Assembly: GCA_965223415.1 (NCBI GenBank)
Contig: OZ245002.1
Span: 1,088,001-1,152,000, forward strand
DNA from: Myxococcota bacterium
GTDB lineage: Bacteria; Myxococcota_A; UBA9160; UBA6930
Direction: 5' to 3'
DNA: 64,000 bases
Shown piece after piece: positions 1 through 64,000 of this stretch. How positions within the stretch are numbered: position 1 is the first letter of the stretch; every line of letters begins with the position of its first letter. Made by a program: the position numbers and the translations under genes. A model generated the notes under the pieces. It was not told the origin of the DNA. It saw only the letters and a list, made by a program, of their open reading frames with translations, and did not search any database.

Positions 1-906
1 GGCGGCAAGGTGGATCTCGACCCGACCCGCGAGCGGCTCGTGCGCCTCGGCCTCCATCACGCGGCCGAGCACATCGGCGAGGAGCTGGCCCGAGCGACCA
101 AGGACGACCTCGTGCCCCACCGCTTCCTCGACCTGCTGCTCGAGGCCGAGCTGCAGCACCGCGAGGAGCGGAGGATGAAGACCTCGCTCCGTCTCTCGGG
201 CCTTCCCACGGGGCAGACCCTCGGCAACTTCGACTTCGCCTTCCAGCCGAGTGTGGAGCGGAGCCGGATCGAGACGCTGGGCACCTGCGCGTGGATCCGG
301 GCCAAGGAGAGTCTGCTGATCCAGGGTCCGCCGGGAGTGGGCAAGACCCACCTGGCGGTGGCCCTGGGGGTGCGGGCCGTGGAGAACGGCTTCTCCGTGG
401 CCTTCCATCGCCTCGAGGACCTGCTGGCGGCCCTCAAGCGCGACGCCGAGATCAGCCCGCAACGGCTGCGGCGGCGCAAGCACATGAACGTGGCGCTCCT
501 CGTCATCGACGAGGTCGGCTTCGAGCCCATGACGCGCCAGGAGGCGAGCCTCTTCTTCCGGCTCGTCTCCTACCGCTATGGGAGGGGCTCGATCCTGATC
601 ACCACGAACAAGGGCATCGCCGACTGGCCCGAGGTGCTGGCGGGCGACGAGGTGCTGGCCACCGCCATCCTCGATCGCCTCCTCCACCACAGCCAGGTGC
701 TCAACATCTCGGGGCGGAGCTACCGGCTCCGCGAGCTCGAGCAGGCCGCGGGGCAAAGCGCCCAGCGTTGAGGCCCCAGAGGGCGGCCTGACGGCCGTGC
801 TCTCCTTCGGAGAGCGGAAGAGAAGAAGGAAGAACCGAACATCAACCCAGGGGGGTGCGCAAAACTAGCCGTCCTCTTAGCGCGCAAGAGATGACGTCCC
901 TCGACA
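1..906 (+). mobile_element. IS21-family insertion sequence, right part (left end outside window)
   Basis: istB followed by two sub-terminal repeats gcgcaaaactagccgtcc (857-874) and gcgcaagagatgacgtcc (882-899), ending ...tcgaCA at 906 (IS21 ends are TG...CA). Confidence 0.85.
10..771 (+). CDS. istB: IS21-family ATP-binding helper protein IstB
   Basis: Walker A GPPGVGKT, Walker B LLVIDEVG, TLGNFDFAFQP, AILDRLLHH, GRSYR motifs. Confidence 0.95.
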   Translation: MDLDPTRERLVRLGLHHAAEHIGEELARATKDDLVPHRFLDLLLEAELQHREERRMKTSLRLSGLPTGQTLGNFDFAFQPSVERSRIETLGTCAWIRAKESLLIQGPPGVGKTHLAVALGVRAVENGFSVAFHRLEDLLAALKRDAEISPQRLRRRKHMNVALLVIDEVGFEPMTRQEASLFFRLVSYRYGRGSILITTNKGIADWPEVLAGDEVLATAILDRLLHHSQVLNISGRSYRLRELEQAAGQSAQR

Positions 907-1177
907 TCTTTGTTGCTGCGGGTGCGGCAACGAGGTCACTACGCCCCTAACGCCAGTCGACTGGAGCTTGATCTACGACGGGGAGACCGTTTCCCTCGAT
1001 CCTTCGATCGGTAGCTGGGGGCTTGCGTGTCGATCTCACTACTGGATCACGCGGGGCCGCGTGCGATGGGCTCCCGCGTGGTCAGAGGAAGAGATCGCCG
1101 AGAATCGCGAACGAGACCGTGCTGAGAAGCGGCGGTTCTTCGGAGGTCGAGGCGGCTGGCTCAACCGAGACTCCTAG
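907..1177 (+). pseudogene. 3' remnant of a DUF6527-like Cys-rich protein interrupted by IS21
   Basis: Frame of ORF 968-1177 stays open back to the IS end: (H)LCCCGCGNEVTTPLTPVDWSLIYDGETVSLDPSIGSWGLACRSHYWITRGRVRW. Confidence 0.75.
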
Positions 1178-1249
1178 TCCGTGAAGGGAATCTCCCGGGC
1201 AGCTTGCCCGTAAGCCACTCGTCTTCACCAGAGCAGGCTGAGAGGGCGG

Positions 1250-2287
1250 CTAGCGGGCCTTCCCCAGAACGAAGTCCTGGAGCACGCGCCTCGATAGCTG
1301 ATCAGCCTTGGCTTTGGTTAGCCCGGAGGAGGAAAGAGCGGTCACGCGTCGAAGGGCCTTCTTTGAAGCCCCCTTTCGGACGTCTACGCTCCACTTCCCG
1401 TCAGGCTGCAGTGATCGTGTCACGCGGTAGACCTTCTTGTTCCACCCACAGGTCCACTCAGTACCGTTCTGACGTGTCGTCTCGGACCAGTTCTTCTCGA
1501 TCGCCACCTGCTCAAGCGCGTGACGCATCTGTTCAGCACTCTGGAAGCGCTTTTTCGGGTCGACGCCAATAGCCTTGTTGATGACCATACGGAGTGGCCG
1601 CGGAACGAAGTCCCGGTAGTAACTGCGATTCGGGAACTTCCCCTGAAGGGCGAGTGTCCGAGCCTGGAGCGGTGCGATTGCGGGAAGTAGCGAATCGCCG
1701 TTGACCAGGCGGTAGAGCGTAACTCCACACGCATAGATGTCGGTCAGTTCGTTGTAATCGTTCGGCCCTGCTACCTCCGGGGCAAGATGGAGCGTGTATG
1801 CATAGTCCTTTACACCGAGCGCCTTGAGGTTCAACCCGGTCGTGATCGCCAGGCCGAAGTCCGACAACTTGCCCTCGTTGGACTTACCCACGAGGATGTT
1901 GGCGGGCTTGATGTCACGATGAATGACACCCTTCGAGTGGGCGTACTCGAGGCCGCGAAGCACATCGATGATCATCCGCTTCGCCCTGGTCAGAGGGACG
2001 TACGAACCCTTCGCCTCGTCTTCCAGGCTCCCCTTGGGCAGGTACTCCATGGCCACGTACAGGCGACCATCACTCATCTTCCCGGTCTCGTGGACACGGA
2101 CGATATTCGGGTGCTCGACTGACTTCAGCAGTTGGGCTTCGTGGAAGAAGTTCTGAGGATTGAGCACCTTGTCCGGCGGAATGAGCTTGAGAGCGCGTTC
2201 AGCGTCTAGTCCGGTATCGGTGACCAACCAGACTTCGCCGAAGTTCCCGGAGCCCAGTCGCTGACGAAAGTCGAAGCCCGCCGCCAT
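1250..2287 (-). CDS. Hanks-type Ser/Thr protein kinase with C-terminal WGR-like domain
   Basis: GSGNFG, ALK, HRDIKPAN, DFG, APE motifs; ATG at 2287 overlaps the upstream TGA; no TM segment. Confidence 0.9.
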   Translation of the reverse strand: MAAGFDFRQRLGSGNFGEVWLVTDTGLDAERALKLIPPDKVLNPQNFFHEAQLLKSVEHPNIVRVHETGKMSDGRLYVAMEYLPKGSLEDEAKGSYVPLTRAKRMIIDVLRGLEYAHSKGVIHRDIKPANILVGKSNEGKLSDFGLAITTGLNLKALGVKDYAYTLHLAPEVAGPNDYNELTDIYACGVTLYRLVNGDSLLPAIAPLQARTLALQGKFPNRSYYRDFVPRPLRMVINKAIGVDPKKRFQSAEQMRHALEQVAIEKNWSETTRQNGTEWTCGWNKKVYRVTRSLQPDGKWSVDVRKGASKKALRRVTALSSSGLTKAKADQLSRRVLQDFVLGKAR

Positions 2288-2742
2288 CAGCCCAGTTCGC
2301 TCCACGCGGCCTGTAGCGCCTCCCGCTGCTTGTCGCTGAGGTCCGCGTACCCGGGGAAATGAGAGGTATCCAGTGTCGCCAGATAGCGGGCGCGGCCCTT
2401 CTTGCCCAAGTCCTTAGCGATTGTGCTCTTGACCTTCTTGAAAACGGCTGTCATGCCCTTCGACGCGGCAGCCAGCATCACGGCTGCTTCGTGCTCGACG
2501 CGGGTCTCGAACGTCGCGCCGCGAGTCCTACCTTCGAATCGCTTGATGACGACCTTGTCGATTGCGTGCTTCTCGAGCAGATCCGAGACTTCCTGATTCA
2601 GCCAGTGCAGGCTTTGCGCGGCCTTGAAGCCCTTGGGGAAGGGGAGGGTCTTGAGCTCCACCTGCTGGGGAGCGCCCTTCGTGCCATCGAGCACCGCGTA
2701 CGCGAAGTCCTTGTTGCTGCACCGAACGCCAAGAATGGGCAA
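2287..2742 (-). CDS. Small RuvC/RNase H-fold-like protein (DUF3010-like), canonical acidic residues degenerate
   Basis: ILGVRCS..FAYAVL, IDKVVIKR and C-terminal REALQAAW match the RuvC/YqgF layout; TTG start preceded by GGGGAGG. Confidence 0.55.
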   Translation of the reverse strand: MPILGVRCSNKDFAYAVLDGTKGAPQQVELKTLPFPKGFKAAQSLHWLNQEVSDLLEKHAIDKVVIKRFEGRTRGATFETRVEHEAAVMLAAASKGMTAVFKKVKSTIAKDLGKKGRARYLATLDTSHFPGYADLSDKQREALQAAWSELG

Positions 2743-2929
2743 CTTAACCTCCCCAAGGGAACGGCCCCGCCGAGCTGGAATGGCCGCGTCAGCGCGGGCC
2801 TCGTTCCTTGCTCGGCCGGTCAGGCGGCGAAGGGACTCGCGTTCTTACCTGACCATAGTCGCGCTGGATTACGGCCCTCCTCCTGCTTACCCCGTGCTTA
2901 CCTGGCGATATCCCGAATCCCGTAAGTCC

Positions 2930-3006
2930 TGGCGCCCCGGGGAGGACTCGAACCCCCGACCCGCTGCTTAGAAGGCAGCCGCTCTATCCGACTGAGCTAC
3001 CGGGGC
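2930..3006 (-). tRNA. tRNA-Arg(TCT)
   Basis: GCCCCGGTAGCTCAGTCGGATAGAGC...GCTGC-CT-TCT-AA-GCAGC...GGTTCGAGTCC...GGGGCGCCA, 77 nt with CCA. Confidence 0.95.
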
Positions 3007-3020
3007 ACCGTCCGGAGAGG

Positions 3021-4112
3021 TTAGCGGGCGCCGCTGGCCAGGTAGGCCGCCGTCCGCGCCTCGGCATTCGCCCTCACGTTCATCGTGAAGAGCGCATAGT
3101 CGTACACGTGGTAGTCCCCGCCCCGGACCAGCACCTCCCAGCCCTTCCCTTCCGGTGCCGGATCGATCCGCAGCCAGCCGCCCTGGCAGCGGGCGCCGAG
3201 CATGCCGACCGTGAGGGGAGGCAGGGAGATCCGGTCGTTCTGGCGGAGCGGGAGCGCACCGAGGTGCGCACTCGCGGGGGCCGGCTCGCCGCCGCGGGTC
3301 CACGAGAGCGGGTTCGTGCACAGATTCGTCTGGCCCGCCTCCAGCTGGTTCGGGCCTGGGCGCGGCGTGGCCCCCGCCGCCATCGTGCGCCAACCGATTA
3401 GGCAGCCGGTATCGGTCGAGCCTTCGCAGGCAGGAAGGGACAGAGATGCACTGAGCTCCTGCTCCGGGACCCAGCCGCCGACGAGGTAGGCGGCAACGAG
3501 CCGCTCCCGCAGCGCCCTGCCCTCCTCGCCCGCGAAACGCGTGCGCAGCAGGGTCTGCGCGTGACGGGTGCCCTGGCTGTGGCTCGCCAGGATGAACGGG
3601 CGGCCGTCGTTCCACTCGGTGAGCCAGTGGTCGAAGGCGCGCTCCACGTCGGTGAAGGCGAGGGCGAGGCCCTTCTCCTTGTCGTCGGTGAAGTAGCCGC
3701 CGAGTGCGATCTGGCGGTAGTAGGGCGCGTAGATCTTCCCCGCGCCGTTGAAGGCGCTGGCCTGGAGCGCCATCACGCCGGTGTCGGTGACGTCCTTGGC
3801 GCTCGGGTCGTCCCATGGGCCGTTGAAGTGCTCGGACTTGTAGTAGGTGGTGGGGTGGATGAAGAAGATGTCGACCTGGCTCTCGGCCTGGCGGTCGACG
3901 GCGCCGGAATCCGGCGGCACGAGGTCAGCCGGGTCGGCCTTCTCCGGGTGAGCGGCCCAGGTGGCGAGCTCAGCGTAGTCGGGAGCTTCGGTCGGGGTGT
4001 GCTCGGCGAAGGGCGCAGGGGTCAGGGCCCAACGGACGATCCGGGCGCAGCCCGTCGACGCGGCAAGGGCCAGCAGGAGGAGCCCGGCGAGGATCGAGAC
4101 GCGGTGTGTCAT
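3021..4112 (-). CDS. DUF3089 alpha/beta-hydrolase lipoprotein
   Basis: Lipobox STGC, DIFFIHPTTY, YAPYYRQ, SHSQG nucleophile motif, YHVYDY. Confidence 0.85.
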   Translation of the reverse strand: MTHRVSILAGLLLLALAASTGCARIVRWALTPAPFAEHTPTEAPDYAELATWAAHPEKADPADLVPPDSGAVDRQAESQVDIFFIHPTTYYKSEHFNGPWDDPSAKDVTDTGVMALQASAFNGAGKIYAPYYRQIALGGYFTDDKEKGLALAFTDVERAFDHWLTEWNDGRPFILASHSQGTRHAQTLLRTRFAGEEGRALRERLVAAYLVGGWVPEQELSASLSLPACEGSTDTGCLIGWRTMAAGATPRPGPNQLEAGQTNLCTNPLSWTRGGEPAPASAHLGALPLRQNDRISLPPLTVGMLGARCQGGWLRIDPAPEGKGWEVLVRGGDYHVYDYALFTMNVRANAEARTAAYLASGAR

Positions 4113-4189
4113 GGCGGGAACCTACCTCGAATGGGCTTTCCTGCCGCCGCGGCGCCAGAGTAGGATGCGCGAGACGCGAAGGAGGTTGC

Positions 4190-6634
4190 ATGGAGAGCGG
4201 CGGCTACCGGGTCCTGGACCTCTCGGACGATCGCGGCCAGCTGTGCGGCATGGTTCTGGCCGATCTGGGCGCGGAGGTGCTGTGCATCGAGCCGCCCGGC
4301 GGGAGCCCGGCACGGCGGGTCGGGCCGTTTGCCGACGACGAGCCGGGGCGGAATCGCTCGCTCTTCTGGTGGTCCTACGCCCGCGGCAAGCAGAGCCTGG
4401 TGCTCGACCGCGAGAGCGAGGAGGGACGGGCGGCGCTGCTCGAGCTGGCGGCGGCCGCGGACGTCCTGATCGAATCCGAGACGCCGGGCAGCCTCGCTGG
4501 CCAGGGGCTGGGTTACGAGGAGCTAGCGGCCGTGAATCCCCGGCTCGTCTACGTCTCGATCACGCCCTTCGGGCAGGACGGGCCCAAGGCGCACTGGCCG
4601 GCGACGGATCTGACGGTGATGGCGGCGGGCGGGCCGCTCTGGCTCACCGGCGACGACGACCGGGCGCCGGTGCGGGTTCGCGTGCCCCAGGCCTTCGCCC
4701 ACGCCAGCGCCGAGGCAGCGGTGGCGGCGCTCGTCGCGCTCCACGAGCGCGAGCACTCGGGGCTCGGGCAACACGTGGACGTGTCGGCCCAGCAGGCGGC
4801 GACCATCGCGACCCAGTCCGATGCGGTGGCGGAGCAGGTCGGTGAAGCGGGCGGCATCCGCTGCGCCGGCGGCCTCAAGACGGGGCCCCTGGTCGTGCGG
4901 CTGGTCTACCCGGCGGCGGACGGCCACGTCTCGATCACCCACGTGTTCGGCTCGTCGATCGGACCCGCCACGGCGCGGCTCATGGCCTGCGTCCACGCCG
5001 ACGGCTTCTGCGACGAGGCGACCCGGGACAAGGACTGGGTGGGCTACGCCGAGCTCCTGATGTCGGGCGCCGAGACCTTCGACGACTTCGAGCGCGCCAA
5101 GCAGCAGGTCGCCGCGTGGACGGCGTCGAAGACCAAGCAGGAGCTCTTCGAGCTGGCCCTCGATCGCAACCTGCTGATCGCACCGGTGAGCACGCCCCGG
5201 GACGTGGTGGAGAGCGAGCAGCTCGCCGCGCGCGACTACTTCACGACCACGGAACGTCCGGACGGCCAGGGCGAGACACGTCTGTGTGGGCCGTGGGCGA
5301 AGCTCTCGCGGACGCCCCTCGCGACCGGGCGGCGGGCGCCGCGGCTCGGCGAGCACGACGCCGAAGCCCTCGCCCGTTGGCGATCGGAAGCGAGGACGAG
5401 CGGCTCCAGGCCTTCGCGCTCCTCCTCCGGCGGCCTGCCCCTGGAAGGCGTGAAGATCCTCGACTTCATGTGGGCCATCGCCGGCCCGATGGCCACGCGC
5501 ATCCTCTCGGACTACGGCGCCACGGTGATCCGGGTCGAGTCGAGCTCGCGCCTCGACGCCTGCCGCACCATGCGCCCGTTCGCGGGCCCGCCCGGCGCCG
5601 AGACCTGCGCCCTCTTCCACACCTGCAACACGGGCAAGCGCATGCTCACCCTCGACGTCACGGCGCCGGAGGCGCGACCGATGATCCTCGATCTGGTGCG
5701 CTGGGCCGATGTGGTGTGCGAGTCCTTCGCGCCGGGCACGATGAAGAAGCTCGGCTTCGACTACGAGACGCTCTGCGAGGAGAAGCCCGAGCTGGTGATG
5801 CTCTCCACCTGCCTGATGGGCCAGACGGGCCCGGTCGCCCGCTATGCCGGCTACGGCAACCTCTCCGCCGCCATCAGCGGCTTCTTCGAGCTGACCGGCT
5901 GGCGGGATCGCGATCCGGCCGGCCCCTTCGGCGCCTACACGGACTACATCGCGCCCAAGCTCAACGCGTCCGCCATCCTCACGGCCCTCGAGCACCAGCG
6001 ACGCACCGGGGAGGGCCAGCACATCGACCTCTCTCAGGCCGAGGCCGCTCTCCACTGGCTGGCGCCGGCGATCGCCGCGTGCACGACGAACGGCAGCTCG
6101 TGGAGCCGGGACGGCAACCGCGACCACGGCGTCGCGCCCCACGGCTGCTACCCGGTGGCCGGCGAGGACCGCTGGATCGCGCTCGCCGCGCGCGATGACA
6201 CGGAGTGGCGGGCCCTCTGCGAGGCCCTCGGTGCGGACAGCCTGCGGGACGACGGGCGCTTCGCATCCCCGGCGTCACGCCTGACCCACGCCGAGGCGCT
6301 CGACCGGGCCCTCGAGGAGTGCACGGGCCATCGCGACGGCGCCGAGCTGGAAGCCGCCCTCACAGCCCGCGGCGTCCCCGCCCACCGGGTCCTCGACAGC
6401 CAGGGCCTCGCCGAGGATCCCCAGCTCCGCCATCGCGGCCACTTCGTGCCCATCGAGGGGCCGAACGGTCCGACCGTGGTGGAGGCCTCGCGCTCCCGGC
6501 TCTCCCGCACGCCGGCCCGCGTGCCCACGGCCTTCCCGAGCCTGGGGGCCGACAACTTCGAGATCCTGGGCGAGGTGCTGGGCTACGACGACGAGCGCAT
6601 CGCCGAGCTGGTGATCGCCGGCGTGCTGGAATAG
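4190..6634 (+). CDS. Family III CoA-transferase, tandem CaiB/BaiF domains
   Basis: Two repeats (RVLDLSD..LADLGAEV; VKILDF..LSDYGATVIRVE), APRLGEH; GGAGG before ATG 4190. Confidence 0.9.
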   Translation: MESGGYRVLDLSDDRGQLCGMVLADLGAEVLCIEPPGGSPARRVGPFADDEPGRNRSLFWWSYARGKQSLVLDRESEEGRAALLELAAAADVLIESETPGSLAGQGLGYEELAAVNPRLVYVSITPFGQDGPKAHWPATDLTVMAAGGPLWLTGDDDRAPVRVRVPQAFAHASAEAAVAALVALHEREHSGLGQHVDVSAQQAATIATQSDAVAEQVGEAGGIRCAGGLKTGPLVVRLVYPAADGHVSITHVFGSSIGPATARLMACVHADGFCDEATRDKDWVGYAELLMSGAETFDDFERAKQQVAAWTASKTKQELFELALDRNLLIAPVSTPRDVVESEQLAARDYFTTTERPDGQGETRLCGPWAKLSRTPLATGRRAPRLGEHDAEALARWRSEARTSGSRPSRSSSGGLPLEGVKILDFMWAIAGPMATRILSDYGATVIRVESSSRLDACRTMRPFAGPPGAETCALFHTCNTGKRMLTLDVTAPEARPMILDLVRWADVVCESFAPGTMKKLGFDYETLCEEKPELVMLSTCLMGQTGPVARYAGYGNLSAAISGFFELTGWRDRDPAGPFGAYTDYIAPKLNASAILTALEHQRRTGEGQHIDLSQAEAALHWLAPAIAACTTNGSSWSRDGNRDHGVAPHGCYPVAGEDRWIALAARDDTEWRALCEALGADSLRDDGRFASPASRLTHAEALDRALEECTGHRDGAELEAALTARGVPAHRVLDSQGLAEDPQLRHRGHFVPIEGPNGPTVVEASRSRLSRTPARVPTAFPSLGADNFEILGEVLGYDDERIAELVIAGVLE

Positions 6635-6643
6635 GAGCAGAAG

Positions 6644-7066
6644 ATGAAGACGCTCGGAGGAAGTTGCCTGTGCGGCGACGTCCGGTTCGAGGTCCAGGGC
6701 CCGCTCCGCGGCATCGGCCAGTGCTGCTGCTCGCTCTGCCGCAAGGCCAGCGGTGTGAGCGGCTCGATGGTCTTCCTGGTCCCTGGCGAGCGCTTCCGCT
6801 GGCTCCAGGGCGAAGAGCACGTCAAGACGTGGAAGCTCCGCGCGACCTACTCCTCCGTGCGCTGCGAGCGCTGCGGCAGCCCCGCACCGGCCAGCTTCGA
6901 CGGCAAGCACTACTGGGTCCCGCCGGGCCTGATGGACGACGACCTCGAGACCCGCGTCTTGCTCCACCACCACGTGGCCTCGAAGGCGGACTGGGTCGAG
7001 CTACCCGATCACGTCCCCCACTTCGACGCCTACCCGCCGAACGACGTGGTGTTCGGCGACGAATGA
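6644..7066 (+). CDS. GFA family (CENP-V/GFA) Zn-binding protein
   Basis: GSCLCG, CCCSLCRK, CERCGS. Confidence 0.9.
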   Translation: MKTLGGSCLCGDVRFEVQGPLRGIGQCCCSLCRKASGVSGSMVFLVPGERFRWLQGEEHVKTWKLRATYSSVRCERCGSPAPASFDGKHYWVPPGLMDDDLETRVLLHHHVASKADWVELPDHVPHFDAYPPNDVVFGDE

Positions 7067-7073
7067 GCGGGGC

Positions 7074-8339
7074 TCACCCGGCCTGAGGCAGGGGCTCCCA
7101 GAGATCGACGACGCGGCCCCCCCGCACGGCCGCGATCGGCCCGAACTGCAGCATCACGAACTCGCTCTGGGTCGGACGGAAGAACACCATGTCGTCGACG
7201 GCCAGCTCGACCTCCCGCGAGCCGTTCAGCATCTCCTGGTTGGTGCTGCGGCCGTAGATGGGATGGGGGGAGAGCCCGGGGGGCGAGATCGGCTCCGCCT
7301 TCCAGTAGCCCCCGTACACGAAGAAGGTACGCGCGCGGTTCGGATCCCAGAGCTGGTGGAGTGGGCCCACGTCGATGGCGGGAATCTCGACGCCGTCTCC
7401 GGTCTTCAGCACCGGCGTCCCGATGAATAGCGCCGGCACGTGCTCGGCCAGCGTGTCGATGTCGAAGTTCAGCGGCTTCACCAGACCGGAGCCCACCGCG
7501 AGCTCGTTGGCGAGCCCGTCGACGTCGTCCCACAGTCGGTAGGTCGGGCTGCCGGCCGCGTTCAACACCAGGGCGTCCTCTCCGCTTCCGCCACTGTGCG
7601 TGCGCCAGGCCTCCAGGAACCCGCGATAGCGGGCCTCGACCCGGGTGAACTCTCGAGAGCGGATGCCGAAGGCCGTCGGGAGCGCCGCATGAGCGTCGTA
7701 GCCCATCAGTCCGCCGAAGCCGAGGCGCGGGTCTTCGTCGATCGCGGTGAGCAGGTGCGCCAGATCGGCCGGTGTCTTCATCCCCCCGCGCCGAAGGCCC
7801 ACGTCGATCTCGACGTTGACCGTGAGCGACAGCCGACGGCCTTGGGCCAGCTCCCGGTACTGCCGCAAGCGCTCTGGGGTGTCGATCAGCCATTGGACCT
7901 GGCGCGCCGGATCGAACGCACCCGGCTGGCGGTGGGCGTAGAAGCGGTCCGCCGCGACCGCCGGCATCGGCTTGCCGAGCAGCAGGTCGGCGCGCGGGTG
8001 GGCCGCCGCCACGGCGTTCAAGAAGGGCTGGTGGAAGACCATGAGGCGCCGGGTCTCCGCCTTCGCCATCACGTAGTCGAGCAATCGGGCGGAAGGCAGG
8101 GACTTCGCAACGACGCGGAAGGCCCGCGGACGCATCGCCTGGCGGGTCGCCTCGATGTTGGCATCGAGCCGGTCGAGGTCCACGATCAGGGTGGGCCGGG
8201 CCAGCCCCTCCCGCATCACCGCGTCCTGGAGCTGGGAGAAGTAGGCGTCGTGCCCGCCCCGGCCGCGGCTCTCCGGGCGCAGCCACCAGGCGCCGGCGGC
8301 GACACCGGCCATCGCGAGGAGGAAGCCGCGTCGTTTCAT
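7074..8339 (-). CDS. DSD1-like fold-type III PLP enzyme with Tat-like signal
   Basis: PTLIVDLDRLDANI, RVVAKSLP (PLP Lys), EIDVGLRRGG, LMGYDAH; N-terminal MKRRGFL. Confidence 0.8.
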   Translation of the reverse strand: MKRRGFLLAMAGVAAGAWWLRPESRGRGGHDAYFSQLQDAVMREGLARPTLIVDLDRLDANIEATRQAMRPRAFRVVAKSLPSARLLDYVMAKAETRRLMVFHQPFLNAVAAAHPRADLLLGKPMPAVAADRFYAHRQPGAFDPARQVQWLIDTPERLRQYRELAQGRRLSLTVNVEIDVGLRRGGMKTPADLAHLLTAIDEDPRLGFGGLMGYDAHAALPTAFGIRSREFTRVEARYRGFLEAWRTHSGGSGEDALVLNAAGSPTYRLWDDVDGLANELAVGSGLVKPLNFDIDTLAEHVPALFIGTPVLKTGDGVEIPAIDVGPLHQLWDPNRARTFFVYGGYWKAEPISPPGLSPHPIYGRSTNQEMLNGSREVELAVDDMVFFRPTQSEFVMLQFGPIAAVRGGRVVDLWEPLPQAG

Positions 8340-8349
8340 CGATGCACCC

Positions 8350-9774
8350 CTATGCCGTTCCCTCGTTCACGCCGAACACCTCACGAAGATGCGGATTGAG
8401 CATGCGTCCCGTGGGGTCGAGGTGCTCGCGCACTTCCAGGAAGTCCTTCCAGCGGGGGTAGATCCCGCGCAGATCCTCCGCGACGAGGCCGTGGAGCTTG
8501 CCCCAGTGGGGCCGCCCCTCGTACCGGCGGCAGATCTCCTCCACGACGTCGAAGTAGGCCCGATGGTCCTCGTCGGCGAACTGGTGGAGCGAGATGCTGC
8601 AGCCGTCGCGCCCATGGAACATGCTGAGCCAGACATCGTCGCTCCGCACGTAGCGGACCTCGATCGGGAACACGACGGGGATCGCCCGACGTCGGATGGC
8701 CGCCAGGATCTCGCGCAGGCAGGCGGGCCCGGCGTCGGCGGGCACCGTGTACTCCATCTCCCGGAAGCGGGCGATGCGGGGATGGGTCAGCACCTCGTAG
8801 GAAGGCCCGCTGCGGACGGTCGGTGGCGCATCGGCGACTCCACGGACCACGCGCTCGTAGAGGAGGCTCCCGAGAAACGGGACGCGGCCCACCTGCCGAT
8901 AGGCCTCGCGCATGGCTTCGAGGGGATCGCGCTCGAACTCGGCCTCCGGCGTCGGATCCCGGCGCCCCTCGTCGGTGGCGATGCTGATGGCGAGCTCGGT
9001 GTGGGGAACGGCGTAGAACTCGAAGTGCCGGTGCCGGCGACACCGGGCTTCGACGTCGTCGAGGAGATCGCCGAGCGGCTCGAAGGCGGTCGTCTCGGTG
9101 AGCTCGAAGGGCGCCTGGTTGCCCAGCGTCATGCGGCTCACGACGCCGAGGGCCCCGAGCGAGCAACGGGCGGCGTGGAACACCTCCGGGTTCGACTCGG
9201 GCGTGCAATCGAGGACTTCGCCTGCCGGGGTGACGAGGGCGAGGCCTGCGACGTAGCTCGAGAGGGAGCCGAACGCGCGTCCCGTTCCATGGGTGGACGT
9301 CGCGACCGCTCCGCCCAGGGTCTGGTAGTCGATGTCCGGCAGGTTCGGCATCGCTTGACCGTGCGCTCTCAAGGCGGGGCCGAGCTGGTGGAGCCGCGTT
9401 CCCGCCCAGGCCTCCGCCTCGAGGCGTTCCGGATCCGTGCGAAGGACTCCACTCATCTGGTCGCACGCCACCAGCGTGCCGTCGCTGGGGACGAGCGCGC
9501 TGAACGAGTGGCCGGTCCCGACCGGGCGGATCACCCCCGCACCCTTCCGGAAGAGCTCGGCCAGCGCCGATTCGTCGGGCGGCGCGTGGCGTGCCGCCGG
9601 CCGGCACCCCTGGTTCCCTGCCCAGTTCCGCCACGGGAGTGGCTCGCCAGGATGGTAGGCGGGCAGCTGCTCGCTCGGGGGTCCGAGGCTGGTTTCGCGA
9701 CAACCGGGCACGAAGCCTGTGGCCGCCGCGACGAGCGCCGCTCGAAGGACCTCGCGGCGCGTGGCGCTCCTCAC
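8350..9774 (-). CDS. FAD-linked aldonolactone oxidase family (ALO/GULO-like), Tat lipoprotein
   Basis: WRNWAGNQ, GTGHSFS, TSTHGTG, GRPHWGK, DPTGRMLN; TRREVL signal; GTG overlaps upstream stop. Confidence 0.85.
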   Translation of the reverse strand: MRSATRREVLRAALVAAATGFVPGCRETSLGPPSEQLPAYHPGEPLPWRNWAGNQGCRPAARHAPPDESALAELFRKGAGVIRPVGTGHSFSALVPSDGTLVACDQMSGVLRTDPERLEAEAWAGTRLHQLGPALRAHGQAMPNLPDIDYQTLGGAVATSTHGTGRAFGSLSSYVAGLALVTPAGEVLDCTPESNPEVFHAARCSLGALGVVSRMTLGNQAPFELTETTAFEPLGDLLDDVEARCRRHRHFEFYAVPHTELAISIATDEGRRDPTPEAEFERDPLEAMREAYRQVGRVPFLGSLLYERVVRGVADAPPTVRSGPSYEVLTHPRIARFREMEYTVPADAGPACLREILAAIRRRAIPVVFPIEVRYVRSDDVWLSMFHGRDGCSISLHQFADEDHRAYFDVVEEICRRYEGRPHWGKLHGLVAEDLRGIYPRWKDFLEVREHLDPTGRMLNPHLREVFGVNEGTA

Positions 9775-10124
9775 GGCGCGTCGTCCAGCGGGAGACCGGC
9801 GATGAATGCGACGAGGCGACGCAGCTCGGCCTCCGAACAGAAGCTGCACGTGCCGAGGGGCGGCATGTTCCCCCAGCCCTCGACGGTGTGGGTCAGGAGC
9901 AAGGCCGGCCCCTTCGAGCGGCGGCGCTGCCACTCGGCTTCGTCACCGATCACCGGGACGCCGATCCCCGCGTGCGCGTGGCACGTCGCGCAGATCTCCT
10001 GGAACACCCGGGTTTCTCGAGGGGTGAGCCCGCCTGCGGACGGCGCGATCGCCGAGCCCGAGAGGGCGATCCCCATCACGCCCAGACCGAGGATCCCGGG
10101 CCTCAGCCACGAGGTCGGAAACAT
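9771..10124 (-). CDS. Cytochrome c5-like protein
   Basis: Signal peptide, CATCH heme motif, MPPLGTCSFCS. Confidence 0.85.
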   Translation of the reverse strand: MFPTSWLRPGILGLGVMGIALSGSAIAPSAGGLTPRETRVFQEICATCHAHAGIGVPVIGDEAEWQRRRSKGPALLLTHTVEGWGNMPPLGTCSFCSEAELRRLVAFIAGLPLDDAP

Positions 10125-10136
10125 GTGGGAGGGAGT

Positions 10137-10706
10137 CTAGCGCGCTCCGAGGTCCCGACCGTGCGAAGCGATCAGACGCTCGAGCCGCGCGAGGCGCAGG
10201 CCCTCGGGCGCGTCGATGCGACCGAGCCAGGTCCGCACGTAGTCGAGGTCGAGGGGCCGATCGCAGGCGACCAGGATGCCGGCCACGTCCTGCCAGTCCT
10301 TCTCCCGGTCGAAGGTCACCTTGTAGACGATCAGGTCCTCGGCGCTCAGGATGTGGATCGGCTCTCCGTAGAAGTCGACCCTGCGGCGGCGCTCCATAGA
10401 GCTCATGTGCAGCGCGTCGTAGGCGAAGAAGAGATCGATCGGCGTCTCGTCCCAGAGCACACGCACCTGCTCGTCGCGGGCGACGAGGCGCCGCAGCCCC
10501 GGGTTGCTCGCATCGGCCCCGAGCGACCCGAGCGCGGCGAAGACGCGCTCGGCCTCGTCGACACCGAGGAACACGTTCACGTCGATGTCGTGGGTCGCCC
10601 GGATGGTGCCGTAGTAGCCGAGGGCCTGTGCGCCGCCGAAGGCGTGCGGGATTCCCCGGGCGGGAAAGGAGTGCTCGATGGCGAGGATCTGCTCGTCGAG
10701 GAGCAC
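10137..10706 (-). CDS. Pol-beta superfamily nucleotidyltransferase (AbiEii/MenT-like), putative toxin
   Basis: FGGAQAL..RATHDID, PIDLFF, SAEDLIVYK..REKDWQD. Confidence 0.75.
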   Translation of the reverse strand: MLLDEQILAIEHSFPARGIPHAFGGAQALGYYGTIRATHDIDVNVFLGVDEAERVFAALGSLGADASNPGLRRLVARDEQVRVLWDETPIDLFFAYDALHMSSMERRRRVDFYGEPIHILSAEDLIVYKVTFDREKDWQDVAGILVACDRPLDLDYVRTWLGRIDAPEGLRLARLERLIASHGRDLGAR

Positions 10707-10708
10707 GC

Positions 10709-11218
10709 CTAACCTCGCCCGAACGCCGGCTCCCCGGAGCTGAAGCGCGGGAAGCGCTCTTCGGGCGGGTCTCGTCGTGAGCCGTGGGAGCGGGCGACCC
10801 GGCTGGCCGTGCGCAGCAGGCCGCGCAGGGCCTTCCCCCGTGCGGCCTCGGAGCGGCCGATCCACTCGGCCGCCTCGACCAGATGCTCGGGCAGCTCCCG
10901 AGCGGGGAGCGCCGCGAGCGCGTCTCGCAGCAGGCCCACGAGCCCAGGCTCGAGGGCGACCCCGCGGCGCAGCTCGGCCAGGAGCCTCCGCGCGGCCTCG
11001 TGCCGGCGCTCGGGGGTCACGGGAATGCCGCGCTCCCGCGCCGCGCTGCGCAGCTGCTCGCGATCGAAGGGCTGGCGGGCCGCGGCGGCGGCTTCGTCCA
11101 GGACCTCCGGCGTCAGGACACCCCGGAAGCGGGCCAGGGTGAACTGTCGCGGCCCCCGGGGGGTCGATCGGCACTCCCGGATCTCGTAGAGATCTCGCTG
11201 GCGGCGGATGGATGCCAT
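10709..11218 (-). CDS. Hypothetical protein, putative antitoxin
   Basis: Stop lies 2 nt upstream of the NTase start; preceded by a palindromic operator and promoter. Confidence 0.55.
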   Translation of the reverse strand: MASIRRQRDLYEIRECRSTPRGPRQFTLARFRGVLTPEVLDEAAAAARQPFDREQLRSAARERGIPVTPERRHEAARRLLAELRRGVALEPGLVGLLRDALAALPARELPEHLVEAAEWIGRSEAARGKALRGLLRTASRVARSHGSRRDPPEERFPRFSSGEPAFGRG

Positions 11219-11219
11219 G

Positions 11220-11266
11220 GCAGTCCTCGTGAGCACCCATTCTAGTACTCACGAGGACTGCGTCAA
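11220..11266 (-). promoter_or_regulatory. sigma70 promoter overlapped by a 14-bp perfect inverted repeat (operator)
   Basis: TTGACG-N16-TAGAAT on the minus strand; gcagtcctcgtgag (11220-11233) / ctcacgaggactgc (11248-11261). Confidence 0.75.
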
Positions 11267-11285
11267 GGCTCCGGCCGGCGAGCGC

Positions 11286-12050
11286 TCAGGCCTTCTTCGG
11301 GCCCCCGTTCTGCCCCGGCCAGCGCGAGCCGCTGATCGTGTCCACGTGGGGCCAGAAGGCGTCCGGGTCGAGGGCCCCTTCCAGGGTGATGTCCCGGGCC
11401 GTGGGCATGGCCGTCTGGAGCTTGGCGGTGAGGGCGCCGCGCTGGGGGAGCAGCGTCGCGATCGGATCCCACGGGCTCTCCCGCAGCGCCAGCTCGCCCT
11501 CCACCTTCTCCTGGAAGAAGGTCTGGTAGGTGGTCGCCACCTTCACCACGTGGGGCGGGAAGTCGTAGGACTTCTCGGCGCCGCCGACGGCGCGGGAGAC
11601 CTTCACCCACCACTCGTTCTCGAGGTAGGGATCCGGGTTCTCGAGGACGCCGGTCGTCTTTCCCTCGAACTCGAGGAAGGTGTAGCGCTGGTGGGTGCCG
11701 CGGGCGTGGACCCGCTCGCCGAGCCGGAAGTACTCGATCTCCGCCGGGTACTTCGGCTGGCCGTTCATGTCGCGGCTGATGAACACCGCGGACTCCTGGT
11801 CGATGGCGTAGCCCAGGGTGTAGATGCCCTTCTGCCCGCGGTAGTCCGCGTCCACGCTGATCACGATGCCGTACTCCGGCTCGTCGGGAACCGGGAAGTT
11901 GTAGATCGAGAGGTGGGCGTTGGCGCTGTCGCTCGGGTCGATGCCCGGCGGCAGCAGGGCCGCGATCTGGTCGGCGTCAGTGGGGTAGTCGATCTTGAGG
12001 AACGGCCAGCCCAGGATGTCGCCGGGGTTCGTCTTCGGGCCATCGGTCAT
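11286..12050 (-). CDS. Acetoacetate decarboxylase family protein
   Basis: YPTDADQIAALLPPG, SRDMNGQPK (Schiff-base Lys position), SPWDPIATL. Confidence 0.8.
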   Translation of the reverse strand: MTDGPKTNPGDILGWPFLKIDYPTDADQIAALLPPGIDPSDSANAHLSIYNFPVPDEPEYGIVISVDADYRGQKGIYTLGYAIDQESAVFISRDMNGQPKYPAEIEYFRLGERVHARGTHQRYTFLEFEGKTTGVLENPDPYLENEWWVKVSRAVGGAEKSYDFPPHVVKVATTYQTFFQEKVEGELALRESPWDPIATLLPQRGALTAKLQTAMPTARDITLEGALDPDAFWPHVDTISGSRWPGQNGGPKKA

Positions 12051-13300
12051 CGTCGGTTCTCCTTGGGCGTCTCGCCCTTGAACAGGCTGCGCTCGGGACC
12101 GATCCGTTCGGCGAGCGGCAGGAGCTTCTCCAGGTCGAAGCCGTAGAAACGGGCGGCGTTGCCGCCAATCATGGCCTCGATGTCGTCTTCCGGCAGACCA
12201 TGGAAGGTCTCCACCATCATCTTGCGGGTCTCGGGCCAGGTGCCCTCGGGATGCGGGTAGTCGGTGCCCCACATGATGTTGCCGACCCCGATGTCGTGGC
12301 GCATCTCGGCCTCACGCCGCGGCATGCAGGAGCTGCCGATGCGGATGTTGCGGCCGAAGTACTCGCTGGGCTTCCTCCCGAGATGGCTCTTGTAGCCGGT
12401 TCCCAGCTTCGCGGTGAAGTGGTGATCGCCGTAGCGGTGATCCATGAGCTTCATCAGCTCCGGCGCCCAGATGGAGGTGCCCTCGGTCACCACCGCCTTG
12501 AGCTGCCCGAAGCGCTCGAAGACGCCACCCCAGATCATGAACACGAGCGGACGCGCGAGCCACCAGGCGACCTCGGTCACGTAGATGCCGAGCCCCCCGG
12601 GCAGCTCCACCGGCTCCTCGCCGTCGGGCTGGGCGCCGAAGAGCGCCATGCCGAAGTACTCGTGCATCGGTGCCGCGCCCGAGTGGAAGTGGATCACCAT
12701 GCCCTCGTCCTGACAGACCGCCCAGATGGGGTCGTACTTCGGATGGTGGTAGGGATCCTGGTTCATCCACATGTGCGGCAGCATGATGCCACGCAGCCCG
12801 CCGGCCCGGGCGGAGCGGATCTCGTCCACCGCCTTGTCCACGCCCCAGAAGGGCGGGATCAGCGCCAGGCCGTAGCGCCGCTCGGGGCACTGGGAGACGA
12901 ACTCCTGGAGCCAGCGGTTGTGGGCGCGGGCGCCGGCCCACTGGAGATCCGGGTCGACGCCCATGGCGGCCAGCGAGAGGTCGCCGCCGAAGGGCGGCGA
13001 GTTGCGCTCGGTGAGCCCGTCGACGAAGAGGATCTCGGCGGCGACGCCGTCCGCGTCGAGGATCTCGTTGCGGCGGTCCGAGTCCCAGGCGCCGGCCAGG
13101 CCGTGCTCCTTCCCCTCTGCCCACTTGGCGCTCTCCTGCGCCATCTCCAGGCGCTCGCCGGCCTGCTCGAGCATGGCCATACGCGCCGCGTGCTGGCGAT
13201 CGAACTCCTCCCGGTACGGGGGGTCGAGGTAGTCGCGGTAGCGCTCGGGCTGGAGCCCGGCGTGGCCGTCCGAAGAGATGACGAGATAGCGATCCATCAC
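12047..13300 (-). CDS. Amidohydrolase_2 family protein
   Basis: ISSDGH, HFH, MWGTDYPHPEGTWP. Confidence 0.9.
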   Translation of the reverse strand: MMDRYLVISSDGHAGLQPERYRDYLDPPYREEFDRQHAARMAMLEQAGERLEMAQESAKWAEGKEHGLAGAWDSDRRNEILDADGVAAEILFVDGLTERNSPPFGGDLSLAAMGVDPDLQWAGARAHNRWLQEFVSQCPERRYGLALIPPFWGVDKAVDEIRSARAGGLRGIMLPHMWMNQDPYHHPKYDPIWAVCQDEGMVIHFHSGAAPMHEYFGMALFGAQPDGEEPVELPGGLGIYVTEVAWWLARPLVFMIWGGVFERFGQLKAVVTEGTSIWAPELMKLMDHRYGDHHFTAKLGTGYKSHLGRKPSEYFGRNIRIGSSCMPRREAEMRHDIGVGNIMWGTDYPHPEGTWPETRKMMVETFHGLPEDDIEAMIGGNAARFYGFDLEKLLPLAERIGPERSLFKGETPKENRR

Positions 13301-13319
13301 GGAGTCCTCCGAGCCGATC

Positions 13320-13369
13320 TTGTACCTCAGTCAAAGGTTGATTGCAATCTCTTAATGATTCGGGTACAA
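13320..13369. promoter_or_regulatory. Putative TetR operator between divergent genes
   Basis: AT-rich imperfect palindrome ttgtacc...gattgcaatc...ggtacaa. Confidence 0.55.
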
Positions 13370-13376
13370 AAAATCC

Positions 13377-13967
13377 ATGCCGACGCGCCGCGATCGCCGC
13401 AGGCTCGAGATCCAGGCCCGCATCCTCGAGGCCGCCGAGGCCCTCTTCGAGGCCCAGGGCTACGAGGAGACCAAGGTCGCCGAGATCTGCGAGCGGGCCG
13501 ATGTGGCCTACGGGACCTTCTTCAACCACTTCCCGGAGAAGAAGGACGTGCTCCGGGTGCTGGCGGAGCGCTCGGTCGCGGAGGTGGCCCTTGGGCTGGA
13601 GGGGTTGGCCAAGCAGGCCGGCTCGATCGAGGACCTGCTGATCGATCTCTTCGAGGGCGCCGCCCTTGCCTACCGGGAGCTCGGACCTCGGCGCCGCGAC
13701 CTGGTGGGGCGCATCCAGACCATCGCCTACGCGGAGGCCGGCGCCGAGAGCGACCGGCGCTACCACGCCGCCTTCGAGCGGTTCCTCGAGGAGGGTCTCG
13801 CCCAAGGCAAGGTGCGGGACGACGTGCCCGTCGCCACCCTGGCGGACGTGCTGGCCAGCACCTTCGCCTCACTCTCGCTCTCGGTGATCCACTTCGACGA
13901 CTTCCCGATCCACGAGCGCTCGGCGGCGGCGGCACGCTTTCTCGCGGGCACGCTCGCGCCCCGGTGA
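13377..13967 (+). CDS. TetR family regulator
   Basis: ILEAAEALFEAQGYEETKVAEICERADVAYGTFFNHFPEK HTH. Confidence 0.95.
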   Translation: MPTRRDRRRLEIQARILEAAEALFEAQGYEETKVAEICERADVAYGTFFNHFPEKKDVLRVLAERSVAEVALGLEGLAKQAGSIEDLLIDLFEGAALAYRELGPRRRDLVGRIQTIAYAEAGAESDRRYHAAFERFLEEGLAQGKVRDDVPVATLADVLASTFASLSLSVIHFDDFPIHERSAAAARFLAGTLAPR

Positions 13968-15394
13968 CCGACACCGGCCTGTGTGACCGCAGCGCGGTCG
14001 AGCTGGCGGGGCTGGTTCGCCGGGGTGAGGTCTCGAGCCGCGAGCTCCTGGCCGCGCACCTGGCGCGCATCGAGGCGGTCGACCCGGTGCTGAACGCCGT
14101 CGTCACCCTGGTGCCGGAGCGGGCGGAGGCCCAGGCGGACGAGGCGGACGAGCGCCAGGCCCGCGGCGAGGCCCTGGGCCCGCTCCACGGGCTCCCCATC
14201 GTCCACAAGGACCTGACGATGACGGAGGGCATCCGCTCGACCATGGGCTCGCCGCTCCTGGCCGAGCACGTGCCGAGCGCGGACGACCTGATGATCTCGC
14301 GGCTTCGCAGGGCCGGCGCGATCCAGCTCGGCAAGACGAACGTCCCCGAGTTCGGTGCGGGCTCCCAGACCTTCAACCCGGTCTTCGGCGCGACACGCAA
14401 CCCCTGGGACCCGTCGAAGACCTGCGGCGGGAGCAGCGGCGGCGCGGCGGTGGCGCTGGCGACGGGCATGGTGCCGATCGCCGACGGCAGCGACCTGGGC
14501 GGCTCGCTGCGCAACCCGGGCAACTTCTGCAACGTGGTCGGCTTCCGCCCGTCACCCGGACGGGTGCCGCAGGTGCCCGCGGCGATGGGGTGGGAAACGC
14601 TGTCCGTACTGGGCCCGATGGGCCGCACCGTCGAGGACACCGCGCTCCTGCTCTCGGCCATGGCCGGGCCCGATCCGCGTTGCCCGATGTCGCTCTCCAC
14701 GCCGGGTGCCCGCTTCGCCGAGCCGTTGGGGCGCGACTTCGCGGGGGTGCGTGTCGCCTTCGATCCGGACCTGGGCGGCCTGCCCGTCGATCCGCGGGTG
14801 CGCGACGTGCTCGAGAAGGGGCTGGCGGGCTTCACGACGATCGGGTGTGAAGTCGAGCGGGCGGGCCTCGACTGGGAGGGGGCCGACGAGGCCTTCCAGA
14901 CGCTCCGCGCCTGGACCTTCGCGAGCGCGCTCGGAGGCCTTCCGGAGGAGCGGCTCGCGATGCTGAAGGAGACGATCCGCTGGAACCTCGCCAAGGGCCG
15001 ACAGCTCTCCGGCGACGCCGTGAGCCGGGCCGAGCGTCTGCGCTCCGCCCTCTTCCAGCGGCTGCACGCCTTCCTGCAGGACTTCGAGTTCCTGGTCCTG
15101 CCGGTGAACCAGGTGCCGCCCTTCGACGTCGAGAGCCCGTACCCGGAAGAGATCGACGGCGTGGGGATGGAGACCTACATCGACTGGATGAAGTCCGCCT
15201 ACTACGTGTCGGTGACCGGCCACCCGGCCATCTCGGTGCCGTGTGGCTTCACGCCGGAGGGCCTTCCGGTGGGCGTGCAGATCGTCGGCCGATACCGGGA
15301 CGATTTCGGCGTGCTGCAGCTCGCCCACGCCTACCAGGAAGCGACGCGCCTGTGCGACCGGAGGGCGCCGATCCTTTCGGAGCCGCCTCGCTAG
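13964..15394 (+). CDS. Amidase signature family amidase
   Basis: PLHGLPIVHKDL, GKTNVPEFG, GGSSGG, GSDLGGSLRNP. Confidence 0.92.
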   Translation: MTDTGLCDRSAVELAGLVRRGEVSSRELLAAHLARIEAVDPVLNAVVTLVPERAEAQADEADERQARGEALGPLHGLPIVHKDLTMTEGIRSTMGSPLLAEHVPSADDLMISRLRRAGAIQLGKTNVPEFGAGSQTFNPVFGATRNPWDPSKTCGGSSGGAAVALATGMVPIADGSDLGGSLRNPGNFCNVVGFRPSPGRVPQVPAAMGWETLSVLGPMGRTVEDTALLLSAMAGPDPRCPMSLSTPGARFAEPLGRDFAGVRVAFDPDLGGLPVDPRVRDVLEKGLAGFTTIGCEVERAGLDWEGADEAFQTLRAWTFASALGGLPEERLAMLKETIRWNLAKGRQLSGDAVSRAERLRSALFQRLHAFLQDFEFLVLPVNQVPPFDVESPYPEEIDGVGMETYIDWMKSAYYVSVTGHPAISVPCGFTPEGLPVGVQIVGRYRDDFGVLQLAHAYQEATRLCDRRAPILSEPPR

Positions 15395-16227
15395 GCGAAG
15401 GTCATCACCCCCTGGTCGAAGACCACGTCGCCAGCCTGGTCCTTCGTCTGGAACCTGCACTCGCCGCCGTCGACCCACATGGAGACCGTCAGCGAGTCGC
15501 CGGGCATGACCGGCTTCGAGAAGCGGCCGTCCATGCTCTTGAATCGGGCAGGGTCGCCGCCGCAGAGGGTGTGCAGGAGCGCGCGGCCGGTGAAGCCGTA
15601 GGTGCACAGACCGTGGAGGATCGGCCGGTCGAAACCACCCATCTTGGCGAAGGCGGGATCCGAGTGGAGCGGATTGCGATCCCCGGAGAGGCGGTAGAGG
15701 AGCGCCTGATCCACGCGGGTGGCATAGGTGACCTCGTGATCGGGCTTGCGGTCGGGCAGCTCGAAGGTGGTGGCCGGGCCGCGATCGCCGCCCCAGCCGC
15801 CCTCGCCTCGGAAGAACGCGACCATCTTGGTGCGGAAGAGCGGCTTGCCGGTGGCCACGTCGACCGAATCCGACACCAGCTCCACCGAGGCCGCCTTGCC
15901 CTTGTCCCAGATCGCAGCGACGCGACCGGTGCTCTCGATCTCGCCCTCCGGCGGGATCTCGTCGAAGAGCTCGATGCCCTGCCCGCCGTGCAGCATCATC
16001 GCCGGGTTGAACGTGCCAATCTTGTCGAAGGGCACGCCACCCCCGCCCAGCACCACGGCCATGGTCGGAAGCACGCGCTGGGGCAGGTCCTTGGTGTTCT
16101 CGGTCGTGAACGCGAGCTCGTCGGTGGCGGCCCCCACGCCGAGGGCGTAGAGCAGCGCATCCTTCGAGGTCCAGGAGCGGCGAACCGGGCCGCCCTCGAG
16201 GCCGACCGCGTCGGGGTTGATGGGCAT
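15391..16227 (-). CDS. Double hotdog MaoC-like (R)-hydratase
   Basis: LLYALGVG, YRLSGDRNPLHSDP, ILHGLCTYG. Confidence 0.92.
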   Translation of the reverse strand: MPINPDAVGLEGGPVRRSWTSKDALLYALGVGAATDELAFTTENTKDLPQRVLPTMAVVLGGGGVPFDKIGTFNPAMMLHGGQGIELFDEIPPEGEIESTGRVAAIWDKGKAASVELVSDSVDVATGKPLFRTKMVAFFRGEGGWGGDRGPATTFELPDRKPDHEVTYATRVDQALLYRLSGDRNPLHSDPAFAKMGGFDRPILHGLCTYGFTGRALLHTLCGGDPARFKSMDGRFSKPVMPGDSLTVSMWVDGGECRFQTKDQAGDVVFDQGVMTFA

Positions 16228-16270
16228 GGGATCTCCTCCGTGTCGGGGAGACCACGGTACCGCAGCCCGG

Positions 16271-17536
16271 CTACGAGACGAGCCCGTGCATGAAGGGCAC
16301 CACGACCCGGACCAGGAGGGCGCTGACGGCGCCGACGCCGAGGGCGGCGACGAGGCCGACGGCGACGGGGCGCAGGCCGAGGGTGCGCAGGCGCTTCAGA
16401 TTGGTGCCGAGGCCGACGGCGGCCATGGCGATCGTCAGGCACCAGGCGGAGACGGTGGACAGGACGGCGATGGCCTCCTGCCAGAGCCCGGCGGAGACGA
16501 GGCCGCCGAAGGGCGCATCGCCCACGTCTCCGAGAGTGCGCAGCAGCGCCATGGCGACGAAGCCGAACACGAAGGTCGGAACCATGGAGCGGATCGGCGG
16601 CCGCTCGCCGGTGGCCCGGCCGTCCTCGCCGTTGGCGTGGTAGAAGAAGGCCATCAGCGGGATGACGGCGATCATGAAGAGGTTGCGGACGAGCTTCGTG
16701 ACCGTGGCGGTGTCGAGGGCTTCCGGCGCCCCGTACTGCTGCATGTAGAGGAGACCGGCGCCTGCGACCTGGGCGGTGTCGTGGATGGCCGTGCCGAGGA
16801 AGGTGCCCGCCAGGGCGGCCTCGCCGCCGAACAGCGCGTGGGAGAGGAACGGATAGGTGACCAGCGCGAGCAGCCCGAAGAGCGTGATGGTCCCGACCGC
16901 GTAGCTGGTCTCGTCCTCGTCGGCGCCGATCACCGGCGCCGTCGCGACGATCGCCGTGTTGCCGCAGATCGACGTGCCCACCGCGATCAGCGTGCCGAGC
17001 CGCCGCGGCAGACCGAGGGCGCGGGTGATCCCGCTCACCAGGAGCAGCGCGGTCGCGATGCACGCCACGACCACCGGGAGCGCCGCCAGACCGATCGCGC
17101 CCACCGCGCCCAGGGACAGCCGGATGCCGAGCAGCGCCACACCGATGCGGAGCACCCGCTGCAGACCGAAGCGCAGGCCCGCTTCGTACACCGAAGGCAG
17201 GCCGATCGTGTTGCGGATCGCGAGGCCCAGCAGGATGGCGATCAGGATCGGGCTGACGGGGCTCTTCTCGAGCCCGAGCCACTCCCGGCCGATTCCCTCG
17301 GAGGCGAGCCGACCGATCCAGGCCAGGGCGAAGGCAATGGTAAGGCCCGGCAGGAGCGCTCCCAGCAGGGCGAAGCGCTCGTGCCCCCCTTCCTGCCACC
17401 GGAGGCGCGCCTCGCGCTCCTCGACCGTCTCGCTGGGGTCGACCCACTCGGGGACGCCCTCCATCCCGCCGGCCCAACGCCAGAGCTCCGGGTTCTCGTA
17501 CGGGTTGACCCGAGCGGCGGGCGAGTGGCCGACCAC
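16271..17536 (-). CDS. YeiH/PSE family putative sulfate exporter
   Basis: Multiple TMs, GTSICGNTAI, GTAIHDTAQV, TKLVRN. Confidence 0.9.
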   Translation of the reverse strand: MVGHSPAARVNPYENPELWRWAGGMEGVPEWVDPSETVEEREARLRWQEGGHERFALLGALLPGLTIAFALAWIGRLASEGIGREWLGLEKSPVSPILIAILLGLAIRNTIGLPSVYEAGLRFGLQRVLRIGVALLGIRLSLGAVGAIGLAALPVVVACIATALLLVSGITRALGLPRRLGTLIAVGTSICGNTAIVATAPVIGADEDETSYAVGTITLFGLLALVTYPFLSHALFGGEAALAGTFLGTAIHDTAQVAGAGLLYMQQYGAPEALDTATVTKLVRNLFMIAVIPLMAFFYHANGEDGRATGERPPIRSMVPTFVFGFVAMALLRTLGDVGDAPFGGLVSAGLWQEAIAVLSTVSAWCLTIAMAAVGLGTNLKRLRTLGLRPVAVGLVAALGVGAVSALLVRVVVPFMHGLVS

Positions 17537-18322
17537 CTAGATCCCCATCCCGAGGTAGGCGGGCTCCGCGTCCTGGCGACCGAGGCTCTGCATCACCGCG
17601 GCGACCGGCCCGTCCTCCTGCTCGGCGTCGGCGAGCAGGCCGCTCCGCAGGTTCGCAGGGACGGCCACGTCGATCTTCTTCGGATAGGCCAGGTCGAGCC
17701 CGTCCATGATCTCGACGAAGGCCGGCTCGTCGATGTCGTCGGCGAGCCGCGGGCTGAAACGGCGCTCCTCCGCCACGGTGGTGACGGTGCGCCCGCGGTA
17801 GTCGTGGCCCGGGTAGAGCAGCGTGTCCGCGGGCAGGCTGAAGATCTTCCCGTGGATCGAGCGGTAGAGGGCGTGAGCGTCGCCCTGCTGGAAGTCGGTG
17901 CGACCGCAGCCGCGCACGAGGAGCGCGTCGCCGGTGAAGGCCATGCCCGCCGCGTGGCACACGTAGGTGATGCAGCCGTCGGTGTGGCCGGGGGTGTGGC
18001 GCGCCTCGAGCTCCAGGGCGCCGGCGCGGACCGCCTCGCCGTCGGCGAGCTCGACGTCGGCGTTCGTCACGCCCGCGGCGGCGCTGACGGCTACGCGGGC
18101 GCCCAGGACCTCCCGCAGGAGGCCCGAAGCGGTGACGTGGTCGGCATGGACGTGGGTCTCCAGGGCGAGGACGAGCCGCAGGTCGAGCTCGCGGATCAGG
18201 GCGACGTCGCGCTCCTGCTGCTCCCGCACGCTGTCGATCAGCACCGCCTCCCGGGAGACCTCGTCGCCCAGCAGATAGGACCAGGTGGAGGTCTCGGGGT
18301 CGAGGAGCTGCCGGAAGATCAT
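17537..18322 (-). CDS. ETHE1-type persulfide dioxygenase (MBL fold)
   Basis: MIFRQL, ETHVHADHVT, TPGHT, FTGDALLVRGCGRTDFQQG, YPGHDY, AVPAN. Confidence 0.92.
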   Translation of the reverse strand: MIFRQLLDPETSTWSYLLGDEVSREAVLIDSVREQQERDVALIRELDLRLVLALETHVHADHVTASGLLREVLGARVAVSAAAGVTNADVELADGEAVRAGALELEARHTPGHTDGCITYVCHAAGMAFTGDALLVRGCGRTDFQQGDAHALYRSIHGKIFSLPADTLLYPGHDYRGRTVTTVAEERRFSPRLADDIDEPAFVEIMDGLDLAYPKKIDVAVPANLRSGLLADAEQEDGPVAAVMQSLGRQDAEPAYLGMGI

Positions 18323-18374
18323 ATGTATATATACGAATATTGCGATTCTCGGCATACGTCAATAGCATGCGACC

Positions 18375-18746
18375 ATGCCCCGCCGCCGACCGCAGCCCCC
18401 GACCCTCTCCGACGAGGCCCTCCAGCTCGTGGCCACGCGCTTCCGCGTGCTGGCCGATCCCGCCCGCCTGCGGATCCTGAACTGCCTGATGCGGGGCGAG
18501 TGCTCCGTCGGCGAGCTGGTCGACGCCACGGGCCAGGAGCAGCCCACCACCTCCCGACACCTGGCGGCGCTGCGGCGGGAAGGCATCGTGAGCCGCCGAG
18601 CCGAGGGCAATCGAGGCTTCTATCGCATCGCGGATCCGACCGTCACGAAGCTGTGCGCAATCGCCTGCGGCGGCCTGGCGGAGCAGCTCGCGGGCGGCCT
18701 CGATGCCCTGCCCGAGCCCAAGGCTTGGCGGGGATCGGGGATCTAG
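18375..18746 (+). CDS. ArsR/SmtB family regulator
   Basis: FRVLADPARLRIL, SRHLAALR; Cys in NCL, GEC and LCAIAC. Confidence 0.92.
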   Translation: MPRRRPQPPTLSDEALQLVATRFRVLADPARLRILNCLMRGECSVGELVDATGQEQPTTSRHLAALRREGIVSRRAEGNRGFYRIADPTVTKLCAIACGGLAEQLAGGLDALPEPKAWRGSGI

Positions 18747-18773
18747 CCGATCCTCCCCTGAGTCCGCGGACAA

Positions 18774-18820
18774 CTTAACAAACGGAACCGGCCCCTAACT
18801 TAACGGCCGGCCCCCAACTT
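18774..18820 (+). repeat. Short dispersed intergenic repeat (cggaaccggcccc core), copy 1
   Basis: 18774-18807 matches 56558-56591 at 29/34 nt; partial tandem copy follows. Confidence 0.6.
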
Positions 18821-18833
18821 GACGGGAGTGGGT

Positions 18834-19862
18834 ATGAAGCTTGGGTTGATGTTGGGGTATTCGGGGGCGGAGCTCTCGATTCCGATCGAGCGGGTGCGGC
18901 GGGCGGAGGCGCTCGGGTACGACTCGGTGTGGACGGCGGAGGCCTACGGCTCCGATGCGGTCACGCCGCTCGGGTGGATCGCGGCGCATACGGAGCGCAT
19001 CCGGCTGGGCACGGCGGTGATCCAGCTCGCGGGGCGGACACCGGCGATGGCGGCCATGCAGATCGGGACCCTGGACGCGCTGGCGCCGGGGCGCGCGATC
19101 GTGGGGCTCGGCGTCTCGGGCCCGCAGATCGTCGAGGGATGGTACGGCCAGCCCTGGGGCAAGCCCTATTGGCGCATCCGGGACTACGTCCAGATCATGA
19201 AGAAGGTGTTCCGCCGCGAGGCGCCCGTCGCCCACGAGGGGCGGGAGATCTCCCTGCCCTTCACGGGCCCGGGCGCGATGGGGATCGGCAAGCCCCTGCG
19301 ATCGATCCTGCACATGAATCCGAACATCCCGGTCTTCCTCGGCACCGGTACCGAGACCAACGTGCGGCTCACCGCCGAGATCGCGGACGGTTGGCTCCCC
19401 TTGAACTTCGTCCCGGGAACCCTCGGCCACTATCGGGACACGATCGAGGAAGGCTTTCGCCGCGCCGGTGGGGGCAAGGGTTGGAAGGACTTCGAGATCC
19501 AGGCGATGACGTCGGTGATCCTCACCGACGACGTGCGTGGCGCCCTGCAGGCGCCGAAGCCGAACATCGCCCTCTACGTCGGCGGCATGGGCCACCGGAA
19601 CAAGAACTTCCACAACGACATGATGGTGCGCCGCGGCTTTGGCGAGGCGGCGGCCCGCATCCAGGAGCTCTACCTCGCGGGCCGCAAGGCCGAAGCGGCG
19701 GAGGAGGTACCGGACGAGTACGTCGACGAGGGCGCCCTGATCGGTCCCGCCGAGCGCATCCGCGAGCGCTTCGGAGCGTGGGCGGACAGCGGCGTCACCG
19801 GGCTCACCGTCGCGACGAGGCAGGACGAGGCCCTCGAGCTGATGGCGAAGCTCGCCGGGTGA
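18834..19862 (+). CDS. LLM class (F420-dependent-type) oxidoreductase
   Basis: VWTAEAYGSDA, GLGVSGPQIVEGWYG, EIADGW, ALYVGGMG. Confidence 0.9.
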   Translation: MKLGLMLGYSGAELSIPIERVRRAEALGYDSVWTAEAYGSDAVTPLGWIAAHTERIRLGTAVIQLAGRTPAMAAMQIGTLDALAPGRAIVGLGVSGPQIVEGWYGQPWGKPYWRIRDYVQIMKKVFRREAPVAHEGREISLPFTGPGAMGIGKPLRSILHMNPNIPVFLGTGTETNVRLTAEIADGWLPLNFVPGTLGHYRDTIEEGFRRAGGGKGWKDFEIQAMTSVILTDDVRGALQAPKPNIALYVGGMGHRNKNFHNDMMVRRGFGEAAARIQELYLAGRKAEAAEEVPDEYVDEGALIGPAERIRERFGAWADSGVTGLTVATRQDEALELMAKLAG

Positions 19863-19868
19863 GCGTGC

Positions 19869-20606
19869 TCAGCGGGCAGCGTGCTCGGTGATCCAGCGCT
19901 CGTAGGCTCGGGGCGGCGTGAGCGCCAGGAAGTAGACGACCCCGATCGGCATCCCGAGCACACCGCTGATCACCTGCAGCACCGGATCCTGGAGCGGATC
20001 GATGCCCCAGGCCACCGAGGGCACCACCCCGCTCGTCAGCAGAAGCGCGCTCAGGCTGCTCCCGATCGCGTAGAGGAACATGCGGTTCACGAGCACCGGC
20101 TCGGCCAGTCCGAGTGCCGCCTGACGCTGGAGCCGCCCCCAGCACAGGAGTGCCTCCACTGCGACCCACGCCAGGATGGTCCCGAGCAGCGCATTCGGAA
20201 GGAGCATCGCCACGCCCGCCTCCCGGAGGGTCTCGATCGGTGCCGTCGCCGCGTGGTGCATCATCCACGCGCCCAGTGCGACCGCCGCCCCGCCGAGAAT
20301 CGTCGCGCCCACTCTCCCGACCCAGCCGTCCGGGCGAAAGACCAGCCGCAGGAAGCAAAGCACCGCGCCCCCGGCCACGAGCAGTGCGACGGAGCCGAGG
20401 GCCGCCAGCCACCGCACGGCGGTCTCCTGCACCTCCGGGACGAGGGCGGCGAACGACGCCAGGATGCCGACGCTCGAAGACAGGAACGAGAGACCGACGA
20501 AGGCCTCCGGGCCCCGGCCTTCCCCGCGGAATCGGCGCACCAATCGCACACCGAGCACCGAGCTCAGCACGACGAAGAGCAGCGCGGAAGCGGTCGCGAA
20601 CGCCAT
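19869..20606 (-). CDS. Hypothetical multi-pass membrane protein
   Basis: About 7 hydrophobic segments; sigma28-like promoter upstream. Confidence 0.65.
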   Translation of the reverse strand: MAFATASALLFVVLSSVLGVRLVRRFRGEGRGPEAFVGLSFLSSSVGILASFAALVPEVQETAVRWLAALGSVALLVAGGAVLCFLRLVFRPDGWVGRVGATILGGAAVALGAWMMHHAATAPIETLREAGVAMLLPNALLGTILAWVAVEALLCWGRLQRQAALGLAEPVLVNRMFLYAIGSSLSALLLTSGVVPSVAWGIDPLQDPVLQVISGVLGMPIGVVYFLALTPPRAYERWITEHAAR

Positions 20607-20790
20607 GGCTAGCCATCCTTTCGGAGGCGACGGCGGGGGCTTTGAGGTCGCCGGCGACGATTCACCATGGCGCCGGGCCCGGGCGCGGGCCTTTCCCCGA
20701 CCCGGGCCTCGGCGAACCCGCCCAGCGCACTGGGGCCCAGGCCCGAGGAGGCCCCCTCAAGCCATCGGCGGATCGGTCGAAGACGAGGAC

Positions 20791-21465
20791 ATGCCGCCTC
20801 GAGGCACGTCCCACCGCCGGCCCCCCCGCGCGATCCCGGTCGCCCTGGCCGCCGCGGCGATCGCCTGCGCCACGCCGCCGCCCTCCCGGGAGCCCGGCAT
20901 CGACGCGGAGATCTACCGCCGGGCCGAGACCCACCGCGCCGAGCTCCTCGAGCGGGAGCTGACGCGGCTCCGCGCCGACCTGCGCCGCGCGGAGGAGACG
21001 CTGGTGGCCGTGGAGTCCGGCCTGCGCAGTCGCCAGGGTCGTGCAGACGCGGTGTCGGCCCTGGCCCAGGCGCACATCGAGGTCGAGCGCGCCGCGCAGC
21101 AGGGCCCCTGGCGCGGGGCGGAGATCGCCGAGGCCCGGAGCAAGCTGGACGAAGCGGACGCCCAGATCCGCGAGGGCCACTTCGGCGCGGGCCTGTTCTT
21201 CGTCTATCGGGCGAGCCGCCTCGCGGCGCTCGTCTCCGAAGAGGCACGCCAGGTCCGAGAGCTGCCGGGGGCCTCGTTCGTCGACGGAAGCCGCGTCAAC
21301 CTGCGCGCGGGCCCCTCGACGAACGACCAGGTCGTCGCCGTGCTGACCCGGGGAACCCCGGTCTTCGCGGAGGCCGAGGAGGCCGGGTGGGTGCTGGTGC
21401 GCACCACCGCCGGCCCGGTCGGCTGGATCCACAGGGATCTGCTCCGGCCGCCCGAGCCGCCCTAG
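20791..21465 (+). CDS. Lipoprotein with coiled-coil and C-terminal bacterial SH3 domain
   Basis: AAIAC lipobox; VNLRAGPSTNDQVVAVL..GWVLV..GWIH. Confidence 0.8.
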   Translation: MPPRGTSHRRPPRAIPVALAAAAIACATPPPSREPGIDAEIYRRAETHRAELLERELTRLRADLRRAEETLVAVESGLRSRQGRADAVSALAQAHIEVERAAQQGPWRGAEIAEARSKLDEADAQIREGHFGAGLFFVYRASRLAALVSEEARQVRELPGASFVDGSRVNLRAGPSTNDQVVAVLTRGTPVFAEAEEAGWVLVRTTAGPVGWIHRDLLRPPEPP

Positions 21466-21485
21466 CCGCGCCCGGCGCGGAGGCG

Positions 21486-23108
21486 TCAGCCGTCCGCGGC
21501 GACCACGACGCAGTCCCGTCCGTCTTCCTTCGCCGCATAGAGCGCCCGGTCCGCATCGCGGAAGAGCCGTTCGGGGCAGCCGTCGTAGACGGCCACCCCG
21601 AACGAAGCCGTGAGGTCCCGCTCGTGGCGATGGGCCGCCTCGCGCACGGCGCCGCGCATCCGCTCGGCCAGCACCTGGGCATCGTCCCGGCCGGTCTCCG
21701 GCGCGAGCACCGCGAACTCCTCGCCGCCGTAGCGGGCCAGCAGGTCCGCGTCGCGGGTCTGCGCCGACATCGAGCCCGCCACGAGCGCCAGGATCTCGTC
21801 GCCGACCGCGTGACCCAGCTCGTCGTTCCAGGCTTTGAAGTGGTCGATGTCCGCGAGGATGAGGGCCAGGGGACGGCCGGTGCGCTCGGCCCGGCGCACC
21901 TCCTTCACCAGCTGGTCCTGGAAGTAGCGGTGGTTGTGCAGCTTGGTGAGGCCGTCGGTGATCGAGAGCTGCTCGAGCACCTCGTTGGCGCGCTGCAGCT
22001 CGTCGTTCTTGGCGACCAGCTCCTGGTTCGTGCTCGCCAGGCTGACGGTCATCGCGCGGAATGCCCGGGTGAGCACACCGACCTCGTCTTCGCTCCGCTC
22101 CTCCGGCAGCTCGTCCGGGTCCCCGCCCTCGGAGATGCGCTGGGCCGCCTGGGACAACGCTTCGATCGGGCGGGTGATCGAGCTGACGAGCCGGAAGGCC
22201 GCGAGCGCCAGTGCGCCGACAACCAGCAGGTCGATGGCCAGGATGCGCCGGATCGTCGAGGCCACCGGGGCGAAGGCCTCGGCGTAGGGCACCTGGATCA
22301 TCAGGGTCCAGTCGAGGCGGTCGAGGGTGCGCAGGCTGCCCACCTGGCGCACGCCCGCCGCGTCCACCTGGTCGGTCACTGCCTCGTCGCGCGCCAGCTC
22401 GGGCAACCCCTCCTCGAGCTCCCGACCGACCGCGTCCGGCCGGGTCGACGAGACCACGCGTTCCCGCGCGTCGAGCACGTCGAGGTGACCGGCCGCGGCC
22501 AGCTCGATCTGCGCGAGCTCGGCGTCGAGCGCGTCCAGGCTCAGCAGGGCGTGCAGGCTGCCGACCCGGCGGCCCTGGAGATCCTCGAGCGACGCCGACA
22601 CCACCTGGAAGCGCCGGCCCTCGGCCCAGGCCAGGCCACCGACGCGGACCTCGGCCGCAGGGACAGGGCCCGTTAGCGCGCCGGCCGGGAGAGCGACGTC
22701 GTCTCCGACCCAACGCAGCGTCGCGCCCTCTGGATCCCGCAGGAACAGCGCACGGAACTGGGGGAATCCGTCGAGGACGTAGCGAAGGTACTGGTCGATC
22801 TCCGCCGCCGCGCGCTGGGCAGCACCGGATCCGGCGCCGAGGCGCCCGGTGTTGGCGCGAAGGATGTCACTGCGCGCGAACACACCCACGTCCATCTCGC
22901 GCTGCTGGTACCAGAGGTCGATGCGCTTGGTCGCGGCGGCTAGCACCGACGGGAACGATTGCTCGATCTCGCTGCGCAGGAAGGCGTCGAGCGAGCGCAC
23001 GGAGATGGCCGTCACCGTGACGGAGGTGAGCACCGTCGCGCCCAGCACCAACAGCGAGATCCGCGCGGGTAGGCTTCGCGACGGATGGAGCCATCGGGCT
23101 GCCGACAC
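21486..23108 (-). CDS. Membrane diguanylate cyclase (Cache-like sensor, HAMP, GGDEF)
   Basis: Two TMs, RSEDEVGVL HAMP, TDGLTKLHN, RDAD I-site, GGEEF. Confidence 0.92.
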   Translation of the reverse strand: MSAARWLHPSRSLPARISLLVLGATVLTSVTVTAISVRSLDAFLRSEIEQSFPSVLAAATKRIDLWYQQREMDVGVFARSDILRANTGRLGAGSGAAQRAAAEIDQYLRYVLDGFPQFRALFLRDPEGATLRWVGDDVALPAGALTGPVPAAEVRVGGLAWAEGRRFQVVSASLEDLQGRRVGSLHALLSLDALDAELAQIELAAAGHLDVLDARERVVSSTRPDAVGRELEEGLPELARDEAVTDQVDAAGVRQVGSLRTLDRLDWTLMIQVPYAEAFAPVASTIRRILAIDLLVVGALALAAFRLVSSITRPIEALSQAAQRISEGGDPDELPEERSEDEVGVLTRAFRAMTVSLASTNQELVAKNDELQRANEVLEQLSITDGLTKLHNHRYFQDQLVKEVRRAERTGRPLALILADIDHFKAWNDELGHAVGDEILALVAGSMSAQTRDADLLARYGGEEFAVLAPETGRDDAQVLAERMRGAVREAAHRHERDLTASFGVAVYDGCPERLFRDADRALYAAKEDGRDCVVVAADG

Positions 23109-23160
23109 GTTCTTCCCCTCCGGACGCCGCCCGGTCTTCGGCGGACCCTGGAGGGGACGG

Positions 23161-23186
23161 ATCGGCTCGGTGGGCCCGGCCCTTGA
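23161..23186 (-). promoter_or_regulatory. sigma28/FliA-like promoter
   Basis: TCAAG-N15-GCCGAT upstream of the DGC at 23108. Confidence 0.6.
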
Positions 23187-23194
23187 GTCGAACT

Positions 23195-23234
23195 CCCCCC
23201 CCCCCCCCCCCCCGGGGGGGGGGGGGGGGGGGGG
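23195..23234. repeat. C19-G21 homopolymer palindrome (possible artefact)
   Basis: 19 C directly followed by 21 G. Confidence 0.8.
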
Positions 23235-23335
23235 CGGCCTTCGAGCGGCCCCCTCAGCGAACGCCCCAGGTGGGAGGCCGACCTTCTGCCCTGGGGCCGG
23301 CCGCGCGACCTGCCGATGAGGGAACGAGGCCCCGT

Positions 23336-24442
23336 ATGCCCGCCTCCGACACGCTTCCGGAAGAGCAGCTCGCGTTGCTGGGCGAGAACAGTCGCCTGCA
23401 ACTCCGTCGCCGCCTGACCTCGGCCACGGCCGCGGCCGCCTGCGCCTTGAGCACCGCGCTGTGGGCGTTCGAGCTCTACAAGGGCCGGCCAGATCCCTTC
23501 GAGCTCTTCGCGCTGCCCGCCCTCGCCGTGGCGAGCGGCGCCCTCGCCCTGCTCCTGCGCACCCGCCTGGCCGCGTCGGCGGAGGTGCTCATGGTGCTCA
23601 TGGGGGCCTGCGCCCTCCTCGAGCGCTTCCACTTCACCCTCCAGGGCGGCGATCCCCTGCTCGAGCGGGTCGTGAACGCCTACGAGATCCTGGCCTGGTT
23701 CCCGACCGTCTACCTGTTCGCCTTCGTGGTGATGCCGAAGCGCCGGGCGGTGGTGTTGAGCTGCGGCCTCCTCTTCGCCAGTGCGGCCCTCCTCGGGACG
23801 GGCGGCGACGGCCCCGCGGCCCGGCTCGCCCGTCTCGACGTGGCCGAGGTCTACCTGGCGAACCTCGCGTGCATCGGCTTCGTCTTCCTGCTCTCCTCGC
23901 TCCGCGAACGTTACGCGGAGACCCACGACGCCGCCGTGGCCCTGCGCCGCTTCGCCGAGACGGACTACCTGACGGGCCTGGCCAACCGCCGCCACCTCTC
24001 CCACGAGCTGGAGCAGGCCATCGCCCACGCGGAGCGCGTCGGCGAGCCACTGTGCGTGATCCTGTTCGACATCGACCGCTTCAAGCGGATCAACGACCGC
24101 TTCGGCCACGAGGCGGGCGATCGCGTCCTGCAGCGCGTCTCCAAGATCGCGGAGGCTTCGCTGCGCGGACGCGATCTGCTGGGGCGCTGGGGGGGCGAGG
24201 AGTTCCTGATCGTCCTGCCCGGCATGGAGACCGAGCCCGCCGTCGGTGTCGCCGAACGGATCCGCCGCGTGCTGGACGCCCAGGCGACCGTCGGTACGCC
24301 CCGGGCCACGGCCAGCTTCGGCGTCAGCCGCCTCCGGGAGGGCGACGACCCGGATTCGCTGGTGCGGCGCGCCGACGAGGCCCTGCTCGACGCCAAGATC
24401 GGGGGCCGGAACCAGGTCCTGACCGTCGAGACCGCGGTCTGA
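23336..24442 (+). CDS. Membrane diguanylate cyclase (GGDEF)
   Basis: N-terminal TMs, TDYLTGLANRR, DIDRFKRINDRFGH, GGEEF. Confidence 0.92.
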   Translation: MPASDTLPEEQLALLGENSRLQLRRRLTSATAAAACALSTALWAFELYKGRPDPFELFALPALAVASGALALLLRTRLAASAEVLMVLMGACALLERFHFTLQGGDPLLERVVNAYEILAWFPTVYLFAFVVMPKRRAVVLSCGLLFASAALLGTGGDGPAARLARLDVAEVYLANLACIGFVFLLSSLRERYAETHDAAVALRRFAETDYLTGLANRRHLSHELEQAIAHAERVGEPLCVILFDIDRFKRINDRFGHEAGDRVLQRVSKIAEASLRGRDLLGRWGGEEFLIVLPGMETEPAVGVAERIRRVLDAQATVGTPRATASFGVSRLREGDDPDSLVRRADEALLDAKIGGRNQVLTVETAV

Positions 24443-24471
24443 TTGACACCCCCCGAGGGCGTGTCTAGCCT
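24443..24471 (+). promoter_or_regulatory. sigma70 promoter of tRNA-His
   Basis: TTGACA-N17-TAGCCT. Confidence 0.7.
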
Positions 24472-24483
24472 CGCTCCTCCGGC

Positions 24484-24561
24484 GGTGGGCGTAGCTCAGT
24501 TGGTTAGAGCGCCAGGTTGTGGCCCTGGAGGTCGGGGGTTCGATTCCCCTCGCTCACCCCA
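24484..24561 (+). tRNA. tRNA-His(GTG)
   Basis: G-1, GTGGGCGTAGCTCAGTTGG, CCAGG-TT-GTG-GC-CCTGG, GGTTCGATTCC, CCA end. Confidence 0.95.
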
Positions 24562-24581
24562 CCCCGCCCCTCATCCCGCGC

Positions 24582-24872
24582 CTAGAACACGACGTCGAGC
24601 ACGACGCCCAGGATCCGGAACGGCAACGCGATCACCTGCCCCACCGCTCCGAAGCCGCAGCTGACGATGCCGCCGCAGCCGTGCGAGTCCGGCTTCTCCT
24701 TGCGGGTCTCCCGGCTGACGAGCTCGCAGTCCCGCTCGCCGGTGGCGTCGGCGGGCGCGCACTCGTAGGTCTCGGTGGTCGTCACGGTGCGGGTGGGCGT
24801 GCTGCAGGCCGTCCCGACGAGCAGGCAGGCTGCGAGCAGGGCAAGGGCGATGCGGCGGCTTCGATGGCGCAT
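24582..24872 (-). CDS. Small lipoprotein
   Basis: MRHRSRR plus hydrophobic stretch and GTAC lipobox; sigma54-like CGGCAC-N5-TTGC at 24905-24920. Confidence 0.7.
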   Translation of the reverse strand: MRHRSRRIALALLAACLLVGTACSTPTRTVTTTETYECAPADATGERDCELVSRETRKEKPDSHGCGGIVSCGFGAVGQVIALPFRILGVVLDVVF

Positions 24873-25090
24873 GTCGGTCCTCCCGGTGGCGTGGCCCGGA
24901 AGAGAGCAACCTGCGTGCCGGCCGGTACGACCCCTGGCGGCCTCACGCCCGCCGGAGCTGCAAGCGCAGCGCTTCACGTGCAGCGTGATGGCTGCAGTCG
25001 CGCCCCAGCCGTGAAACGTTTCCACCCGCTGCCGTGTCCTATCGAGGGGTGGGGGCAGGAAGAGCTGTCACTGTGCCGGTTCCGTGTTGG

Positions 25091-26385
25091 ATGCGCTGTT
25101 TCCTGGCCGTGTCTCTGCTCCTTGCAGTGCCGGTGACCGGGTCGGCCTCGCCCCCGAAGCTTCGACCCGTCTCCCTGGAGCTCTACGACGAGCCCTTTGC
25201 CGTCGGCCCGGACGATCCCCGGCTGAGCGTCACGCAGATGAACCGGGCCGCCATGGGGTTTCCCCTCCACGGGTTCCTGGCGCATCGCTTGTGCCGCGGC
25301 GACGCTTCGCTTCGAGAAGACCTGCTGGCATCGCTGCGCCGCCTCCCGGAGAAGCCCGGGAGCGGGGCCCGGTGGTGGTCTCCGATCGCCTGGCGACAAC
25401 GACGCCCACGTCGCGCTGCTCCAGGCGTGCAGCGACCCCCTGGCGCTCTGCGACTGGCTCCGCCGGGCGATCCCACGGGAGCGTGCGCATCCGGGCCTCC
25501 CGCTCCTCTGGTCGAGACTCGCCTCTTGCGGCGACCCTCCTTCGCTACGCGACCGTGGTCGGCCCCGACGGTCTTCCTTCGGCTCGTGTGGAGCGGATCC
25601 TGCGGGAGCGTCTCACCCGGAGAGACCCGGCGAGCGTCGGCGAGGCGGTCACGGCCCTGGCCGCGCTGGATCGTCCGGAGACGGTCCTCACGCTGGCCGA
25701 GCTCCTGGCGAACCCGCCGGACCCGTCTCACCGCACCACCATCGCCCACGCCCTGATGAGATCCCGCCATTCCATGGGCGTCGAGATCGGTGTCGCTGCG
25801 TGCGGCCGGCTCCTGGCGGACCGGATCGCGGCTTGGCAGAAACGGGGCGCACCGCTGCGCGGAGCCCCGACTCGCTGGGGCGATCCCTGCTCCCTGGGAC
25901 AGAACGAACTGTTCCCCAGATCCGAGTGGCGGGCCCAACGCCCCGAGCGCGGTCCGCGGGGCACACACGACGCGATCTGGCCCAGGGGCCTCGCCACGGC
26001 GCTGCGGAATCTCACGCTCCGGGTCCGGCCTGATCTCGACGCCGCGATCGTCGTCGAGCGGTTCCCGGCGCTGGACGCACTCACCCCGCCCGAAGGACAT
26101 CGTCCCTATCAGCTGTTCGTGAACGGAGATGCCTACGTCGTCCCCATCGCAGGGCCCGGCAGCGAACCGGCACCGGAGGAGATCGCCCGACTCTCGGCCC
26201 GGATCGAGGAGGCGCTCGAGCAGCCGCGCACCCTGGAGGTGTACCTGGACGGGCGCCGCCACTCCCTGGAGTACGTGCCGGGCGAGCCAGTGGATCTCGC
26301 GGGCTTCCTGAACCGCGTGCTGGTCGCCTCCGGGAGCTCCCGACAGCTGCTCCCGGGCGCGGGGCTCCACACCCTTCACCGCTGA
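25091..26385 (+). pseudogene. Frameshifted secreted protein with HEAT-like segment
   Basis: Signal peptide in one frame; protein-like sequence switches frame near 25388 and again near 25535. Confidence 0.5.
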
Positions 26386-26398
26386 CGGCCGCCCCCGC

Positions 26399-27508
26399 TC
26401 AGTCCTGGTCGAGCTCTGGAATCACGTACTTCCCAAGGTGCTCGATCGAGCTCATCACCTGCTCGTGGGTCATGTTGTAGGGGTTCAGGAGGCAGAAGAG
26501 CAGATCGCAGCCGGCCGCTTCGTAGCGCTTGGCGATCTCGATGCAGCGGTCCGGGTCTCCGACCATCGCCGCGCCCACTTCCTTGATGTAGTCCATCGTG
26601 ATCAGGTCGGAGGCGCCGCTCTTCACGACCTCCTTGGACTGCTCGGTGTAGTGGTAGGTGCCGAGGTCCTCCTGGAACTGGCGGGCGTAATCGGCGGTCT
26701 CGCTGATGATCCGGACACCGTGCTTCGGATACCAGACCATCGACTCCTCCGCGTCGGCGCAGGCCTGCTCGGTGGTCGCGGCGCAGTGGGCCATGGTGAA
26801 GGTCACGACGCGTTCGTTGCGCAGCTTGCCCTTCGGCTTCGTGCACTCGGCCTGGCCCTTGCGGTAGGCGGCGATGCGCGGGATCAGGTCCTCCGGCGGC
26901 ACGCCCACGGCGAAGGAGAGCAGCCCCGCGCCCATCTTGCCCACCTCGAAGTGGCCGTCCTCGCTGGTCGTCGCGGACCAGATCGGCGGGTGCGGGTCCT
27001 GCACCGGCTTCGGGTGAACGCGGCGCCTCGGCATCGACCAGTACTTGCCTTCGAACTCCGCCTCGTCCTCGGTCCAGCACTGCACGATGTGGTCGATGGC
27101 CTCGCCTAGCATCTCCCGGGTCTCGTGAGGGTTGATGCCGAAGCCCTCGAGCTCGAGGCGGGTGGCGGACCGGCCGGTGCCGAACTCGACCCGCCCGCCC
27201 GAGAGGTTGTCGAGCATCGCCACGCTCTCGGCGGTGCGCACCGGATGGTTGTAGGGCTTCGGCGTGAGGCGCACGCCGTAGCCGATGCGCAGGGTCGAGG
27301 TGCGTGCGGCGACCGCGCCGTAGAGGATCTCTGGGTTCGAGCAGTGGGAGAACTCGTCGAGGAAGTGGTGCTCCACGGTCCAGAAGGAATGGAAGCCCAT
27401 CTGCTCGGCGAACACGGCCTGGTCCACCGTGTTCTGGATGGCGGCCTGCTCCTTGCCCGGCGTCCAGGGGCGGGGAACGGGGATCTCGTAGAAGACGGCG
27501 AACTTCAT
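26399..27508 (-). CDS. LLM class flavin-dependent oxidoreductase
   Basis: WTVEHHFLDEFSH, NHPVRTAE, GRVEFGTGRS, PKPVQDPHPP. Confidence 0.92.
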   Translation of the reverse strand: MKFAVFYEIPVPRPWTPGKEQAAIQNTVDQAVFAEQMGFHSFWTVEHHFLDEFSHCSNPEILYGAVAARTSTLRIGYGVRLTPKPYNHPVRTAESVAMLDNLSGGRVEFGTGRSATRLELEGFGINPHETREMLGEAIDHIVQCWTEDEAEFEGKYWSMPRRRVHPKPVQDPHPPIWSATTSEDGHFEVGKMGAGLLSFAVGVPPEDLIPRIAAYRKGQAECTKPKGKLRNERVVTFTMAHCAATTEQACADAEESMVWYPKHGVRIISETADYARQFQEDLGTYHYTEQSKEVVKSGASDLITMDYIKEVGAAMVGDPDRCIEIAKRYEAAGCDLLFCLLNPYNMTHEQVMSSIEHLGKYVIPELDQD

Positions 27509-28332
27509 TTCGGATCCTCGAACTTCGGCTCACGCTTCTCCATGTTGGACTTCACGGCCTCGATCTGGTTCGAGGAGCCGATCAGGCCCTTCTGGATCTC
27601 GGACTCGAGCTTCAGGCTGTCTCGGACCGAGCCGGACAGGGCCTCGTTCCAGAGGCGCTTGGCGGCGCGCACCGCGTCCGGGCTGCGCACGGCGATCTCG
27701 CGCGCGAGCTGCAAGGCGGCGGCGTGGGGATCGTCTGCCACGTGGGTGGCGATCCGCAGCTCCTTCGCCTCCGTGCCGGACAGCTCCCGTGCGGTGAAGG
27801 TCAGCTCCTTCAGCACGTCCAGCGGGACCACGTTGCGGGCCGTCGCCGTGATGGCGACGTCGGGAATCAGTCCCCAGTGGCTCTCGCGAAGGGAGAGCCG
27901 TGCGTCGGGGGCGACGAAGCGGATGTCGGCGCCCATCGCGAGCTGGAAGCCGGCGCCGAAGGCGACACCGTGCACGGCCGCGATCACGGGCACCGGCACC
28001 TCCTGCCACACCCACGCGCAGCGCTGGGCGAAGTTGGCGGGGCTGTCGGGGGCGCGGTCGAGCAGGCCCGGGCCCTTCTGCTCGGAGCGCGCCCCGCCTC
28101 CCCCGCCGCCGAGGGCAGCCATGCTGGCCATGTCGAGTCCGGCGCTGAACGCCCGCCCCTCGCCGGACAGCACGACGGCCCGGACCCTGCGGTCGTCGGC
28201 GAGCTCGAGACCGGCGTCGATCAACGCCGCGAACATGTCCGGGTCGAGGGCGTTCATCTTGTCGACCCGCACCATACGGACGTCGGCGACACCGTCCTTC
28301 CGTTCGATGCGGACGCGCTCTTCCTTCGACAT
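27505..28332 (-). CDS. Enoyl-CoA hydratase/isomerase
   Basis: KMNALD, AFSAGLD, VIAAVHGVAFGAG, WGLIPD. Confidence 0.9.
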   Translation of the reverse strand: MSKEERVRIERKDGVADVRMVRVDKMNALDPDMFAALIDAGLELADDRRVRAVVLSGEGRAFSAGLDMASMAALGGGGGGARSEQKGPGLLDRAPDSPANFAQRCAWVWQEVPVPVIAAVHGVAFGAGFQLAMGADIRFVAPDARLSLRESHWGLIPDVAITATARNVVPLDVLKELTFTARELSGTEAKELRIATHVADDPHAAALQLAREIAVRSPDAVRAAKRLWNEALSGSVRDSLKLESEIQKGLIGSSNQIEAVKSNMEKREPKFEDPK

Positions 28333-28386
28333 GGGGCAGCTCTCCTGGAAATGACACCGGGCCTGCCAGTATGGCACACTCCCTTC

Positions 28387-29838
28387 GTGCCGGATCCGTC
28401 CCAAGCCCCGCTTCCCGACGGCCTCGTCGTGTTCGTCAAGCGCGAGTGCCCGACCTGCGAGCTGGTCGTCCCGGTGCTGGGCGAGATCGCCGCCCGGGCG
28501 CCGCTCACCGTCTACACCCAGGACGATCCGAGCTTCCCGGAAGGCGCGGGCGCCGTGGACGAGACCGACCTCGCCCGCTCCTGGCACCACGCGATCGAAG
28601 CCGTGCCGACGCTGCTGCGCATCGAGAACGGCAAGGAGACCGCCCGCGCCCTCGGCTGGCATCGGGGAGATTGGGAGGAGCTGGCCGGCCTGTCCGGTCT
28701 CGGCGCGGGGCTGCCGGAGTGGCGGCCCGGCTGCGGTTCCCTCTCCGTCGACCCGACCCGGGAGCCGGAGCTCCGCCTGCGCTTCGAAGGCGGCGTGCTG
28801 CGCGCCCGCCGCGTCGAGCTGGCAGAGCTCGAGGACGAGCAGGAGGCGATGCACGCGCGGGGCTGGACGGACGGCCACCCCGTCGTCCCGCCCACCTGTG
28901 CCCGGGTGATGGCGATGCTGGAGGGAACGACCCGCGCGCCGGACGAGCTCGTCGCCGTCGTGCCTCCGGACCTGGCGGAGGGCACCGTCGAGAAGATCGC
29001 GATCAACGCCGCGATGGCCGGCTGCAAGCCCGAGTACCTGCCGGTCGTCCTCGCCGCGGTCGAGGCCGTGTGCAACGACACCTTCAACCTCCACGGCGTG
29101 CAGGCCACGACCATGGGCTGCACGCCGCTCATGGTCGTGAACGGCCCGATCCGCAAGGCCCTGGGAATGAACTCCGGCGTCGGCGTCTTCTCCCCGGGCA
29201 ATCGGGCCAACGCGACGATCGGCCGCGCCCTCACCCTCGTCGTCCGCAACATCGGCGGCAGCAAGGCCGGCGGCATCGACCGCTCCACCTACGGCCACCC
29301 GGGGAAGATCGGCATGTGCTTCCCGGAGGCGGAGGAAGATTCGCCGTGGGAGCCGTTCTCGGCAGATTTCGGCGTCGCCACGGGCACGAACACCGTGACG
29401 GTCTTCGCCTCCGAGGGCCCGCGGTTGGTCATCGACCAGATGTCCCGCGACCCCGATTCCCTCACGAAGAGCCTGGCCGCCTGTCTGAAGGCGGTGCACC
29501 ACCCGAAGATGGGTGTCGCCCTGTCGGCGCTGCTGGTGATCGGGCCCGAGCACGGGCGGGTGTACCGCGAGGCCGGCTGGAGCAAGCGGCAGGTGAAGGA
29601 CGCCCTCCACGAGGCGCTCCTGCTGCGCGGCGCCGACGTGATGCGCGGCGCCGGCGGCATCGCCGAGGGCCTGCCGCTGCCGGCGGGCGCCGAGGATGCG
29701 ATGATCCCGAAGTTCCGGCCCGGCCACCTGCACGTCGTCTTCGCGGGAAGCGGCGCCGGCCTCTTCTCGACCGTCTTCGGCGGCTGGATCACCGGCGCCG
29801 AGGGCAGCCTTCCCGTCTGTCAGGAGATCCGAACATGA
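28387..29838 (+). CDS. Thioredoxin-like (CxxC) domain fused to a UGSC-associated uncharacterised domain
   Basis: FVKRECPTC, AVPTL, RPGCGS, GWTDGHPVVPPT, EKIAINAAMAGC, NRANATIGRA. Confidence 0.75.
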   Translation: MPDPSQAPLPDGLVVFVKRECPTCELVVPVLGEIAARAPLTVYTQDDPSFPEGAGAVDETDLARSWHHAIEAVPTLLRIENGKETARALGWHRGDWEELAGLSGLGAGLPEWRPGCGSLSVDPTREPELRLRFEGGVLRARRVELAELEDEQEAMHARGWTDGHPVVPPTCARVMAMLEGTTRAPDELVAVVPPDLAEGTVEKIAINAAMAGCKPEYLPVVLAAVEAVCNDTFNLHGVQATTMGCTPLMVVNGPIRKALGMNSGVGVFSPGNRANATIGRALTLVVRNIGGSKAGGIDRSTYGHPGKIGMCFPEAEEDSPWEPFSADFGVATGTNTVTVFASEGPRLVIDQMSRDPDSLTKSLAACLKAVHHPKMGVALSALLVIGPEHGRVYREAGWSKRQVKDALHEALLLRGADVMRGAGGIAEGLPLPAGAEDAMIPKFRPGHLHVVFAGSGAGLFSTVFGGWITGAEGSLPVCQEIRT

Positions 29839-30362
29839 GCGAACCGCGCATCCTGCTGGATCCCACCGACGAGCGCTCGCCCGCGATTCGCGAGCGGGCG
29901 CCGCGTCTCGACGCCCTGGACGGCCGCACGATCGGCCTGCTCGACATCTCGAAGGCGCGTGGAGACGTATTCCTCGACCGTCTGGAGGAGGGGCTGCTGA
30001 AACGCGGCGCGTCGGTGGAGCGCTACAAGAAGCCCACCTTCACCAAGCCCGCTCCCGTCGACCTGCGCCACGAGATCGCGGTGAAGTGCGACGCCGCCGT
30101 CGAGGCGCTCGCCGATTGAGGCAGCTGCACGACGTGCAGTTTGCACGACACCATCGATCTCGAGACCCGCGGCCTGCCGGCGGTCTTCATCGCCACCACC
30201 GAGTTCACCGACGCAGCGGAGGCCCAGGCGAAGGCCCTGGGCGCCGATCCGGTCGGCGTGTTCGTCGCCCACCCGATCCAGGACCGGACCGACGACGAGC
30301 TCCGCGCCCTGGCCGACGAGGCCCTCGAACGCATCGTCACGGGCCTCACCGAAGAGGGCTAG
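29835..30362 (+). CDS. UGSC family selenoprotein (in-frame TGA = Sec at 30117-30119)
   Basis: ALAD-TGA-GSCTTCSLHD continues in frame to TAG 30362 (175 aa); hairpin directly after the TGA. Confidence 0.85.
30121..30144 (+). promoter_or_regulatory. Candidate bacterial SECIS hairpin
   Basis: GCAG-CTGCAC-GAC-GTGCAG-TTTGC stem-loop starting 2 nt after the UGA. Confidence 0.55.
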
Positions 30363-30375
30363 GAGAGGCGAACCC

Positions 30376-31470
30376 CTAGATCCGCGACTCCGCCACGGGC
30401 GGGGCACCGAACACGCCGACCTCGCAGAGGAAGGCCTCGAATGTGTCGGCGGCGAGACGGTGGCCCGCCGCATTCCAGTGCGGGTCGCTCTGGAAGTGGT
30501 GCTGCTCGCGGGGGAAGCCCCGGAAGGTGTCGCCGAGGGGCTGGTGGGGGACGTCGAGCTCTTCCAGCGTCTCCGCGAGGAAGCGCCGCAGGTGCGGGAC
30601 CATGCGCACCGAGCCCACCACGAGCCGCGCGCCGTCGGCCTCCACCTCCGCCTTCAACGCCCCGAGCAGCCGGTAGGTAATCTCCAGGTGCTCGTCGGCC
30701 AGATGCCACTTGGCGCGGCCGGTGCGAGCCGGGACGGCCACCTCTTCCACGGGCTGGAACCAGGGCAGCGCGGCCTCGCTGATCAGGTCCGGAAGCGCCA
30801 CGAGGTGGGGATACAGCGCGACGTTGTTGTAGACCCAGCGCTCGACCTGACGCCTGCGCCGCTTCTGGGGCACGGGCACGTTGCCGAGCTCGAGGCCCTC
30901 GCCGGCCAGCTCGAAGGCGGGCTTGGCGTAGCCGTACCGGCTGGGCTGGTGGTTGTCGAGGAAGTCGTTGGGGTGCAGCAGGAGGAAGACGACGTCGGGT
31001 TGGAACTGGCGCCCCTCCGTCTGGTACCAGAGCAGCTGCTGATCGGTGCCGTAGCCGCTCACCGACGCGTTCAGGATCTCCCAGTCGTCGGCCCGTGCCG
31101 GCTCGCTCTGCTCGAGCAGCTCGACGACGCCCTCGTGCCGCTCGACGCCGAAGCCCCAGCCGAAGGAGTCGCCCAGGAACAGCATGCGCGGCCGAGCGGG
31201 CTCCCGCTCCACCTGGGCGGGCGCATCGCGCATGCCGTGCTCGTTGATGGCGACGCGAACCTGGAAGTCCGCGTGGCGGTGCATCCCCTCCTGGTTGGGC
31301 CGGTGACTCCAGCCGAGCTGCGCGTCGTAGCGCCAGAACCGGCGGTCGCCGGCGGCCGGCGCCCACTCGGGCAGGGCGAACCGCACGACGACCTCGAAGG
31401 CCCCTACGGTGAGCAGGACGGCGAAGAGCGCGAGGGGGACGTTGACCAGCAGCGAGCCGAGGCGATCCAT
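30376..31470 (-). CDS. SGNH/GDSL hydrolase family protein
   Basis: LGDSF, NASVSGYGTDQ, PND, DPHWNAAGH; N-terminal TM. Confidence 0.88.
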   Translation of the reverse strand: MDRLGSLLVNVPLALFAVLLTVGAFEVVVRFALPEWAPAAGDRRFWRYDAQLGWSHRPNQEGMHRHADFQVRVAINEHGMRDAPAQVEREPARPRMLFLGDSFGWGFGVERHEGVVELLEQSEPARADDWEILNASVSGYGTDQQLLWYQTEGRQFQPDVVFLLLHPNDFLDNHQPSRYGYAKPAFELAGEGLELGNVPVPQKRRRRQVERWVYNNVALYPHLVALPDLISEAALPWFQPVEEVAVPARTGRAKWHLADEHLEITYRLLGALKAEVEADGARLVVGSVRMVPHLRRFLAETLEELDVPHQPLGDTFRGFPREQHHFQSDPHWNAAGHRLAADTFEAFLCEVGVFGAPPVAESRI

Positions 31471-31532
31471 GGCGGCAAGCTAGCGGGACGCGCCTGAGGG
31501 CCGGATGAAGCGACCGGGCCGATTCCGGGGGT

Positions 31533-32789
31533 TTATCCCCTCGGCGTGATACGATACCGGAGCGGCAGGTGCTTGAGGCCGACCACGAAGCTCGAGCGGA
31601 TCCACTCGGGCTCGCCGGCCAGCTCCACGTGCTCGAGGCGCGACGTCAGCTCGCGGAAGAGCGCCCGGGCCGAGCGGCGCGCCAGGTTCGCCCCGAGGCA
31701 GAAGTGCTCGCCGATGCCGAAGCCCAGGTGCGGGTTCGGGTGCCGGTCGATGCGGAACGAGAACGGCTCGTCGAACACGGCCGCGTCCCGGTTGGCGGAG
31801 GCGTAGAAGAGCACCAGCCGGTCGCCCTTCCGAATCTGCTTGTCCCCCAGGCGGACGTCACGGGCGGCGGTGCGCTTCATGTAGTTCACCGGTGTGGTCC
31901 AGCGCACGATCTCCTCGAAGAGGGGATTCACCAGCTCCGGGTTCACCCGCACCTTCTCGAGCTCGTGCGGGTTCTCGACCAGCGCTCGCATCCCTCCGGC
32001 AATCGCGTTCTTCGTGGTGTCGTGACCGGCGGTGAAGACGATCAGGTAGTAGCCGAAGGTCTCCATCGGCCCCATCGGCTGGCCGTCGACCTGGCCGCCC
32101 GCGAGCACGGTAGCGAGATCGTCCCGGGGATTCGCGCGGCGGTCCTCGATGATCTTGTTGAAGAACTGGAAGAACTCGAGCCCGAGCTCGCGGATCGCCG
32201 CGTTCCGGTCCTCCCCGGGGCGTTGGAGCTCCGGATCGTCCGAGCCGAAGAGCTGGTTCGTCATCTCGAGGATGTAGGGCTCGTCCTTCTGCTCGACGCC
32301 GAGGATCGTGGAGAGGACGCGCAGCGGGTGGGCGGTCGCCACCTCCATGGCGAAGTCGCACTCGCCTTCGCCGGTGGCGCCGGCCAGCTTGTCCACGGTC
32401 TCGCGGGCGCTCCGCTCGACCGCCTCGTCGAGGCGCCCGAGGGCGTTGGGCGTGAACCAGGCGCTCGACACCTTGCGGAAGGTGCGGTGCTCCGGCGGAT
32501 CCATCTCGATGATGGTCCGCATCATTCCGAGGCCCTCGCCCTGGTCGCGGAGCTGCTCGCGCTCCTCCTCGATCAACACGATGCCGGGGGCGTTCAGGAA
32601 GGTGTCCGGGGCCTTGGAGATGCGGCAGATGTCCGCGTGACGGGTGATCGCCCAGAAGGGCGGATACTTCGCGGGCTCGCACCGATGGATGGGATCCTGC
32701 TCCCGGAGCGCCGTCCAGCTCGCGTGGGGATGTCCGTCCGCCTCGTAGGCGGGCGGATCGACCAGATCGAAGCCGTCGGTGAGAGCCAT
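31533..32789 (-). CDS. Cytochrome P450
   Basis: AGHDTT, EIVRW, SANRD, FGIGEHFCLG. Confidence 0.95.
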   Translation of the reverse strand: MALTDGFDLVDPPAYEADGHPHASWTALREQDPIHRCEPAKYPPFWAITRHADICRISKAPDTFLNAPGIVLIEEEREQLRDQGEGLGMMRTIIEMDPPEHRTFRKVSSAWFTPNALGRLDEAVERSARETVDKLAGATGEGECDFAMEVATAHPLRVLSTILGVEQKDEPYILEMTNQLFGSDDPELQRPGEDRNAAIRELGLEFFQFFNKIIEDRRANPRDDLATVLAGGQVDGQPMGPMETFGYYLIVFTAGHDTTKNAIAGGMRALVENPHELEKVRVNPELVNPLFEEIVRWTTPVNYMKRTAARDVRLGDKQIRKGDRLVLFYASANRDAAVFDEPFSFRIDRHPNPHLGFGIGEHFCLGANLARRSARALFRELTSRLEHVELAGEPEWIRSSFVVGLKHLPLRYRITPRG

Positions 32790-32800
32790 GGATCCTCCTC

Positions 32801-33484
32801 CTAGAGCTCGATGCCGTGGGGCTTGAACAGGGTCTCCTCTTCGGCGATGCAGGCGGCGAAGCTCGGCCGCTCGTGGATGCGCTCGGCCCAGGCGAGGAGC
32901 TGGGGCCAGCGGGCGCCGTCGACCCGTCCGCCCGCGTGGCGCATGTTCACGAGCTGCGTCGCGACGGAGATGTCGGCGATCGAGAACGCCTCGCCGACCA
33001 GGTAGCCGTGGCCCTGGAGCTGGCGCTCGAGGTAGTCGAAGTGGGCCGGCAGGTCCTCGTGCAGGGTCTTGCGGGCGCGATCGACGTCGCGCTCCTTGCC
33101 CATCATCGCGCCCATCACCATCGGCCGGAACATTCCGATTCCGATCGGGCCCGCCAGCACCGAATCGGCGAACTCCTCGTACCAGAGGGCCCGGGCCCGG
33201 GCAAAGGGCTCGCTCGGGTAGAGCGGCGGGTCCGGGTGCATCTGCTCGAGGTAGGCGCAGATGGCCGAGGAGTCGGGGATCGTCCCGGCCTCGCCCTCGG
33301 TGCCGACGCTCCGGTCTCGCAGCACGGGGATACGGCCAGCCGGGTTGATGCGAAGGAAGTCCTCGGACGGCGGGAAGGGCATGACCATCTCGATTTCATA
33401 GGGAACGCCCTTCTCGGCGAGCACCACCTGCACCTTGCGGACGAAGGGCGAGCCCTTGGCGCCCAGGACGACGAGATCGGTCAC
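32801..33484 (-). CDS. Glutathione S-transferase family protein
   Basis: SPFVRKV, NPAGRIPVL, DSSAICAYL, FSIADI. Confidence 0.92.
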   Translation of the reverse strand: MTDLVVLGAKGSPFVRKVQVVLAEKGVPYEIEMVMPFPPSEDFLRINPAGRIPVLRDRSVGTEGEAGTIPDSSAICAYLEQMHPDPPLYPSEPFARARALWYEEFADSVLAGPIGIGMFRPMVMGAMMGKERDVDRARKTLHEDLPAHFDYLERQLQGHGYLVGEAFSIADISVATQLVNMRHAGGRVDGARWPQLLAWAERIHERPSFAACIAEEETLFKPHGIEL

Positions 33485-33519
33485 GGGTCTTCCTCCTCGT
33501 AGGGGCCGGGGAGTCTACG

Positions 33520-34800
33520 TCAATTCTGGTCTTCGAACGCGTCCCGGCCGACCTCGCTCACCTTCTCGAAGCGCTCGCGCTGCTCCGGCGTCAGCGCCGA
33601 CTGATCCGTGATCTGGCGGCCCAGGGCCGGGAAGGTCGGGATCTCGTCGTCGGCGAGCTCCTTCATCCGCACCTTCCGCTCCATGGCCGCCTCCAGGTAG
33701 GGCGCCAGCTCCTCCATCTTCGCCCGCTGGCGCGCCTCTTCCTCTTCCTTGAACTCGGGCAGCACGCGATCGGCGAAGAGCTCGAGGGACTCGCAGATGT
33801 GCTCGTGGCGGTTGCGCCCGCCCTGCTGGATGAAGGTCACCTGGTCCACCCCGGCGTCGGAGAAGGCGCGCAGGTGGGTACGCAGCTCGTCGGGAGTGCC
33901 AATGCCCCGGTCGGCGCCATCGTCGGGCAGCATGGGCCGGGCCTTCTCGAAGGCCCTCCAGATGTCGGTTCGGCCGGGCTTGTGCTCGCCGAAGATGTAG
34001 TGGTGACCGAGGCCGAAGCCGAAGAAGCGGAAGCCGTCCTGGCCGCGGCGCTTGGCTTCATCCGCGTTCTCGTGTACCGAGAAGCCGGTGACCATCGCGA
34101 TGTTCGGGTTGATCGCGTGGCCGATTGGCACGCATTCCTCCTTGAGGATGCGGTAGTAATCGTCGACCCACTTCTTGGCCTCCGCCGTGTCGACGAAGGC
34201 GAAGGTGAGGGCGCCGATGCCCAGCCGGGCCGCGAGCTTGATCGTCTCCCGGTTCGAGCAGGCCACCCACAGCGGCGGATGCGGCTTCTGGACCGGCTTG
34301 GGCACGACGTTGCGGCAGGGCATCTCGAAGTAGCGGCCCTGGTAGCCCGGGTAGGGGTCCATGACCATCATGTTCGCGATCTGCTCGGTCGCCTCCCGCC
34401 AGGCCTCGCGCTTCGTGGCGACGTCGACCTGGAAGCCGCCGAGCTCGAGAATGGCCGAGGACTCCCCCGTGCCGAACTCGACACGGCCGTCGGACACCAG
34501 GTCGAGAGTGGCGATGCGCTCGGCCACCCGCGCCGGATGGTTATAGCCCGGTGGCGTCTGCACGATGCCGTGGCCCAGGCGGATGCGCTTCGTGCGCTGG
34601 GAGCAGGCGGCGAGGAAGACCTCCGGAGCGGAGGAGTGGGAGTACTCCTCCAGGAAGTGGTGCTCCACCTCCCAGGCGAAGTCGATGCCGATGCGATCCG
34701 CCAGCTCGACCTGGTCGAGGGCCTCCTGGAACAGTCGGTGCTCGTCGCCCTCGTTCCAAGGCCGCGGCAGCTGGTGTTCGTAGAAGATCCCGAACTTCAT
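33520..34800 (-). CDS. LLM class flavin-dependent oxidoreductase
   Basis: MKFGIFYEHQLPRPW, VEHHFLEEYSHSSAPE, PKPVQKPHPP. Confidence 0.92.
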   Translation of the reverse strand: MKFGIFYEHQLPRPWNEGDEHRLFQEALDQVELADRIGIDFAWEVEHHFLEEYSHSSAPEVFLAACSQRTKRIRLGHGIVQTPPGYNHPARVAERIATLDLVSDGRVEFGTGESSAILELGGFQVDVATKREAWREATEQIANMMVMDPYPGYQGRYFEMPCRNVVPKPVQKPHPPLWVACSNRETIKLAARLGIGALTFAFVDTAEAKKWVDDYYRILKEECVPIGHAINPNIAMVTGFSVHENADEAKRRGQDGFRFFGFGLGHHYIFGEHKPGRTDIWRAFEKARPMLPDDGADRGIGTPDELRTHLRAFSDAGVDQVTFIQQGGRNRHEHICESLELFADRVLPEFKEEEEARQRAKMEELAPYLEAAMERKVRMKELADDEIPTFPALGRQITDQSALTPEQRERFEKVSEVGRDAFEDQN

Positions 34801-34908
34801 CGTGGCTCCTTCGCTCGTGATGCGCGAGGCGGAGCCTAGCTCGCTCCCCCCGGGGGATCCCCGGGCGACCGCGGGAAATGAGGCTTTTCGAGGAACCCGG
34901 ACCTGCCG

Positions 34909-36807
34909 ATGCAGGGGAGCACCTTTCTCGGGAATCCGATGACCGCCGCCGACCCATCCGATACCGCGGCCCAGGAGCCGGCCCTGGCCGTTCTCCTGGT
35001 CGAAGCCGACCGCATCGCTGCGGAACGACTGTTCGCCGTGCTGGGCGAGGCGCCGACCGGCCGCTTCGAGATCACCCACGTCGCGCGCATCGAGGAAGGT
35101 CTTCACAAGCTCCACGAGGCCCACTTCGACGTAATGCTGCTGGACCTCGCCATCGAGGAAGGCGCGGGCCTCGAATCGCTGTACCGCGCCCGGGTCGCGG
35201 CGGAGGCGGTGCCGATCGTCCTCCTCACCTACCAGGGCGACGCGGACCTGGCCCTGCGCGCAACCCGCGCGGGAGCCCACGACGTGCTCATCAAGGGCGA
35301 GGCGACGCCGGCTCTGATCGCCCGCAGCCTCGTCCACGCCGTGGAGCGCCACCGCATGATGGCGCAGCTTCGCGATGCGAAGCAGCGCCACTGGTTCCTG
35401 GCGAACCACGACCCCCTCACCTCCCTCCAGAACCGGACGGCCTTGCGCGAATCGGCGCGCGGCGCCCTGGCTCGCGCCCGGCGCCGCGGCGAGCGCCTCG
35501 CGGTCCTGTTCCTGGACCTCGACGGATTCAAGCCCGTCAACGACAACCTCGGCCACGCCACCGGGGACGAGCTGCTGACCGACGTGGCCCAGCGCTTGCG
35601 GCGCATCCGTCCCAAACGCGACGTGGTGGCCCGCATCGGCGGCGACGAGTTCGTGGTCGTGGCGATGGGCGTCGTCGACCGCGAAGCCGCGATCCGGCTG
35701 GCCGAGGACCTCCGCGACGAGATCGAGAAGCCCTACCACGTCGGCGGCGTCGAGTGCTTCATCAGCGCCAGCCTCGGCGTCGCGCTCTTTCCGGAAGACG
35801 GCAACGACGCCGACGAGCTGATCCGACGCGCCGATACCGCCATGTACGTCGCGAAGGGCGCCGGCCGCAACGCCGTCCGCTGCTTCGAGCCGGCGATGGA
35901 CGAGGAGACCCACGCGCGCTTCGAGATGGTGAACGGCCTTCGCGAGGCGATCCGCGCCGGCCAGCTCGTGCTCGATTTCCAGCCCCAGATCGACGCGGCC
36001 CAGGAGCGCATCGTCGGGGCCGAGACCCTGGTGCGCTGGCAGCATCCGACCCGCGGCATCGTGGCGCCCGGCGAGTTCATCGGCGTGGCCGAGGACACGG
36101 GGATGATGGTCGGCCTGGGCGAGTGGATCCTGCGCACCGCCTGTGCCGCCGCCGCGAGCTGGACGGAGCTGTCGGACATCCGCCTCGCCGTGAACATCTC
36201 CGGCCGCCAGCTGGAGCAGCGCGACTTCACACGCCGGGTCCGGGCGATCCTCGACGAGACCGGCCTGCCCCCGGGACGCCTCGAGCTCGAGCTGACCGAA
36301 TCCGTCGCTGCCCAGGATTCGGCCATGAAGGCCCTCGCCGGTCTGCGCGAGGCAGGCGTGCGCGTGGCGATCGACGATTTCGGAACCGGCTACTCCTCCC
36401 TCACCCTGCTGAAGCAGCTCCCCGCCGACCTCCTCAAGATCGACCAGTCCTTCGTCCACGACGCGGTCTCCCGGGATTCCGGCGCGCTGATCCTCGACGC
36501 GATCCTGCGCATCGCCCGCGGCCTCGGTCTCGACGTGATCGCGGAGGGCGTCGAGACGCTGGAAGAGATGGACCTGCTGCTCGGCCTGGGCTGCGTCCAG
36601 ATGCAGGGCTACCTGCTCGGCAAGCCCACCGCGAAGAACGACTTCGAGGCCAGCGTCAGCGCGCCCGACGCGCTCTGGCGCCTCCCGATCGAGCGGCCGG
36701 AGGCCTGGTCGCCCCCGTCCCGGGAGGAGCTCCTGACGAGCGTTTCGAACCCGGACCCGCTGGAGCCGGAGATGCTCGACGACGACGCCCTGCCGGTGCT
36801 CAAGTAG
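34909..36807 (+). CDS. REC-GGDEF-EAL protein (start possibly 34939)
   Basis: MLLDL receiver, GGDEF, ETL variant of EAL, DDFGTGYSS, IAEGVE. Confidence 0.92.
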   Translation: MQGSTFLGNPMTAADPSDTAAQEPALAVLLVEADRIAAERLFAVLGEAPTGRFEITHVARIEEGLHKLHEAHFDVMLLDLAIEEGAGLESLYRARVAAEAVPIVLLTYQGDADLALRATRAGAHDVLIKGEATPALIARSLVHAVERHRMMAQLRDAKQRHWFLANHDPLTSLQNRTALRESARGALARARRRGERLAVLFLDLDGFKPVNDNLGHATGDELLTDVAQRLRRIRPKRDVVARIGGDEFVVVAMGVVDREAAIRLAEDLRDEIEKPYHVGGVECFISASLGVALFPEDGNDADELIRRADTAMYVAKGAGRNAVRCFEPAMDEETHARFEMVNGLREAIRAGQLVLDFQPQIDAAQERIVGAETLVRWQHPTRGIVAPGEFIGVAEDTGMMVGLGEWILRTACAAAASWTELSDIRLAVNISGRQLEQRDFTRRVRAILDETGLPPGRLELELTESVAAQDSAMKALAGLREAGVRVAIDDFGTGYSSLTLLKQLPADLLKIDQSFVHDAVSRDSGALILDAILRIARGLGLDVIAEGVETLEEMDLLLGLGCVQMQGYLLGKPTAKNDFEASVSAPDALWRLPIERPEAWSPPSREELLTSVSNPDPLEPEMLDDDALPVLK

Positions 36808-36813
36808 CGACGC

Positions 36814-37635
36814 CTAGCGTCCCCGAAACTGCGGCTTGCGCTTCTCCACGAACGCGCGCACGGCTTCGCGGTGGTCCTCGGTCCCCGCCGATCGCACCAC
36901 GCCCTCCGCCTCCGCAGCGAGGCACGCCGGCAGGTCTTCCCGAAGCGCCCGGTCGAGGTTGGCCTTCATCAGGCCGTAGGCGACGGTCGGCCCCTGGCCG
37001 AGACGGCGCGCCCAGGCGAGGGCCTCGCTCCCGAGCTCCGCGTCGGGAACGACGCGGTTGGTGATGCCCAGGCGTTCGCAGGTGGCGGCGTCGATGCGCT
37101 CGGCGCCGAAGAAGAGCTCTCGCGCCTTCGCGGTGCCGACGAGCTGGGTGAGGAAGAAGCTCGCCCCGTAGTCGCCGGAGAGCCCGACGTTCGCGAAGCC
37201 GGTCGTCACGAAGGCGCTCTCGGCCATGATGCGCAGATCGCAGGCCAGGGCGATGGAGAGCCCGGCCCCGGCGGCCGGGCCGGGGAGTGCGGCGAGGGTC
37301 GGCTGCGGCAGGGCGTAGAGAGCACCGGTGAGCGCCAGCTGCCGGCGGGTCTGGTCGGCGATCACCTCCTCGCGGGAAGGCGGCGGGGCTGGGCGGGAGC
37401 CACGGCCCCCCATCCCCTTCACGTCGCCGCCGGCGCAGAAGGCCGTGCCCGCGCCGGTGACGAGGACGGCGCGCACCCGCGCATCGTCCCGCAGCTCGCC
37501 CAGCAACGTCCGCAGCGCCGGGCTCAGGCGGTCCGAGAGCGCGTTCCGCGCATGGGGACGGTTCAACGTGAGGACGGCGACGCAGTCCTCGACGTGGGCG
37601 AGTAGCTCTTCGGTCCCGGTCTCGAGCGTCTCCAT
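36814..37635 (-). CDS. Enoyl-CoA hydratase/isomerase
   Basis: LNRPHARNAL, FCAGGDV, GPAAGAG, VGLSGDYG. Confidence 0.92.
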   Translation of the reverse strand: METLETGTEELLAHVEDCVAVLTLNRPHARNALSDRLSPALRTLLGELRDDARVRAVLVTGAGTAFCAGGDVKGMGGRGSRPAPPPSREEVIADQTRRQLALTGALYALPQPTLAALPGPAAGAGLSIALACDLRIMAESAFVTTGFANVGLSGDYGASFFLTQLVGTAKARELFFGAERIDAATCERLGITNRVVPDAELGSEALAWARRLGQGPTVAYGLMKANLDRALREDLPACLAAEAEGVVRSAGTEDHREAVRAFVEKRKPQFRGR

Positions 37636-37874
37636 GCACAGACCCATAGCCCGCCTCTGCGGCGCACAGCGAGCCCCTTGGGCGGCAGGGCCTCACCAGA
37701 GGCGCGCTGGGGATCACGATCGGATCGACGTGATCGGGCGGTTCGAGGTAGCGGGGGCCTCCCGGGCCTCCGTCGGGGCGGCCCGTCGTTTCGGTGCGCG
37801 AAGCGCCGCAGTGTCGAAAGGCGGTCGATCCGTGTGATGAGCCGACCCCCTGAGTTCCCGACGGCTGCGTCCCT

Positions 37875-38103
37875 CGGAGCCCACTTCACGTCCACCTGGC
37901 CGAGGCGGACGCCATGGGTGGGTCGTCGTTCTCCGCGCCGGATTGGAAGCTCCCGGGTCCGGGAGGATTCCCCGCTCTGTCAGCGGCTGCTTCGCAGCCA
38001 CCGCTCGCTCGCGGTCCGTCGACGTGAAGCCCCTGGGCGCGCGCACCATGTGCCGCCGACGGCTGCGAGACCTCGCTCTCCCGTGCCGCCCCGTCGGGCT
38101 CCG
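37875..38103 (-). ncRNA. Candidate structured ncRNA or leader of unknown class
   Basis: Closing stem cggagccc/gggctccg, long-range cttcacgtc/gacgtgaag, several local hairpins; TTGCCC-N18-TAGGTT just upstream. Confidence 0.45.
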
Positions 38104-38182
38104 TCTTCAACCTACACCCGCCGCGATCGCGCGGGCAAGCGAAAACGAAGCGACCGCGCGTTCAGGGGTGCAACGTCACACC

Positions 38183-40009
38183 TCAGTTCACGTCGAGGAA
38201 CAGCGAGATGAACTCCCCGGCCCGCGAGACCTCGACGGGAGTCGTCGTCAGGCCCAGCAGGCTCGGAATCGGGAACGAACCGAACGAATCCGCCAGGGAC
38301 GGCAGCGCCGTGTCGAGCGTGAATCCCAGCACGCTGGCCAGCACCGTCTCGTTCGTGTTGATGCGGTTGTCGATGATGTCGATGTGGATGCTTCCCGGCG
38401 CCACGCTGCCGATCGTCACGGCCAGCTCCCCTGCCACGAAGGCGAAGTCGAGACCGACCTGGGCATCGACGACCACCTCGACCAGCGGGACGTTGGTGCT
38501 CACCGGCTTCATCTTGATCACAAGGTGCGGCACGTGCATGAGCGCCAGCTCGCCGGCGGGCCCGGGGGCCCCGGTCACGAAGGGCGCCGCCCCCGGCTCG
38601 AGAACCAGCTCGATCAGCTCCGCCGGATCGAAGGCCGCCAGCTCGGGCACGAAGACCGAGAGCAGCCCGGCGGTGAGGGTCGTGGGACCGGCGCCCAGGT
38701 CCAGCTCGGTGATCGCGCCGGCGAGCAGCCCGCTCTCCACCTCCGCCTTCAGCAGCTGGTTGAAGGCGGACGTCCCGATGCACAGTCCCAGGCCGTAGGG
38801 CAGGCCGCTCACCGGCGTTGTCGTGCCGAAGACCGGAAAGACCTCGTCGATGTGGTAGGAGGCCGCGAGGTCCGGTGCGCTCCCGACGGGCATCGACGCG
38901 GTGATGCGCGCATCGGTTCCGATGGTGAGGCCGTTCGGATCCTCGTCGAGGGCGAAGTGGGGAGCCTCGAGGTTCACGCCGATCTGGGTGCCGATCGTGC
39001 CGTCGAGATCGAGGCCCGAGGTCGCGGTCTCGATGGCGTCAGCGATCGGGCCGTCCGCCGGGCCGGCACCGTCGGGATCCGTGAGGAAGGCCTGGAAGCC
39101 CTGGGTCACGTCGTCCTGGAGGTCCCCGATGATCAGCTGGATGATGTCGCCGATGATCAGCACGTCGCAGATGCCGCTCGTGAAGGTCTGGTTGAAGCCG
39201 GAGAAGCTGACGCCGATCGAGGTCTGGTTGACGTCCACGTTGGAGGGATCGACCGGATCCGGCTCCACCTCGTAGGTGCCGGGGAGATCGGTCTGGTTCG
39301 CCGTGAGGCGCACGCCGCAGGTCGGCACCAGGCCGGAGCCGTTGATGTGGATGTTGATCTCGAGGTCGAAGATCGAGACGGTGCCGGTCATCGCGTCGGT
39401 GATGGGCACGATGTCGAGGGCGAAACCGGAGATCGAGGGCGCGGGGCTCGCGACGGTGGTGGTGGACGACCCGAGACACGCGCCGAAGAGTGGATCGACG
39501 ATCTTGCAGCCGCTGTCGAGGACGGAGCCGACCGGAACGAGGGTCGCCGGGTCGAGCACGAAGAGGCTCGCCATCACCGGCTCCATGGCGTCGAGGCCCA
39601 CATCGGTGATGCGCATGGCCATGGCTTCGAGGGAGAAGTCGCCGTCCAGCACGGAATCCGCAGCGAACACGGTGATCCGCTCCCGGTAGTGGCCTCCCGA
39701 GACGGCCGAGACGACGATCGGGTTGACGATCGCCACCGGGTCGAGGGTGACGCTCGTGGACCAGGTGCCGTCCGGGTTGACCGGTACCGACACGCCGTCC
39801 ACCGTCAGCGACGGACTCTTCGGGTTGGTGATGCGCCCGGAGACCGTGATCGAGCCGGCCGTCGTGAAGGTGCCGTTCGGCGGCGACTCCACGATGAGGT
39901 TGGAGGACGGCGCGCAGGTCATGCCGAGGCTCAAGATCGCCAACAGGCCGAGGGCCGCAGCGGGCGCGAGACGAAGCGAGCGGGGGTCACGGGCGGGCTG
40001 AGGGCGCAT
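38183..40009 (-). CDS. Lipoprotein with Ig-like domain and BPI/LBP (TULIP)-like region
   Basis: GMTC lipobox; ITVSGRI..LTVDG..DGTWS Ig-like; MRITDVGLDA and IGTSAFNQLL..GLL resemble BPI/LBP N- and C-barrel starts. Confidence 0.55.
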   Translation of the reverse strand: MRPQPARDPRSLRLAPAAALGLLAILSLGMTCAPSSNLIVESPPNGTFTTAGSITVSGRITNPKSPSLTVDGVSVPVNPDGTWSTSVTLDPVAIVNPIVVSAVSGGHYRERITVFAADSVLDGDFSLEAMAMRITDVGLDAMEPVMASLFVLDPATLVPVGSVLDSGCKIVDPLFGACLGSSTTTVASPAPSISGFALDIVPITDAMTGTVSIFDLEINIHINGSGLVPTCGVRLTANQTDLPGTYEVEPDPVDPSNVDVNQTSIGVSFSGFNQTFTSGICDVLIIGDIIQLIIGDLQDDVTQGFQAFLTDPDGAGPADGPIADAIETATSGLDLDGTIGTQIGVNLEAPHFALDEDPNGLTIGTDARITASMPVGSAPDLAASYHIDEVFPVFGTTTPVSGLPYGLGLCIGTSAFNQLLKAEVESGLLAGAITELDLGAGPTTLTAGLLSVFVPELAAFDPAELIELVLEPGAAPFVTGAPGPAGELALMHVPHLVIKMKPVSTNVPLVEVVVDAQVGLDFAFVAGELAVTIGSVAPGSIHIDIIDNRINTNETVLASVLGFTLDTALPSLADSFGSFPIPSLLGLTTTPVEVSRAGEFISLFLDVN

Positions 40010-40040
40010 GCTCTCCTCCTTGTGGGCTGAACGAGGGTTA

Positions 40041-40056
40041 AGCAAGCCCGGTGCCA
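40041..40056 (-). promoter_or_regulatory. sigma54 -24/-12 promoter
   Basis: TGGCAC-CGGGC-TTGCT, 31 nt upstream of ATG 40009. Confidence 0.75.
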
Positions 40057-40162
40057 GCTGAGTGCGCAGAGAGCCCTTCGATTCCGAGGAGTTACGTGCC
40101 CTTTCCCGGCGGCCGGCGGCTCCGATGGGAACGCGCGTTCCACGAGTGGAACACGCTTTCCC

Positions 40163-41263
40163 CTACAGTTCGGCGAAGGGGACGACCCGCGTGTCCACCG
40201 GCGGATGCTCGGCCGCCCCGATCCAGCGGAAGAGCATGCCGCCCTCCCGGTGTCCCGCCGTCTCCAGCCGGTTCGGCCAGGCCGGGCCGGGATCCCGATG
40301 GGAGAGCACGATGCGCACGGAGCCGTCGGGCTCGAGGTGGGCGCTGTGCTGGTTCAGGTGGATGCGGTGGTAGCGGTAGTCGAGAGACTCCATCCAGTAG
40401 TTGCTCACCTGGAAGTTCCACGCCTCGCACGCGGGGATGCGCCGGGCCTCCACCACCAACGCCTCGTCCGGCTCGAGACGCCAATAGCTCTGCAGGTAGT
40501 GGATGTTCGCGTCGCCCCCCGCCTGCTGGCACTTCGCCTGGTCGTCGGAAGGGAGCTGGTTGATGTGGTTCGAGTAGTCCTGCATCCAGTCGGCGAACTT
40601 GTTGGCGGTGCCCGCGACGAAGGCGACCACGCGCTCGAGGGTGGCCTCGAGCTCGCCGGGATCGAGGGCGTCGTCCTCGGCGGCGCCGACTCGCTCGATG
40701 CGCAGGCGGGCCGGCTCTTCACCGGCGCGGTCGGCGAAGGTCTGCCGCACGATCAGCATCCGCGTCTCCGCCGTCATGGGCAGCCAGTTCCCGGGCCGGG
40801 GCTCGCAGGAGACGGCGATCTCGAAGCGCCCGTCGTCGTCGACCTCGAGAGCGTCCGCGTCGATCTGTCCGGTGGGCTCGAGATCGCCGCTCGTCCCGTA
40901 GCCGCCGGCCTTGGTGCCGAAGCTCAGATAGGGAACGGTGCCGCGCTGGCCGGCGATGCGGTACTCGTAGCGCCCGTTGATGGTGCAGTTCTGGTAGAAG
41001 TTGTCCGGGTTGTCGTTGCCGATCTTGATCGTCTCGTTCGCGAGCTGGTAGAAGCCGGGGAAGCGCGCGTCGCCCAGCTCGAGCTGGCTCTCGAGACCGG
41101 CCCGCAGGAGCCGCGTCAGGTAGCGGAAGCCCTCCGCCCGATCGAAGGGGGTGTGGGGCGTCTCCTCCCGCAGCACGACGTCTCCGGCCGCCTTGAGGCG
41201 ATCGCAGAAGGCGTGCCAGGCGCGGCCGTCGACCACACGCTGCTCGGCTTCACTCCATCCCAT
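40163..41263 (-). CDS. DUF1214-containing conserved protein
   Basis: RAEGFRYLTRL, IGNDNPDNFY, WMESLDY, DGSVRIVLSHRDPG. Confidence 0.75.
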   Translation of the reverse strand: MGWSEAEQRVVDGRAWHAFCDRLKAAGDVVLREETPHTPFDRAEGFRYLTRLLRAGLESQLELGDARFPGFYQLANETIKIGNDNPDNFYQNCTINGRYEYRIAGQRGTVPYLSFGTKAGGYGTSGDLEPTGQIDADALEVDDDGRFEIAVSCEPRPGNWLPMTAETRMLIVRQTFADRAGEEPARLRIERVGAAEDDALDPGELEATLERVVAFVAGTANKFADWMQDYSNHINQLPSDDQAKCQQAGGDANIHYLQSYWRLEPDEALVVEARRIPACEAWNFQVSNYWMESLDYRYHRIHLNQHSAHLEPDGSVRIVLSHRDPGPAWPNRLETAGHREGGMLFRWIGAAEHPPVDTRVVPFAEL

Positions 41264-41282
41264 GGTCGGATCCTCCGCTCGG

Positions 41283-42764
41283 TCAGAGCTGCAGGTCGCG
41301 CTCGGGCCCGACCCGCGCTTCGCGGCCGCAGAGCTCTTCCTCTGCGAGAAGGCCGAGCAGCCCGGGGTCCCTCGTCCCGGCCCAGGTGCGCGCGCCGTCC
41401 GGGGTGAGCGCCGCCACGATGGCCCGTTCCGGCGCCCCGTTCGCGTAGGGGACCACGCCGGTCTCGAGGGTGACGGGCCCGGTGTAGTCCGCCTGGTAGG
41501 CGCGGCGCGGGAGCGCGGCGGCGGCCTCGCTCAGGTCTTCGCTGACGAAACCCTCCGGGCGCGGCGTCGCGCCCAGGACGCCGAAGGCGTGCCGCGCCAC
41601 GAAGCCGCCGACCCCCGACACCATGGCGGGCCGCCTGCCGTCCTCCCGCAGGCGAAGCACCGTCGTGGCGAGGGAGTGCATCACGTAGCTGTTGAAGGGC
41701 CCGCCGGCGAAGGTGAGGCCACCGGTCACGGTCGGCGTGCCGGCCTCGTCGAGCCCGAGCTCCGCCACGGCGAGCTGCACCGCCGCGGGGAAGCAGCTGT
41801 AGAGATCGATACAGCCGAGCTCGTCCGCCTCCACCCCCGCCAGCTCGAGTGCGCGACGGGCGGCCAGGCCGAGGGTCGGCTCGGCGTGGAAGACGTCGCG
41901 ATCCGAGAGGTAGCCGGCGTTCTGGGCGTAGGTGCCGACCCAGGGGAAGACCCAGCGGTCGCGCGGCACGCCGGCCCGCATCGCGGCCTCCGCCGAGCAC
42001 ACGAGCAGCGCGGCGGCCTGATCGACGACCATGTTCGCGACCATGTACTTCGTGTAGGGCGCCGAGACCACGCGGTTGCCGTCCATCGGAGCGATGATCG
42101 CGTCGGCGTCGGGCGCGCTGCGGACCCACGCATAGGGGTTGTCCGCGGCCACCCGGGCAAAGCGCGCCCACAGGCCCGCGACCCGCGCACGGTGGGCCGC
42201 GACGGACTCGCCCCGCCGGTAGCGCATCGCCACCTCGAAGAGCCCGAAGCACTGGGTCGGGTTACGCAGACCCGCGGCGACGTCCGGATGGCGCTTCCAG
42301 TCACCGGGCGTCATGGGCCCCGGCTCGTGGTCGGGCGGGGGGCCTTCCTGGAGCGTGCGGCGGGGCTCGTCCCCTCGGGCCTTCGCGCGTCGCTTGCTGT
42401 GCTCTGCCTCACCACCGACCAGCAGCACCACGTCCTTCTTGCCGTCGCGCACGTCCGCCGCGGCGCCGCTGAGCTGGCTCAGCACGGTGGTCCCGCTGAT
42501 CGGAGCCAGCCAGGTCTCCGGCCGCTCGGCACCGAGACGTTCGGCCAGCCAAGCCCCGGGGTTGGCGTAGTTCCAGAGCCCCTTCGGCACGCGCAGCGCG
42601 TCGAGCTGGGCGAGCAGCCGGGGCGCACCGGCGTCCTCGGCGGCCAGGCGGGCCGCGCGCTCCATCAGCGCGAGCGGCTCCTCCGCCTCCGCGGGGTCCT
42701 CCACCCTCTGTACCACCTGCCCCACGCCGACCACCACCGGCGTCCGGGGATCGATCCCGCTCAT
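41283..42764 (-). CDS. Thiolase-like acetyl-CoA acetyltransferase family protein
   Basis: DPRTPVVVGVGQ, GGEA, VDQAAA, DLYSCFP, TGGLTFAGGP. Confidence 0.85.
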   Translation of the reverse strand: MSGIDPRTPVVVGVGQVVQRVEDPAEAEEPLALMERAARLAAEDAGAPRLLAQLDALRVPKGLWNYANPGAWLAERLGAERPETWLAPISGTTVLSQLSGAAADVRDGKKDVVLLVGGEAEHSKRRAKARGDEPRRTLQEGPPPDHEPGPMTPGDWKRHPDVAAGLRNPTQCFGLFEVAMRYRRGESVAAHRARVAGLWARFARVAADNPYAWVRSAPDADAIIAPMDGNRVVSAPYTKYMVANMVVDQAAALLVCSAEAAMRAGVPRDRWVFPWVGTYAQNAGYLSDRDVFHAEPTLGLAARRALELAGVEADELGCIDLYSCFPAAVQLAVAELGLDEAGTPTVTGGLTFAGGPFNSYVMHSLATTVLRLREDGRRPAMVSGVGGFVARHAFGVLGATPRPEGFVSEDLSEAAAALPRRAYQADYTGPVTLETGVVPYANGAPERAIVAALTPDGARTWAGTRDPGLLGLLAEEELCGREARVGPERDLQL

Positions 42765-42797
42765 GTCCACCACCGCAGTTCGGAGACGACGAGGACG

Positions 42798-44663
42798 TTA
42801 GCGGAGGGCGGTGCGGAGGCGGGAGAGGAGCTTGAGGAGGCCGTCGGCGCCGAGCTGGGCGGTGGCGAGCAGCGCTCGCGAGCGGCGGACGGCGCCTTCG
42901 AAATCGCCGTCCGCGCTCCTCGAGGCGAGCTGGAGATCGTGCAGCTCGCCCTGCACCAGGAAGCCCACCATCGGCAGGTGGCCCAGGCGCTCGCGCACCT
43001 TGTGCTCGGCCTGCTGGGCCGAGCGCAGGAGGGGTGCCGCGGCGCCGGCCCGGGCCCTCGCGAAGCGACCGAGCTTCTCGGCGCCGCGCTTCGCGTCGGC
43101 GCGCAGGGCCCGGGCCTCCGCCTCGAGTGCCCGGGCGGCGGCGAGCAGGACGCCCGGGTCCGAAGCGGTGCGTGCGCGCGCGGCCTCCGCCAGCCGCTCT
43201 TCGGTCGACAGCTCCGCGTGCGCCACCTCTTCGATCAGCGGGCCGAAAGCCCGGTGCTCGATACCTGGAATGCGCGCACCGCCCTCGGTGCAGTTGACGA
43301 GGCGCACGCCCTCCCGCGCCAGCAGCCCGCCGAGCGCCCGATACTCCTCGCGGAAGCTCGCGTAGGTGACGTCGGTCAGCACCCGGTCCCCGTTCCACCC
43401 CTCGACCCAGGTCGCACCCGGTGCCAGCTCGCGATCGGGCGTGTCCCGCTCGAAGAGCGCCGCCTTCTTCTTCAGGTCGGTAAAGTAGACGCTGCCGTCC
43501 GCTTCCTGCTCGACGCCGAGGTCCTCGTAGAGCGACCCCTCCGCATAACGTCGGCCGTCCGTGAAGGCCAGATCCTGGCCGATCAACATCACCCGGCCCG
43601 CGCCGAGGAAGGCCGCCAGGCCGACCGCCGCCACGGCGACGGTCCCCCCGGAGCGCAGCCAGGCCGTCTCGCCGAGGGCGGCGCCGAGCCAGACCGCGAA
43701 GGGGTTCGACGACTCGAAGCCGAGGAAGCGACGGCCCGGCGAGAGCTCGAAGAGCCGGGGATGAGCCTGAGGCACGAGCACGAGGTTCTGCGCGCCCAGG
43801 CTGGGAACGCGATCGAGCTGGTGACTCACGTCCTGGGTTTCGGTGACGACGACGAGGTCCGGCCGCACGCCGGCCCGCTCAAGCGCCGCGAGGCTCTGCC
43901 CGATGGCGATCACCAGCACCCGACTCCGGTAGCGGGCGACGAGCGGAAGCTGCTTCGGGAGCGAGGGGCCGGCCGCGCACACGACGGCGGGCGCGCCGGA
44001 GAAGGCGCCCTCGAGGGCCCCGATGCGCGACGCGCCCAGCAGGTGCGGCCCGTTCTCGATGCTGGTCAGCGCCCAGTGCCGAGACCAGGTCCGCAGGGTC
44101 GCGCACTGGACGTCCGCCGCCTCCTTCGTCCGGGCCACCCGGGCCACCGCGGAGCGCAGCGTCTCCGGCGCCACCCGCCCGAGCCCGGGATGGGGCAGGA
44201 CGTGCAGGGAGAGGCCCGGCGAATACCACTCGGTGAGGCGCTCACACAGCGCGTCCTCGTCGGTGACGACGGAGACGTGCTCGCCGCCGAGCGCCGCGAA
44301 GGGGCGCGCCGCGAACGCCGCCCGCAGGAGCCCCGTGTGGGGCTCGAAGACGATCAGCCGGCGGATGCCACGCCGCTGGAGCGCGTCCAGCTGATGACCG
44401 GTGCCCACACCGAGAGCCACCACCACGTCCGCGTCGTCGGGCACCCGGGCAGCGAGGCGCTCCCCGTCCGCGGCGGGATCGTAGGCCGAGGCGAGGAGCG
44501 TTCCGCGAAACGAGAGGGTCGTGGCGCCGCTCGGCCCCGCGACGGCCAGGACGTCCTCGTCGAAGGCACCCGCGATGCGCGAGGCCAGCTGGGGATCGGC
44601 GCGGCGCAGCCGCGAGAGATTGCGCTCGAGGTGGTCGCCGCTGGCGGGTGCAGGGGTCGGCAT
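42798..44663 (-). CDS. maf: Motility-associated factor (Maf, DUF115) flagellin glycosyltransferase
   Basis: LASAYDP, LGVGTGH, VVCAAGPSL, GVRPDLVV, GGTVA, LIGQDLAF, NCTEGGARIPG. Confidence 0.85.
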   Translation of the reverse strand: MPTPAPASGDHLERNLSRLRRADPQLASRIAGAFDEDVLAVAGPSGATTLSFRGTLLASAYDPAADGERLAARVPDDADVVVALGVGTGHQLDALQRRGIRRLIVFEPHTGLLRAAFAARPFAALGGEHVSVVTDEDALCERLTEWYSPGLSLHVLPHPGLGRVAPETLRSAVARVARTKEAADVQCATLRTWSRHWALTSIENGPHLLGASRIGALEGAFSGAPAVVCAAGPSLPKQLPLVARYRSRVLVIAIGQSLAALERAGVRPDLVVVTETQDVSHQLDRVPSLGAQNLVLVPQAHPRLFELSPGRRFLGFESSNPFAVWLGAALGETAWLRSGGTVAVAAVGLAAFLGAGRVMLIGQDLAFTDGRRYAEGSLYEDLGVEQEADGSVYFTDLKKKAALFERDTPDRELAPGATWVEGWNGDRVLTDVTYASFREEYRALGGLLAREGVRLVNCTEGGARIPGIEHRAFGPLIEEVAHAELSTEERLAEAARARTASDPGVLLAAARALEAEARALRADAKRGAEKLGRFARARAGAAAPLLRSAQQAEHKVRERLGHLPMVGFLVQGELHDLQLASRSADGDFEGAVRRSRALLATAQLGADGLLKLLSRLRTALR

Positions 44664-44680
44664 CGATGGGCAGCTGATGT

Positions 44681-44696
44681 TGCAAATGCAGTGCCA
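44681..44696 (-). promoter_or_regulatory. sigma54 -24/-12 promoter of maf
   Basis: TGGCAC-TGCAT-TTGCA, consensus match. Confidence 0.75.
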
Positions 44697-44858
44697 CGCA
44701 GCGGATCCGCGGCATGTGTCTTGCACCGGCGTGGCTTCGCCGACTTGGCGCCCGCGCGGAGGGTGACCGGCCGGCACCGCGTTTCAAAGTGAACGGTCCG
44801 GCGTTCAATTCGCCGGGCACCGAGGCCCTGACCCGACCCCCGTCTGGACGACCGATCG

Positions 44859-45746
44859 ATGCGCCTTCACCACGGACCCCGGTTCATCGCCGAGGTCTCG
44901 AGCAACCACCAGCGCGATCCCGAGCGTTGCCTCGCATTTGTCGATCGCGCCGCAGAGATCGGCTGCGACGGCGTCAAGTTCCAGCTCTTTCGCGTGGACG
45001 AGCTGTTCGCGCCGGAGGTGATCGCCGCGAGTCGGCTCCACCGTGCCCGGGAGGACTGGGAGCTTCCGGAGGAGCTCCTCCCGGCGATCGCCGCGCGTTG
45101 CCGCGCCCGCGGGCTGCTCTTCGGCTGCACGCCCTTCTCGCCACGGGCGGCCCGCGTGCTCGCGCCTCATGTGGACTTCGTGAAGATCGCCTCCTACGAG
45201 CTGCTCTACGAGCCGCTCCTCGAAGCCTGTGCCGGACTGGACCGACCGCTCGTGCTCTCCACCGGCATGGCGCGCGCCGACGAGGTGAGCCACGCCCTGA
45301 AGCGCATCGACGCCGCCGGATGTCGCGATCTCACGCTCCTCCACTGCGTGTCGGGCTACCCCACTCCGCCGGAGCAGGCGAACCTGGCGGCGATCGAGAC
45401 CCTGCGACGGCTGTCGGAAGCGGTGCTCGGACGCACCTGCGAGATCGGCTGGTCGGACCACAGCGTGGCGCCGGGCGTCGTACAGCGCGCCGTGCACCGC
45501 TACGGCGCGAGCCTCGTGGAGTTCCACCTCGACTTGGACGGCGAGGGGGCGGAGTACGCAAGCGGCCACTGCTGGCTCCCGGCGGCGATCGCCGCCGTGA
45601 TTGGCGACGTGCGCGCCGCCTTCCGCGCCGACGGCCGGGGCCACAAGGAGCCGGCGCCGTGCGAGCTGGCCGATCGCGCCTGGCGAGCCGATCCGGCCGA
45701 CGGCTGGCGCCCCCTGCGCGGCGCCCGGGCGGAGGTCGGCCCGTGA
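44859..45746 (+). CDS. Nonulosonic acid synthase (NeuB/PseI/SpsE family), lacking the C-terminal SAF domain
   Basis: FIAEVSSNH, VKFQ, KIASYE, LSTGM, LLHCVSGYP, GWSDH, VEFH. Confidence 0.9.
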   Translation: MRLHHGPRFIAEVSSNHQRDPERCLAFVDRAAEIGCDGVKFQLFRVDELFAPEVIAASRLHRAREDWELPEELLPAIAARCRARGLLFGCTPFSPRAARVLAPHVDFVKIASYELLYEPLLEACAGLDRPLVLSTGMARADEVSHALKRIDAAGCRDLTLLHCVSGYPTPPEQANLAAIETLRRLSEAVLGRTCEIGWSDHSVAPGVVQRAVHRYGASLVEFHLDLDGEGAEYASGHCWLPAAIAAVIGDVRAAFRADGRGHKEPAPCELADRAWRADPADGWRPLRGARAEVGP

Positions 45747-46711
45747 AGCGGCTCGTGATCGCGACGGCGGGGGGGGCCGAGCTCGGGGTCGGTCACGTGA
45801 TGCGGGCCGCGAGCCTGGCACGGGAAGCGGTCTCCCACGGAATCGGCACGGTGATGCACGTCGCCGGCGAGGAATCGGTGCGGCGCGCGGCCGCACGGGA
45901 GATCCCGGAGGTTCCGATCGAGCCGTGGGATGGCGTGTCGCACGTGGCGGCGAACGCGAGGGGCCTCTTGATCGACGCGCCCCACCCGATCGCGCCGGTC
46001 GTCGACGCAGCCCGCGCCGCCGGTGTGCCGACCACAGTGCTCGACCGCCTCGACACGCTCGAGACGGCGAGCTGGACCGTCCTGCCCGTCCTCCACGCCG
46101 AGCCCCGCGCACACCCGCGCCTGCGCCACGGCGCGGACTGGTGCGTGCTCGAGCCCCGTCGCCTGGGGCTCCCCGTGCCGTCGTTCCCCGGTGAGCGAGA
46201 TCTCCTCCTCGTCGCGTTTGGCGGCGCCGACGCGGGCGGCTGGACGCGCCAGGTCGCCGAGGCCCTCCCCGCACCGCCGCCGTCCGGGCTCCGGCCGGTG
46301 TTCGCCGTCGGGCCGGCGGCGCCGCCGGAACGTGCCGACGAGCTGGCTCCCTACGGCGAGGTGCTGCGCGCGCCGAGTCGGCGCGAGCTCTTCGCCTGGA
46401 TGGGCCGCGCTCGCCTCGCGGTGTGCGGCTTCGGTGTGACCCTCTACGAGCTCGCCGCCCTGGGCACCCCGGCGCTGGTGTTCGCGCGAGACGACGCCGA
46501 TGCCACCGCAGCACTCCGCCTGTCCGAGCGGGGCATCGGTCGGCTGGTGGGTCCCGCGGGCGGCTTCGACGCGGACGCGTTCCGGGACGCACTGGTCGAC
46601 GCCTTGCACGACGACTGGCCGGAGCGCACCCACCGCCAGGGCCTCCAAGCCCTCGGCGACGGCGCCGGCGCCGGGCGCATCCTCGAGCTCACCCTGGGAG
46701 ATCGGCGATGA
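45743..46711 (+). CDS. PseG/SpsG-like nucleotide-sugar hydrolase (GT-B fold)
   Basis: GVGHVMR, VAFGGAD, GVTLYELAALGTP, GDGAGAGRI. Confidence 0.8.
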   Translation: MKRLVIATAGGAELGVGHVMRAASLAREAVSHGIGTVMHVAGEESVRRAAAREIPEVPIEPWDGVSHVAANARGLLIDAPHPIAPVVDAARAAGVPTTVLDRLDTLETASWTVLPVLHAEPRAHPRLRHGADWCVLEPRRLGLPVPSFPGERDLLLVAFGGADAGGWTRQVAEALPAPPPSGLRPVFAVGPAAPPERADELAPYGEVLRAPSRRELFAWMGRARLAVCGFGVTLYELAALGTPALVFARDDADATAALRLSERGIGRLVGPAGGFDADAFRDALVDALHDDWPERTHRQGLQALGDGAGAGRILELTLGDRR

Positions 46712-49125
46712 GGGCAGGCGCGATCGTGCAGGCGCGGATGAGCAGCCGCCGCCTGCCCGGGAAGGTGCTGCGCGATCTCGCGGGCGAGCCGTTGCTGGCC
46801 CGCGTGGTCGAGCGGGTGCGCCAGGCCCGGCGCCTCGCCTTCGTCGGCGTCGCGACGTCCGCGGAGGCGGAAGACGATGCGATCGCCGCCTTCTGTCGCG
46901 TCCAGGGCATCCCCTGCCACCGCGGGCCGCTCGGCGACGTGCTCGCCCGCACGGCGGAGGCCGCGCGGCGCTGGAAGCTCGACCCGGTCGTGCGCATCAC
47001 CGCCGATTGTCCCTTCGTCTGCCCGGAGCTGATCGATCGCCTCGTCGCCGAGCTCGTCGCCCGGGACGCCGATGCGATCCGGCTGGCAGGGCCGAGCCTG
47101 CACGAGGGCATCGATCCCTTCTCTCGACGGGCGATCTTGCACTGGCAGGCCCAGGCGCTGTCGCCGGAGGAGCGCGAGCACCTGGGGCTCCTCCCCCAGC
47201 GCCGCGGCGAGGGTCTGCGCCTGGCGACGCTTGCGCCCCGCGCGGAGGATCCGCCTCCGGGCCCCGTGCGGCTCTCGGTGGACGAGCCTCACCAGCTCGA
47301 TTTCGCCCGCGCCGTCTACGCCGCCCTGGGCGGGCATGCCTGCTTCACCACCCTGGAGCTGCTGGCCGAGCTCCGACGGAGCCGTGTGCCCACCGGCGCC
47401 GACGCCGTCGTCGACGCCCTCCGGGCGGCGGGCGTGCCGCGTCTGCACCTCTACCCGGGCGGCACCATCATGCCGATCCTGAACGCGTGGATCGCCCGCG
47501 GCGGCGCCTTCGTGGTGGCGCGTCACGAGCAGGGCGCCGGCTACGCCGCCCTCGCCGAGGCACGCCTGGACGGGGAGCCGCGCGTCGCGATGGTGACGAG
47601 TGGCCCCGGGGTGACGAACCTGATGACCGTGGTCGCCGACGCCTGGTATGACGCCACACCGCTGGTCGCGATCACCGGCCAGGTCGGCACGGGGGATCTC
47701 CGCAGCCGACCGGGAGTGCGCCAGCGCGGCTTCCAGGAAGCGCCGACGGCCGCCCTGTGCGCGCCGATCAGCAAGGCCTGCCTGCGCCCGATGACGCCGG
47801 ACGAAGTGCCGGCGGTGATGGACGAAGCCCTGGCCCTCGCGGTCGCGGACCGGCCGGGACCAGTGGTGATCGAGCTGCCGATGGACGTTCAGCGCGGCGC
47901 GCTCGAAGCTCCGGGAGGCACCGAAGAGAAGGGAACCGGGACGCCCTCGAGGCCGGTCGTGGGCCCACCGGCCGCTCCCGACGAGGCGGCGATCGCGCTG
48001 CTCGCCGAGTGGCTGCGGGAGGCGGAACGTCCGCTGGTCCTCGCCGGACAGGGAGTGCTGCAGAGCGGCGCCGTGGAGCCGCTCCGGCGCCTGGCCGAGC
48101 GCGCACGGATCCCGGTGGCGACCAGTCTGCTCGGACTGGGCGCGGTTCCCGGCGATCACCCCCTCTCCCTCGGCATGGTCGGACACACGGGCACGGGCTG
48201 GGCCAACCGCGCCCTCGCCGAGTGCGACCTCCTGCTCGTGCTCGGCGCGCGCCTCGACGTACGCCAGACCGGCACCCGAACCGAGGCGTTCGCGCCGCAC
48301 GCGCGGATCGCCCGGGTCGACCTCGACCCGGCGGAGCTCTCGGCGCCGCGGGTGCACACGGAGCTGCCGATCCGGGGCGACGCGGCGCTGGCCCTGGCAG
48401 CTCTCGAACGCGCCTGGAACCCGGAGTCCGAGCCGCCCGCCTGCCACGAGGCGTGGCTCGGCCGCCTGAAGGAGTGGCGCGCGCGGCTTCCCCTCGACGC
48501 CGCGCCGGTCGCGAGCGGCTGCCATCCCGCCGAGCTGCTGCGCGCCGTCGACCGGGCGACCGCCGGTGAGTCGCTCGTGGTCGTGACGGGCGTGGGCCAC
48601 CACCAGCAGTGGGCTGCCCGACACTTCACCTTCGACGCGCCGCGCCGCAGGCTCCTCACCTCGGGCGGCCACGGTGCCATGGGCTACGACCTGCCCTCCG
48701 CGGCGGGCGCGTGTCTGGCGTGTCCGGACGCCCGGGTGCTGTGCGTGGTGGGCGACGGCTCCCTGCAGATCAACGGACAGGAGCTCGGGACCCTGGCCGA
48801 GTACGGCCTGCCCGCCAAGGTCCTGGTCCTGGACAACCGGCGCCTGGCCATGGTCTCCCAGTTCCAGAAGCTCACCTGGGGACACGATCCGAGCACCGGC
48901 GAGCGCGCGCCGGTCGACTTCGCGGGGCTGGCGCGGAGCTACGGCGTGCCTGCGTTTCGTCTCGAGCGATGGGACGAGGCGGCACCGGCGACCCTGCGCG
49001 CGTTCCTGGATCGGGCGGGCCCGGCGCTGTTGTGGGCGAGCATCGACCCGAGCGCCGAGGTGTCGCCGATGCTGCTGGCCGGCCAGACCACCGACGACCT
49101 CTGGTACGGGGACGACCCGTCGTGA
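46708..49125 (+). CDS. SpsF-type cytidylyltransferase fused to an acetolactate-synthase-like ThDP enzyme
   Basis: IVQARMSSRRLPGKVL, RITADCP, RLSVD; from 47386 YPGG, RHEQGA, TSGPG, GFQE, GAMGYDLP, GDGS..DN. Confidence 0.85.
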   Translation: MRAGAIVQARMSSRRLPGKVLRDLAGEPLLARVVERVRQARRLAFVGVATSAEAEDDAIAAFCRVQGIPCHRGPLGDVLARTAEAARRWKLDPVVRITADCPFVCPELIDRLVAELVARDADAIRLAGPSLHEGIDPFSRRAILHWQAQALSPEEREHLGLLPQRRGEGLRLATLAPRAEDPPPGPVRLSVDEPHQLDFARAVYAALGGHACFTTLELLAELRRSRVPTGADAVVDALRAAGVPRLHLYPGGTIMPILNAWIARGGAFVVARHEQGAGYAALAEARLDGEPRVAMVTSGPGVTNLMTVVADAWYDATPLVAITGQVGTGDLRSRPGVRQRGFQEAPTAALCAPISKACLRPMTPDEVPAVMDEALALAVADRPGPVVIELPMDVQRGALEAPGGTEEKGTGTPSRPVVGPPAAPDEAAIALLAEWLREAERPLVLAGQGVLQSGAVEPLRRLAERARIPVATSLLGLGAVPGDHPLSLGMVGHTGTGWANRALAECDLLLVLGARLDVRQTGTRTEAFAPHARIARVDLDPAELSAPRVHTELPIRGDAALALAALERAWNPESEPPACHEAWLGRLKEWRARLPLDAAPVASGCHPAELLRAVDRATAGESLVVVTGVGHHQQWAARHFTFDAPRRRLLTSGGHGAMGYDLPSAAGACLACPDARVLCVVGDGSLQINGQELGTLAEYGLPAKVLVLDNRRLAMVSQFQKLTWGHDPSTGERAPVDFAGLARSYGVPAFRLERWDEAAPATLRAFLDRAGPALLWASIDPSAEVSPMLLAGQTTDDLWYGDDPS

Positions 49126-49877
49126 TCCCGAACCTGGACGGACGCCACGCCTTCGTCACCGGGGGAGGCCGCGGCATCGGCCGGGCGACCGCGCTGGCGC
49201 TCGCCGATGCGGGCGCGGCATTGACGATCACCTGGTGCAGCCGGCGCGACGAGGCGGAGCGCACACTCGCGGAGCTGGCCGCCCGCGGTGTCGCGGCCGG
49301 TGCCCAGCCCCTCAACGCAGCCCGCCCCGAGGAGGTTCGCTGCGCCTTCCGACGGGCGCAGGCCGAGCGGGGTCCGGTTCACGTGCTGGTCAACAACGCG
49401 GGGATGGTCCAGGAGAAGCCGTTCGAAGAGATCCGGGTGGCGGACTGGGACCGCATGCTCGAGGTGAACCTCCGCGGCCCGTTCCTGTGCGCGCGAGAGG
49501 CGCTTCCAGCCATGCGCGAACGGCGCTGGGGACGCATCGTGAACGTCAGCTCGATCGGCGGCCAGTGGGGCGGCATCCGGCAGGTGCACTATGCGGCAGC
49601 GAAGGCCGGCCTCATCAGCCTCACCCGCTCCCTCGCCCGCGTGGCCGCGGCCGACGGTGTCACGGCGAACGCCGTGGCCCCAGGCCTCATCGGTACGGAG
49701 ATGATCGCCGGAGAGCTCGCCAGCGGCGACGGCCGCGCCAAGGCCGCGGGCATCCCCATCGGCCGCATCGGAACGCCCGAGGAGGTGGGCGAGACGATCG
49801 CGTTCCTGGCTTCGGACGCGGCTTCGTACATCACGGGCCAGACGGTCAACGTCAACGGCGGGATGTACTTCACATGA
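49122..49877 (+). CDS. FabG-like short-chain dehydrogenase/reductase
   Basis: TGGGRGIG, NNAG, YAAAK, YITGQ. Confidence 0.92.
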   Translation: MIPNLDGRHAFVTGGGRGIGRATALALADAGAALTITWCSRRDEAERTLAELAARGVAAGAQPLNAARPEEVRCAFRRAQAERGPVHVLVNNAGMVQEKPFEEIRVADWDRMLEVNLRGPFLCAREALPAMRERRWGRIVNVSSIGGQWGGIRQVHYAAAKAGLISLTRSLARVAAADGVTANAVAPGLIGTEMIAGELASGDGRAKAAGIPIGRIGTPEEVGETIAFLASDAASYITGQTVNVNGGMYFT

Positions 49878-51097
49878 GCCTCCTGTGGGTGATCAGCGCC
49901 GGTCCGGAGGCGTGCCCGACCATCGCCCGTGCGAAGGAGCTCGGCCTGGAGGTGGTGGCCAGCGACGTGCGGCCGGAGGCCCCGGGCCTGGCCCTGGCGG
50001 ACCACGCAGTCGTGGCGAGCGTCTACGACCCGGAGGAGACCCTCGCCGCGGCACAGTCCTTCGCCGCGAGGGTTCGAGCGCCCGACGGCGTGCTATGCGT
50101 CGCCGCCGATGCGCCCCGGACGGCGGCGCGCCTCTGCGAGGCGTTCGACCTTCCCGGTGTGTCGGTACAGACCGCCCGACTGGCGTCGGACAAGCTCGCC
50201 ATGAAGGAGCGCCTGGCGGCGGACGGCGTGCCGGTGCCCTGGTTCCGCTCGGTCTCCGATGCCCGGGAGCTCGCGGAGCTCGCGGACAAGGAAGACCTTC
50301 CTCTGGTCGTCAAGCCCGTCGACAGCCGCGGCGCGCGCGGCGTGGTGCGTCTCACCGGCGCCGTCGACCCGGCCTGGGCCTTCGCGACCGCCCTCACCCA
50401 CTCCCCGAGCGGCCGCGTGATGGTCGAGCACTTCCTCGACGGGCCGCAGGTGAGCACCGAATCTCTCGTCCTCGGCGACGCGGTGGCCACGCCGGGCTTC
50501 GCCGACCGCAACTACGCTCTTCTCGATCGCTTCGCCCCCTTCGTCTTGGAGAACGGCGGGGAGCTGCCCTCGCTCCTGCCGGAGGACGTCCGGTCCGCCA
50601 CCTGCGATGCGGTGGCCCGGGCCACCCGGAGCCTCGGGCTCTCGGTCGGCGTGGCCAAAGGCGACGTCGTCGTGCACCGGGGCCGCCCGATGATCATCGA
50701 GCTCGCGGCGCGGTTGAGCGGCGGCTACCTGTGCTCCCACCATATTCCTCTCTCGACGGGCGTGGACTTCATCGGGGCGGCGATCCGACAGGCCGTCGGC
50801 CAGCGGGTCGACGCCTCGGAGCTCGCCCCGCGCCGGACGCGGGGCGTCGCCCAGCGCTTCGTCTTTCCGCGGCCGGGCCGCGTCGTCGCGGTGCACGGGG
50901 AGCGCGAGGTGGCTGCCCGCCGGGAGATCGCGCTGGTCGAGGTACGGGTGGCGCCGGGAGACCTGGTGGGGCCGGTCGAGCACCACCCGAGCCGCGCTGG
51001 GTTGGTCATCGCCCACGCCGACTCCCGGGAGGCCGCCGTGCGCGCCGCGGACGCCGCTGCCGACGCTCTCGTGATCGAGACGGTTCCCGCGCCGTGA
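49874..51097 (+). CDS. ATP-grasp ligase
   Basis: DKLAMKE, VVKPVDSRGARGV, VEHFLDG, IIELAARLSGG. Confidence 0.9.
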   Translation: MSLLWVISAGPEACPTIARAKELGLEVVASDVRPEAPGLALADHAVVASVYDPEETLAAAQSFAARVRAPDGVLCVAADAPRTAARLCEAFDLPGVSVQTARLASDKLAMKERLAADGVPVPWFRSVSDARELAELADKEDLPLVVKPVDSRGARGVVRLTGAVDPAWAFATALTHSPSGRVMVEHFLDGPQVSTESLVLGDAVATPGFADRNYALLDRFAPFVLENGGELPSLLPEDVRSATCDAVARATRSLGLSVGVAKGDVVVHRGRPMIIELAARLSGGYLCSHHIPLSTGVDFIGAAIRQAVGQRVDASELAPRRTRGVAQRFVFPRPGRVVAVHGEREVAARREIALVEVRVAPGDLVGPVEHHPSRAGLVIAHADSREAAVRAADAAADALVIETVPAP

Positions 51098-53052
51098 GCG
51101 AGCCGCTCCACGTCTACGCGATCTTCCACCTGAACCTCATGTTCTCGGCAATCGAGGAGCGCCAGCGGCCGCAGGTGGTGGAGCGCTGCTATTGGCCCCT
51201 CCTGTCCCTCGCGACCGACCTGGGCATTCCGCTCGGCCTCGAGGTCTCCGGCCTCACCCTGGAGGAGATCCGTCGCATCGATCCCCTGTGGCTGCGGCGG
51301 CTGCGGAAGCTCACCGAGGCCGGCACCTGCGAGCTGGTCGGCAGCGGCGACGCCCAGCTGATCGGTCCGCTTGTCCCGGAATCCGTCAATCGCTGGAACC
51401 TGCGCCTCGGCCGGGAGCGCGCCGAAGCGTTGCTAGGCGAGGCCCCGCGGCTCGCCTTCGTGAACGAGCAGGCCTTCTCCGCGGGGCTCGTGCCCCTCTA
51501 CCGGGAGGCGGGCTTCGAGGCGATCGTCATGGAGTGGAACAACGCGGCCCGGACGCACCCGGAGTGGCCCCGGGACTGGCGCTACCACCCGCAGCTCGCC
51601 GCGGGGCCCGGAGGCGAGACGATCCCCCTCGTATGGAACGACTCGATCGCCTTCCAGCGGCTCCAGCGGGTGGCCCACGGTGAGATCACCGGGGACGAGC
51701 TGGTCGAGTGGCTCGCGCCCCGGGCCGGAAGGGGCCGGGCGTTTCCCCTCTACGGCGGCGACGCCGAGATCTTCGACTTTCGCCCGAATCGCTATGCGGT
51801 CGAGCCCACCCTCGAAGCCGGCGAGTGGCAGCGCCTTCGCGATCTCTTCCTTCGCCTCCAGGAAGACGAGCGCTTCCGCTGGGTGGCGCCGAGCGCCACG
51901 CTGGCCCTCCCTGCCGGCGAGCACGGGGGGCAGGTGCTCCGACTCGACACGGCGGAGCAACCGTGCCCGGTGAAGAAGCAGCCGAAGTACCACCTGGCCC
52001 GGTGGGCGGTGAGCGGGCGGGACGATCTCGCCGTGAACACCGTATGTCGCCGCATCGCGGGGGAGTTGGAGCGCCAGCCCGAAGCCCGGGCGGAGGACTG
52101 GCAGGAGCTCTGCGCACTGTGGGGCAGCGACTACCGCACCCACATCACCGACGACCGCTGGCGCGGGTTCCGCGACCGCCTTTCCCGCTTCGAGCGCCGG
52201 GTCCGCGGCCCGGCCGCCCTGCCGAGCCCGAGCACCGCCTGCTGGCCCGTGGCGCTTCCGGATTCGCGCTGGGATCGCGAGGGTTCGCGGCTGCGCTTCG
52301 AGAGCGATCGCCTGCGCATCCACTTCAACATCCGCCGCGGCCTCGCGATCGAGGCCCTGTGGTGGAAGGACGTGTCGCCGGATCCGCTGGTCGGAACGCT
52401 GCGCCACGGCTTCTTCGAGGACGTGGCCTGGGCCAGCGATCTCTACACCGGCCACGCGGTCTTCCAGCCGCCGGGCCGGCACCAGATCACCGACCTCTCG
52501 CCCATCGAGCCGTTCCTGGAGAACCACGGCGACCGGCTGGCACGCCTGACGGGCACGCTCCCGACGGAGCTGGGCCCGATCGAGAAGCGCTGGCAGATCG
52601 ACCTCGAGCACGGCCGCATCGACCTGGCCCATCACTTCTTCTGGCCCGGGCCGGCGACGGGCTCCTTGCGCGTCGGTCACGTGACCCTGCTGCCTGGCGC
52701 GTTCGAGCGGAGCTCCCTCTTCTACCGGACCTGCAACGGCGGCGGGCCGGAGCGCTTCGCGCTGGGGAAGGGCTTCGATCAGGGCCGCGCGGTTTCGAGC
52801 CTGGTCTCGTCCAGCGGCGCCGTCGGGATGACCGAAGGCTGGCTCGAGCTGGGCGACGCGCGCACGAGCGTCCGGATCGACCTTGACCTGGCCCACGCCG
52901 CGTGCGTCGGCCTGCTGCGCTTCGAGCCCGTGGACGATCGCTTCTTCCTGCGCGCCACCCTCTCGGCCCGGGAGTGCGACGACACGGCCAGGCCCGTCGC
53001 CAACGACGGCCTGGTGTGCGCCTTCTCCCTCAGCGCGCGGAAACGTTGCTGA
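51094..53052 (+). CDS. GH57/NodB-like barrel protein (possible deacetylase)
   Basis: YAIFHLNL, CYWPLL, ELVGSG, NEQAFS, YGGDAEIF. Confidence 0.7.
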   Translation: MSEPLHVYAIFHLNLMFSAIEERQRPQVVERCYWPLLSLATDLGIPLGLEVSGLTLEEIRRIDPLWLRRLRKLTEAGTCELVGSGDAQLIGPLVPESVNRWNLRLGRERAEALLGEAPRLAFVNEQAFSAGLVPLYREAGFEAIVMEWNNAARTHPEWPRDWRYHPQLAAGPGGETIPLVWNDSIAFQRLQRVAHGEITGDELVEWLAPRAGRGRAFPLYGGDAEIFDFRPNRYAVEPTLEAGEWQRLRDLFLRLQEDERFRWVAPSATLALPAGEHGGQVLRLDTAEQPCPVKKQPKYHLARWAVSGRDDLAVNTVCRRIAGELERQPEARAEDWQELCALWGSDYRTHITDDRWRGFRDRLSRFERRVRGPAALPSPSTACWPVALPDSRWDREGSRLRFESDRLRIHFNIRRGLAIEALWWKDVSPDPLVGTLRHGFFEDVAWASDLYTGHAVFQPPGRHQITDLSPIEPFLENHGDRLARLTGTLPTELGPIEKRWQIDLEHGRIDLAHHFFWPGPATGSLRVGHVTLLPGAFERSSLFYRTCNGGGPERFALGKGFDQGRAVSSLVSSSGAVGMTEGWLELGDARTSVRIDLDLAHAACVGLLRFEPVDDRFFLRATLSARECDDTARPVANDGLVCAFSLSARKRC

Positions 53053-54262
53053 AGGCCGGCGTGCGCTCGTAGAAGGTCACTGTCGGGACGGAGCCGAGGC
53101 CGAGACGGCGCAGATTGGCGAGCATCTCCGTCTGGAAGTCGTAGCTGGAGACGACGATCGCGTCGGGACGCAGGGCGGCCAGGGCCTCCGGGGCGACGAC
53201 GGGCAGGCCGAGGACGCGGCTTCCCTGCTTGGCCGGGTTGCCGTCGGCCAACGCGACGATCCGGGCCTTCCGCAGGTCGGTGGCGTCGAGCAGGCACTCC
53301 GTGTGGTAGCCGGCCCCGTACAGGGCGACCCGGTGACCCTCGGCGAGCCAGCGGGGCAGCGCCTCGTCGACGCGCGCGCGGAGGCGCTCCAGGAAGACAC
53401 GGCGCTCGCGGGTGTAGCGACCCACGACGTCCCGGATCGCCGCGACCTCGTCGGGTGCCGCCGGAACCGGGGCGCCCGGGCGCTCGCCCCGGCGTGCCCA
53501 CGAGCGGAAGGCCGGGAACGGGAAGTCCTGGTCGCAGGTCTCCGGCTCGAGGCCGCAGGCCCGCAGCAGGGCAGCCAGGGTCACGGGGCTGAAGTTGAAG
53601 AGGTGGTCGAAGGTGAAGAAGTCGACGGCGCTCTCGAGGCGGGGGCGCAGCACGTTGGGCACCTCGATGAAGAGCGCGCCGCCGGGAGCGAGGAGCTCGC
53701 GACAGCGCAGGAGGGTGGCGCGGGGATCGGCGAGGTGCTCGAGAACGTGGGAGAGCGCGATCAGGTCGAAGCGCTCCCCGGCCAGCGGCGCGTCCTCGAA
53801 GGCGCCGGCTTCGATCGGGACGCCCCAGCGCTCGCGCCCGAGGCGGGCGGCGCTCCGGGAGGGCTCGACGCCGCGCACCCGGGCGCCCCGGTCCCGGAGC
53901 AGCTTCAGCAGGAAGCCCTCGTAGCAGCCGATCTCGAGGACGCGCCAACCCACGAGCGGGCCCGCGGCGCGCTCGATCCAAGCGGCCTGGTCGCGCCGGC
54001 TCCCCTCACCGGGGATGCGCGGGCTGCCGTCCTCGGCGACGAAGGCGTCGCGCTCCTGGGCGGCGTAGAAGCTCGCGAGCAGCGCCGGCTCCGGCTGGGG
54101 ATCCGTGGAGACCAGGCCGCAGTGCGTGCACAGCACGGTGCGGATGTCGAAGGGCACCTCGCACCCGCCGGTGAGGATCCGGAAGCCCTCCTGGACCCGG
54201 ACCTCCTCGCTCTCCCGCGCGCCACAAGCAGGACAGGGCCGGCCGGCCTCAGCCATGTGCAT
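53030..54262 (-). CDS. Class I SAM methyltransferase with Zn-ribbon and C-methyltransferase-like C-terminus
   Basis: CPAC..CTHC, VLEIGCYEG, HVLEH, IEVPN, ALYGAG, DGNPAKQG. Confidence 0.88.
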   Translation of the reverse strand: MHMAEAGRPCPACGARESEEVRVQEGFRILTGGCEVPFDIRTVLCTHCGLVSTDPQPEPALLASFYAAQERDAFVAEDGSPRIPGEGSRRDQAAWIERAAGPLVGWRVLEIGCYEGFLLKLLRDRGARVRGVEPSRSAARLGRERWGVPIEAGAFEDAPLAGERFDLIALSHVLEHLADPRATLLRCRELLAPGGALFIEVPNVLRPRLESAVDFFTFDHLFNFSPVTLAALLRACGLEPETCDQDFPFPAFRSWARRGERPGAPVPAAPDEVAAIRDVVGRYTRERRVFLERLRARVDEALPRWLAEGHRVALYGAGYHTECLLDATDLRKARIVALADGNPAKQGSRVLGLPVVAPEALAALRPDAIVVSSYDFQTEMLANLRRLGLGSVPTVTFYERTPAFSNVSAR

Positions 54263-54287
54263 CCCCCCTCCGTTCTCATCGGACGAT

Positions 54288-54315
54288 TCAAGGATTTCTG
54301 GAACCCCGCCGATGG
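54288..54315 (+). promoter_or_regulatory. sigma28/FliA-like promoter
   Basis: TCAAG-N15-GCCGATGG upstream of the radical SAM gene; overlapping divergent TCCAG-N14-TCCGAT. Confidence 0.6.
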
Positions 54316-54333
54316 GAACCGCGGAGGGAGGGG

Positions 54334-55521
54334 ATGCACCCGCATCAGGAGGTTCGTATCCAGCATCCGGTGGGAGCGCTGTCGCCCACCGGCGTCCTCG
54401 ACGTGGGGCTGCGTTGCCCCCATTCCTGCGTGTTCTGCTACTACAGCCACTTCGACGGCCACGCGGAGCCCTTCCACGCCCTTCGGACCCTGCCCTTCCG
54501 CCCCCTGCCGGAGTGCACGGAGCTCGCGGACGACTTCCGGCAGTGGGGGCTCACCCACTGCGACGTGACCGGCGGCGAGCCGAGCCTGCATCCGCACATC
54601 CTGGAGCTGATCCACCACGTGGAGCACGTGGCGGACCTGCGCGCCCGGCTCATCACCCTGGCCCAGTTCACCATGCGTCCCCACAAGCCGAGCGGCCGCG
54701 AGCGTCTGGTCGACGGGCTGCTCGACGCGGGGCTCACGGACTTCCTGTTCTCCTTCCATGCGGCGAGCGAGGGGCTCTTCAAGCAGCTCACGAAGGGCTC
54801 GCTCGCCCAGGTGAAGGCGACCATGGAGTATCTCGACGCCTGCGCGTTCTCGTACACCGCGAACACGGTCGTGCAGCAGTACAACGCCCACGAGCTGCCG
54901 GCGATCGCGCGCTATCTCTCGAGGCGGAACCTGCGCTTCCACAACTTCATCGTGATGAAGCTCGAGTGGGGATGGCGCAACGGGCCGGACCACGGCGTCG
55001 AGCACAAGGCGCGCTACGACGAGATCGCGCCGTCCCTGCGCGACGCCGTGCACATCCTGGAGGATGCGGGCGTGGGCGTGAACGTGCGCTACGCCCCCTA
55101 CTGCGCGCTGCCGGGGCTCGAGAAGAACCTGGTCGGCTACAAGCAGGTCCAGCTCGACCCCTACGAGTGGCGCAACGGCACCCGCGGCGCGAAGACCGAG
55201 GGCACGCCCTACGGCGGCAAGCCCTTCCTCTTCTACGAGAGACTCGAGGACTACCTGGCGAAGCATCCGGGGGACGTGGCGACCCGCGACGAGTACAACA
55301 TGAGCCAGGGTCCTCCCTGCGAGGGCTGCGCCCTTCGCGAGATCTGCGACGGGGTCGATCGGGACTACGTGGCGCGCCACGGTTGGGCCGAGCTCCACCC
55401 CTACGATGGCGAGACGGTCCAGGACCTCACGCACTTCCGGGTGACGAACCCCCGCCCCTTCGAGCTGCTGCAGCGGCCGGGCTGGCCCGGGCCGCGGGAG
55501 AAGGAGGAGGCGGGGTCGTGA
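54334..55521 (+). CDS. Radical SAM protein with C-terminal Cys cluster
   Basis: CPHSCVFC, TGGEP, PYC, CEGCALREICDG. Confidence 0.9.
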   Translation: MHPHQEVRIQHPVGALSPTGVLDVGLRCPHSCVFCYYSHFDGHAEPFHALRTLPFRPLPECTELADDFRQWGLTHCDVTGGEPSLHPHILELIHHVEHVADLRARLITLAQFTMRPHKPSGRERLVDGLLDAGLTDFLFSFHAASEGLFKQLTKGSLAQVKATMEYLDACAFSYTANTVVQQYNAHELPAIARYLSRRNLRFHNFIVMKLEWGWRNGPDHGVEHKARYDEIAPSLRDAVHILEDAGVGVNVRYAPYCALPGLEKNLVGYKQVQLDPYEWRNGTRGAKTEGTPYGGKPFLFYERLEDYLAKHPGDVATRDEYNMSQGPPCEGCALREICDGVDRDYVARHGWAELHPYDGETVQDLTHFRVTNPRPFELLQRPGWPGPREKEEAGS

Positions 55522-56489
55522 GGCTCTCGGTGGTCGTTCCCACCTTCGAGCGGCACTCGAAGCTCGAAGCCTGCGTCGCGAGCCTGGCGGCCCAGGGCGC
55601 CGACGCCGTCGGCGAGGTGGTGATCGCGGACGACGGCTCCGCGGACGACACCCGCGCCTGGCTCGAGGCGGCGCCCCGCCGCGATTGGCCGTTCGCCCTG
55701 CGCGTCCTGCGGCTGGACCACCGGGGACCCGCCGCGGCACGCAATGCCGGCGTGCGCGCGGCCCGCTGCGAGCTGGTGGCCTTCACGGGCGACGATTGCG
55801 TGCTCGCCCCGGGCTGGGCCGAGGCGCACCTGGGCGCCCACGGGGGGAGCCGTGGGGGCTCGGTGCTGGGACACACCACCTGGCTTCCCTCGCTCCGCGT
55901 CACGCCCTTCATGCACTACCAGGAGAACGGCGGCAGCCAATTCGCGTACGGGCGAATCGCCGATCCGGCGGATGCGGGCTGGCGGTACTACTACACGACG
56001 AACGTCTCCTCGCCGAGAGGGCTTCTGCTGGAGCATCCCTTCGACGAGCGCTTTCCGGCAGCGCGCTACGAGGACATGGAGCTCGGTTGGCGCCTCGAGC
56101 AGCAGGGACACCGCGTGGTGTATCGGCCGGAGGCGCTCGCCTGGCACGACCACCCGATCGGCTTCGAGGCCTTTCGCGGGCGCTGCCCCGAGTACGGCGA
56201 GTACGCGGCCCTCTTCCACCGGCTACACCCGCAGGAGCCGGCCCTGGCGCAGGCGCTGGGCATTCGCGACGCGGAGGCCTGCGACCGGGTGCTCGGGGCG
56301 GCCGTCGACGCGGCGGAGCGGGTCGTGGCGGAGCTGGAGGAGGCGGTGGCCAGTGCCGGAGCACCGCCGCCTTTCGGCCTCCGCGGCGCCACCGGGCTGC
56401 TCCACGACGCCTACCGGCTGCTCATCCATCTCGGGCTGGTCGGCGGGATCCGCAAGGCGCTGTCGCTACCGGCGCCGGAGCGGGTCTGA
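55518..56489 (+). CDS. Glycosyltransferase family 2
   Basis: SVVVPT, DDGS, GPAAARNAG, GDD, FDERF..YEDMELGWRL. Confidence 0.9.
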   Translation: MRLSVVVPTFERHSKLEACVASLAAQGADAVGEVVIADDGSADDTRAWLEAAPRRDWPFALRVLRLDHRGPAAARNAGVRAARCELVAFTGDDCVLAPGWAEAHLGAHGGSRGGSVLGHTTWLPSLRVTPFMHYQENGGSQFAYGRIADPADAGWRYYYTTNVSSPRGLLLEHPFDERFPAARYEDMELGWRLEQQGHRVVYRPEALAWHDHPIGFEAFRGRCPEYGEYAALFHRLHPQEPALAQALGIRDAEACDRVLGAAVDAAERVVAELEEAVASAGAPPPFGLRGATGLLHDAYRLLIHLGLVGGIRKALSLPAPERV

Positions 56490-56557
56490 GCGTGGGGCAG
56501 ACGGTCCAGCTCCGCCCGGGTCACCAACGTCTGGTGGGTCCTCCGACGCGACGACAG

Positions 56558-56615
56558 CTTGACAAGCGGAACCGGCCCCCAGCTCAACGGCAACGCAACA
56601 GACGGAACCGGCCCT
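56558..56615 (+). repeat. Short dispersed intergenic repeat (cggaaccggccc core), two copies
   Basis: Cores at about 56566 and 56603; homologous to 18774-18807. Confidence 0.6.
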
Positions 56616-57662
56616 ACCCAACGCGGACAGTGATGCGGCCTTGGGTCTGGCGGGCGGCGAGGGCGGTGAGGGCGGCGGGGACTTCGTGCCACGCGACGGA
56701 GCTGCCGACGACGGGCTGGAAGCGGCCCTCCCGGAGCAGGCGCAGGATGTCCGCGTGGGCCCGGGTCTCGATGTCGAGACCCTGATCGGGCGGGTAGAAG
56801 CCCATGCAGGCCCCGACGAGGGTGTAGTTCTGCATGTAGAAGCTCTTGGGGTCGATGGGCAAGAGGCCGCCGGCGTGGCCGCACAGGATGTGCCGGCCGT
56901 CAGGGGCGAGGAGGGAGCGGGAGCGCTCGCCGGCCTCTCCCTGGACCGGGTCGAAGATGCAGTCGACGCCCCGCCCGCCAGTCGCCTCGCGGGTGGCGGC
57001 CACGAAATCCTCGGCCCGGTGGTCGATGGCGACATCGGCGCCGAGGCTCTCGCAGAAGGCCTTCTTCTCCGGGCCGCCGGCGACCGCAATGACCCGGGCG
57101 CCGGCGGCGCGGGCCAGCTGTACGGCGGCGCTTCCGAGTCCACCCGCCGCGCCGTGCACGAGCACGGTCTCTCCCTCCCGCAGCCTCCCGCGATGGTGGA
57201 GCGCGTGGTGGGCGGTGTGGGAGGCCAGCAGGAAGGCCGCGGCCTCCTCGTCACCCAGGCCCTCGGGCACCTCCCAGGTGGAGCCGGCCATGCCGACGGC
57301 CAGGGGGGCCAACGCGCCGTAGGGCTGAGGCGTGAAGGCGACGGTTTGCCGAGCCACTCCTTCATGGTGGGAGCCGCCTCCACCACGCGACCGGCCGCCT
57401 CGAGCCCGGCCGTGTACGGACGGGCGATCGGCACCGGATAGCTGCCGCGAGCCATCGTCACGTCGGGCAGACCGAGGGCCGCAGCGGCCACTTCGATCAG
57501 CACCCAGTCCTCGAGGGGCCGGTCGGTCGCTGCGGTTCGCTCTCGGAGCCCGCAAAGGTCGATGGCCATACCCTCGAAATCGCTCGGCCGAAGCTCGTCC
57601 ATCTCGTGCTCGGCGAGCACGGCAGCGGGCTCGCCCTCGCCTTCCACGCGCCAGGCTTTCAT
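56614..57662 (-). pseudogene. NADPH:quinone oxidoreductase (MDR family) with a single frameshift near 57346
   Basis: MKAW..GLEAAG..WLGK in one frame, TVAFTP..VHGAAGGLG in another; one extra A in GGC AAA (A)CC restores the frame. Confidence 0.8.
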
Positions 57663-58849
57663 GCGGGGACCTCCACGCGCCGCCCCAGGGCGGCGGAATG
57701 ATACGCGGCGTAGATCACGCGCAGGACTTCGCGGCCCAGCCAGCCGTCGGCGGCGGCCGGCGCGTTCGTTCGGACGGCCTCGGCGAAGGCCTCGCACAGG
57801 CCGATCTGCCCCGCGGTCCAGTCCTCGTCGACCATCGGCGTGCTCCAACCGGCGCTCGTGCTCTGCTTCTCGATCAGGTAGGCGTCGCCCAGCACGCGCT
57901 CGTCGGGAGCGTAGGCGCGCAGGGCGTCCTGGGGGCTCAGGTTGCACTCGAGGCGACAGCGCGAGCCGGAAAGCTCCAGGCGGCTCTCCATGCCACCCAG
58001 GTGGTTGTCGCTTCCGTAGGCGACCGCTCTGGAGCCGTCGTCGAAGGCGATGACGGCGCAGCCCCAGCTCTCCACGTCCTGCCAGCCGTCGGCCACGAAG
58101 GCCGGCTCGGCGTCGAAGCCCTCGGTGCGGGAGAGATCCGCGACCTCCGCGGTCACGAAGGCGGGCCGGATCGGCTCGCCCCGGCCGCGCAGCCCCTCCC
58201 GGCGCTTCAGGTGCAGCATGGCGCCGATGGGGTGGGCACCGAGCCGGAGCAGCGCGCCCCCACCGGTGTGACGCCAGCTCTTCGCATAAGGAGAATGGGA
58301 GCCGGCGTGGGCCTCCCAGCCCCGCATCTCGAGGAGCCGTCCGCCGGCCTGCTCCAGCAGCGCCTCCATGCGCCGGAACGCCGGGGCGTAGAGCCAGTTC
58401 TCGCCGTAGACGAGCTGGACGCCGGCGGCCTCGGCCGCGGCGATCATCGCCTGCGCGTCCTCCTCGGCCACGCGGGCCATGGCGGCCGGGTCGCGCCCGG
58501 CGACGGCGGCGTCGTCCGCGTCGGCGGCCAGGTCCTGGCCGACGTAGGCCGCGAGCGGCTTGGTGCAGAGCACGTGCTTCCCGGCTCGCGCGGCGGCCTC
58601 GGCCAGGGGCCGGTGCTGGGCGTTGGGGACGCACAGGTCGACCGCATCGATCTCGGCCGAGGCGAGCAGCTCCGCCGGGTCCGCGAACACCCGGGCCACG
58701 CCGTGACGCTCGGCCCAGGCCCGGGCCCGCTCCGCGCGGGCACTGGCGACGCCGCGGATCTCCGCGCCGCTCACGGCGCGCCAGCAACGCGCGCGGGTCT
58801 CCGCCAGGAAGCCGGCTCCCACCACTCCGATGCGCAGCGCCCGTTCCAT
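57659..58849 (-). CDS. Gfo/Idh/MocA oxidoreductase
   Basis: IGVVGAG, GKHVLCTKPL, GGGALL. Confidence 0.88.
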   Translation of the reverse strand: MERALRIGVVGAGFLAETRARCWRAVSGAEIRGVASARAERARAWAERHGVARVFADPAELLASAEIDAVDLCVPNAQHRPLAEAAARAGKHVLCTKPLAAYVGQDLAADADDAAVAGRDPAAMARVAEEDAQAMIAAAEAAGVQLVYGENWLYAPAFRRMEALLEQAGGRLLEMRGWEAHAGSHSPYAKSWRHTGGGALLRLGAHPIGAMLHLKRREGLRGRGEPIRPAFVTAEVADLSRTEGFDAEPAFVADGWQDVESWGCAVIAFDDGSRAVAYGSDNHLGGMESRLELSGSRCRLECNLSPQDALRAYAPDERVLGDAYLIEKQSTSAGWSTPMVDEDWTAGQIGLCEAFAEAVRTNAPAAADGWLGREVLRVIYAAYHSAALGRRVEVPA

Positions 58850-58870
58850 CGCGGCGCAGCATAGCCGCGC

Positions 58871-59737
58871 TCAGCCGCGAGCGGAGGCTCGGGCCAGGGC
58901 GCGGAGCTCGTCCGCCGTGTGGCTCGACCCGTCCGGGCTCCAGCCGGGAGGCTGCAGGGCGTAGGCCAGGCGCTCCCGCCAGGGCCCGGGGCGCAGGACG
59001 TCGCGAGTCACCGCGATCCACTCGTGGAAGGCGATCCAGAACGGGTTGTAGGAGTCGATGTTCTTCGTGAGGCCGTAGACGACCTCTTCGTCCTCGGGCT
59101 CGAAGGTGCCGAACAGGCGGTCCCAGACGATGAAGACGCCGGCGTGGTTGCGATCCAGGTACTGGAGGTTCGTCCCGTGGTGCACCCGGTGGTGGGAGGG
59201 CGTGTTCATGACGGCCTCCACCCAGCCTGGCAGCCGATCGATCTCCTCGGTGTGGATCCAGTACTGGTAGATCAGGTTCAGCGAGTAGACGGACACCACC
59301 ATCAAGGGCTCGAAGCCGAGCAGCGGCAGCGGCGCGTAGAAGACGAGCCCCGTCATCGGCGTCCAGCTCTGCCGCAGCGCCGTAGCGAGGTTGTAGTGGG
59401 TGCTCGAGTGATGGGTGACGTGGGCGGCCCAGAGCGCCCGCACCTCGTGATGCAGCCGATGGAACCAGTAGTAGGCGAAGTCGAGGGCCACGAAGGCGGC
59501 GATCCAGGTGAGGGGCCCATGGCCCAGGTCGAACCGGGCGTGGGCGTGGGCCCACTCGTAGGTCCCGAGCATCACGCCCTTCCAGGCCAGGCCGACGAAC
59601 ACGCTGCCGATTCCCATCGTCACGCTCGCGACGCTGTCCTTCGCCTCGTGCACGGGCGCGCCCCGCCGGCGGGTCACCCACGCCTCGAGGAGGAGCAGGC
59701 CGACGAAGGCGGGGCTGGCCCACAACGTGAAGTCCAT
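58871..59737 (-). CDS. Sterol desaturase/fatty acid hydroxylase family (alkylglycerol monooxygenase-like)
   Basis: His boxes HRLHH, HVTHHS, HTE, HHRVHH; WDRLFGTF. Confidence 0.9.
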   Translation of the reverse strand: MDFTLWASPAFVGLLLLEAWVTRRRGAPVHEAKDSVASVTMGIGSVFVGLAWKGVMLGTYEWAHAHARFDLGHGPLTWIAAFVALDFAYYWFHRLHHEVRALWAAHVTHHSSTHYNLATALRQSWTPMTGLVFYAPLPLLGFEPLMVVSVYSLNLIYQYWIHTEEIDRLPGWVEAVMNTPSHHRVHHGTNLQYLDRNHAGVFIVWDRLFGTFEPEDEEVVYGLTKNIDSYNPFWIAFHEWIAVTRDVLRPGPWRERLAYALQPPGWSPDGSSHTADELRALARASARG

Positions 59738-59738
59738 G

Positions 59739-60344
59739 CTAGGCGACCTCCTTGCGCACCAGCTCGGTGAGGGCGGCCAGCATCGGCTCGTGGGACGCGA
59801 GTTCGCCGTCTGCCAGGCTTCCGAGGGCGGCCCCCTGCAGCGCGTTCACCGCCAGGGCCACCGTGGGTGCGAAGCCCGGCCGGCCGGCGGCTTCGGGAAA
59901 GAGATCGCGGGCGATCTGGAGCAGGTTGTCCCCGTGGCGTGCCGCCACCGGCGCGAGAGTGCGAGCCAGCTCCGGATCCGTGCGGGACGCGTTGTAGAGC
60001 TCGAAGGCCGCGTGGAGCCGCGGCTCCTGGAACACCTCCCAGAGCACGCGGACCGCCGCCTCGGCCAGGTCCTGGGTGCCGGCGAGGGCGGGGAGCCGCG
60101 CGCGAAACAGGTCCGTCAGCTCGGCGAACAGGGCCTCGGCGGCCACCGAGAGCAGCGCCGCCTTGGTCGGGAAGTGCTTGAAGAGGGCGCCCTGGGAGAG
60201 CCCGGCCCGGGCGCAGATGCGTGTGGTGGTGGCGCCGGCCCAGCCGTGGAGGACCAGGACGTCCAGGGTGGCGGTGAGCAGCTCCCGGCGCGTGGCGGCG
60301 CGGCGCTCGGGCTGGCTTCGGCGACGTCGGGAGGGCTCGGGCAC
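59739..60344 (-). CDS. TetR family regulator
   Basis: GWAGATTTRICARAGLSQGALFKHFPTK. Confidence 0.92.
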   Translation of the reverse strand: MPEPSRRRRSQPERRAATRRELLTATLDVLVLHGWAGATTTRICARAGLSQGALFKHFPTKAALLSVAAEALFAELTDLFRARLPALAGTQDLAEAAVRVLWEVFQEPRLHAAFELYNASRTDPELARTLAPVAARHGDNLLQIARDLFPEAAGRPGFAPTVALAVNALQGAALGSLADGELASHEPMLAALTELVRKEVA

Positions 60345-60369
60345 GGCCGGATCCTATCGAGAACTTCAT

Positions 60370-60387
60370 AAAGTGACAAGTCACTTT
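60370..60387. promoter_or_regulatory. Putative TetR operator
   Basis: Perfect inverted repeat aaagtgac-aa-gtcacttt. Confidence 0.65.
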
Positions 60388-60392
60388 CTAAC

Positions 60393-60710
60393 TTGATTCC
60401 AGGCGACCGGTACGCTCTTGCCGTGCGCCTTCTCGTCATCGCCGCCGCGGTTGCGGCCCTGGTCGCTCTCTTCCTGTGGACCGAGGCGGGCCGGCGCCTC
60501 GCGGAGCGAGCCGGCCTTCCGCCGCTGCGGGGACGGGCGTCCGCGGACGACCGGGCCTTCCTGCTCCGGGCCTGCGAGGGCGATCGGAAGCGTCTCACCG
60601 AACGGCTGGCCCTCGAGAAGGCCCGCTGGCCCGAGGCGAGCGAGGCGGAGCTCTACCGCAAGGCCATCCGCCGCTGGTTCCAGGAGACCGGGCGCACGGT
60701 GGGCCAGTGA
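60393..60710 (+). CDS. Small membrane-anchored hypothetical protein
   Basis: N-terminal TM, fills the gap between genes; start uncertain. Confidence 0.6.
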   Translation: MIPGDRYALAVRLLVIAAAVAALVALFLWTEAGRRLAERAGLPPLRGRASADDRAFLLRACEGDRKRLTERLALEKARWPEASEAELYRKAIRRWFQETGRTVGQ

Positions 60711-60711
60711 C

Positions 60712-62832
60712 TCAGGACGTGCGCTCGCGGATCCACGCCTCGATGGCTTCCGGGGCCGCCGGCCGACAGATCCAGAAGCCCTGGAGCAGGTGGCAGCCCT
60801 CGTCGCGGAGGAAGGTCGCGTGCTCGGTCCCTTCCACGCCCTCGGCGATCACCGTGATGCCCATGCGCTTCGCCATCGCGATGATGGCGGCGATCACGCC
60901 GCAGGCCGGATCGCCGGGGCGGATCCGGGCGATGAAGGACTGGTCGATCTTGAGCGTGTCGATCTGGAACTCGAAGAGGTGGCTGAGCGACGAGTAGCCG
61001 GTGCCGAAATCGTCGAGGGCCAGGCCCACGCCCAGCGAGCGAAGCGCCTCGCAGGTGCGCAGCACATGGGCTCCTTCGCTGAGCAGTGCGGTCTCCGTGA
61101 TCTCCAGCTCGAGACGCGACGGCGCCAGGCCGGTCTCGTCGAGGACCGCCACCACCTTCTCGACGAGCCGCCCATGGTCGAACTGGACGCTCGAGACGTT
61201 GACGCTCATGCGAACCGGGGGCAGGCCCGCCGCGTCCCATTCGACGGCCTGGCCGCACGCCCGTCGGAGCACCCACTCGCCCAGCGCGGGGATGAGTCCG
61301 CACGACTCCGCGGCGGGGATGAACTGGCCCGGCGGCAGCTGTCCGAAGCGCGGGTGCGCCCAGCGCACCAGCGCCTCGACGCCGATGAGCGCGCCGTTCT
61401 CCGCGTCGACTTGTGGCTGGTACTGGAGCGCGAGCTCGTCGTCCTGGATGGCCGCCGCGAGGTCGCTCTCCAGGGCCAGCACCCGTGCGGCGCTCTGATC
61501 GGCGGCCGGGTCGAAGAAGCGGTAGCTGCTGCCGCCCGCCTTCTTGGCCCAGCTCATCGCGGCGCCGGCGTGGCCGATCAGCGCGTCGGCGTCGTCGCAG
61601 TCCGCGTTGAACATCGCGATGCCAATGCTCGCAGAGAGGGGAATCGCGTGGCCGCCGACCTCGAAGGGCTCGGCGAGGGAGCGGAGGATCCGGCTCGCGG
61701 CCTGGGCGGCGACCCCTTCGTCCACGTCTCCGGTGAGCACGATGGTGAACTCGTCGCCGCCGAAGCGCGACACGTCCGGCGGCTCCACGCCGCGGCTGAC
61801 GAAATCGGTGGTGCGGACGGAGGCAACCAGGCGCTCGCTGACCGCGCGTAGCAAGGCGTCGCCGGTCGCGTAGCCGAGAGCGCGGTTCACGCGATCGAAG
61901 CGGTCCAGGTCGACGCAGAGGATGGCGACCGAAGAAGGCTGCTTGCGGCTCCGTGCCACGAGCCGCTCCAGCCGGGCGTGCAGGAAGGCGCGGTTCGGGA
62001 GCCGGGTGAGGCTGTCGAAGGACTCGAGGAACTCGGCCTTCGCCTCGGCGCGACGCCGATCGGTCACGTCCTGGATGGTCCCGCGCACCCGGTACTCCCC
62101 CGGCAGCGCCTCCGCGGCTTCGATGTACTGGTGGACGAAGCGGAGGTCGTCCTTCACGTGCACCATGCGGTGCTCGAGGGTCGTCGGCCGGCGCGTCACC
62201 ATCGCGTCGCGCACCGCCTTTTCCAGGTTCGGGCGCTCGTCCTCCGGAACCAGGCTGAGGAAGCCCTCCCAGCTCGGCGATGCGCCGGGGCTGGGCGTGG
62301 TCCCGACGAAGCGGTGGATGTCGTCGCTCAGGAGCATCCGGCCGCTCTCCGGGTCGAGCTCCCAGGTACCGATGTGGCCGAGCTCCCGGGCGACCTCCAG
62401 CTCCCGGCGGCTCTCGTGCAGATCCGACAGTGTGCTCTTCAGGTCGTTGAAAGCCGTGTTCGCGCGCATCAGGAAGCGCACCCGGTGCTGGACCAGCTGC
62501 CAGTCGAGGGGCTTCTTGATGAAGTCGGTGGCCCCGACCTGGAAGGTGCGGTCGATCGTCTGGGGATCGGTCTGGCCGGTGACGACGAGGATCGGCACGT
62601 CGGCCTGAGCGGGACGGGCCCGCAAGGCTTCGCAGGTCCAGAAGCCGTCCCGGCCCGGAAGGTTGAGGTCGAGCAGAACCAGGTCCGGCGCGCGGGCCTG
62701 CGCCAGGACGAGAGCCTCCTCGCCGGTCTCCGCGTCGACGATCTCGAAGCCGATGGCGGAGAGGGCCTCGGCGCCGATCATGCGGAGGACCGGATCGTCG
62801 TCGACGACCAGCGCCAGGGGTTTGCGGCTCAT
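60712..62832 (-). CDS. REC-PAS-GGDEF-EAL protein
   Basis: VVDDD/LLDL receiver, IGTWE PAS, GGDEF, EAL, DDFGTGYSS. Confidence 0.93.
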   Translation of the reverse strand: MSRKPLALVVDDDPVLRMIGAEALSAIGFEIVDAETGEEALVLAQARAPDLVLLDLNLPGRDGFWTCEALRARPAQADVPILVVTGQTDPQTIDRTFQVGATDFIKKPLDWQLVQHRVRFLMRANTAFNDLKSTLSDLHESRRELEVARELGHIGTWELDPESGRMLLSDDIHRFVGTTPSPGASPSWEGFLSLVPEDERPNLEKAVRDAMVTRRPTTLEHRMVHVKDDLRFVHQYIEAAEALPGEYRVRGTIQDVTDRRRAEAKAEFLESFDSLTRLPNRAFLHARLERLVARSRKQPSSVAILCVDLDRFDRVNRALGYATGDALLRAVSERLVASVRTTDFVSRGVEPPDVSRFGGDEFTIVLTGDVDEGVAAQAASRILRSLAEPFEVGGHAIPLSASIGIAMFNADCDDADALIGHAGAAMSWAKKAGGSSYRFFDPAADQSAARVLALESDLAAAIQDDELALQYQPQVDAENGALIGVEALVRWAHPRFGQLPPGQFIPAAESCGLIPALGEWVLRRACGQAVEWDAAGLPPVRMSVNVSSVQFDHGRLVEKVVAVLDETGLAPSRLELEITETALLSEGAHVLRTCEALRSLGVGLALDDFGTGYSSLSHLFEFQIDTLKIDQSFIARIRPGDPACGVIAAIIAMAKRMGITVIAEGVEGTEHATFLRDEGCHLLQGFWICRPAAPEAIEAWIRERTS

Positions 62833-64000
62833 GCGCCGCCGCTCCCGACCATCTGTCGGAGCTTCGCCATCGCGTCGGTCAGTGCCTCCGAGAGCTGCTC
62901 GGCGAGCTCCGCTGCTCCGTCGAGCTTCCCGCTGCGGGCGACCTGCTCGAGCTCCAGGGCGAGCTCGGACACCAGGCGGGCGCCGAGCTGGGCGCTGCTC
63001 GACTTGAGCCCGTGGGCGGCGCTGCGCAAGGCCTCTTCGTCGTCCTCCTCGACGCCGGCCTCGATCTCGGCGAGGAGCTTCTGGGCGGAGCCGCTGAACG
63101 TCTCGACCAGCCCCGCGACGAGGCCCGGGCGGCCCGTGCCCTCGAGCTCCCGCAGGCGCCCGATCACGGCGGCGTCGATGCCGCCGCCCCCGGCACGGCG
63201 GCGCGGTGCCGAAACGCTCCGAGCCGGGGCCGGGGCGTCGGAGCGCCAGCTCGCAAGAACCTGGGCCAGCTCTTCGCGGCCGAAGGGCTTGCTCACGTAA
63301 GCGTCCATGCCCGCGGTAAAGCAGACCTCCCGGTCGTGCCGCATGGCATGCGCCGTGACCGCGATGATGGGAATGCGTTCGCCGCTCCGGGCGCGCACGT
63401 TCGCGGCACGGATGCGACGGGTGGCCTCGATGCCGTCCATCACCGGCATCTGGCAGTCCATGAGCACCACGTCGAAGCCGCGCCCCACCGCCTCCACCGC
63501 GGCGGCGCCGTCGGCGACGAGCTCCACCTCGCAGCCGGCCGATTCCAGGATCGCGATGGCCACTTCCTGGTTGACGGCGTTGTCTTCGGCCAGGAGGACG
63601 CGCAGGCCGAGGGCTTCGAGGGAGGCCGGGGCCTCGGGAGCCGGAGCAGCCGCCCGCGCCTGGCCTGCCGCGACGATCTCGGCGGGAATGGTGAACCAGA
63701 ACCGCGAGCCCCGCGCAGGCTCGCTCTCGAAGCGAAGCTCGCCGTTCATCAGCTCGACGAGCTGGCGCGAGATGGCGAGGCCGAGCCCCGTACCACCGTG
63801 GCGCCGGGCCAGGGAGCCATCGGCCTGGGTGAAGGACTGGAAGATCAAGTCCTTCTCGTCTTCCTCGACACCGATGCCCGTGTCGGCCACGGCGAACTCG
63901 AGGCGACAGAAGCCCTGGCCCTCGTCCGGATGGACCAGCCGGGTGACGGTCACCGTCACCGAGCCTTCCTCCGTGAACTTCACGGCGTTGCCGACCAGGT
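62829..64000 (-). CDS. Hybrid histidine kinase (HATPase-REC-Hpt), 5' part outside window
   Basis: LVGNAVKFT, DTGIG, GGTGLGL, LAEDN..MDCQMP, AHGLKSSS. Confidence 0.93.
   Translation of the reverse strand, partial: LVGNAVKFTEEGSVTVTVTRLVHPDEGQGFCRLEFAVADTGIGVEEDEKDLIFQSFTQADGSLARRHGGTGLGLAISRQLVELMNGELRFESEPARGSRFWFTIPAEIVAAGQARAAAPAPEAPASLEALGLRVLLAEDNAVNQEVAIAILESAGCEVELVADGAAAVEAVGRGFDVVLMDCQMPVMDGIEATRRIRAANVRARSGERIPIIAVTAHAMRHDREVCFTAGMDAYVSKPFGREELAQVLASWRSDAPAPARSVSAPRRRAGGGGIDAAVIGRLRELEGTGRPGLVAGLVETFSGSAQKLLAEIEAGVEEDDEEALRSAAHGLKSSSAQLGARLVSELALELEQVARSGKLDGAAELAEQLSEALTDAMAKLRQMVGSGGA

Follow-up and report, generated by a model that had tools for sequence, protein, structure and literature searches.

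A probable sfm-type pseudaminic acid tailoring operon beside a Maf gene in a Myxococcota bacterium

The closest described counterpart of the locus reported here is sfmABCDE (SO_3261 to SO_3265) of Shewanella oneidensis MR-1, a flagellin-modification operon published in 2013 together with Maf-2 (SO_3259) (Bubendorfer et al., PMC3765264; bioRxiv 10.1101/2023.12.03.569772). Its products are a NeuB-only protein of 290 aa, an IlvB-like ThDP enzyme of 581 aa, a 3-oxoacyl reductase of 255 aa, a SAM methyltransferase of 395 aa, and an ATP-grasp protein of 412 aa, with the Maf gene upstream. Deletions of sfmA to sfmD gave unmodified flagellin and loss of motility; for deletion of sfmE, which encodes the ATP-grasp protein, the mass shift was just slightly smaller than for these (PMC3765264). 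The S. oneidensis glycan has a mono-N-acetyl pseudaminic acid (Pse)-like core, unbranched and of 274 Da (C11H18N2O6), and adds C9H16O7 (236 Da) with 0 to 2 extra CH2 and O-methyl groups. PseB and PseC are present in this species, with no clear PseH, PseG, PseI, or PseF (PMC3765264), and two Mafs act on one flagellin. N-hydroxyacyl Pse derivatives occur elsewhere in nature, including Pse5Am7Gra in T. forsythia, and T. denticola has a nonulosonic acid carrying a 2-methoxy-4,5,6-trihydroxyhexanoyl group.

A real six-gene operon of this widespread kind, known genetically from Shewanella, is present in a Myxococcota bacterium. The window analysed is 64,000 nucleotides of contig OZ245002.1 (positions 1,088,001 to 1,152,000). 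A third-position GC frame plot and a start-codon scan place six co-directional genes, g1 to g6, at 44859 to 53052 of its + strand (Table 1), with start and stop codons overlapping by 4 nt at every junction (GTGA or ATGA) and a divergent Maf-like gene on the other strand. The initial annotation had described six overlapping genes divergent from maf, which was borne out over exactly this span, and its reading of them as a nonulosonic-acid tailoring operon beside Maf is supported in outline by the gene content. The system is not of a new kind, the same gene set having been published as sfmABCDE beside Maf. As judged from published sizes and domains, the two loci have in common, next to a Maf, a NeuB that lacks SAF (about 290 aa), a ThDP enzyme resembling IlvB, an SDR resembling FabG, a SAM methyltransferase (about 400 aa), and an ATP-grasp protein (about 410 aa).

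Table 1. Features of the operon and its flanks, with g1 to g6 assigned by Pfam and NCBIfam profile searches
Feature	Position	Strand	Assignment	Basis
Maf	42798..44663	-	Maf-type (DUF115) flagellin nonulosonic-acid glycosyltransferase	MptE-like + Maf_flag10_N
Motif	44681..44696	-	sigma-54-type -24/-12 motif	TGGCAC-N5-TTGCA, consensus match
g1	44859..45746	+	SAF-less NeuB-family nonulosonate synthase, SfmA-like	PF03102 only
g2	45743..46711	+	PseG/SpsG-like nucleotide-sugar hydrolase candidate	TIGR03590 weak match
g3 whole	46708..49125	+	cytidylyltransferase::ThDP enzyme fusion	
g3 N-terminal domain	46708..47382	+	SpsF-like cytidylyltransferase	CTP_transf_3
g3 C-terminal part	47383..49125	+	AHAS-derived ThDP carboligase, SfmB-like	TPP_enzyme_N/M/C
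g4	49122..49877	+	FabG-like SDR ketoreductase, SfmC-like	adh_short_C2 1.7e-62
g5	49874..51097	+	L-amino-acid-ligase-type ATP-grasp amide ligase, SfmE-like	LAL_C2 4e-17
g6	51094..53052	+	GH57-like enzyme, uncharacterised family, cassette hallmark	PF03065 2e-12
Methyltransferase	53030..54256	-	SAM methyltransferase, SfmD-like candidate	Methyltransf_23 + Methyltransf_14

The first three genes supply the nonulosonate core functions. The 295 aa of g1 contain the NeuB domain alone (1.3e-51), and its NeuB and PseI equivalog scores, 145 and 138 bits, are far under the cutoffs. It is 38% identical to the true PseI of the genome, and its family is 283 to 335 aa long and 58 to 74% identical across phyla. 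The PseG match of g2 is weak (7e-11, 42 bits, where the cutoff is 153), and Pfam gave none. A g2 family HMM detects members in 41 of 98 related loci, frequently immediately ahead of the GH57-like gene or joined to a cytidylyltransferase. The cytidylyltransferase domain of g3 (aa 5 to 122, 9e-26) also has KdsB-like NCBIfam matches, and is 34% identical to the PseF-like gene of a canonical Pse island.

That island, at C1:2.10-2.11 Mb, contains PseB, PseC, PseI, PseF-like, PseG-like, and Maf genes beside flagellar genes and flagellin, some 1 Mb from the operon. Its PseB (446 bits) and PseI (442 bits) both score above cutoff. PseH was not found in the genome, the best score being 26 bits against a cutoff of 93, and a WbqC-like gene occupies its expected position in the island. 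PseB, PseC, and flagellin were not found in the window. Across the 98 related loci the PseB and PseC neighbours pass equivalog cutoffs, and three scans (82, 46, and 62 proteins) revealed no GNAT or PseH.

Most likely, the operon exchanges one acetyl of flagellar Pse for a larger, sugar-like hydroxy acid, presumably at N7. PseB and PseC of the canonical island would make UDP-4-amino-4,6-dideoxy-beta-L-AltNAc, and its free 4-amine would be left unacetylated because the genome has no PseH. The ATP-grasp enzyme g5 may then take the place of PseH, coupling a polyhydroxy carboxylic acid to the 4-amino sugar through an amide. This acid would be built by the ThDP carboligase of g3, through addition of a pyruvate-derived two-carbon unit to an aldehyde, with the resulting ketone reduced by g4 and optional O-methyl groups added by the neighbouring methyltransferase. 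Dedicated paralogues would process the bulky intermediate: g2 would take off UDP, the SAF-less NeuB g1 would condense it with PEP, and CMP activation would fall to the cytidylyltransferase domain of g3. The adjacent Maf would then place the sugar on Ser/Thr residues in flagellin.

The SDR, ATP-grasp, and GH57-like genes are constant across the 98 related loci. Distances were counted in the 49 loci with at least 5 kb of upstream sequence. The GH57-like gene has a g4 homologue within 5 kb in 29 of these and a g5-type ATP-grasp gene in 38, directly upstream in 19. Genomes having either g5 or g6 usually have both (37 of 45), and within the genus the two are present and adjacent in 3 other genomes and both absent from 2; presence of the cassette is all or none. 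In addition to its LAL_C2 domain, g5 matches ATP-grasp_3, and in the PDB it is closest to the L-amino acid ligase 3VOT (4e-21). Activation of a sugar-acid carboxylate by an ATP-grasp enzyme has a precedent in Cj1438 (PMC11800379). An ACP-independent amide made by the ATP-grasp enzyme, as earlier proposed, is plausible; the C5 acyl partner that was put forward is not supported.

The ThDP part of g3 (aa 229 to 775) scores 455 bits against TIGR00118, under the cutoff of 538, whereas the true IlvB of the genome scores 739 bits and has IlvN alongside at C1:4.46 Mb. This agrees with the earlier view that the enzyme is a dedicated one and not the housekeeping IlvB. Its clade, of 19 cassette-linked enzymes (support 100/99), is sister to the genome's own IlvB. 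The catalytic Glu of AHAS is kept, as are both arginines of RFDDR, which in AHAS bind the acceptor carboxylate, and Phe stands in place of the Trp of QWED.

Such conservation would fit the acyl group first suggested, for which the ThDP enzyme would condense two pyruvates to acetolactate and the SDR reduce this to 2,3-dihydroxy-2-methylbutanoate, to be joined by the ATP-grasp enzyme to a sugar de-N-acetylated by the GH57-like protein. However, such a C5 acyl is 116 Da, against the 236 Da of the S. oneidensis C9H16O7 moiety, and the ThDP enzyme is interchangeable. In the 98 related loci the enzyme beside the SDR, ATP-grasp, and GH57-like genes may be AHAS-like, a split transketolase, DXS-like, a transaldolase, a glucuronate isomerase, or KduI/IolB-like. 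In 21 of the 49 loci the ThDP enzyme is replaced by transketolase, DXS-like, transaldolase, UxaC, or KduI-like enzymes, none of which can make acetolactate. That these can be swapped points to an aldehyde acceptor and not to pyruvate self-condensation, and the route first suggested, taken as a whole, is very improbable.

Equally doubtful is the addition, by the ThDP enzyme, of the pyruvate-derived acetyl to the 4-keto sugar made by PseB, with YerF-like reduction by the SDR, to give a C-branched nonulosonic acid. Keto-sugar-branching AHAS-like enzymes of the YerE family are known (PMC9306805, PMC12247030), and the neighbouring methyltransferase has a C-terminal domain of the sugar C-methyltransferase type (PF08484). 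The S. oneidensis core is unbranched, however, the same 4-keto group is required by PseC, the slot is filled in other loci by transketolase, transaldolase, or uronate isomerases, and the ATP-grasp enzyme would have no carboxylate substrate. The fusion of cytidylyltransferase and ThDP enzyme, found in only 10 other protein clusters, would here reflect action on a nucleotide sugar. However, aminotransferases, PseG-like proteins, or methyltransferases are far commoner fusion partners of the cytidylyltransferase, so that the fusion indicates no more than that a protein belongs to the pathway.

The GH57 match of g6 (652 aa) is confined to aa 24 to 148, and no NodB/CE4 family match was found at E<=0.01 in the Pfam search. 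The gene labels of the initial annotation (NeuB-like, PseG-like, SpsF-ThDP, SDR, ATP-grasp, GH57) otherwise stood; as GH57 and NodB deacetylases presumably share one Pfam clan, which speaks for a deacetylase, 'NodB-like' holds at clan level alone. The g6 family is large, with 494 clusters (50% identity) at E<1e-30. In alignment, its invariant E125, D223, and E225 fall on E123, D214, and E216 of 1K1W. Because these catalytic Glu/Asp positions, the GH57 nucleophile and acid/base, are invariant, the deacetylase step is unsupported; PseC already provides a free amine with no PseH found to acetylate it, and a separate PIG-L de-N-acetylase adjoins the GH57-like gene in one locus (L091). Fusion of one family member (P0061) to an AAC(3)-type amino-sugar N-acetyltransferase does show that the family works near amine acylation. 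An invariant basic motif, K294-K295-Q296-x-K298-Y299-x3-R303-W304, suggests an anionic substrate. The role we prefer for g6 is a tentative hypothesis, in which it releases free hexuronate, an aldehyde-plus-carboxylate building block, and the variable enzyme then extends this hexuronate. Without it the sfm-type scheme leaves the role of g6 unexplained.

The acyl chain could also come from g1, which would condense a neutral aldose and PEP; the SDR would reduce the resulting 2-keto-3-deoxy acid and the ATP-grasp enzyme attach it, with the canonical PseI making the core. By calculation from the formula, C9H16O7 also fits a 3,9-dideoxynononoyl group, the T. denticola acyl is a 3-deoxy-hexonic acid, the genome has a separate true PseI, and full-length and SAF-less NeuB genes occur together in one related locus (L049). 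Yet S. oneidensis is reported without another PseI, and only 4 of the 30 related loci with any NeuB-family gene have two. In another locus (L017) a g1-type and a g2-type protein are fused, which fits PseG and PseI steps that follow one another. The ThDP enzyme would also be left unexplained. This origin of the acyl chain is improbable.

The Maf gene beside the operon (MptE-like 6.2e-31, with the NCBIfam PseD domain model at 9e-19) is a second copy in the genome, 43 to 47% identical to that of the canonical island (C1:2106975-2108885). The putative sigma-54-type motif ends 17 nt ahead of its start codon. The 5.83 Mb genome contains 22 exact motifs of this type, where base composition would predict 3, and one is 157 nt upstream of the flagellin gene. 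Another precedes the gene for a 586-aa putative lipoprotein, 5 kb away. The methyltransferase gene is convergent with g6 (Methyltransf_23 7.5e-22, with Methyltransf_14 as C-terminal domain). Its homologues (22 to 31% identity) adjoin the GH57-like gene in many loci, among them L020, L024, and L026, where they are immediately upstream, and the methyltransferase is a probable member of the cassette.

The acceptor need not be flagellin, because some related cassettes (L037, L098) have surroundings of the polysaccharide type, with genes for flippases, GT1/GT4 glycosyltransferases, and capsule. The product might decorate capsule, O-antigen, or another surface protein such as the lipoprotein, whose gene has its own sigma-54 motif; the distance from the flagellar genes and the full Pse-plus-Maf island already beside flagellin would agree. 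Nevertheless, Maf is, as far as known, a flagellin glycosyltransferase, two Mafs likewise serve one flagellin in S. oneidensis, and the genome's short flagellin (274 aa, with a Ser/Thr-rich centre) resembles those of Shewanella. Near the GH57-like gene there are flagellin genes in 8 related loci, Maf in 3, and possibly an FlmG-like TPR protein in 10. A non-flagellin target is unlikely.

It is rather probable that this is an sfm-type Pse tailoring operon, forming a second, accessory branch of the flagellin-glycosylation pathway. This reading is supported by the sfm match, the absence of PseH, the ATP-grasp and SDR linkage, the fusions, the flagellin and Maf neighbours, and the sigma-54 motifs at Maf and flagellin. 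Counted against it are the 1 Mb distance, the polysaccharide-type relatives, the sfmE deletion result, and the separate canonical island, where PseG-like, PseI, PseF-like, and Maf genes and a WbqC-like gene are all present, so that the two loci may make separate products.

Among other known systems, the C-terminal ATP-grasp amidoligase of Cj1438 from the C. jejuni capsule (PMC11800379, citing Riegert et al. 2022) activates the C6 carboxylate of glucuronate and forms an amide on a surface glycan. It is TupA-like whereas g5 is of the LAL-type subfamily, and its sugar acid is in the polymer and its amine small, whereas here the proposed amine is the amino sugar. The Thermococcus litoralis GH57 4-alpha-glucanotransferase 1K1W (659 aa) is similar in length to g6 and has the same catalytic Glu/Asp positions, with an N-terminal barrel profile match of E=5e-7 and marginal single-sequence similarity (E=0.02). 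The g6 family differs in having its own basic motif, KKQxKYNxxRW, and in its context, which is Pse cassettes and never glycogen or starch metabolism. The canonical PseB/C/H/G/I/F pathway of Campylobacter and Helicobacter and the SpsM/C/D/G/E/F legionaminic acid pathway of B. subtilis (PMC7439481) share the order hydrolase, PEP-dependent synthase, cytidylyltransferase, for which g2, g1, and the N-terminal domain of g3 are the counterparts of PseG/SpsG, PseI/SpsE, and PseF/SpsF. In contrast to these pathways there is no N-acetyltransferase here, the synthase lacks SAF and falls well short of the PseI and NeuB cutoffs, and four further enzymes are present (ThDP enzyme, SDR, ATP-grasp, and GH57-like). 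Compared with sfmABCDE, the PseG-like and GH57-like genes are inside the operon, the methyltransferase is on the opposite strand, a distance of 1 Mb separates the operon from the flagellar genes, and a complete canonical Pse island coexists with it. An oversized cytidylyltransferase, SO_3269, is reported from the Shewanella cluster, whereas in g3 cytidylyltransferase and ThDP enzyme form one protein. Both organisms lack PseH, and both have PseB and PseC, two Mafs, and a short flagellin.

The genes of the window were called with a third-position GC frame plot and a start-codon scan, and domains were taken from Pfam and NCBIfam; spurious frames crowd the raw ORF lists because the G+C content is approximately 72%. 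Six co-directional genes (g1 to g6) were identified on the forward strand, spanning exactly the interval that the initial annotation had assigned to its operon, and all of the junctions between them are 4 nt start/stop overlaps. The first gene scores 145 bits against the NeuB equivalog (cutoff 400) and 138 bits against that of PseI (cutoff 340). Homologues of the adjoining methyltransferase flank the g6-type (GH57-like) gene in related loci, with identities of only 22-31%. The radical SAM and GT2 genes are excluded from the operon because tblastn finds no homologue of either (E<1e-6) in the 98 related loci. The thiolase-like and DUF1214-like genes downstream of the Maf gene were also rejected as members, as the genome has many paralogues of them and the first 18 loci have none.

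Features of the window and of the canonical island, with positions in the window except where C1 marks the whole contig
Feature	Position	Strand	Description
g1	44859-45746	+	NeuB domain only (PF03102), 295 aa, no SAF domain
g2	45743-46711	+	Weak PseG-like match, 42 bits against a cutoff of 153
g3	46708-49125	+	CTP_transf_3 cytidylyltransferase fused to a complete AHAS-like ThDP enzyme
g4	49122-49877	+	FabG-like SDR
g5	49874-51097	+	ATP-grasp with LAL_C2 domain
g6	51094-53052	+	652 aa, Glyco_hydro_57 match over aa 24-148 only
Maf-type gene	42798-44663	-	Divergent from g1
Methyltransferase	53030-54256	-	SAM, 408 aa, adjoins operon on opposite strand
Radical SAM gene	54334-55521		Excluded from operon
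GT2 gene	55518-56489		Excluded from operon
586-aa protein gene	38183-39943	-	Lipoprotein-like N-terminus, Glucodextran_B-like Ig domain; no NCBIfam match
Second exact sigma-54-type motif	40041-40056	-	About 98 nt upstream of 586-aa protein gene
UGSC family gene (PF24696)	29835-30362	+	Two adjacent ORFs, each half of the family, read as one gene
In-frame TGA of UGSC gene	30117-30119	+	Codon 95
IS21-family IstB helper ATPase gene	10-771	+	Left edge of window
Ser/Thr protein kinase-domain gene	1250-2167	-	Left edge of window
GGDEF or GGDEF/EAL genes (four)	21486-23051, 23375-24442, 34909-36807, 60712-62832		
Canonical island	C1:2.10-2.11 Mb		PseB, PseC, second Maf, B12-radical SAM, PseF-like cytidylyltransferase, PseI, WbqC-like, PseG-like
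True PseI	C1:2111132-2112133		442 bits, over cutoff
Flagellin gene	start 2140266 (C1)		274 aa

The genome is a single 5.83 Mb contig, of which the window is C1:1088001-1152000, and approximately 1 Mb from the operon it has a canonical pseudaminic acid (Pse) island, which adjoins flagellar genes and the only flagellin gene. PseB and PseC were not found within the window and are present in this island, its PseB scoring 446 bits, over the cutoff. The window proteins are diverged paralogues of those of the island: the Maf proteins are 43-47% identical, g1 has 38% identity with the genome's own PseI, and the cytidylyltransferase domain of g3 has 34% identity with the PseF-like gene. No PseH was found genome-wide, the best TIGR03585 score being 26 bits against a cutoff of 93. 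Within the island (locus L033, C1:2102001-2116000) a WbqC-like gene (PF08889, 1.7e-61) sits where PseH would be, and a B12-binding radical SAM gene is also there. On account of these two genes and the lack of PseH in the genome, the canonical branch too may make a non-standard Pse. The ThDP part of g3 is not the housekeeping IlvB, in keeping with the dedicated role first proposed for it; it scores 455 bits against a cutoff of 538, and the true IlvB, elsewhere, scores 739 bits. The sole IlvN in the genome is directly downstream of this true IlvB, at 4.46 Mb.

The loci related to the operon, found around homologues of g6, come from species genomes (18) and metagenomes (80), and a panel of cassette proteins was mapped to them by tblastn. 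In 49 loci the sequence extends 5 kb or more upstream of the GH57-like gene. Among these, an ATP-grasp gene is within 5 kb of that gene in 38, being directly upstream in 19, and an SDR is within 5 kb in 29. Where there is at least 8 kb on both sides (24 loci), PseB is present in 10, PseC in 11, and a SAF-less NeuB in 13; the PseB and PseC neighbours pass equivalog cutoffs where scanned. The g2-family HMM has matches in 41 of the 98 loci, in many cases immediately before the GH57-like gene, and the GH57-like protein was rejected as a PseG substitute because this PseG-like family accompanies it. No GNAT or PseH was found in any of three protein sets: 82 from six loci (E<=1e-5), 46 from seven loci and a further 62 (E<=1e-6). 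This last set holds 3 ORFs of the canonical island and 59 chosen by hand, most of them in-cluster gap ORFs; these 59 come from 23 of the 33 loci that reach 12 kb and have a G+C content of 0.58 or less.

A fusion of the g1::g2 type, joining a SAF-less NeuB to a PseG-like protein (638 aa), is found at L017:3425-5341. As in g3, a cytidylyltransferase is fused to a ThDP enzyme in 10 further clusters of the top 120 listed; far more often the cytidylyltransferase is fused to a PseG-like protein, a class-III aminotransferase or a methyltransferase. SpsF-like fusions with the class-III aminotransferase are approximately 680 aa and those with a PseG-like part approximately 600 aa (proteins P0162-P0270). 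An aminotransferase (12 of 98 loci) and an aldo/keto reductase (14 of 98) make up a recurring pair. Of 225 genomes from the same class, which as related genomes are non-independent samples, 42 have the GH57-like gene and 40 a g5-like ATP-grasp gene; both are present in 37 of these non-independent genomes, a single one in 8, and 180 lack both. Three other genomes of the genus carry the pair in adjacent positions, and another two (90% and 97% complete) lack both genes.

The enzyme encoded beside the SDR, ATP-grasp and GH57-like genes varies by locus, and its types are almost mutually exclusive. Genes within 6 kb were surveyed in the 49 loci used above for the ATP-grasp and SDR counts, with confirmation by Pfam and NCBIfam. 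An AHAS-like enzyme occupies this slot in 13 loci, a split transketolase in 11, a DXS-like enzyme in 3, a DXS-like enzyme together with a transketolase in 1, a transaldolase in 2, the glucuronate isomerase UxaC in 3 and a KduI/IolB-like protein in 1; in 15 none was recognised, although one of these, L049, has a ThDP enzyme resembling sulfopyruvate/phosphonopyruvate decarboxylase and an Fe-ADH. Those AHAS-like enzymes that are linked to cassettes group in a single clade (19 rows, support 100/99), which is sister to the genome's IlvB and contains the cytidylyltransferase-fused forms as a subclade. Each type of slot enzyme acts on an aldehyde, and to our knowledge free uronic acids are the sole substrates of characterised UxaC and KduI/IolB relatives. 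With 532 bits the UxaC of L066 exceeds the cutoff of 387 for glucuronate isomerase, and it is followed by an SDR, with D-mannonate oxidoreductase as its best match, in the same place as the ThDP and SDR genes elsewhere. Of the 47 loci that reach 12 kb, 8 have a UDP-glucose dehydrogenase gene, which comes directly after the GH57-like gene in L066 as well as L068 and abuts it in L025. In L069 and L072, KduI-like genes precede the GH57-like gene by 108-131 nt. It had first been proposed that the ThDP enzyme and SDR make a branched dihydroxy acid such as reduced acetolactate. A C5 group of this kind is not a good fit, since the enzymes that replace the ThDP enzyme in the slot cannot make acetolactate and the moiety known from Shewanella oneidensis is C9H16O7.

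The g6 protein had been described as GH57/NodB-like. The GH57 assignment stands, with 47.4 bits against PF03065 (cutoff 21.2) and relatives that match up to profile positions 35-282. The NodB assignment finds no support, there being no match to Polysacc_deac_1 (NodB/CE4) in g6 (E<=0.01) or in 10 longer family members (E<=0.001). The family has 1094 representative proteins at E<1e-3 and 494 at E<1e-30, nearly all of approximately 650 aa, and the named members among the best 120 matches are all annotated as GH57 or hypothetical. All 50 aligned family members share residues E125, D223 and E225 of g6, which in a profile alignment (E=5e-7) correspond to E123, D214 and E216 of the Thermococcus litoralis GH57 enzyme 1K1W, the first two of which we take to be the catalytic Glu nucleophile and Asp acid/base. 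Judged from these residues, the deacetylase function given to g6 in the initial annotation appears to be contradicted, and it would be superfluous in the scheme proposed here; a separate PIG-L deacetylase is found in one related locus. The genomic context argues against alpha-glucan activity, since the GH57-like gene sits in Pse cassettes. A basic motif, KKQxKYNxxRW, is also invariant in the family and would suit an anionic substrate. One member, P0061 (957 aa), has a C-terminal fusion to an aminoglycoside 3-N-acetyltransferase-type domain (PF02522, aa 720-936, 4e-37), which fits a role near the N-acylation step and does not discriminate between models. In the literature no paper was found that links glycoside hydrolase family 57 with pseudaminic acid.

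The most economical reading that we infer is that PseB and PseC of the canonical island would provide the 4-amino sugar and that the ATP-grasp enzyme g5 would acylate it, standing in for the absent PseH. The g2 and g1 proteins and the cytidylyltransferase domain would then be specialised analogues of PseG, PseI and PseF that handle the bulky intermediate, and Maf would transfer the finished sugar. For the acyl group itself a tentative proposal, possible but rather unlikely, is that the GH57-like enzyme is a UDP-hexuronate hydrolase freeing hexuronic acid, from which the slot enzyme, SDR, methyltransferases and ATP-grasp enzyme would yield a polyhydroxy-acyl Pse. Hexuronate release is proposed because of the aldehyde substrates of the slot enzymes, the action of UxaC and KduI/IolB on free uronates, and the UDP-glucose dehydrogenase and KduI-like neighbours. 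A hexuronate would offer both a carboxylate and, at its opposite end, an aldehyde on which the swappable enzyme would work. With UxaC or a KduI/IolB-like isomerase the aldehyde would become a ketone, whereas an AHAS-like or DXS-like enzyme would add an acetyl C2 unit, a transketolase a glycolyl C2 unit and a transaldolase a C3 unit. The SDR would reduce the ketone, methyltransferases would cap hydroxyls, and the ATP-grasp enzyme would amidate the Pse precursor through the carboxylate. This last step would parallel that of the ATP-grasp enzyme Cj1438, which uses the carboxylate end of a uronate, namely C6 of glucuronate (PMC11800379).

If hexuronate release is true, a family of polyhydroxy-acyl pseudaminic acids (C6, C8 and C9) would follow from one logic. 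For AHAS-type cassettes, those of the window and S. oneidensis among them, the prediction is an 8-deoxy-octonoyl group, C8H14O7 (222.07 Da). The published work on the S. oneidensis glycan (PMC3765264) gives its core as a mono-N-acetyl Pse-like residue (C11H18N2O6, 274 Da) and its labile moiety as C9H16O7, C10H18O7 or C11H20O7, with O-methyl groups. By calculation, C8H14O7 with one, two or three O-methyl groups gives these three formulae and the S. oneidensis masses of 236, 250 and 264 Da, a fit that is not unique, as 3,9-dideoxynononoyl is equally compatible. For isomerase-type cassettes hexonoyl or 3-deoxyhexonoyl groups are predicted, like that of Treponema denticola, which PMC13439194 gives as 2-methoxy-4,5,6-trihydroxyhexanoyl. 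Genes for LicD, NUDIX and IspD-like cytidylyltransferase proteins are found just upstream of the split transketolase in L094:2357-4344 and L101:3499-5564. This set resembles CDP-alditol/phosphotransfer genes and is outside the hexuronate proposal.

The flagellin is the likely acceptor of the sugar made by the operon. An exact sigma-54-type motif precedes the Maf start, and of the 22 exact motifs in the genome, where 3 are expected from base composition, one is 157 nt upstream of the flagellin gene. Related loci have flagellin genes near the cassette in 8 cases, a Maf gene in 3 and one for a TPR protein in 10. An acceptor other than flagellin is less likely, though it would fit the operon's distance from the flagellar genes and the polysaccharide-type neighbours of some related cassettes. 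The gene calls made here have no GlfM-like small gene beside either Maf, and no sigma-70 promoter or terminator was detected in the divergent region. The 586-aa protein, with the second motif upstream of its gene, may be co-regulated with Maf. Elsewhere in the window, the UGSC gene has the read-through motif ...ALAD-U-GSC-TTC..., and its product is a probable 175-aa selenoprotein.

Unusual N-acyl groups diversify the bacterial sialic-acid-like sugars on flagella, S-layers and capsules, and influence immune recognition, phage sensitivity and filament assembly. The window provides a clean, complete, single-contig example of the cassette, and comparison across loci leads to an ordered hypothesis that can be checked enzyme by enzyme. 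The hypothesis is built on SDR, ATP-grasp and GH57-like genes that stay constant, aldehyde-processing enzymes that are nearly exclusive of one another, the presence of uronate genes and the lack of PseH. Hexuronate release, if true, would give a function to a GH57-like family of approximately 500 sequence clusters and would account for two published glycan structures. For the N-glyceroyl Pse of Tannerella forsythia and Vibrio vulnificus, a 2017 paper states that the genes were unidentified (PMC5378307).

Among the best 120 named matches of g1 and of g6 Shewanella is absent and the names are generic; the matches of the g3 N-terminal domain include a few organism-level names, none belonging to an organism whose glycan is known. 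No account of this gene set was found in the literature beyond the Shewanella work. The flagellin-modification operon sfmABCDE (SO_3261-SO_3265) of S. oneidensis MR-1 is described in PMC3765264 as encoding SfmA (290 aa, NeuB domain, 31% identical to PseI), SfmB (581-aa IlvB-like ThDP enzyme), SfmC (255-aa 3-oxoacyl reductase), SfmD (395-aa SAM methyltransferase) and SfmE (412-aa ATP-grasp), with a Maf gene upstream. Deletion of sfmA-D left flagellin unmodified and abolished motility, and PseB and PseC were present while PseH, PseG, PseI and PseF were not clear (PMC3765264). In a 2023 preprint (bioRxiv 10.1101/2023.12.03.569772) the 538/524 Da derivative is still called atypical, the cluster has an oversized cytidylyltransferase, and two Mafs act on one flagellin. 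The window operon differs from the canonical Pse pathway in having no PseH, PseB or PseC and a synthase without a SAF domain, and its ThDP enzyme differs from biosynthetic acetohydroxyacid synthase in being under the equivalog cutoff with no adjacent IlvN. It is like sfm, as compared by published description, in the size of its NeuB-only protein, in combining a dedicated IlvB-like ThDP enzyme, a FabG-like SDR and an ATP-grasp enzyme in one operon, and in its adjoining Maf gene; a candidate counterpart of SfmD, the 408-aa methyltransferase, is adjacent on the opposite strand. From the sfm work, the 2023 preprint and the 2017 paper, such systems are known genetically and unsolved biochemically, and by the sizes and domains in that description the operon of the window appears to be an additional case of the sfm kind.
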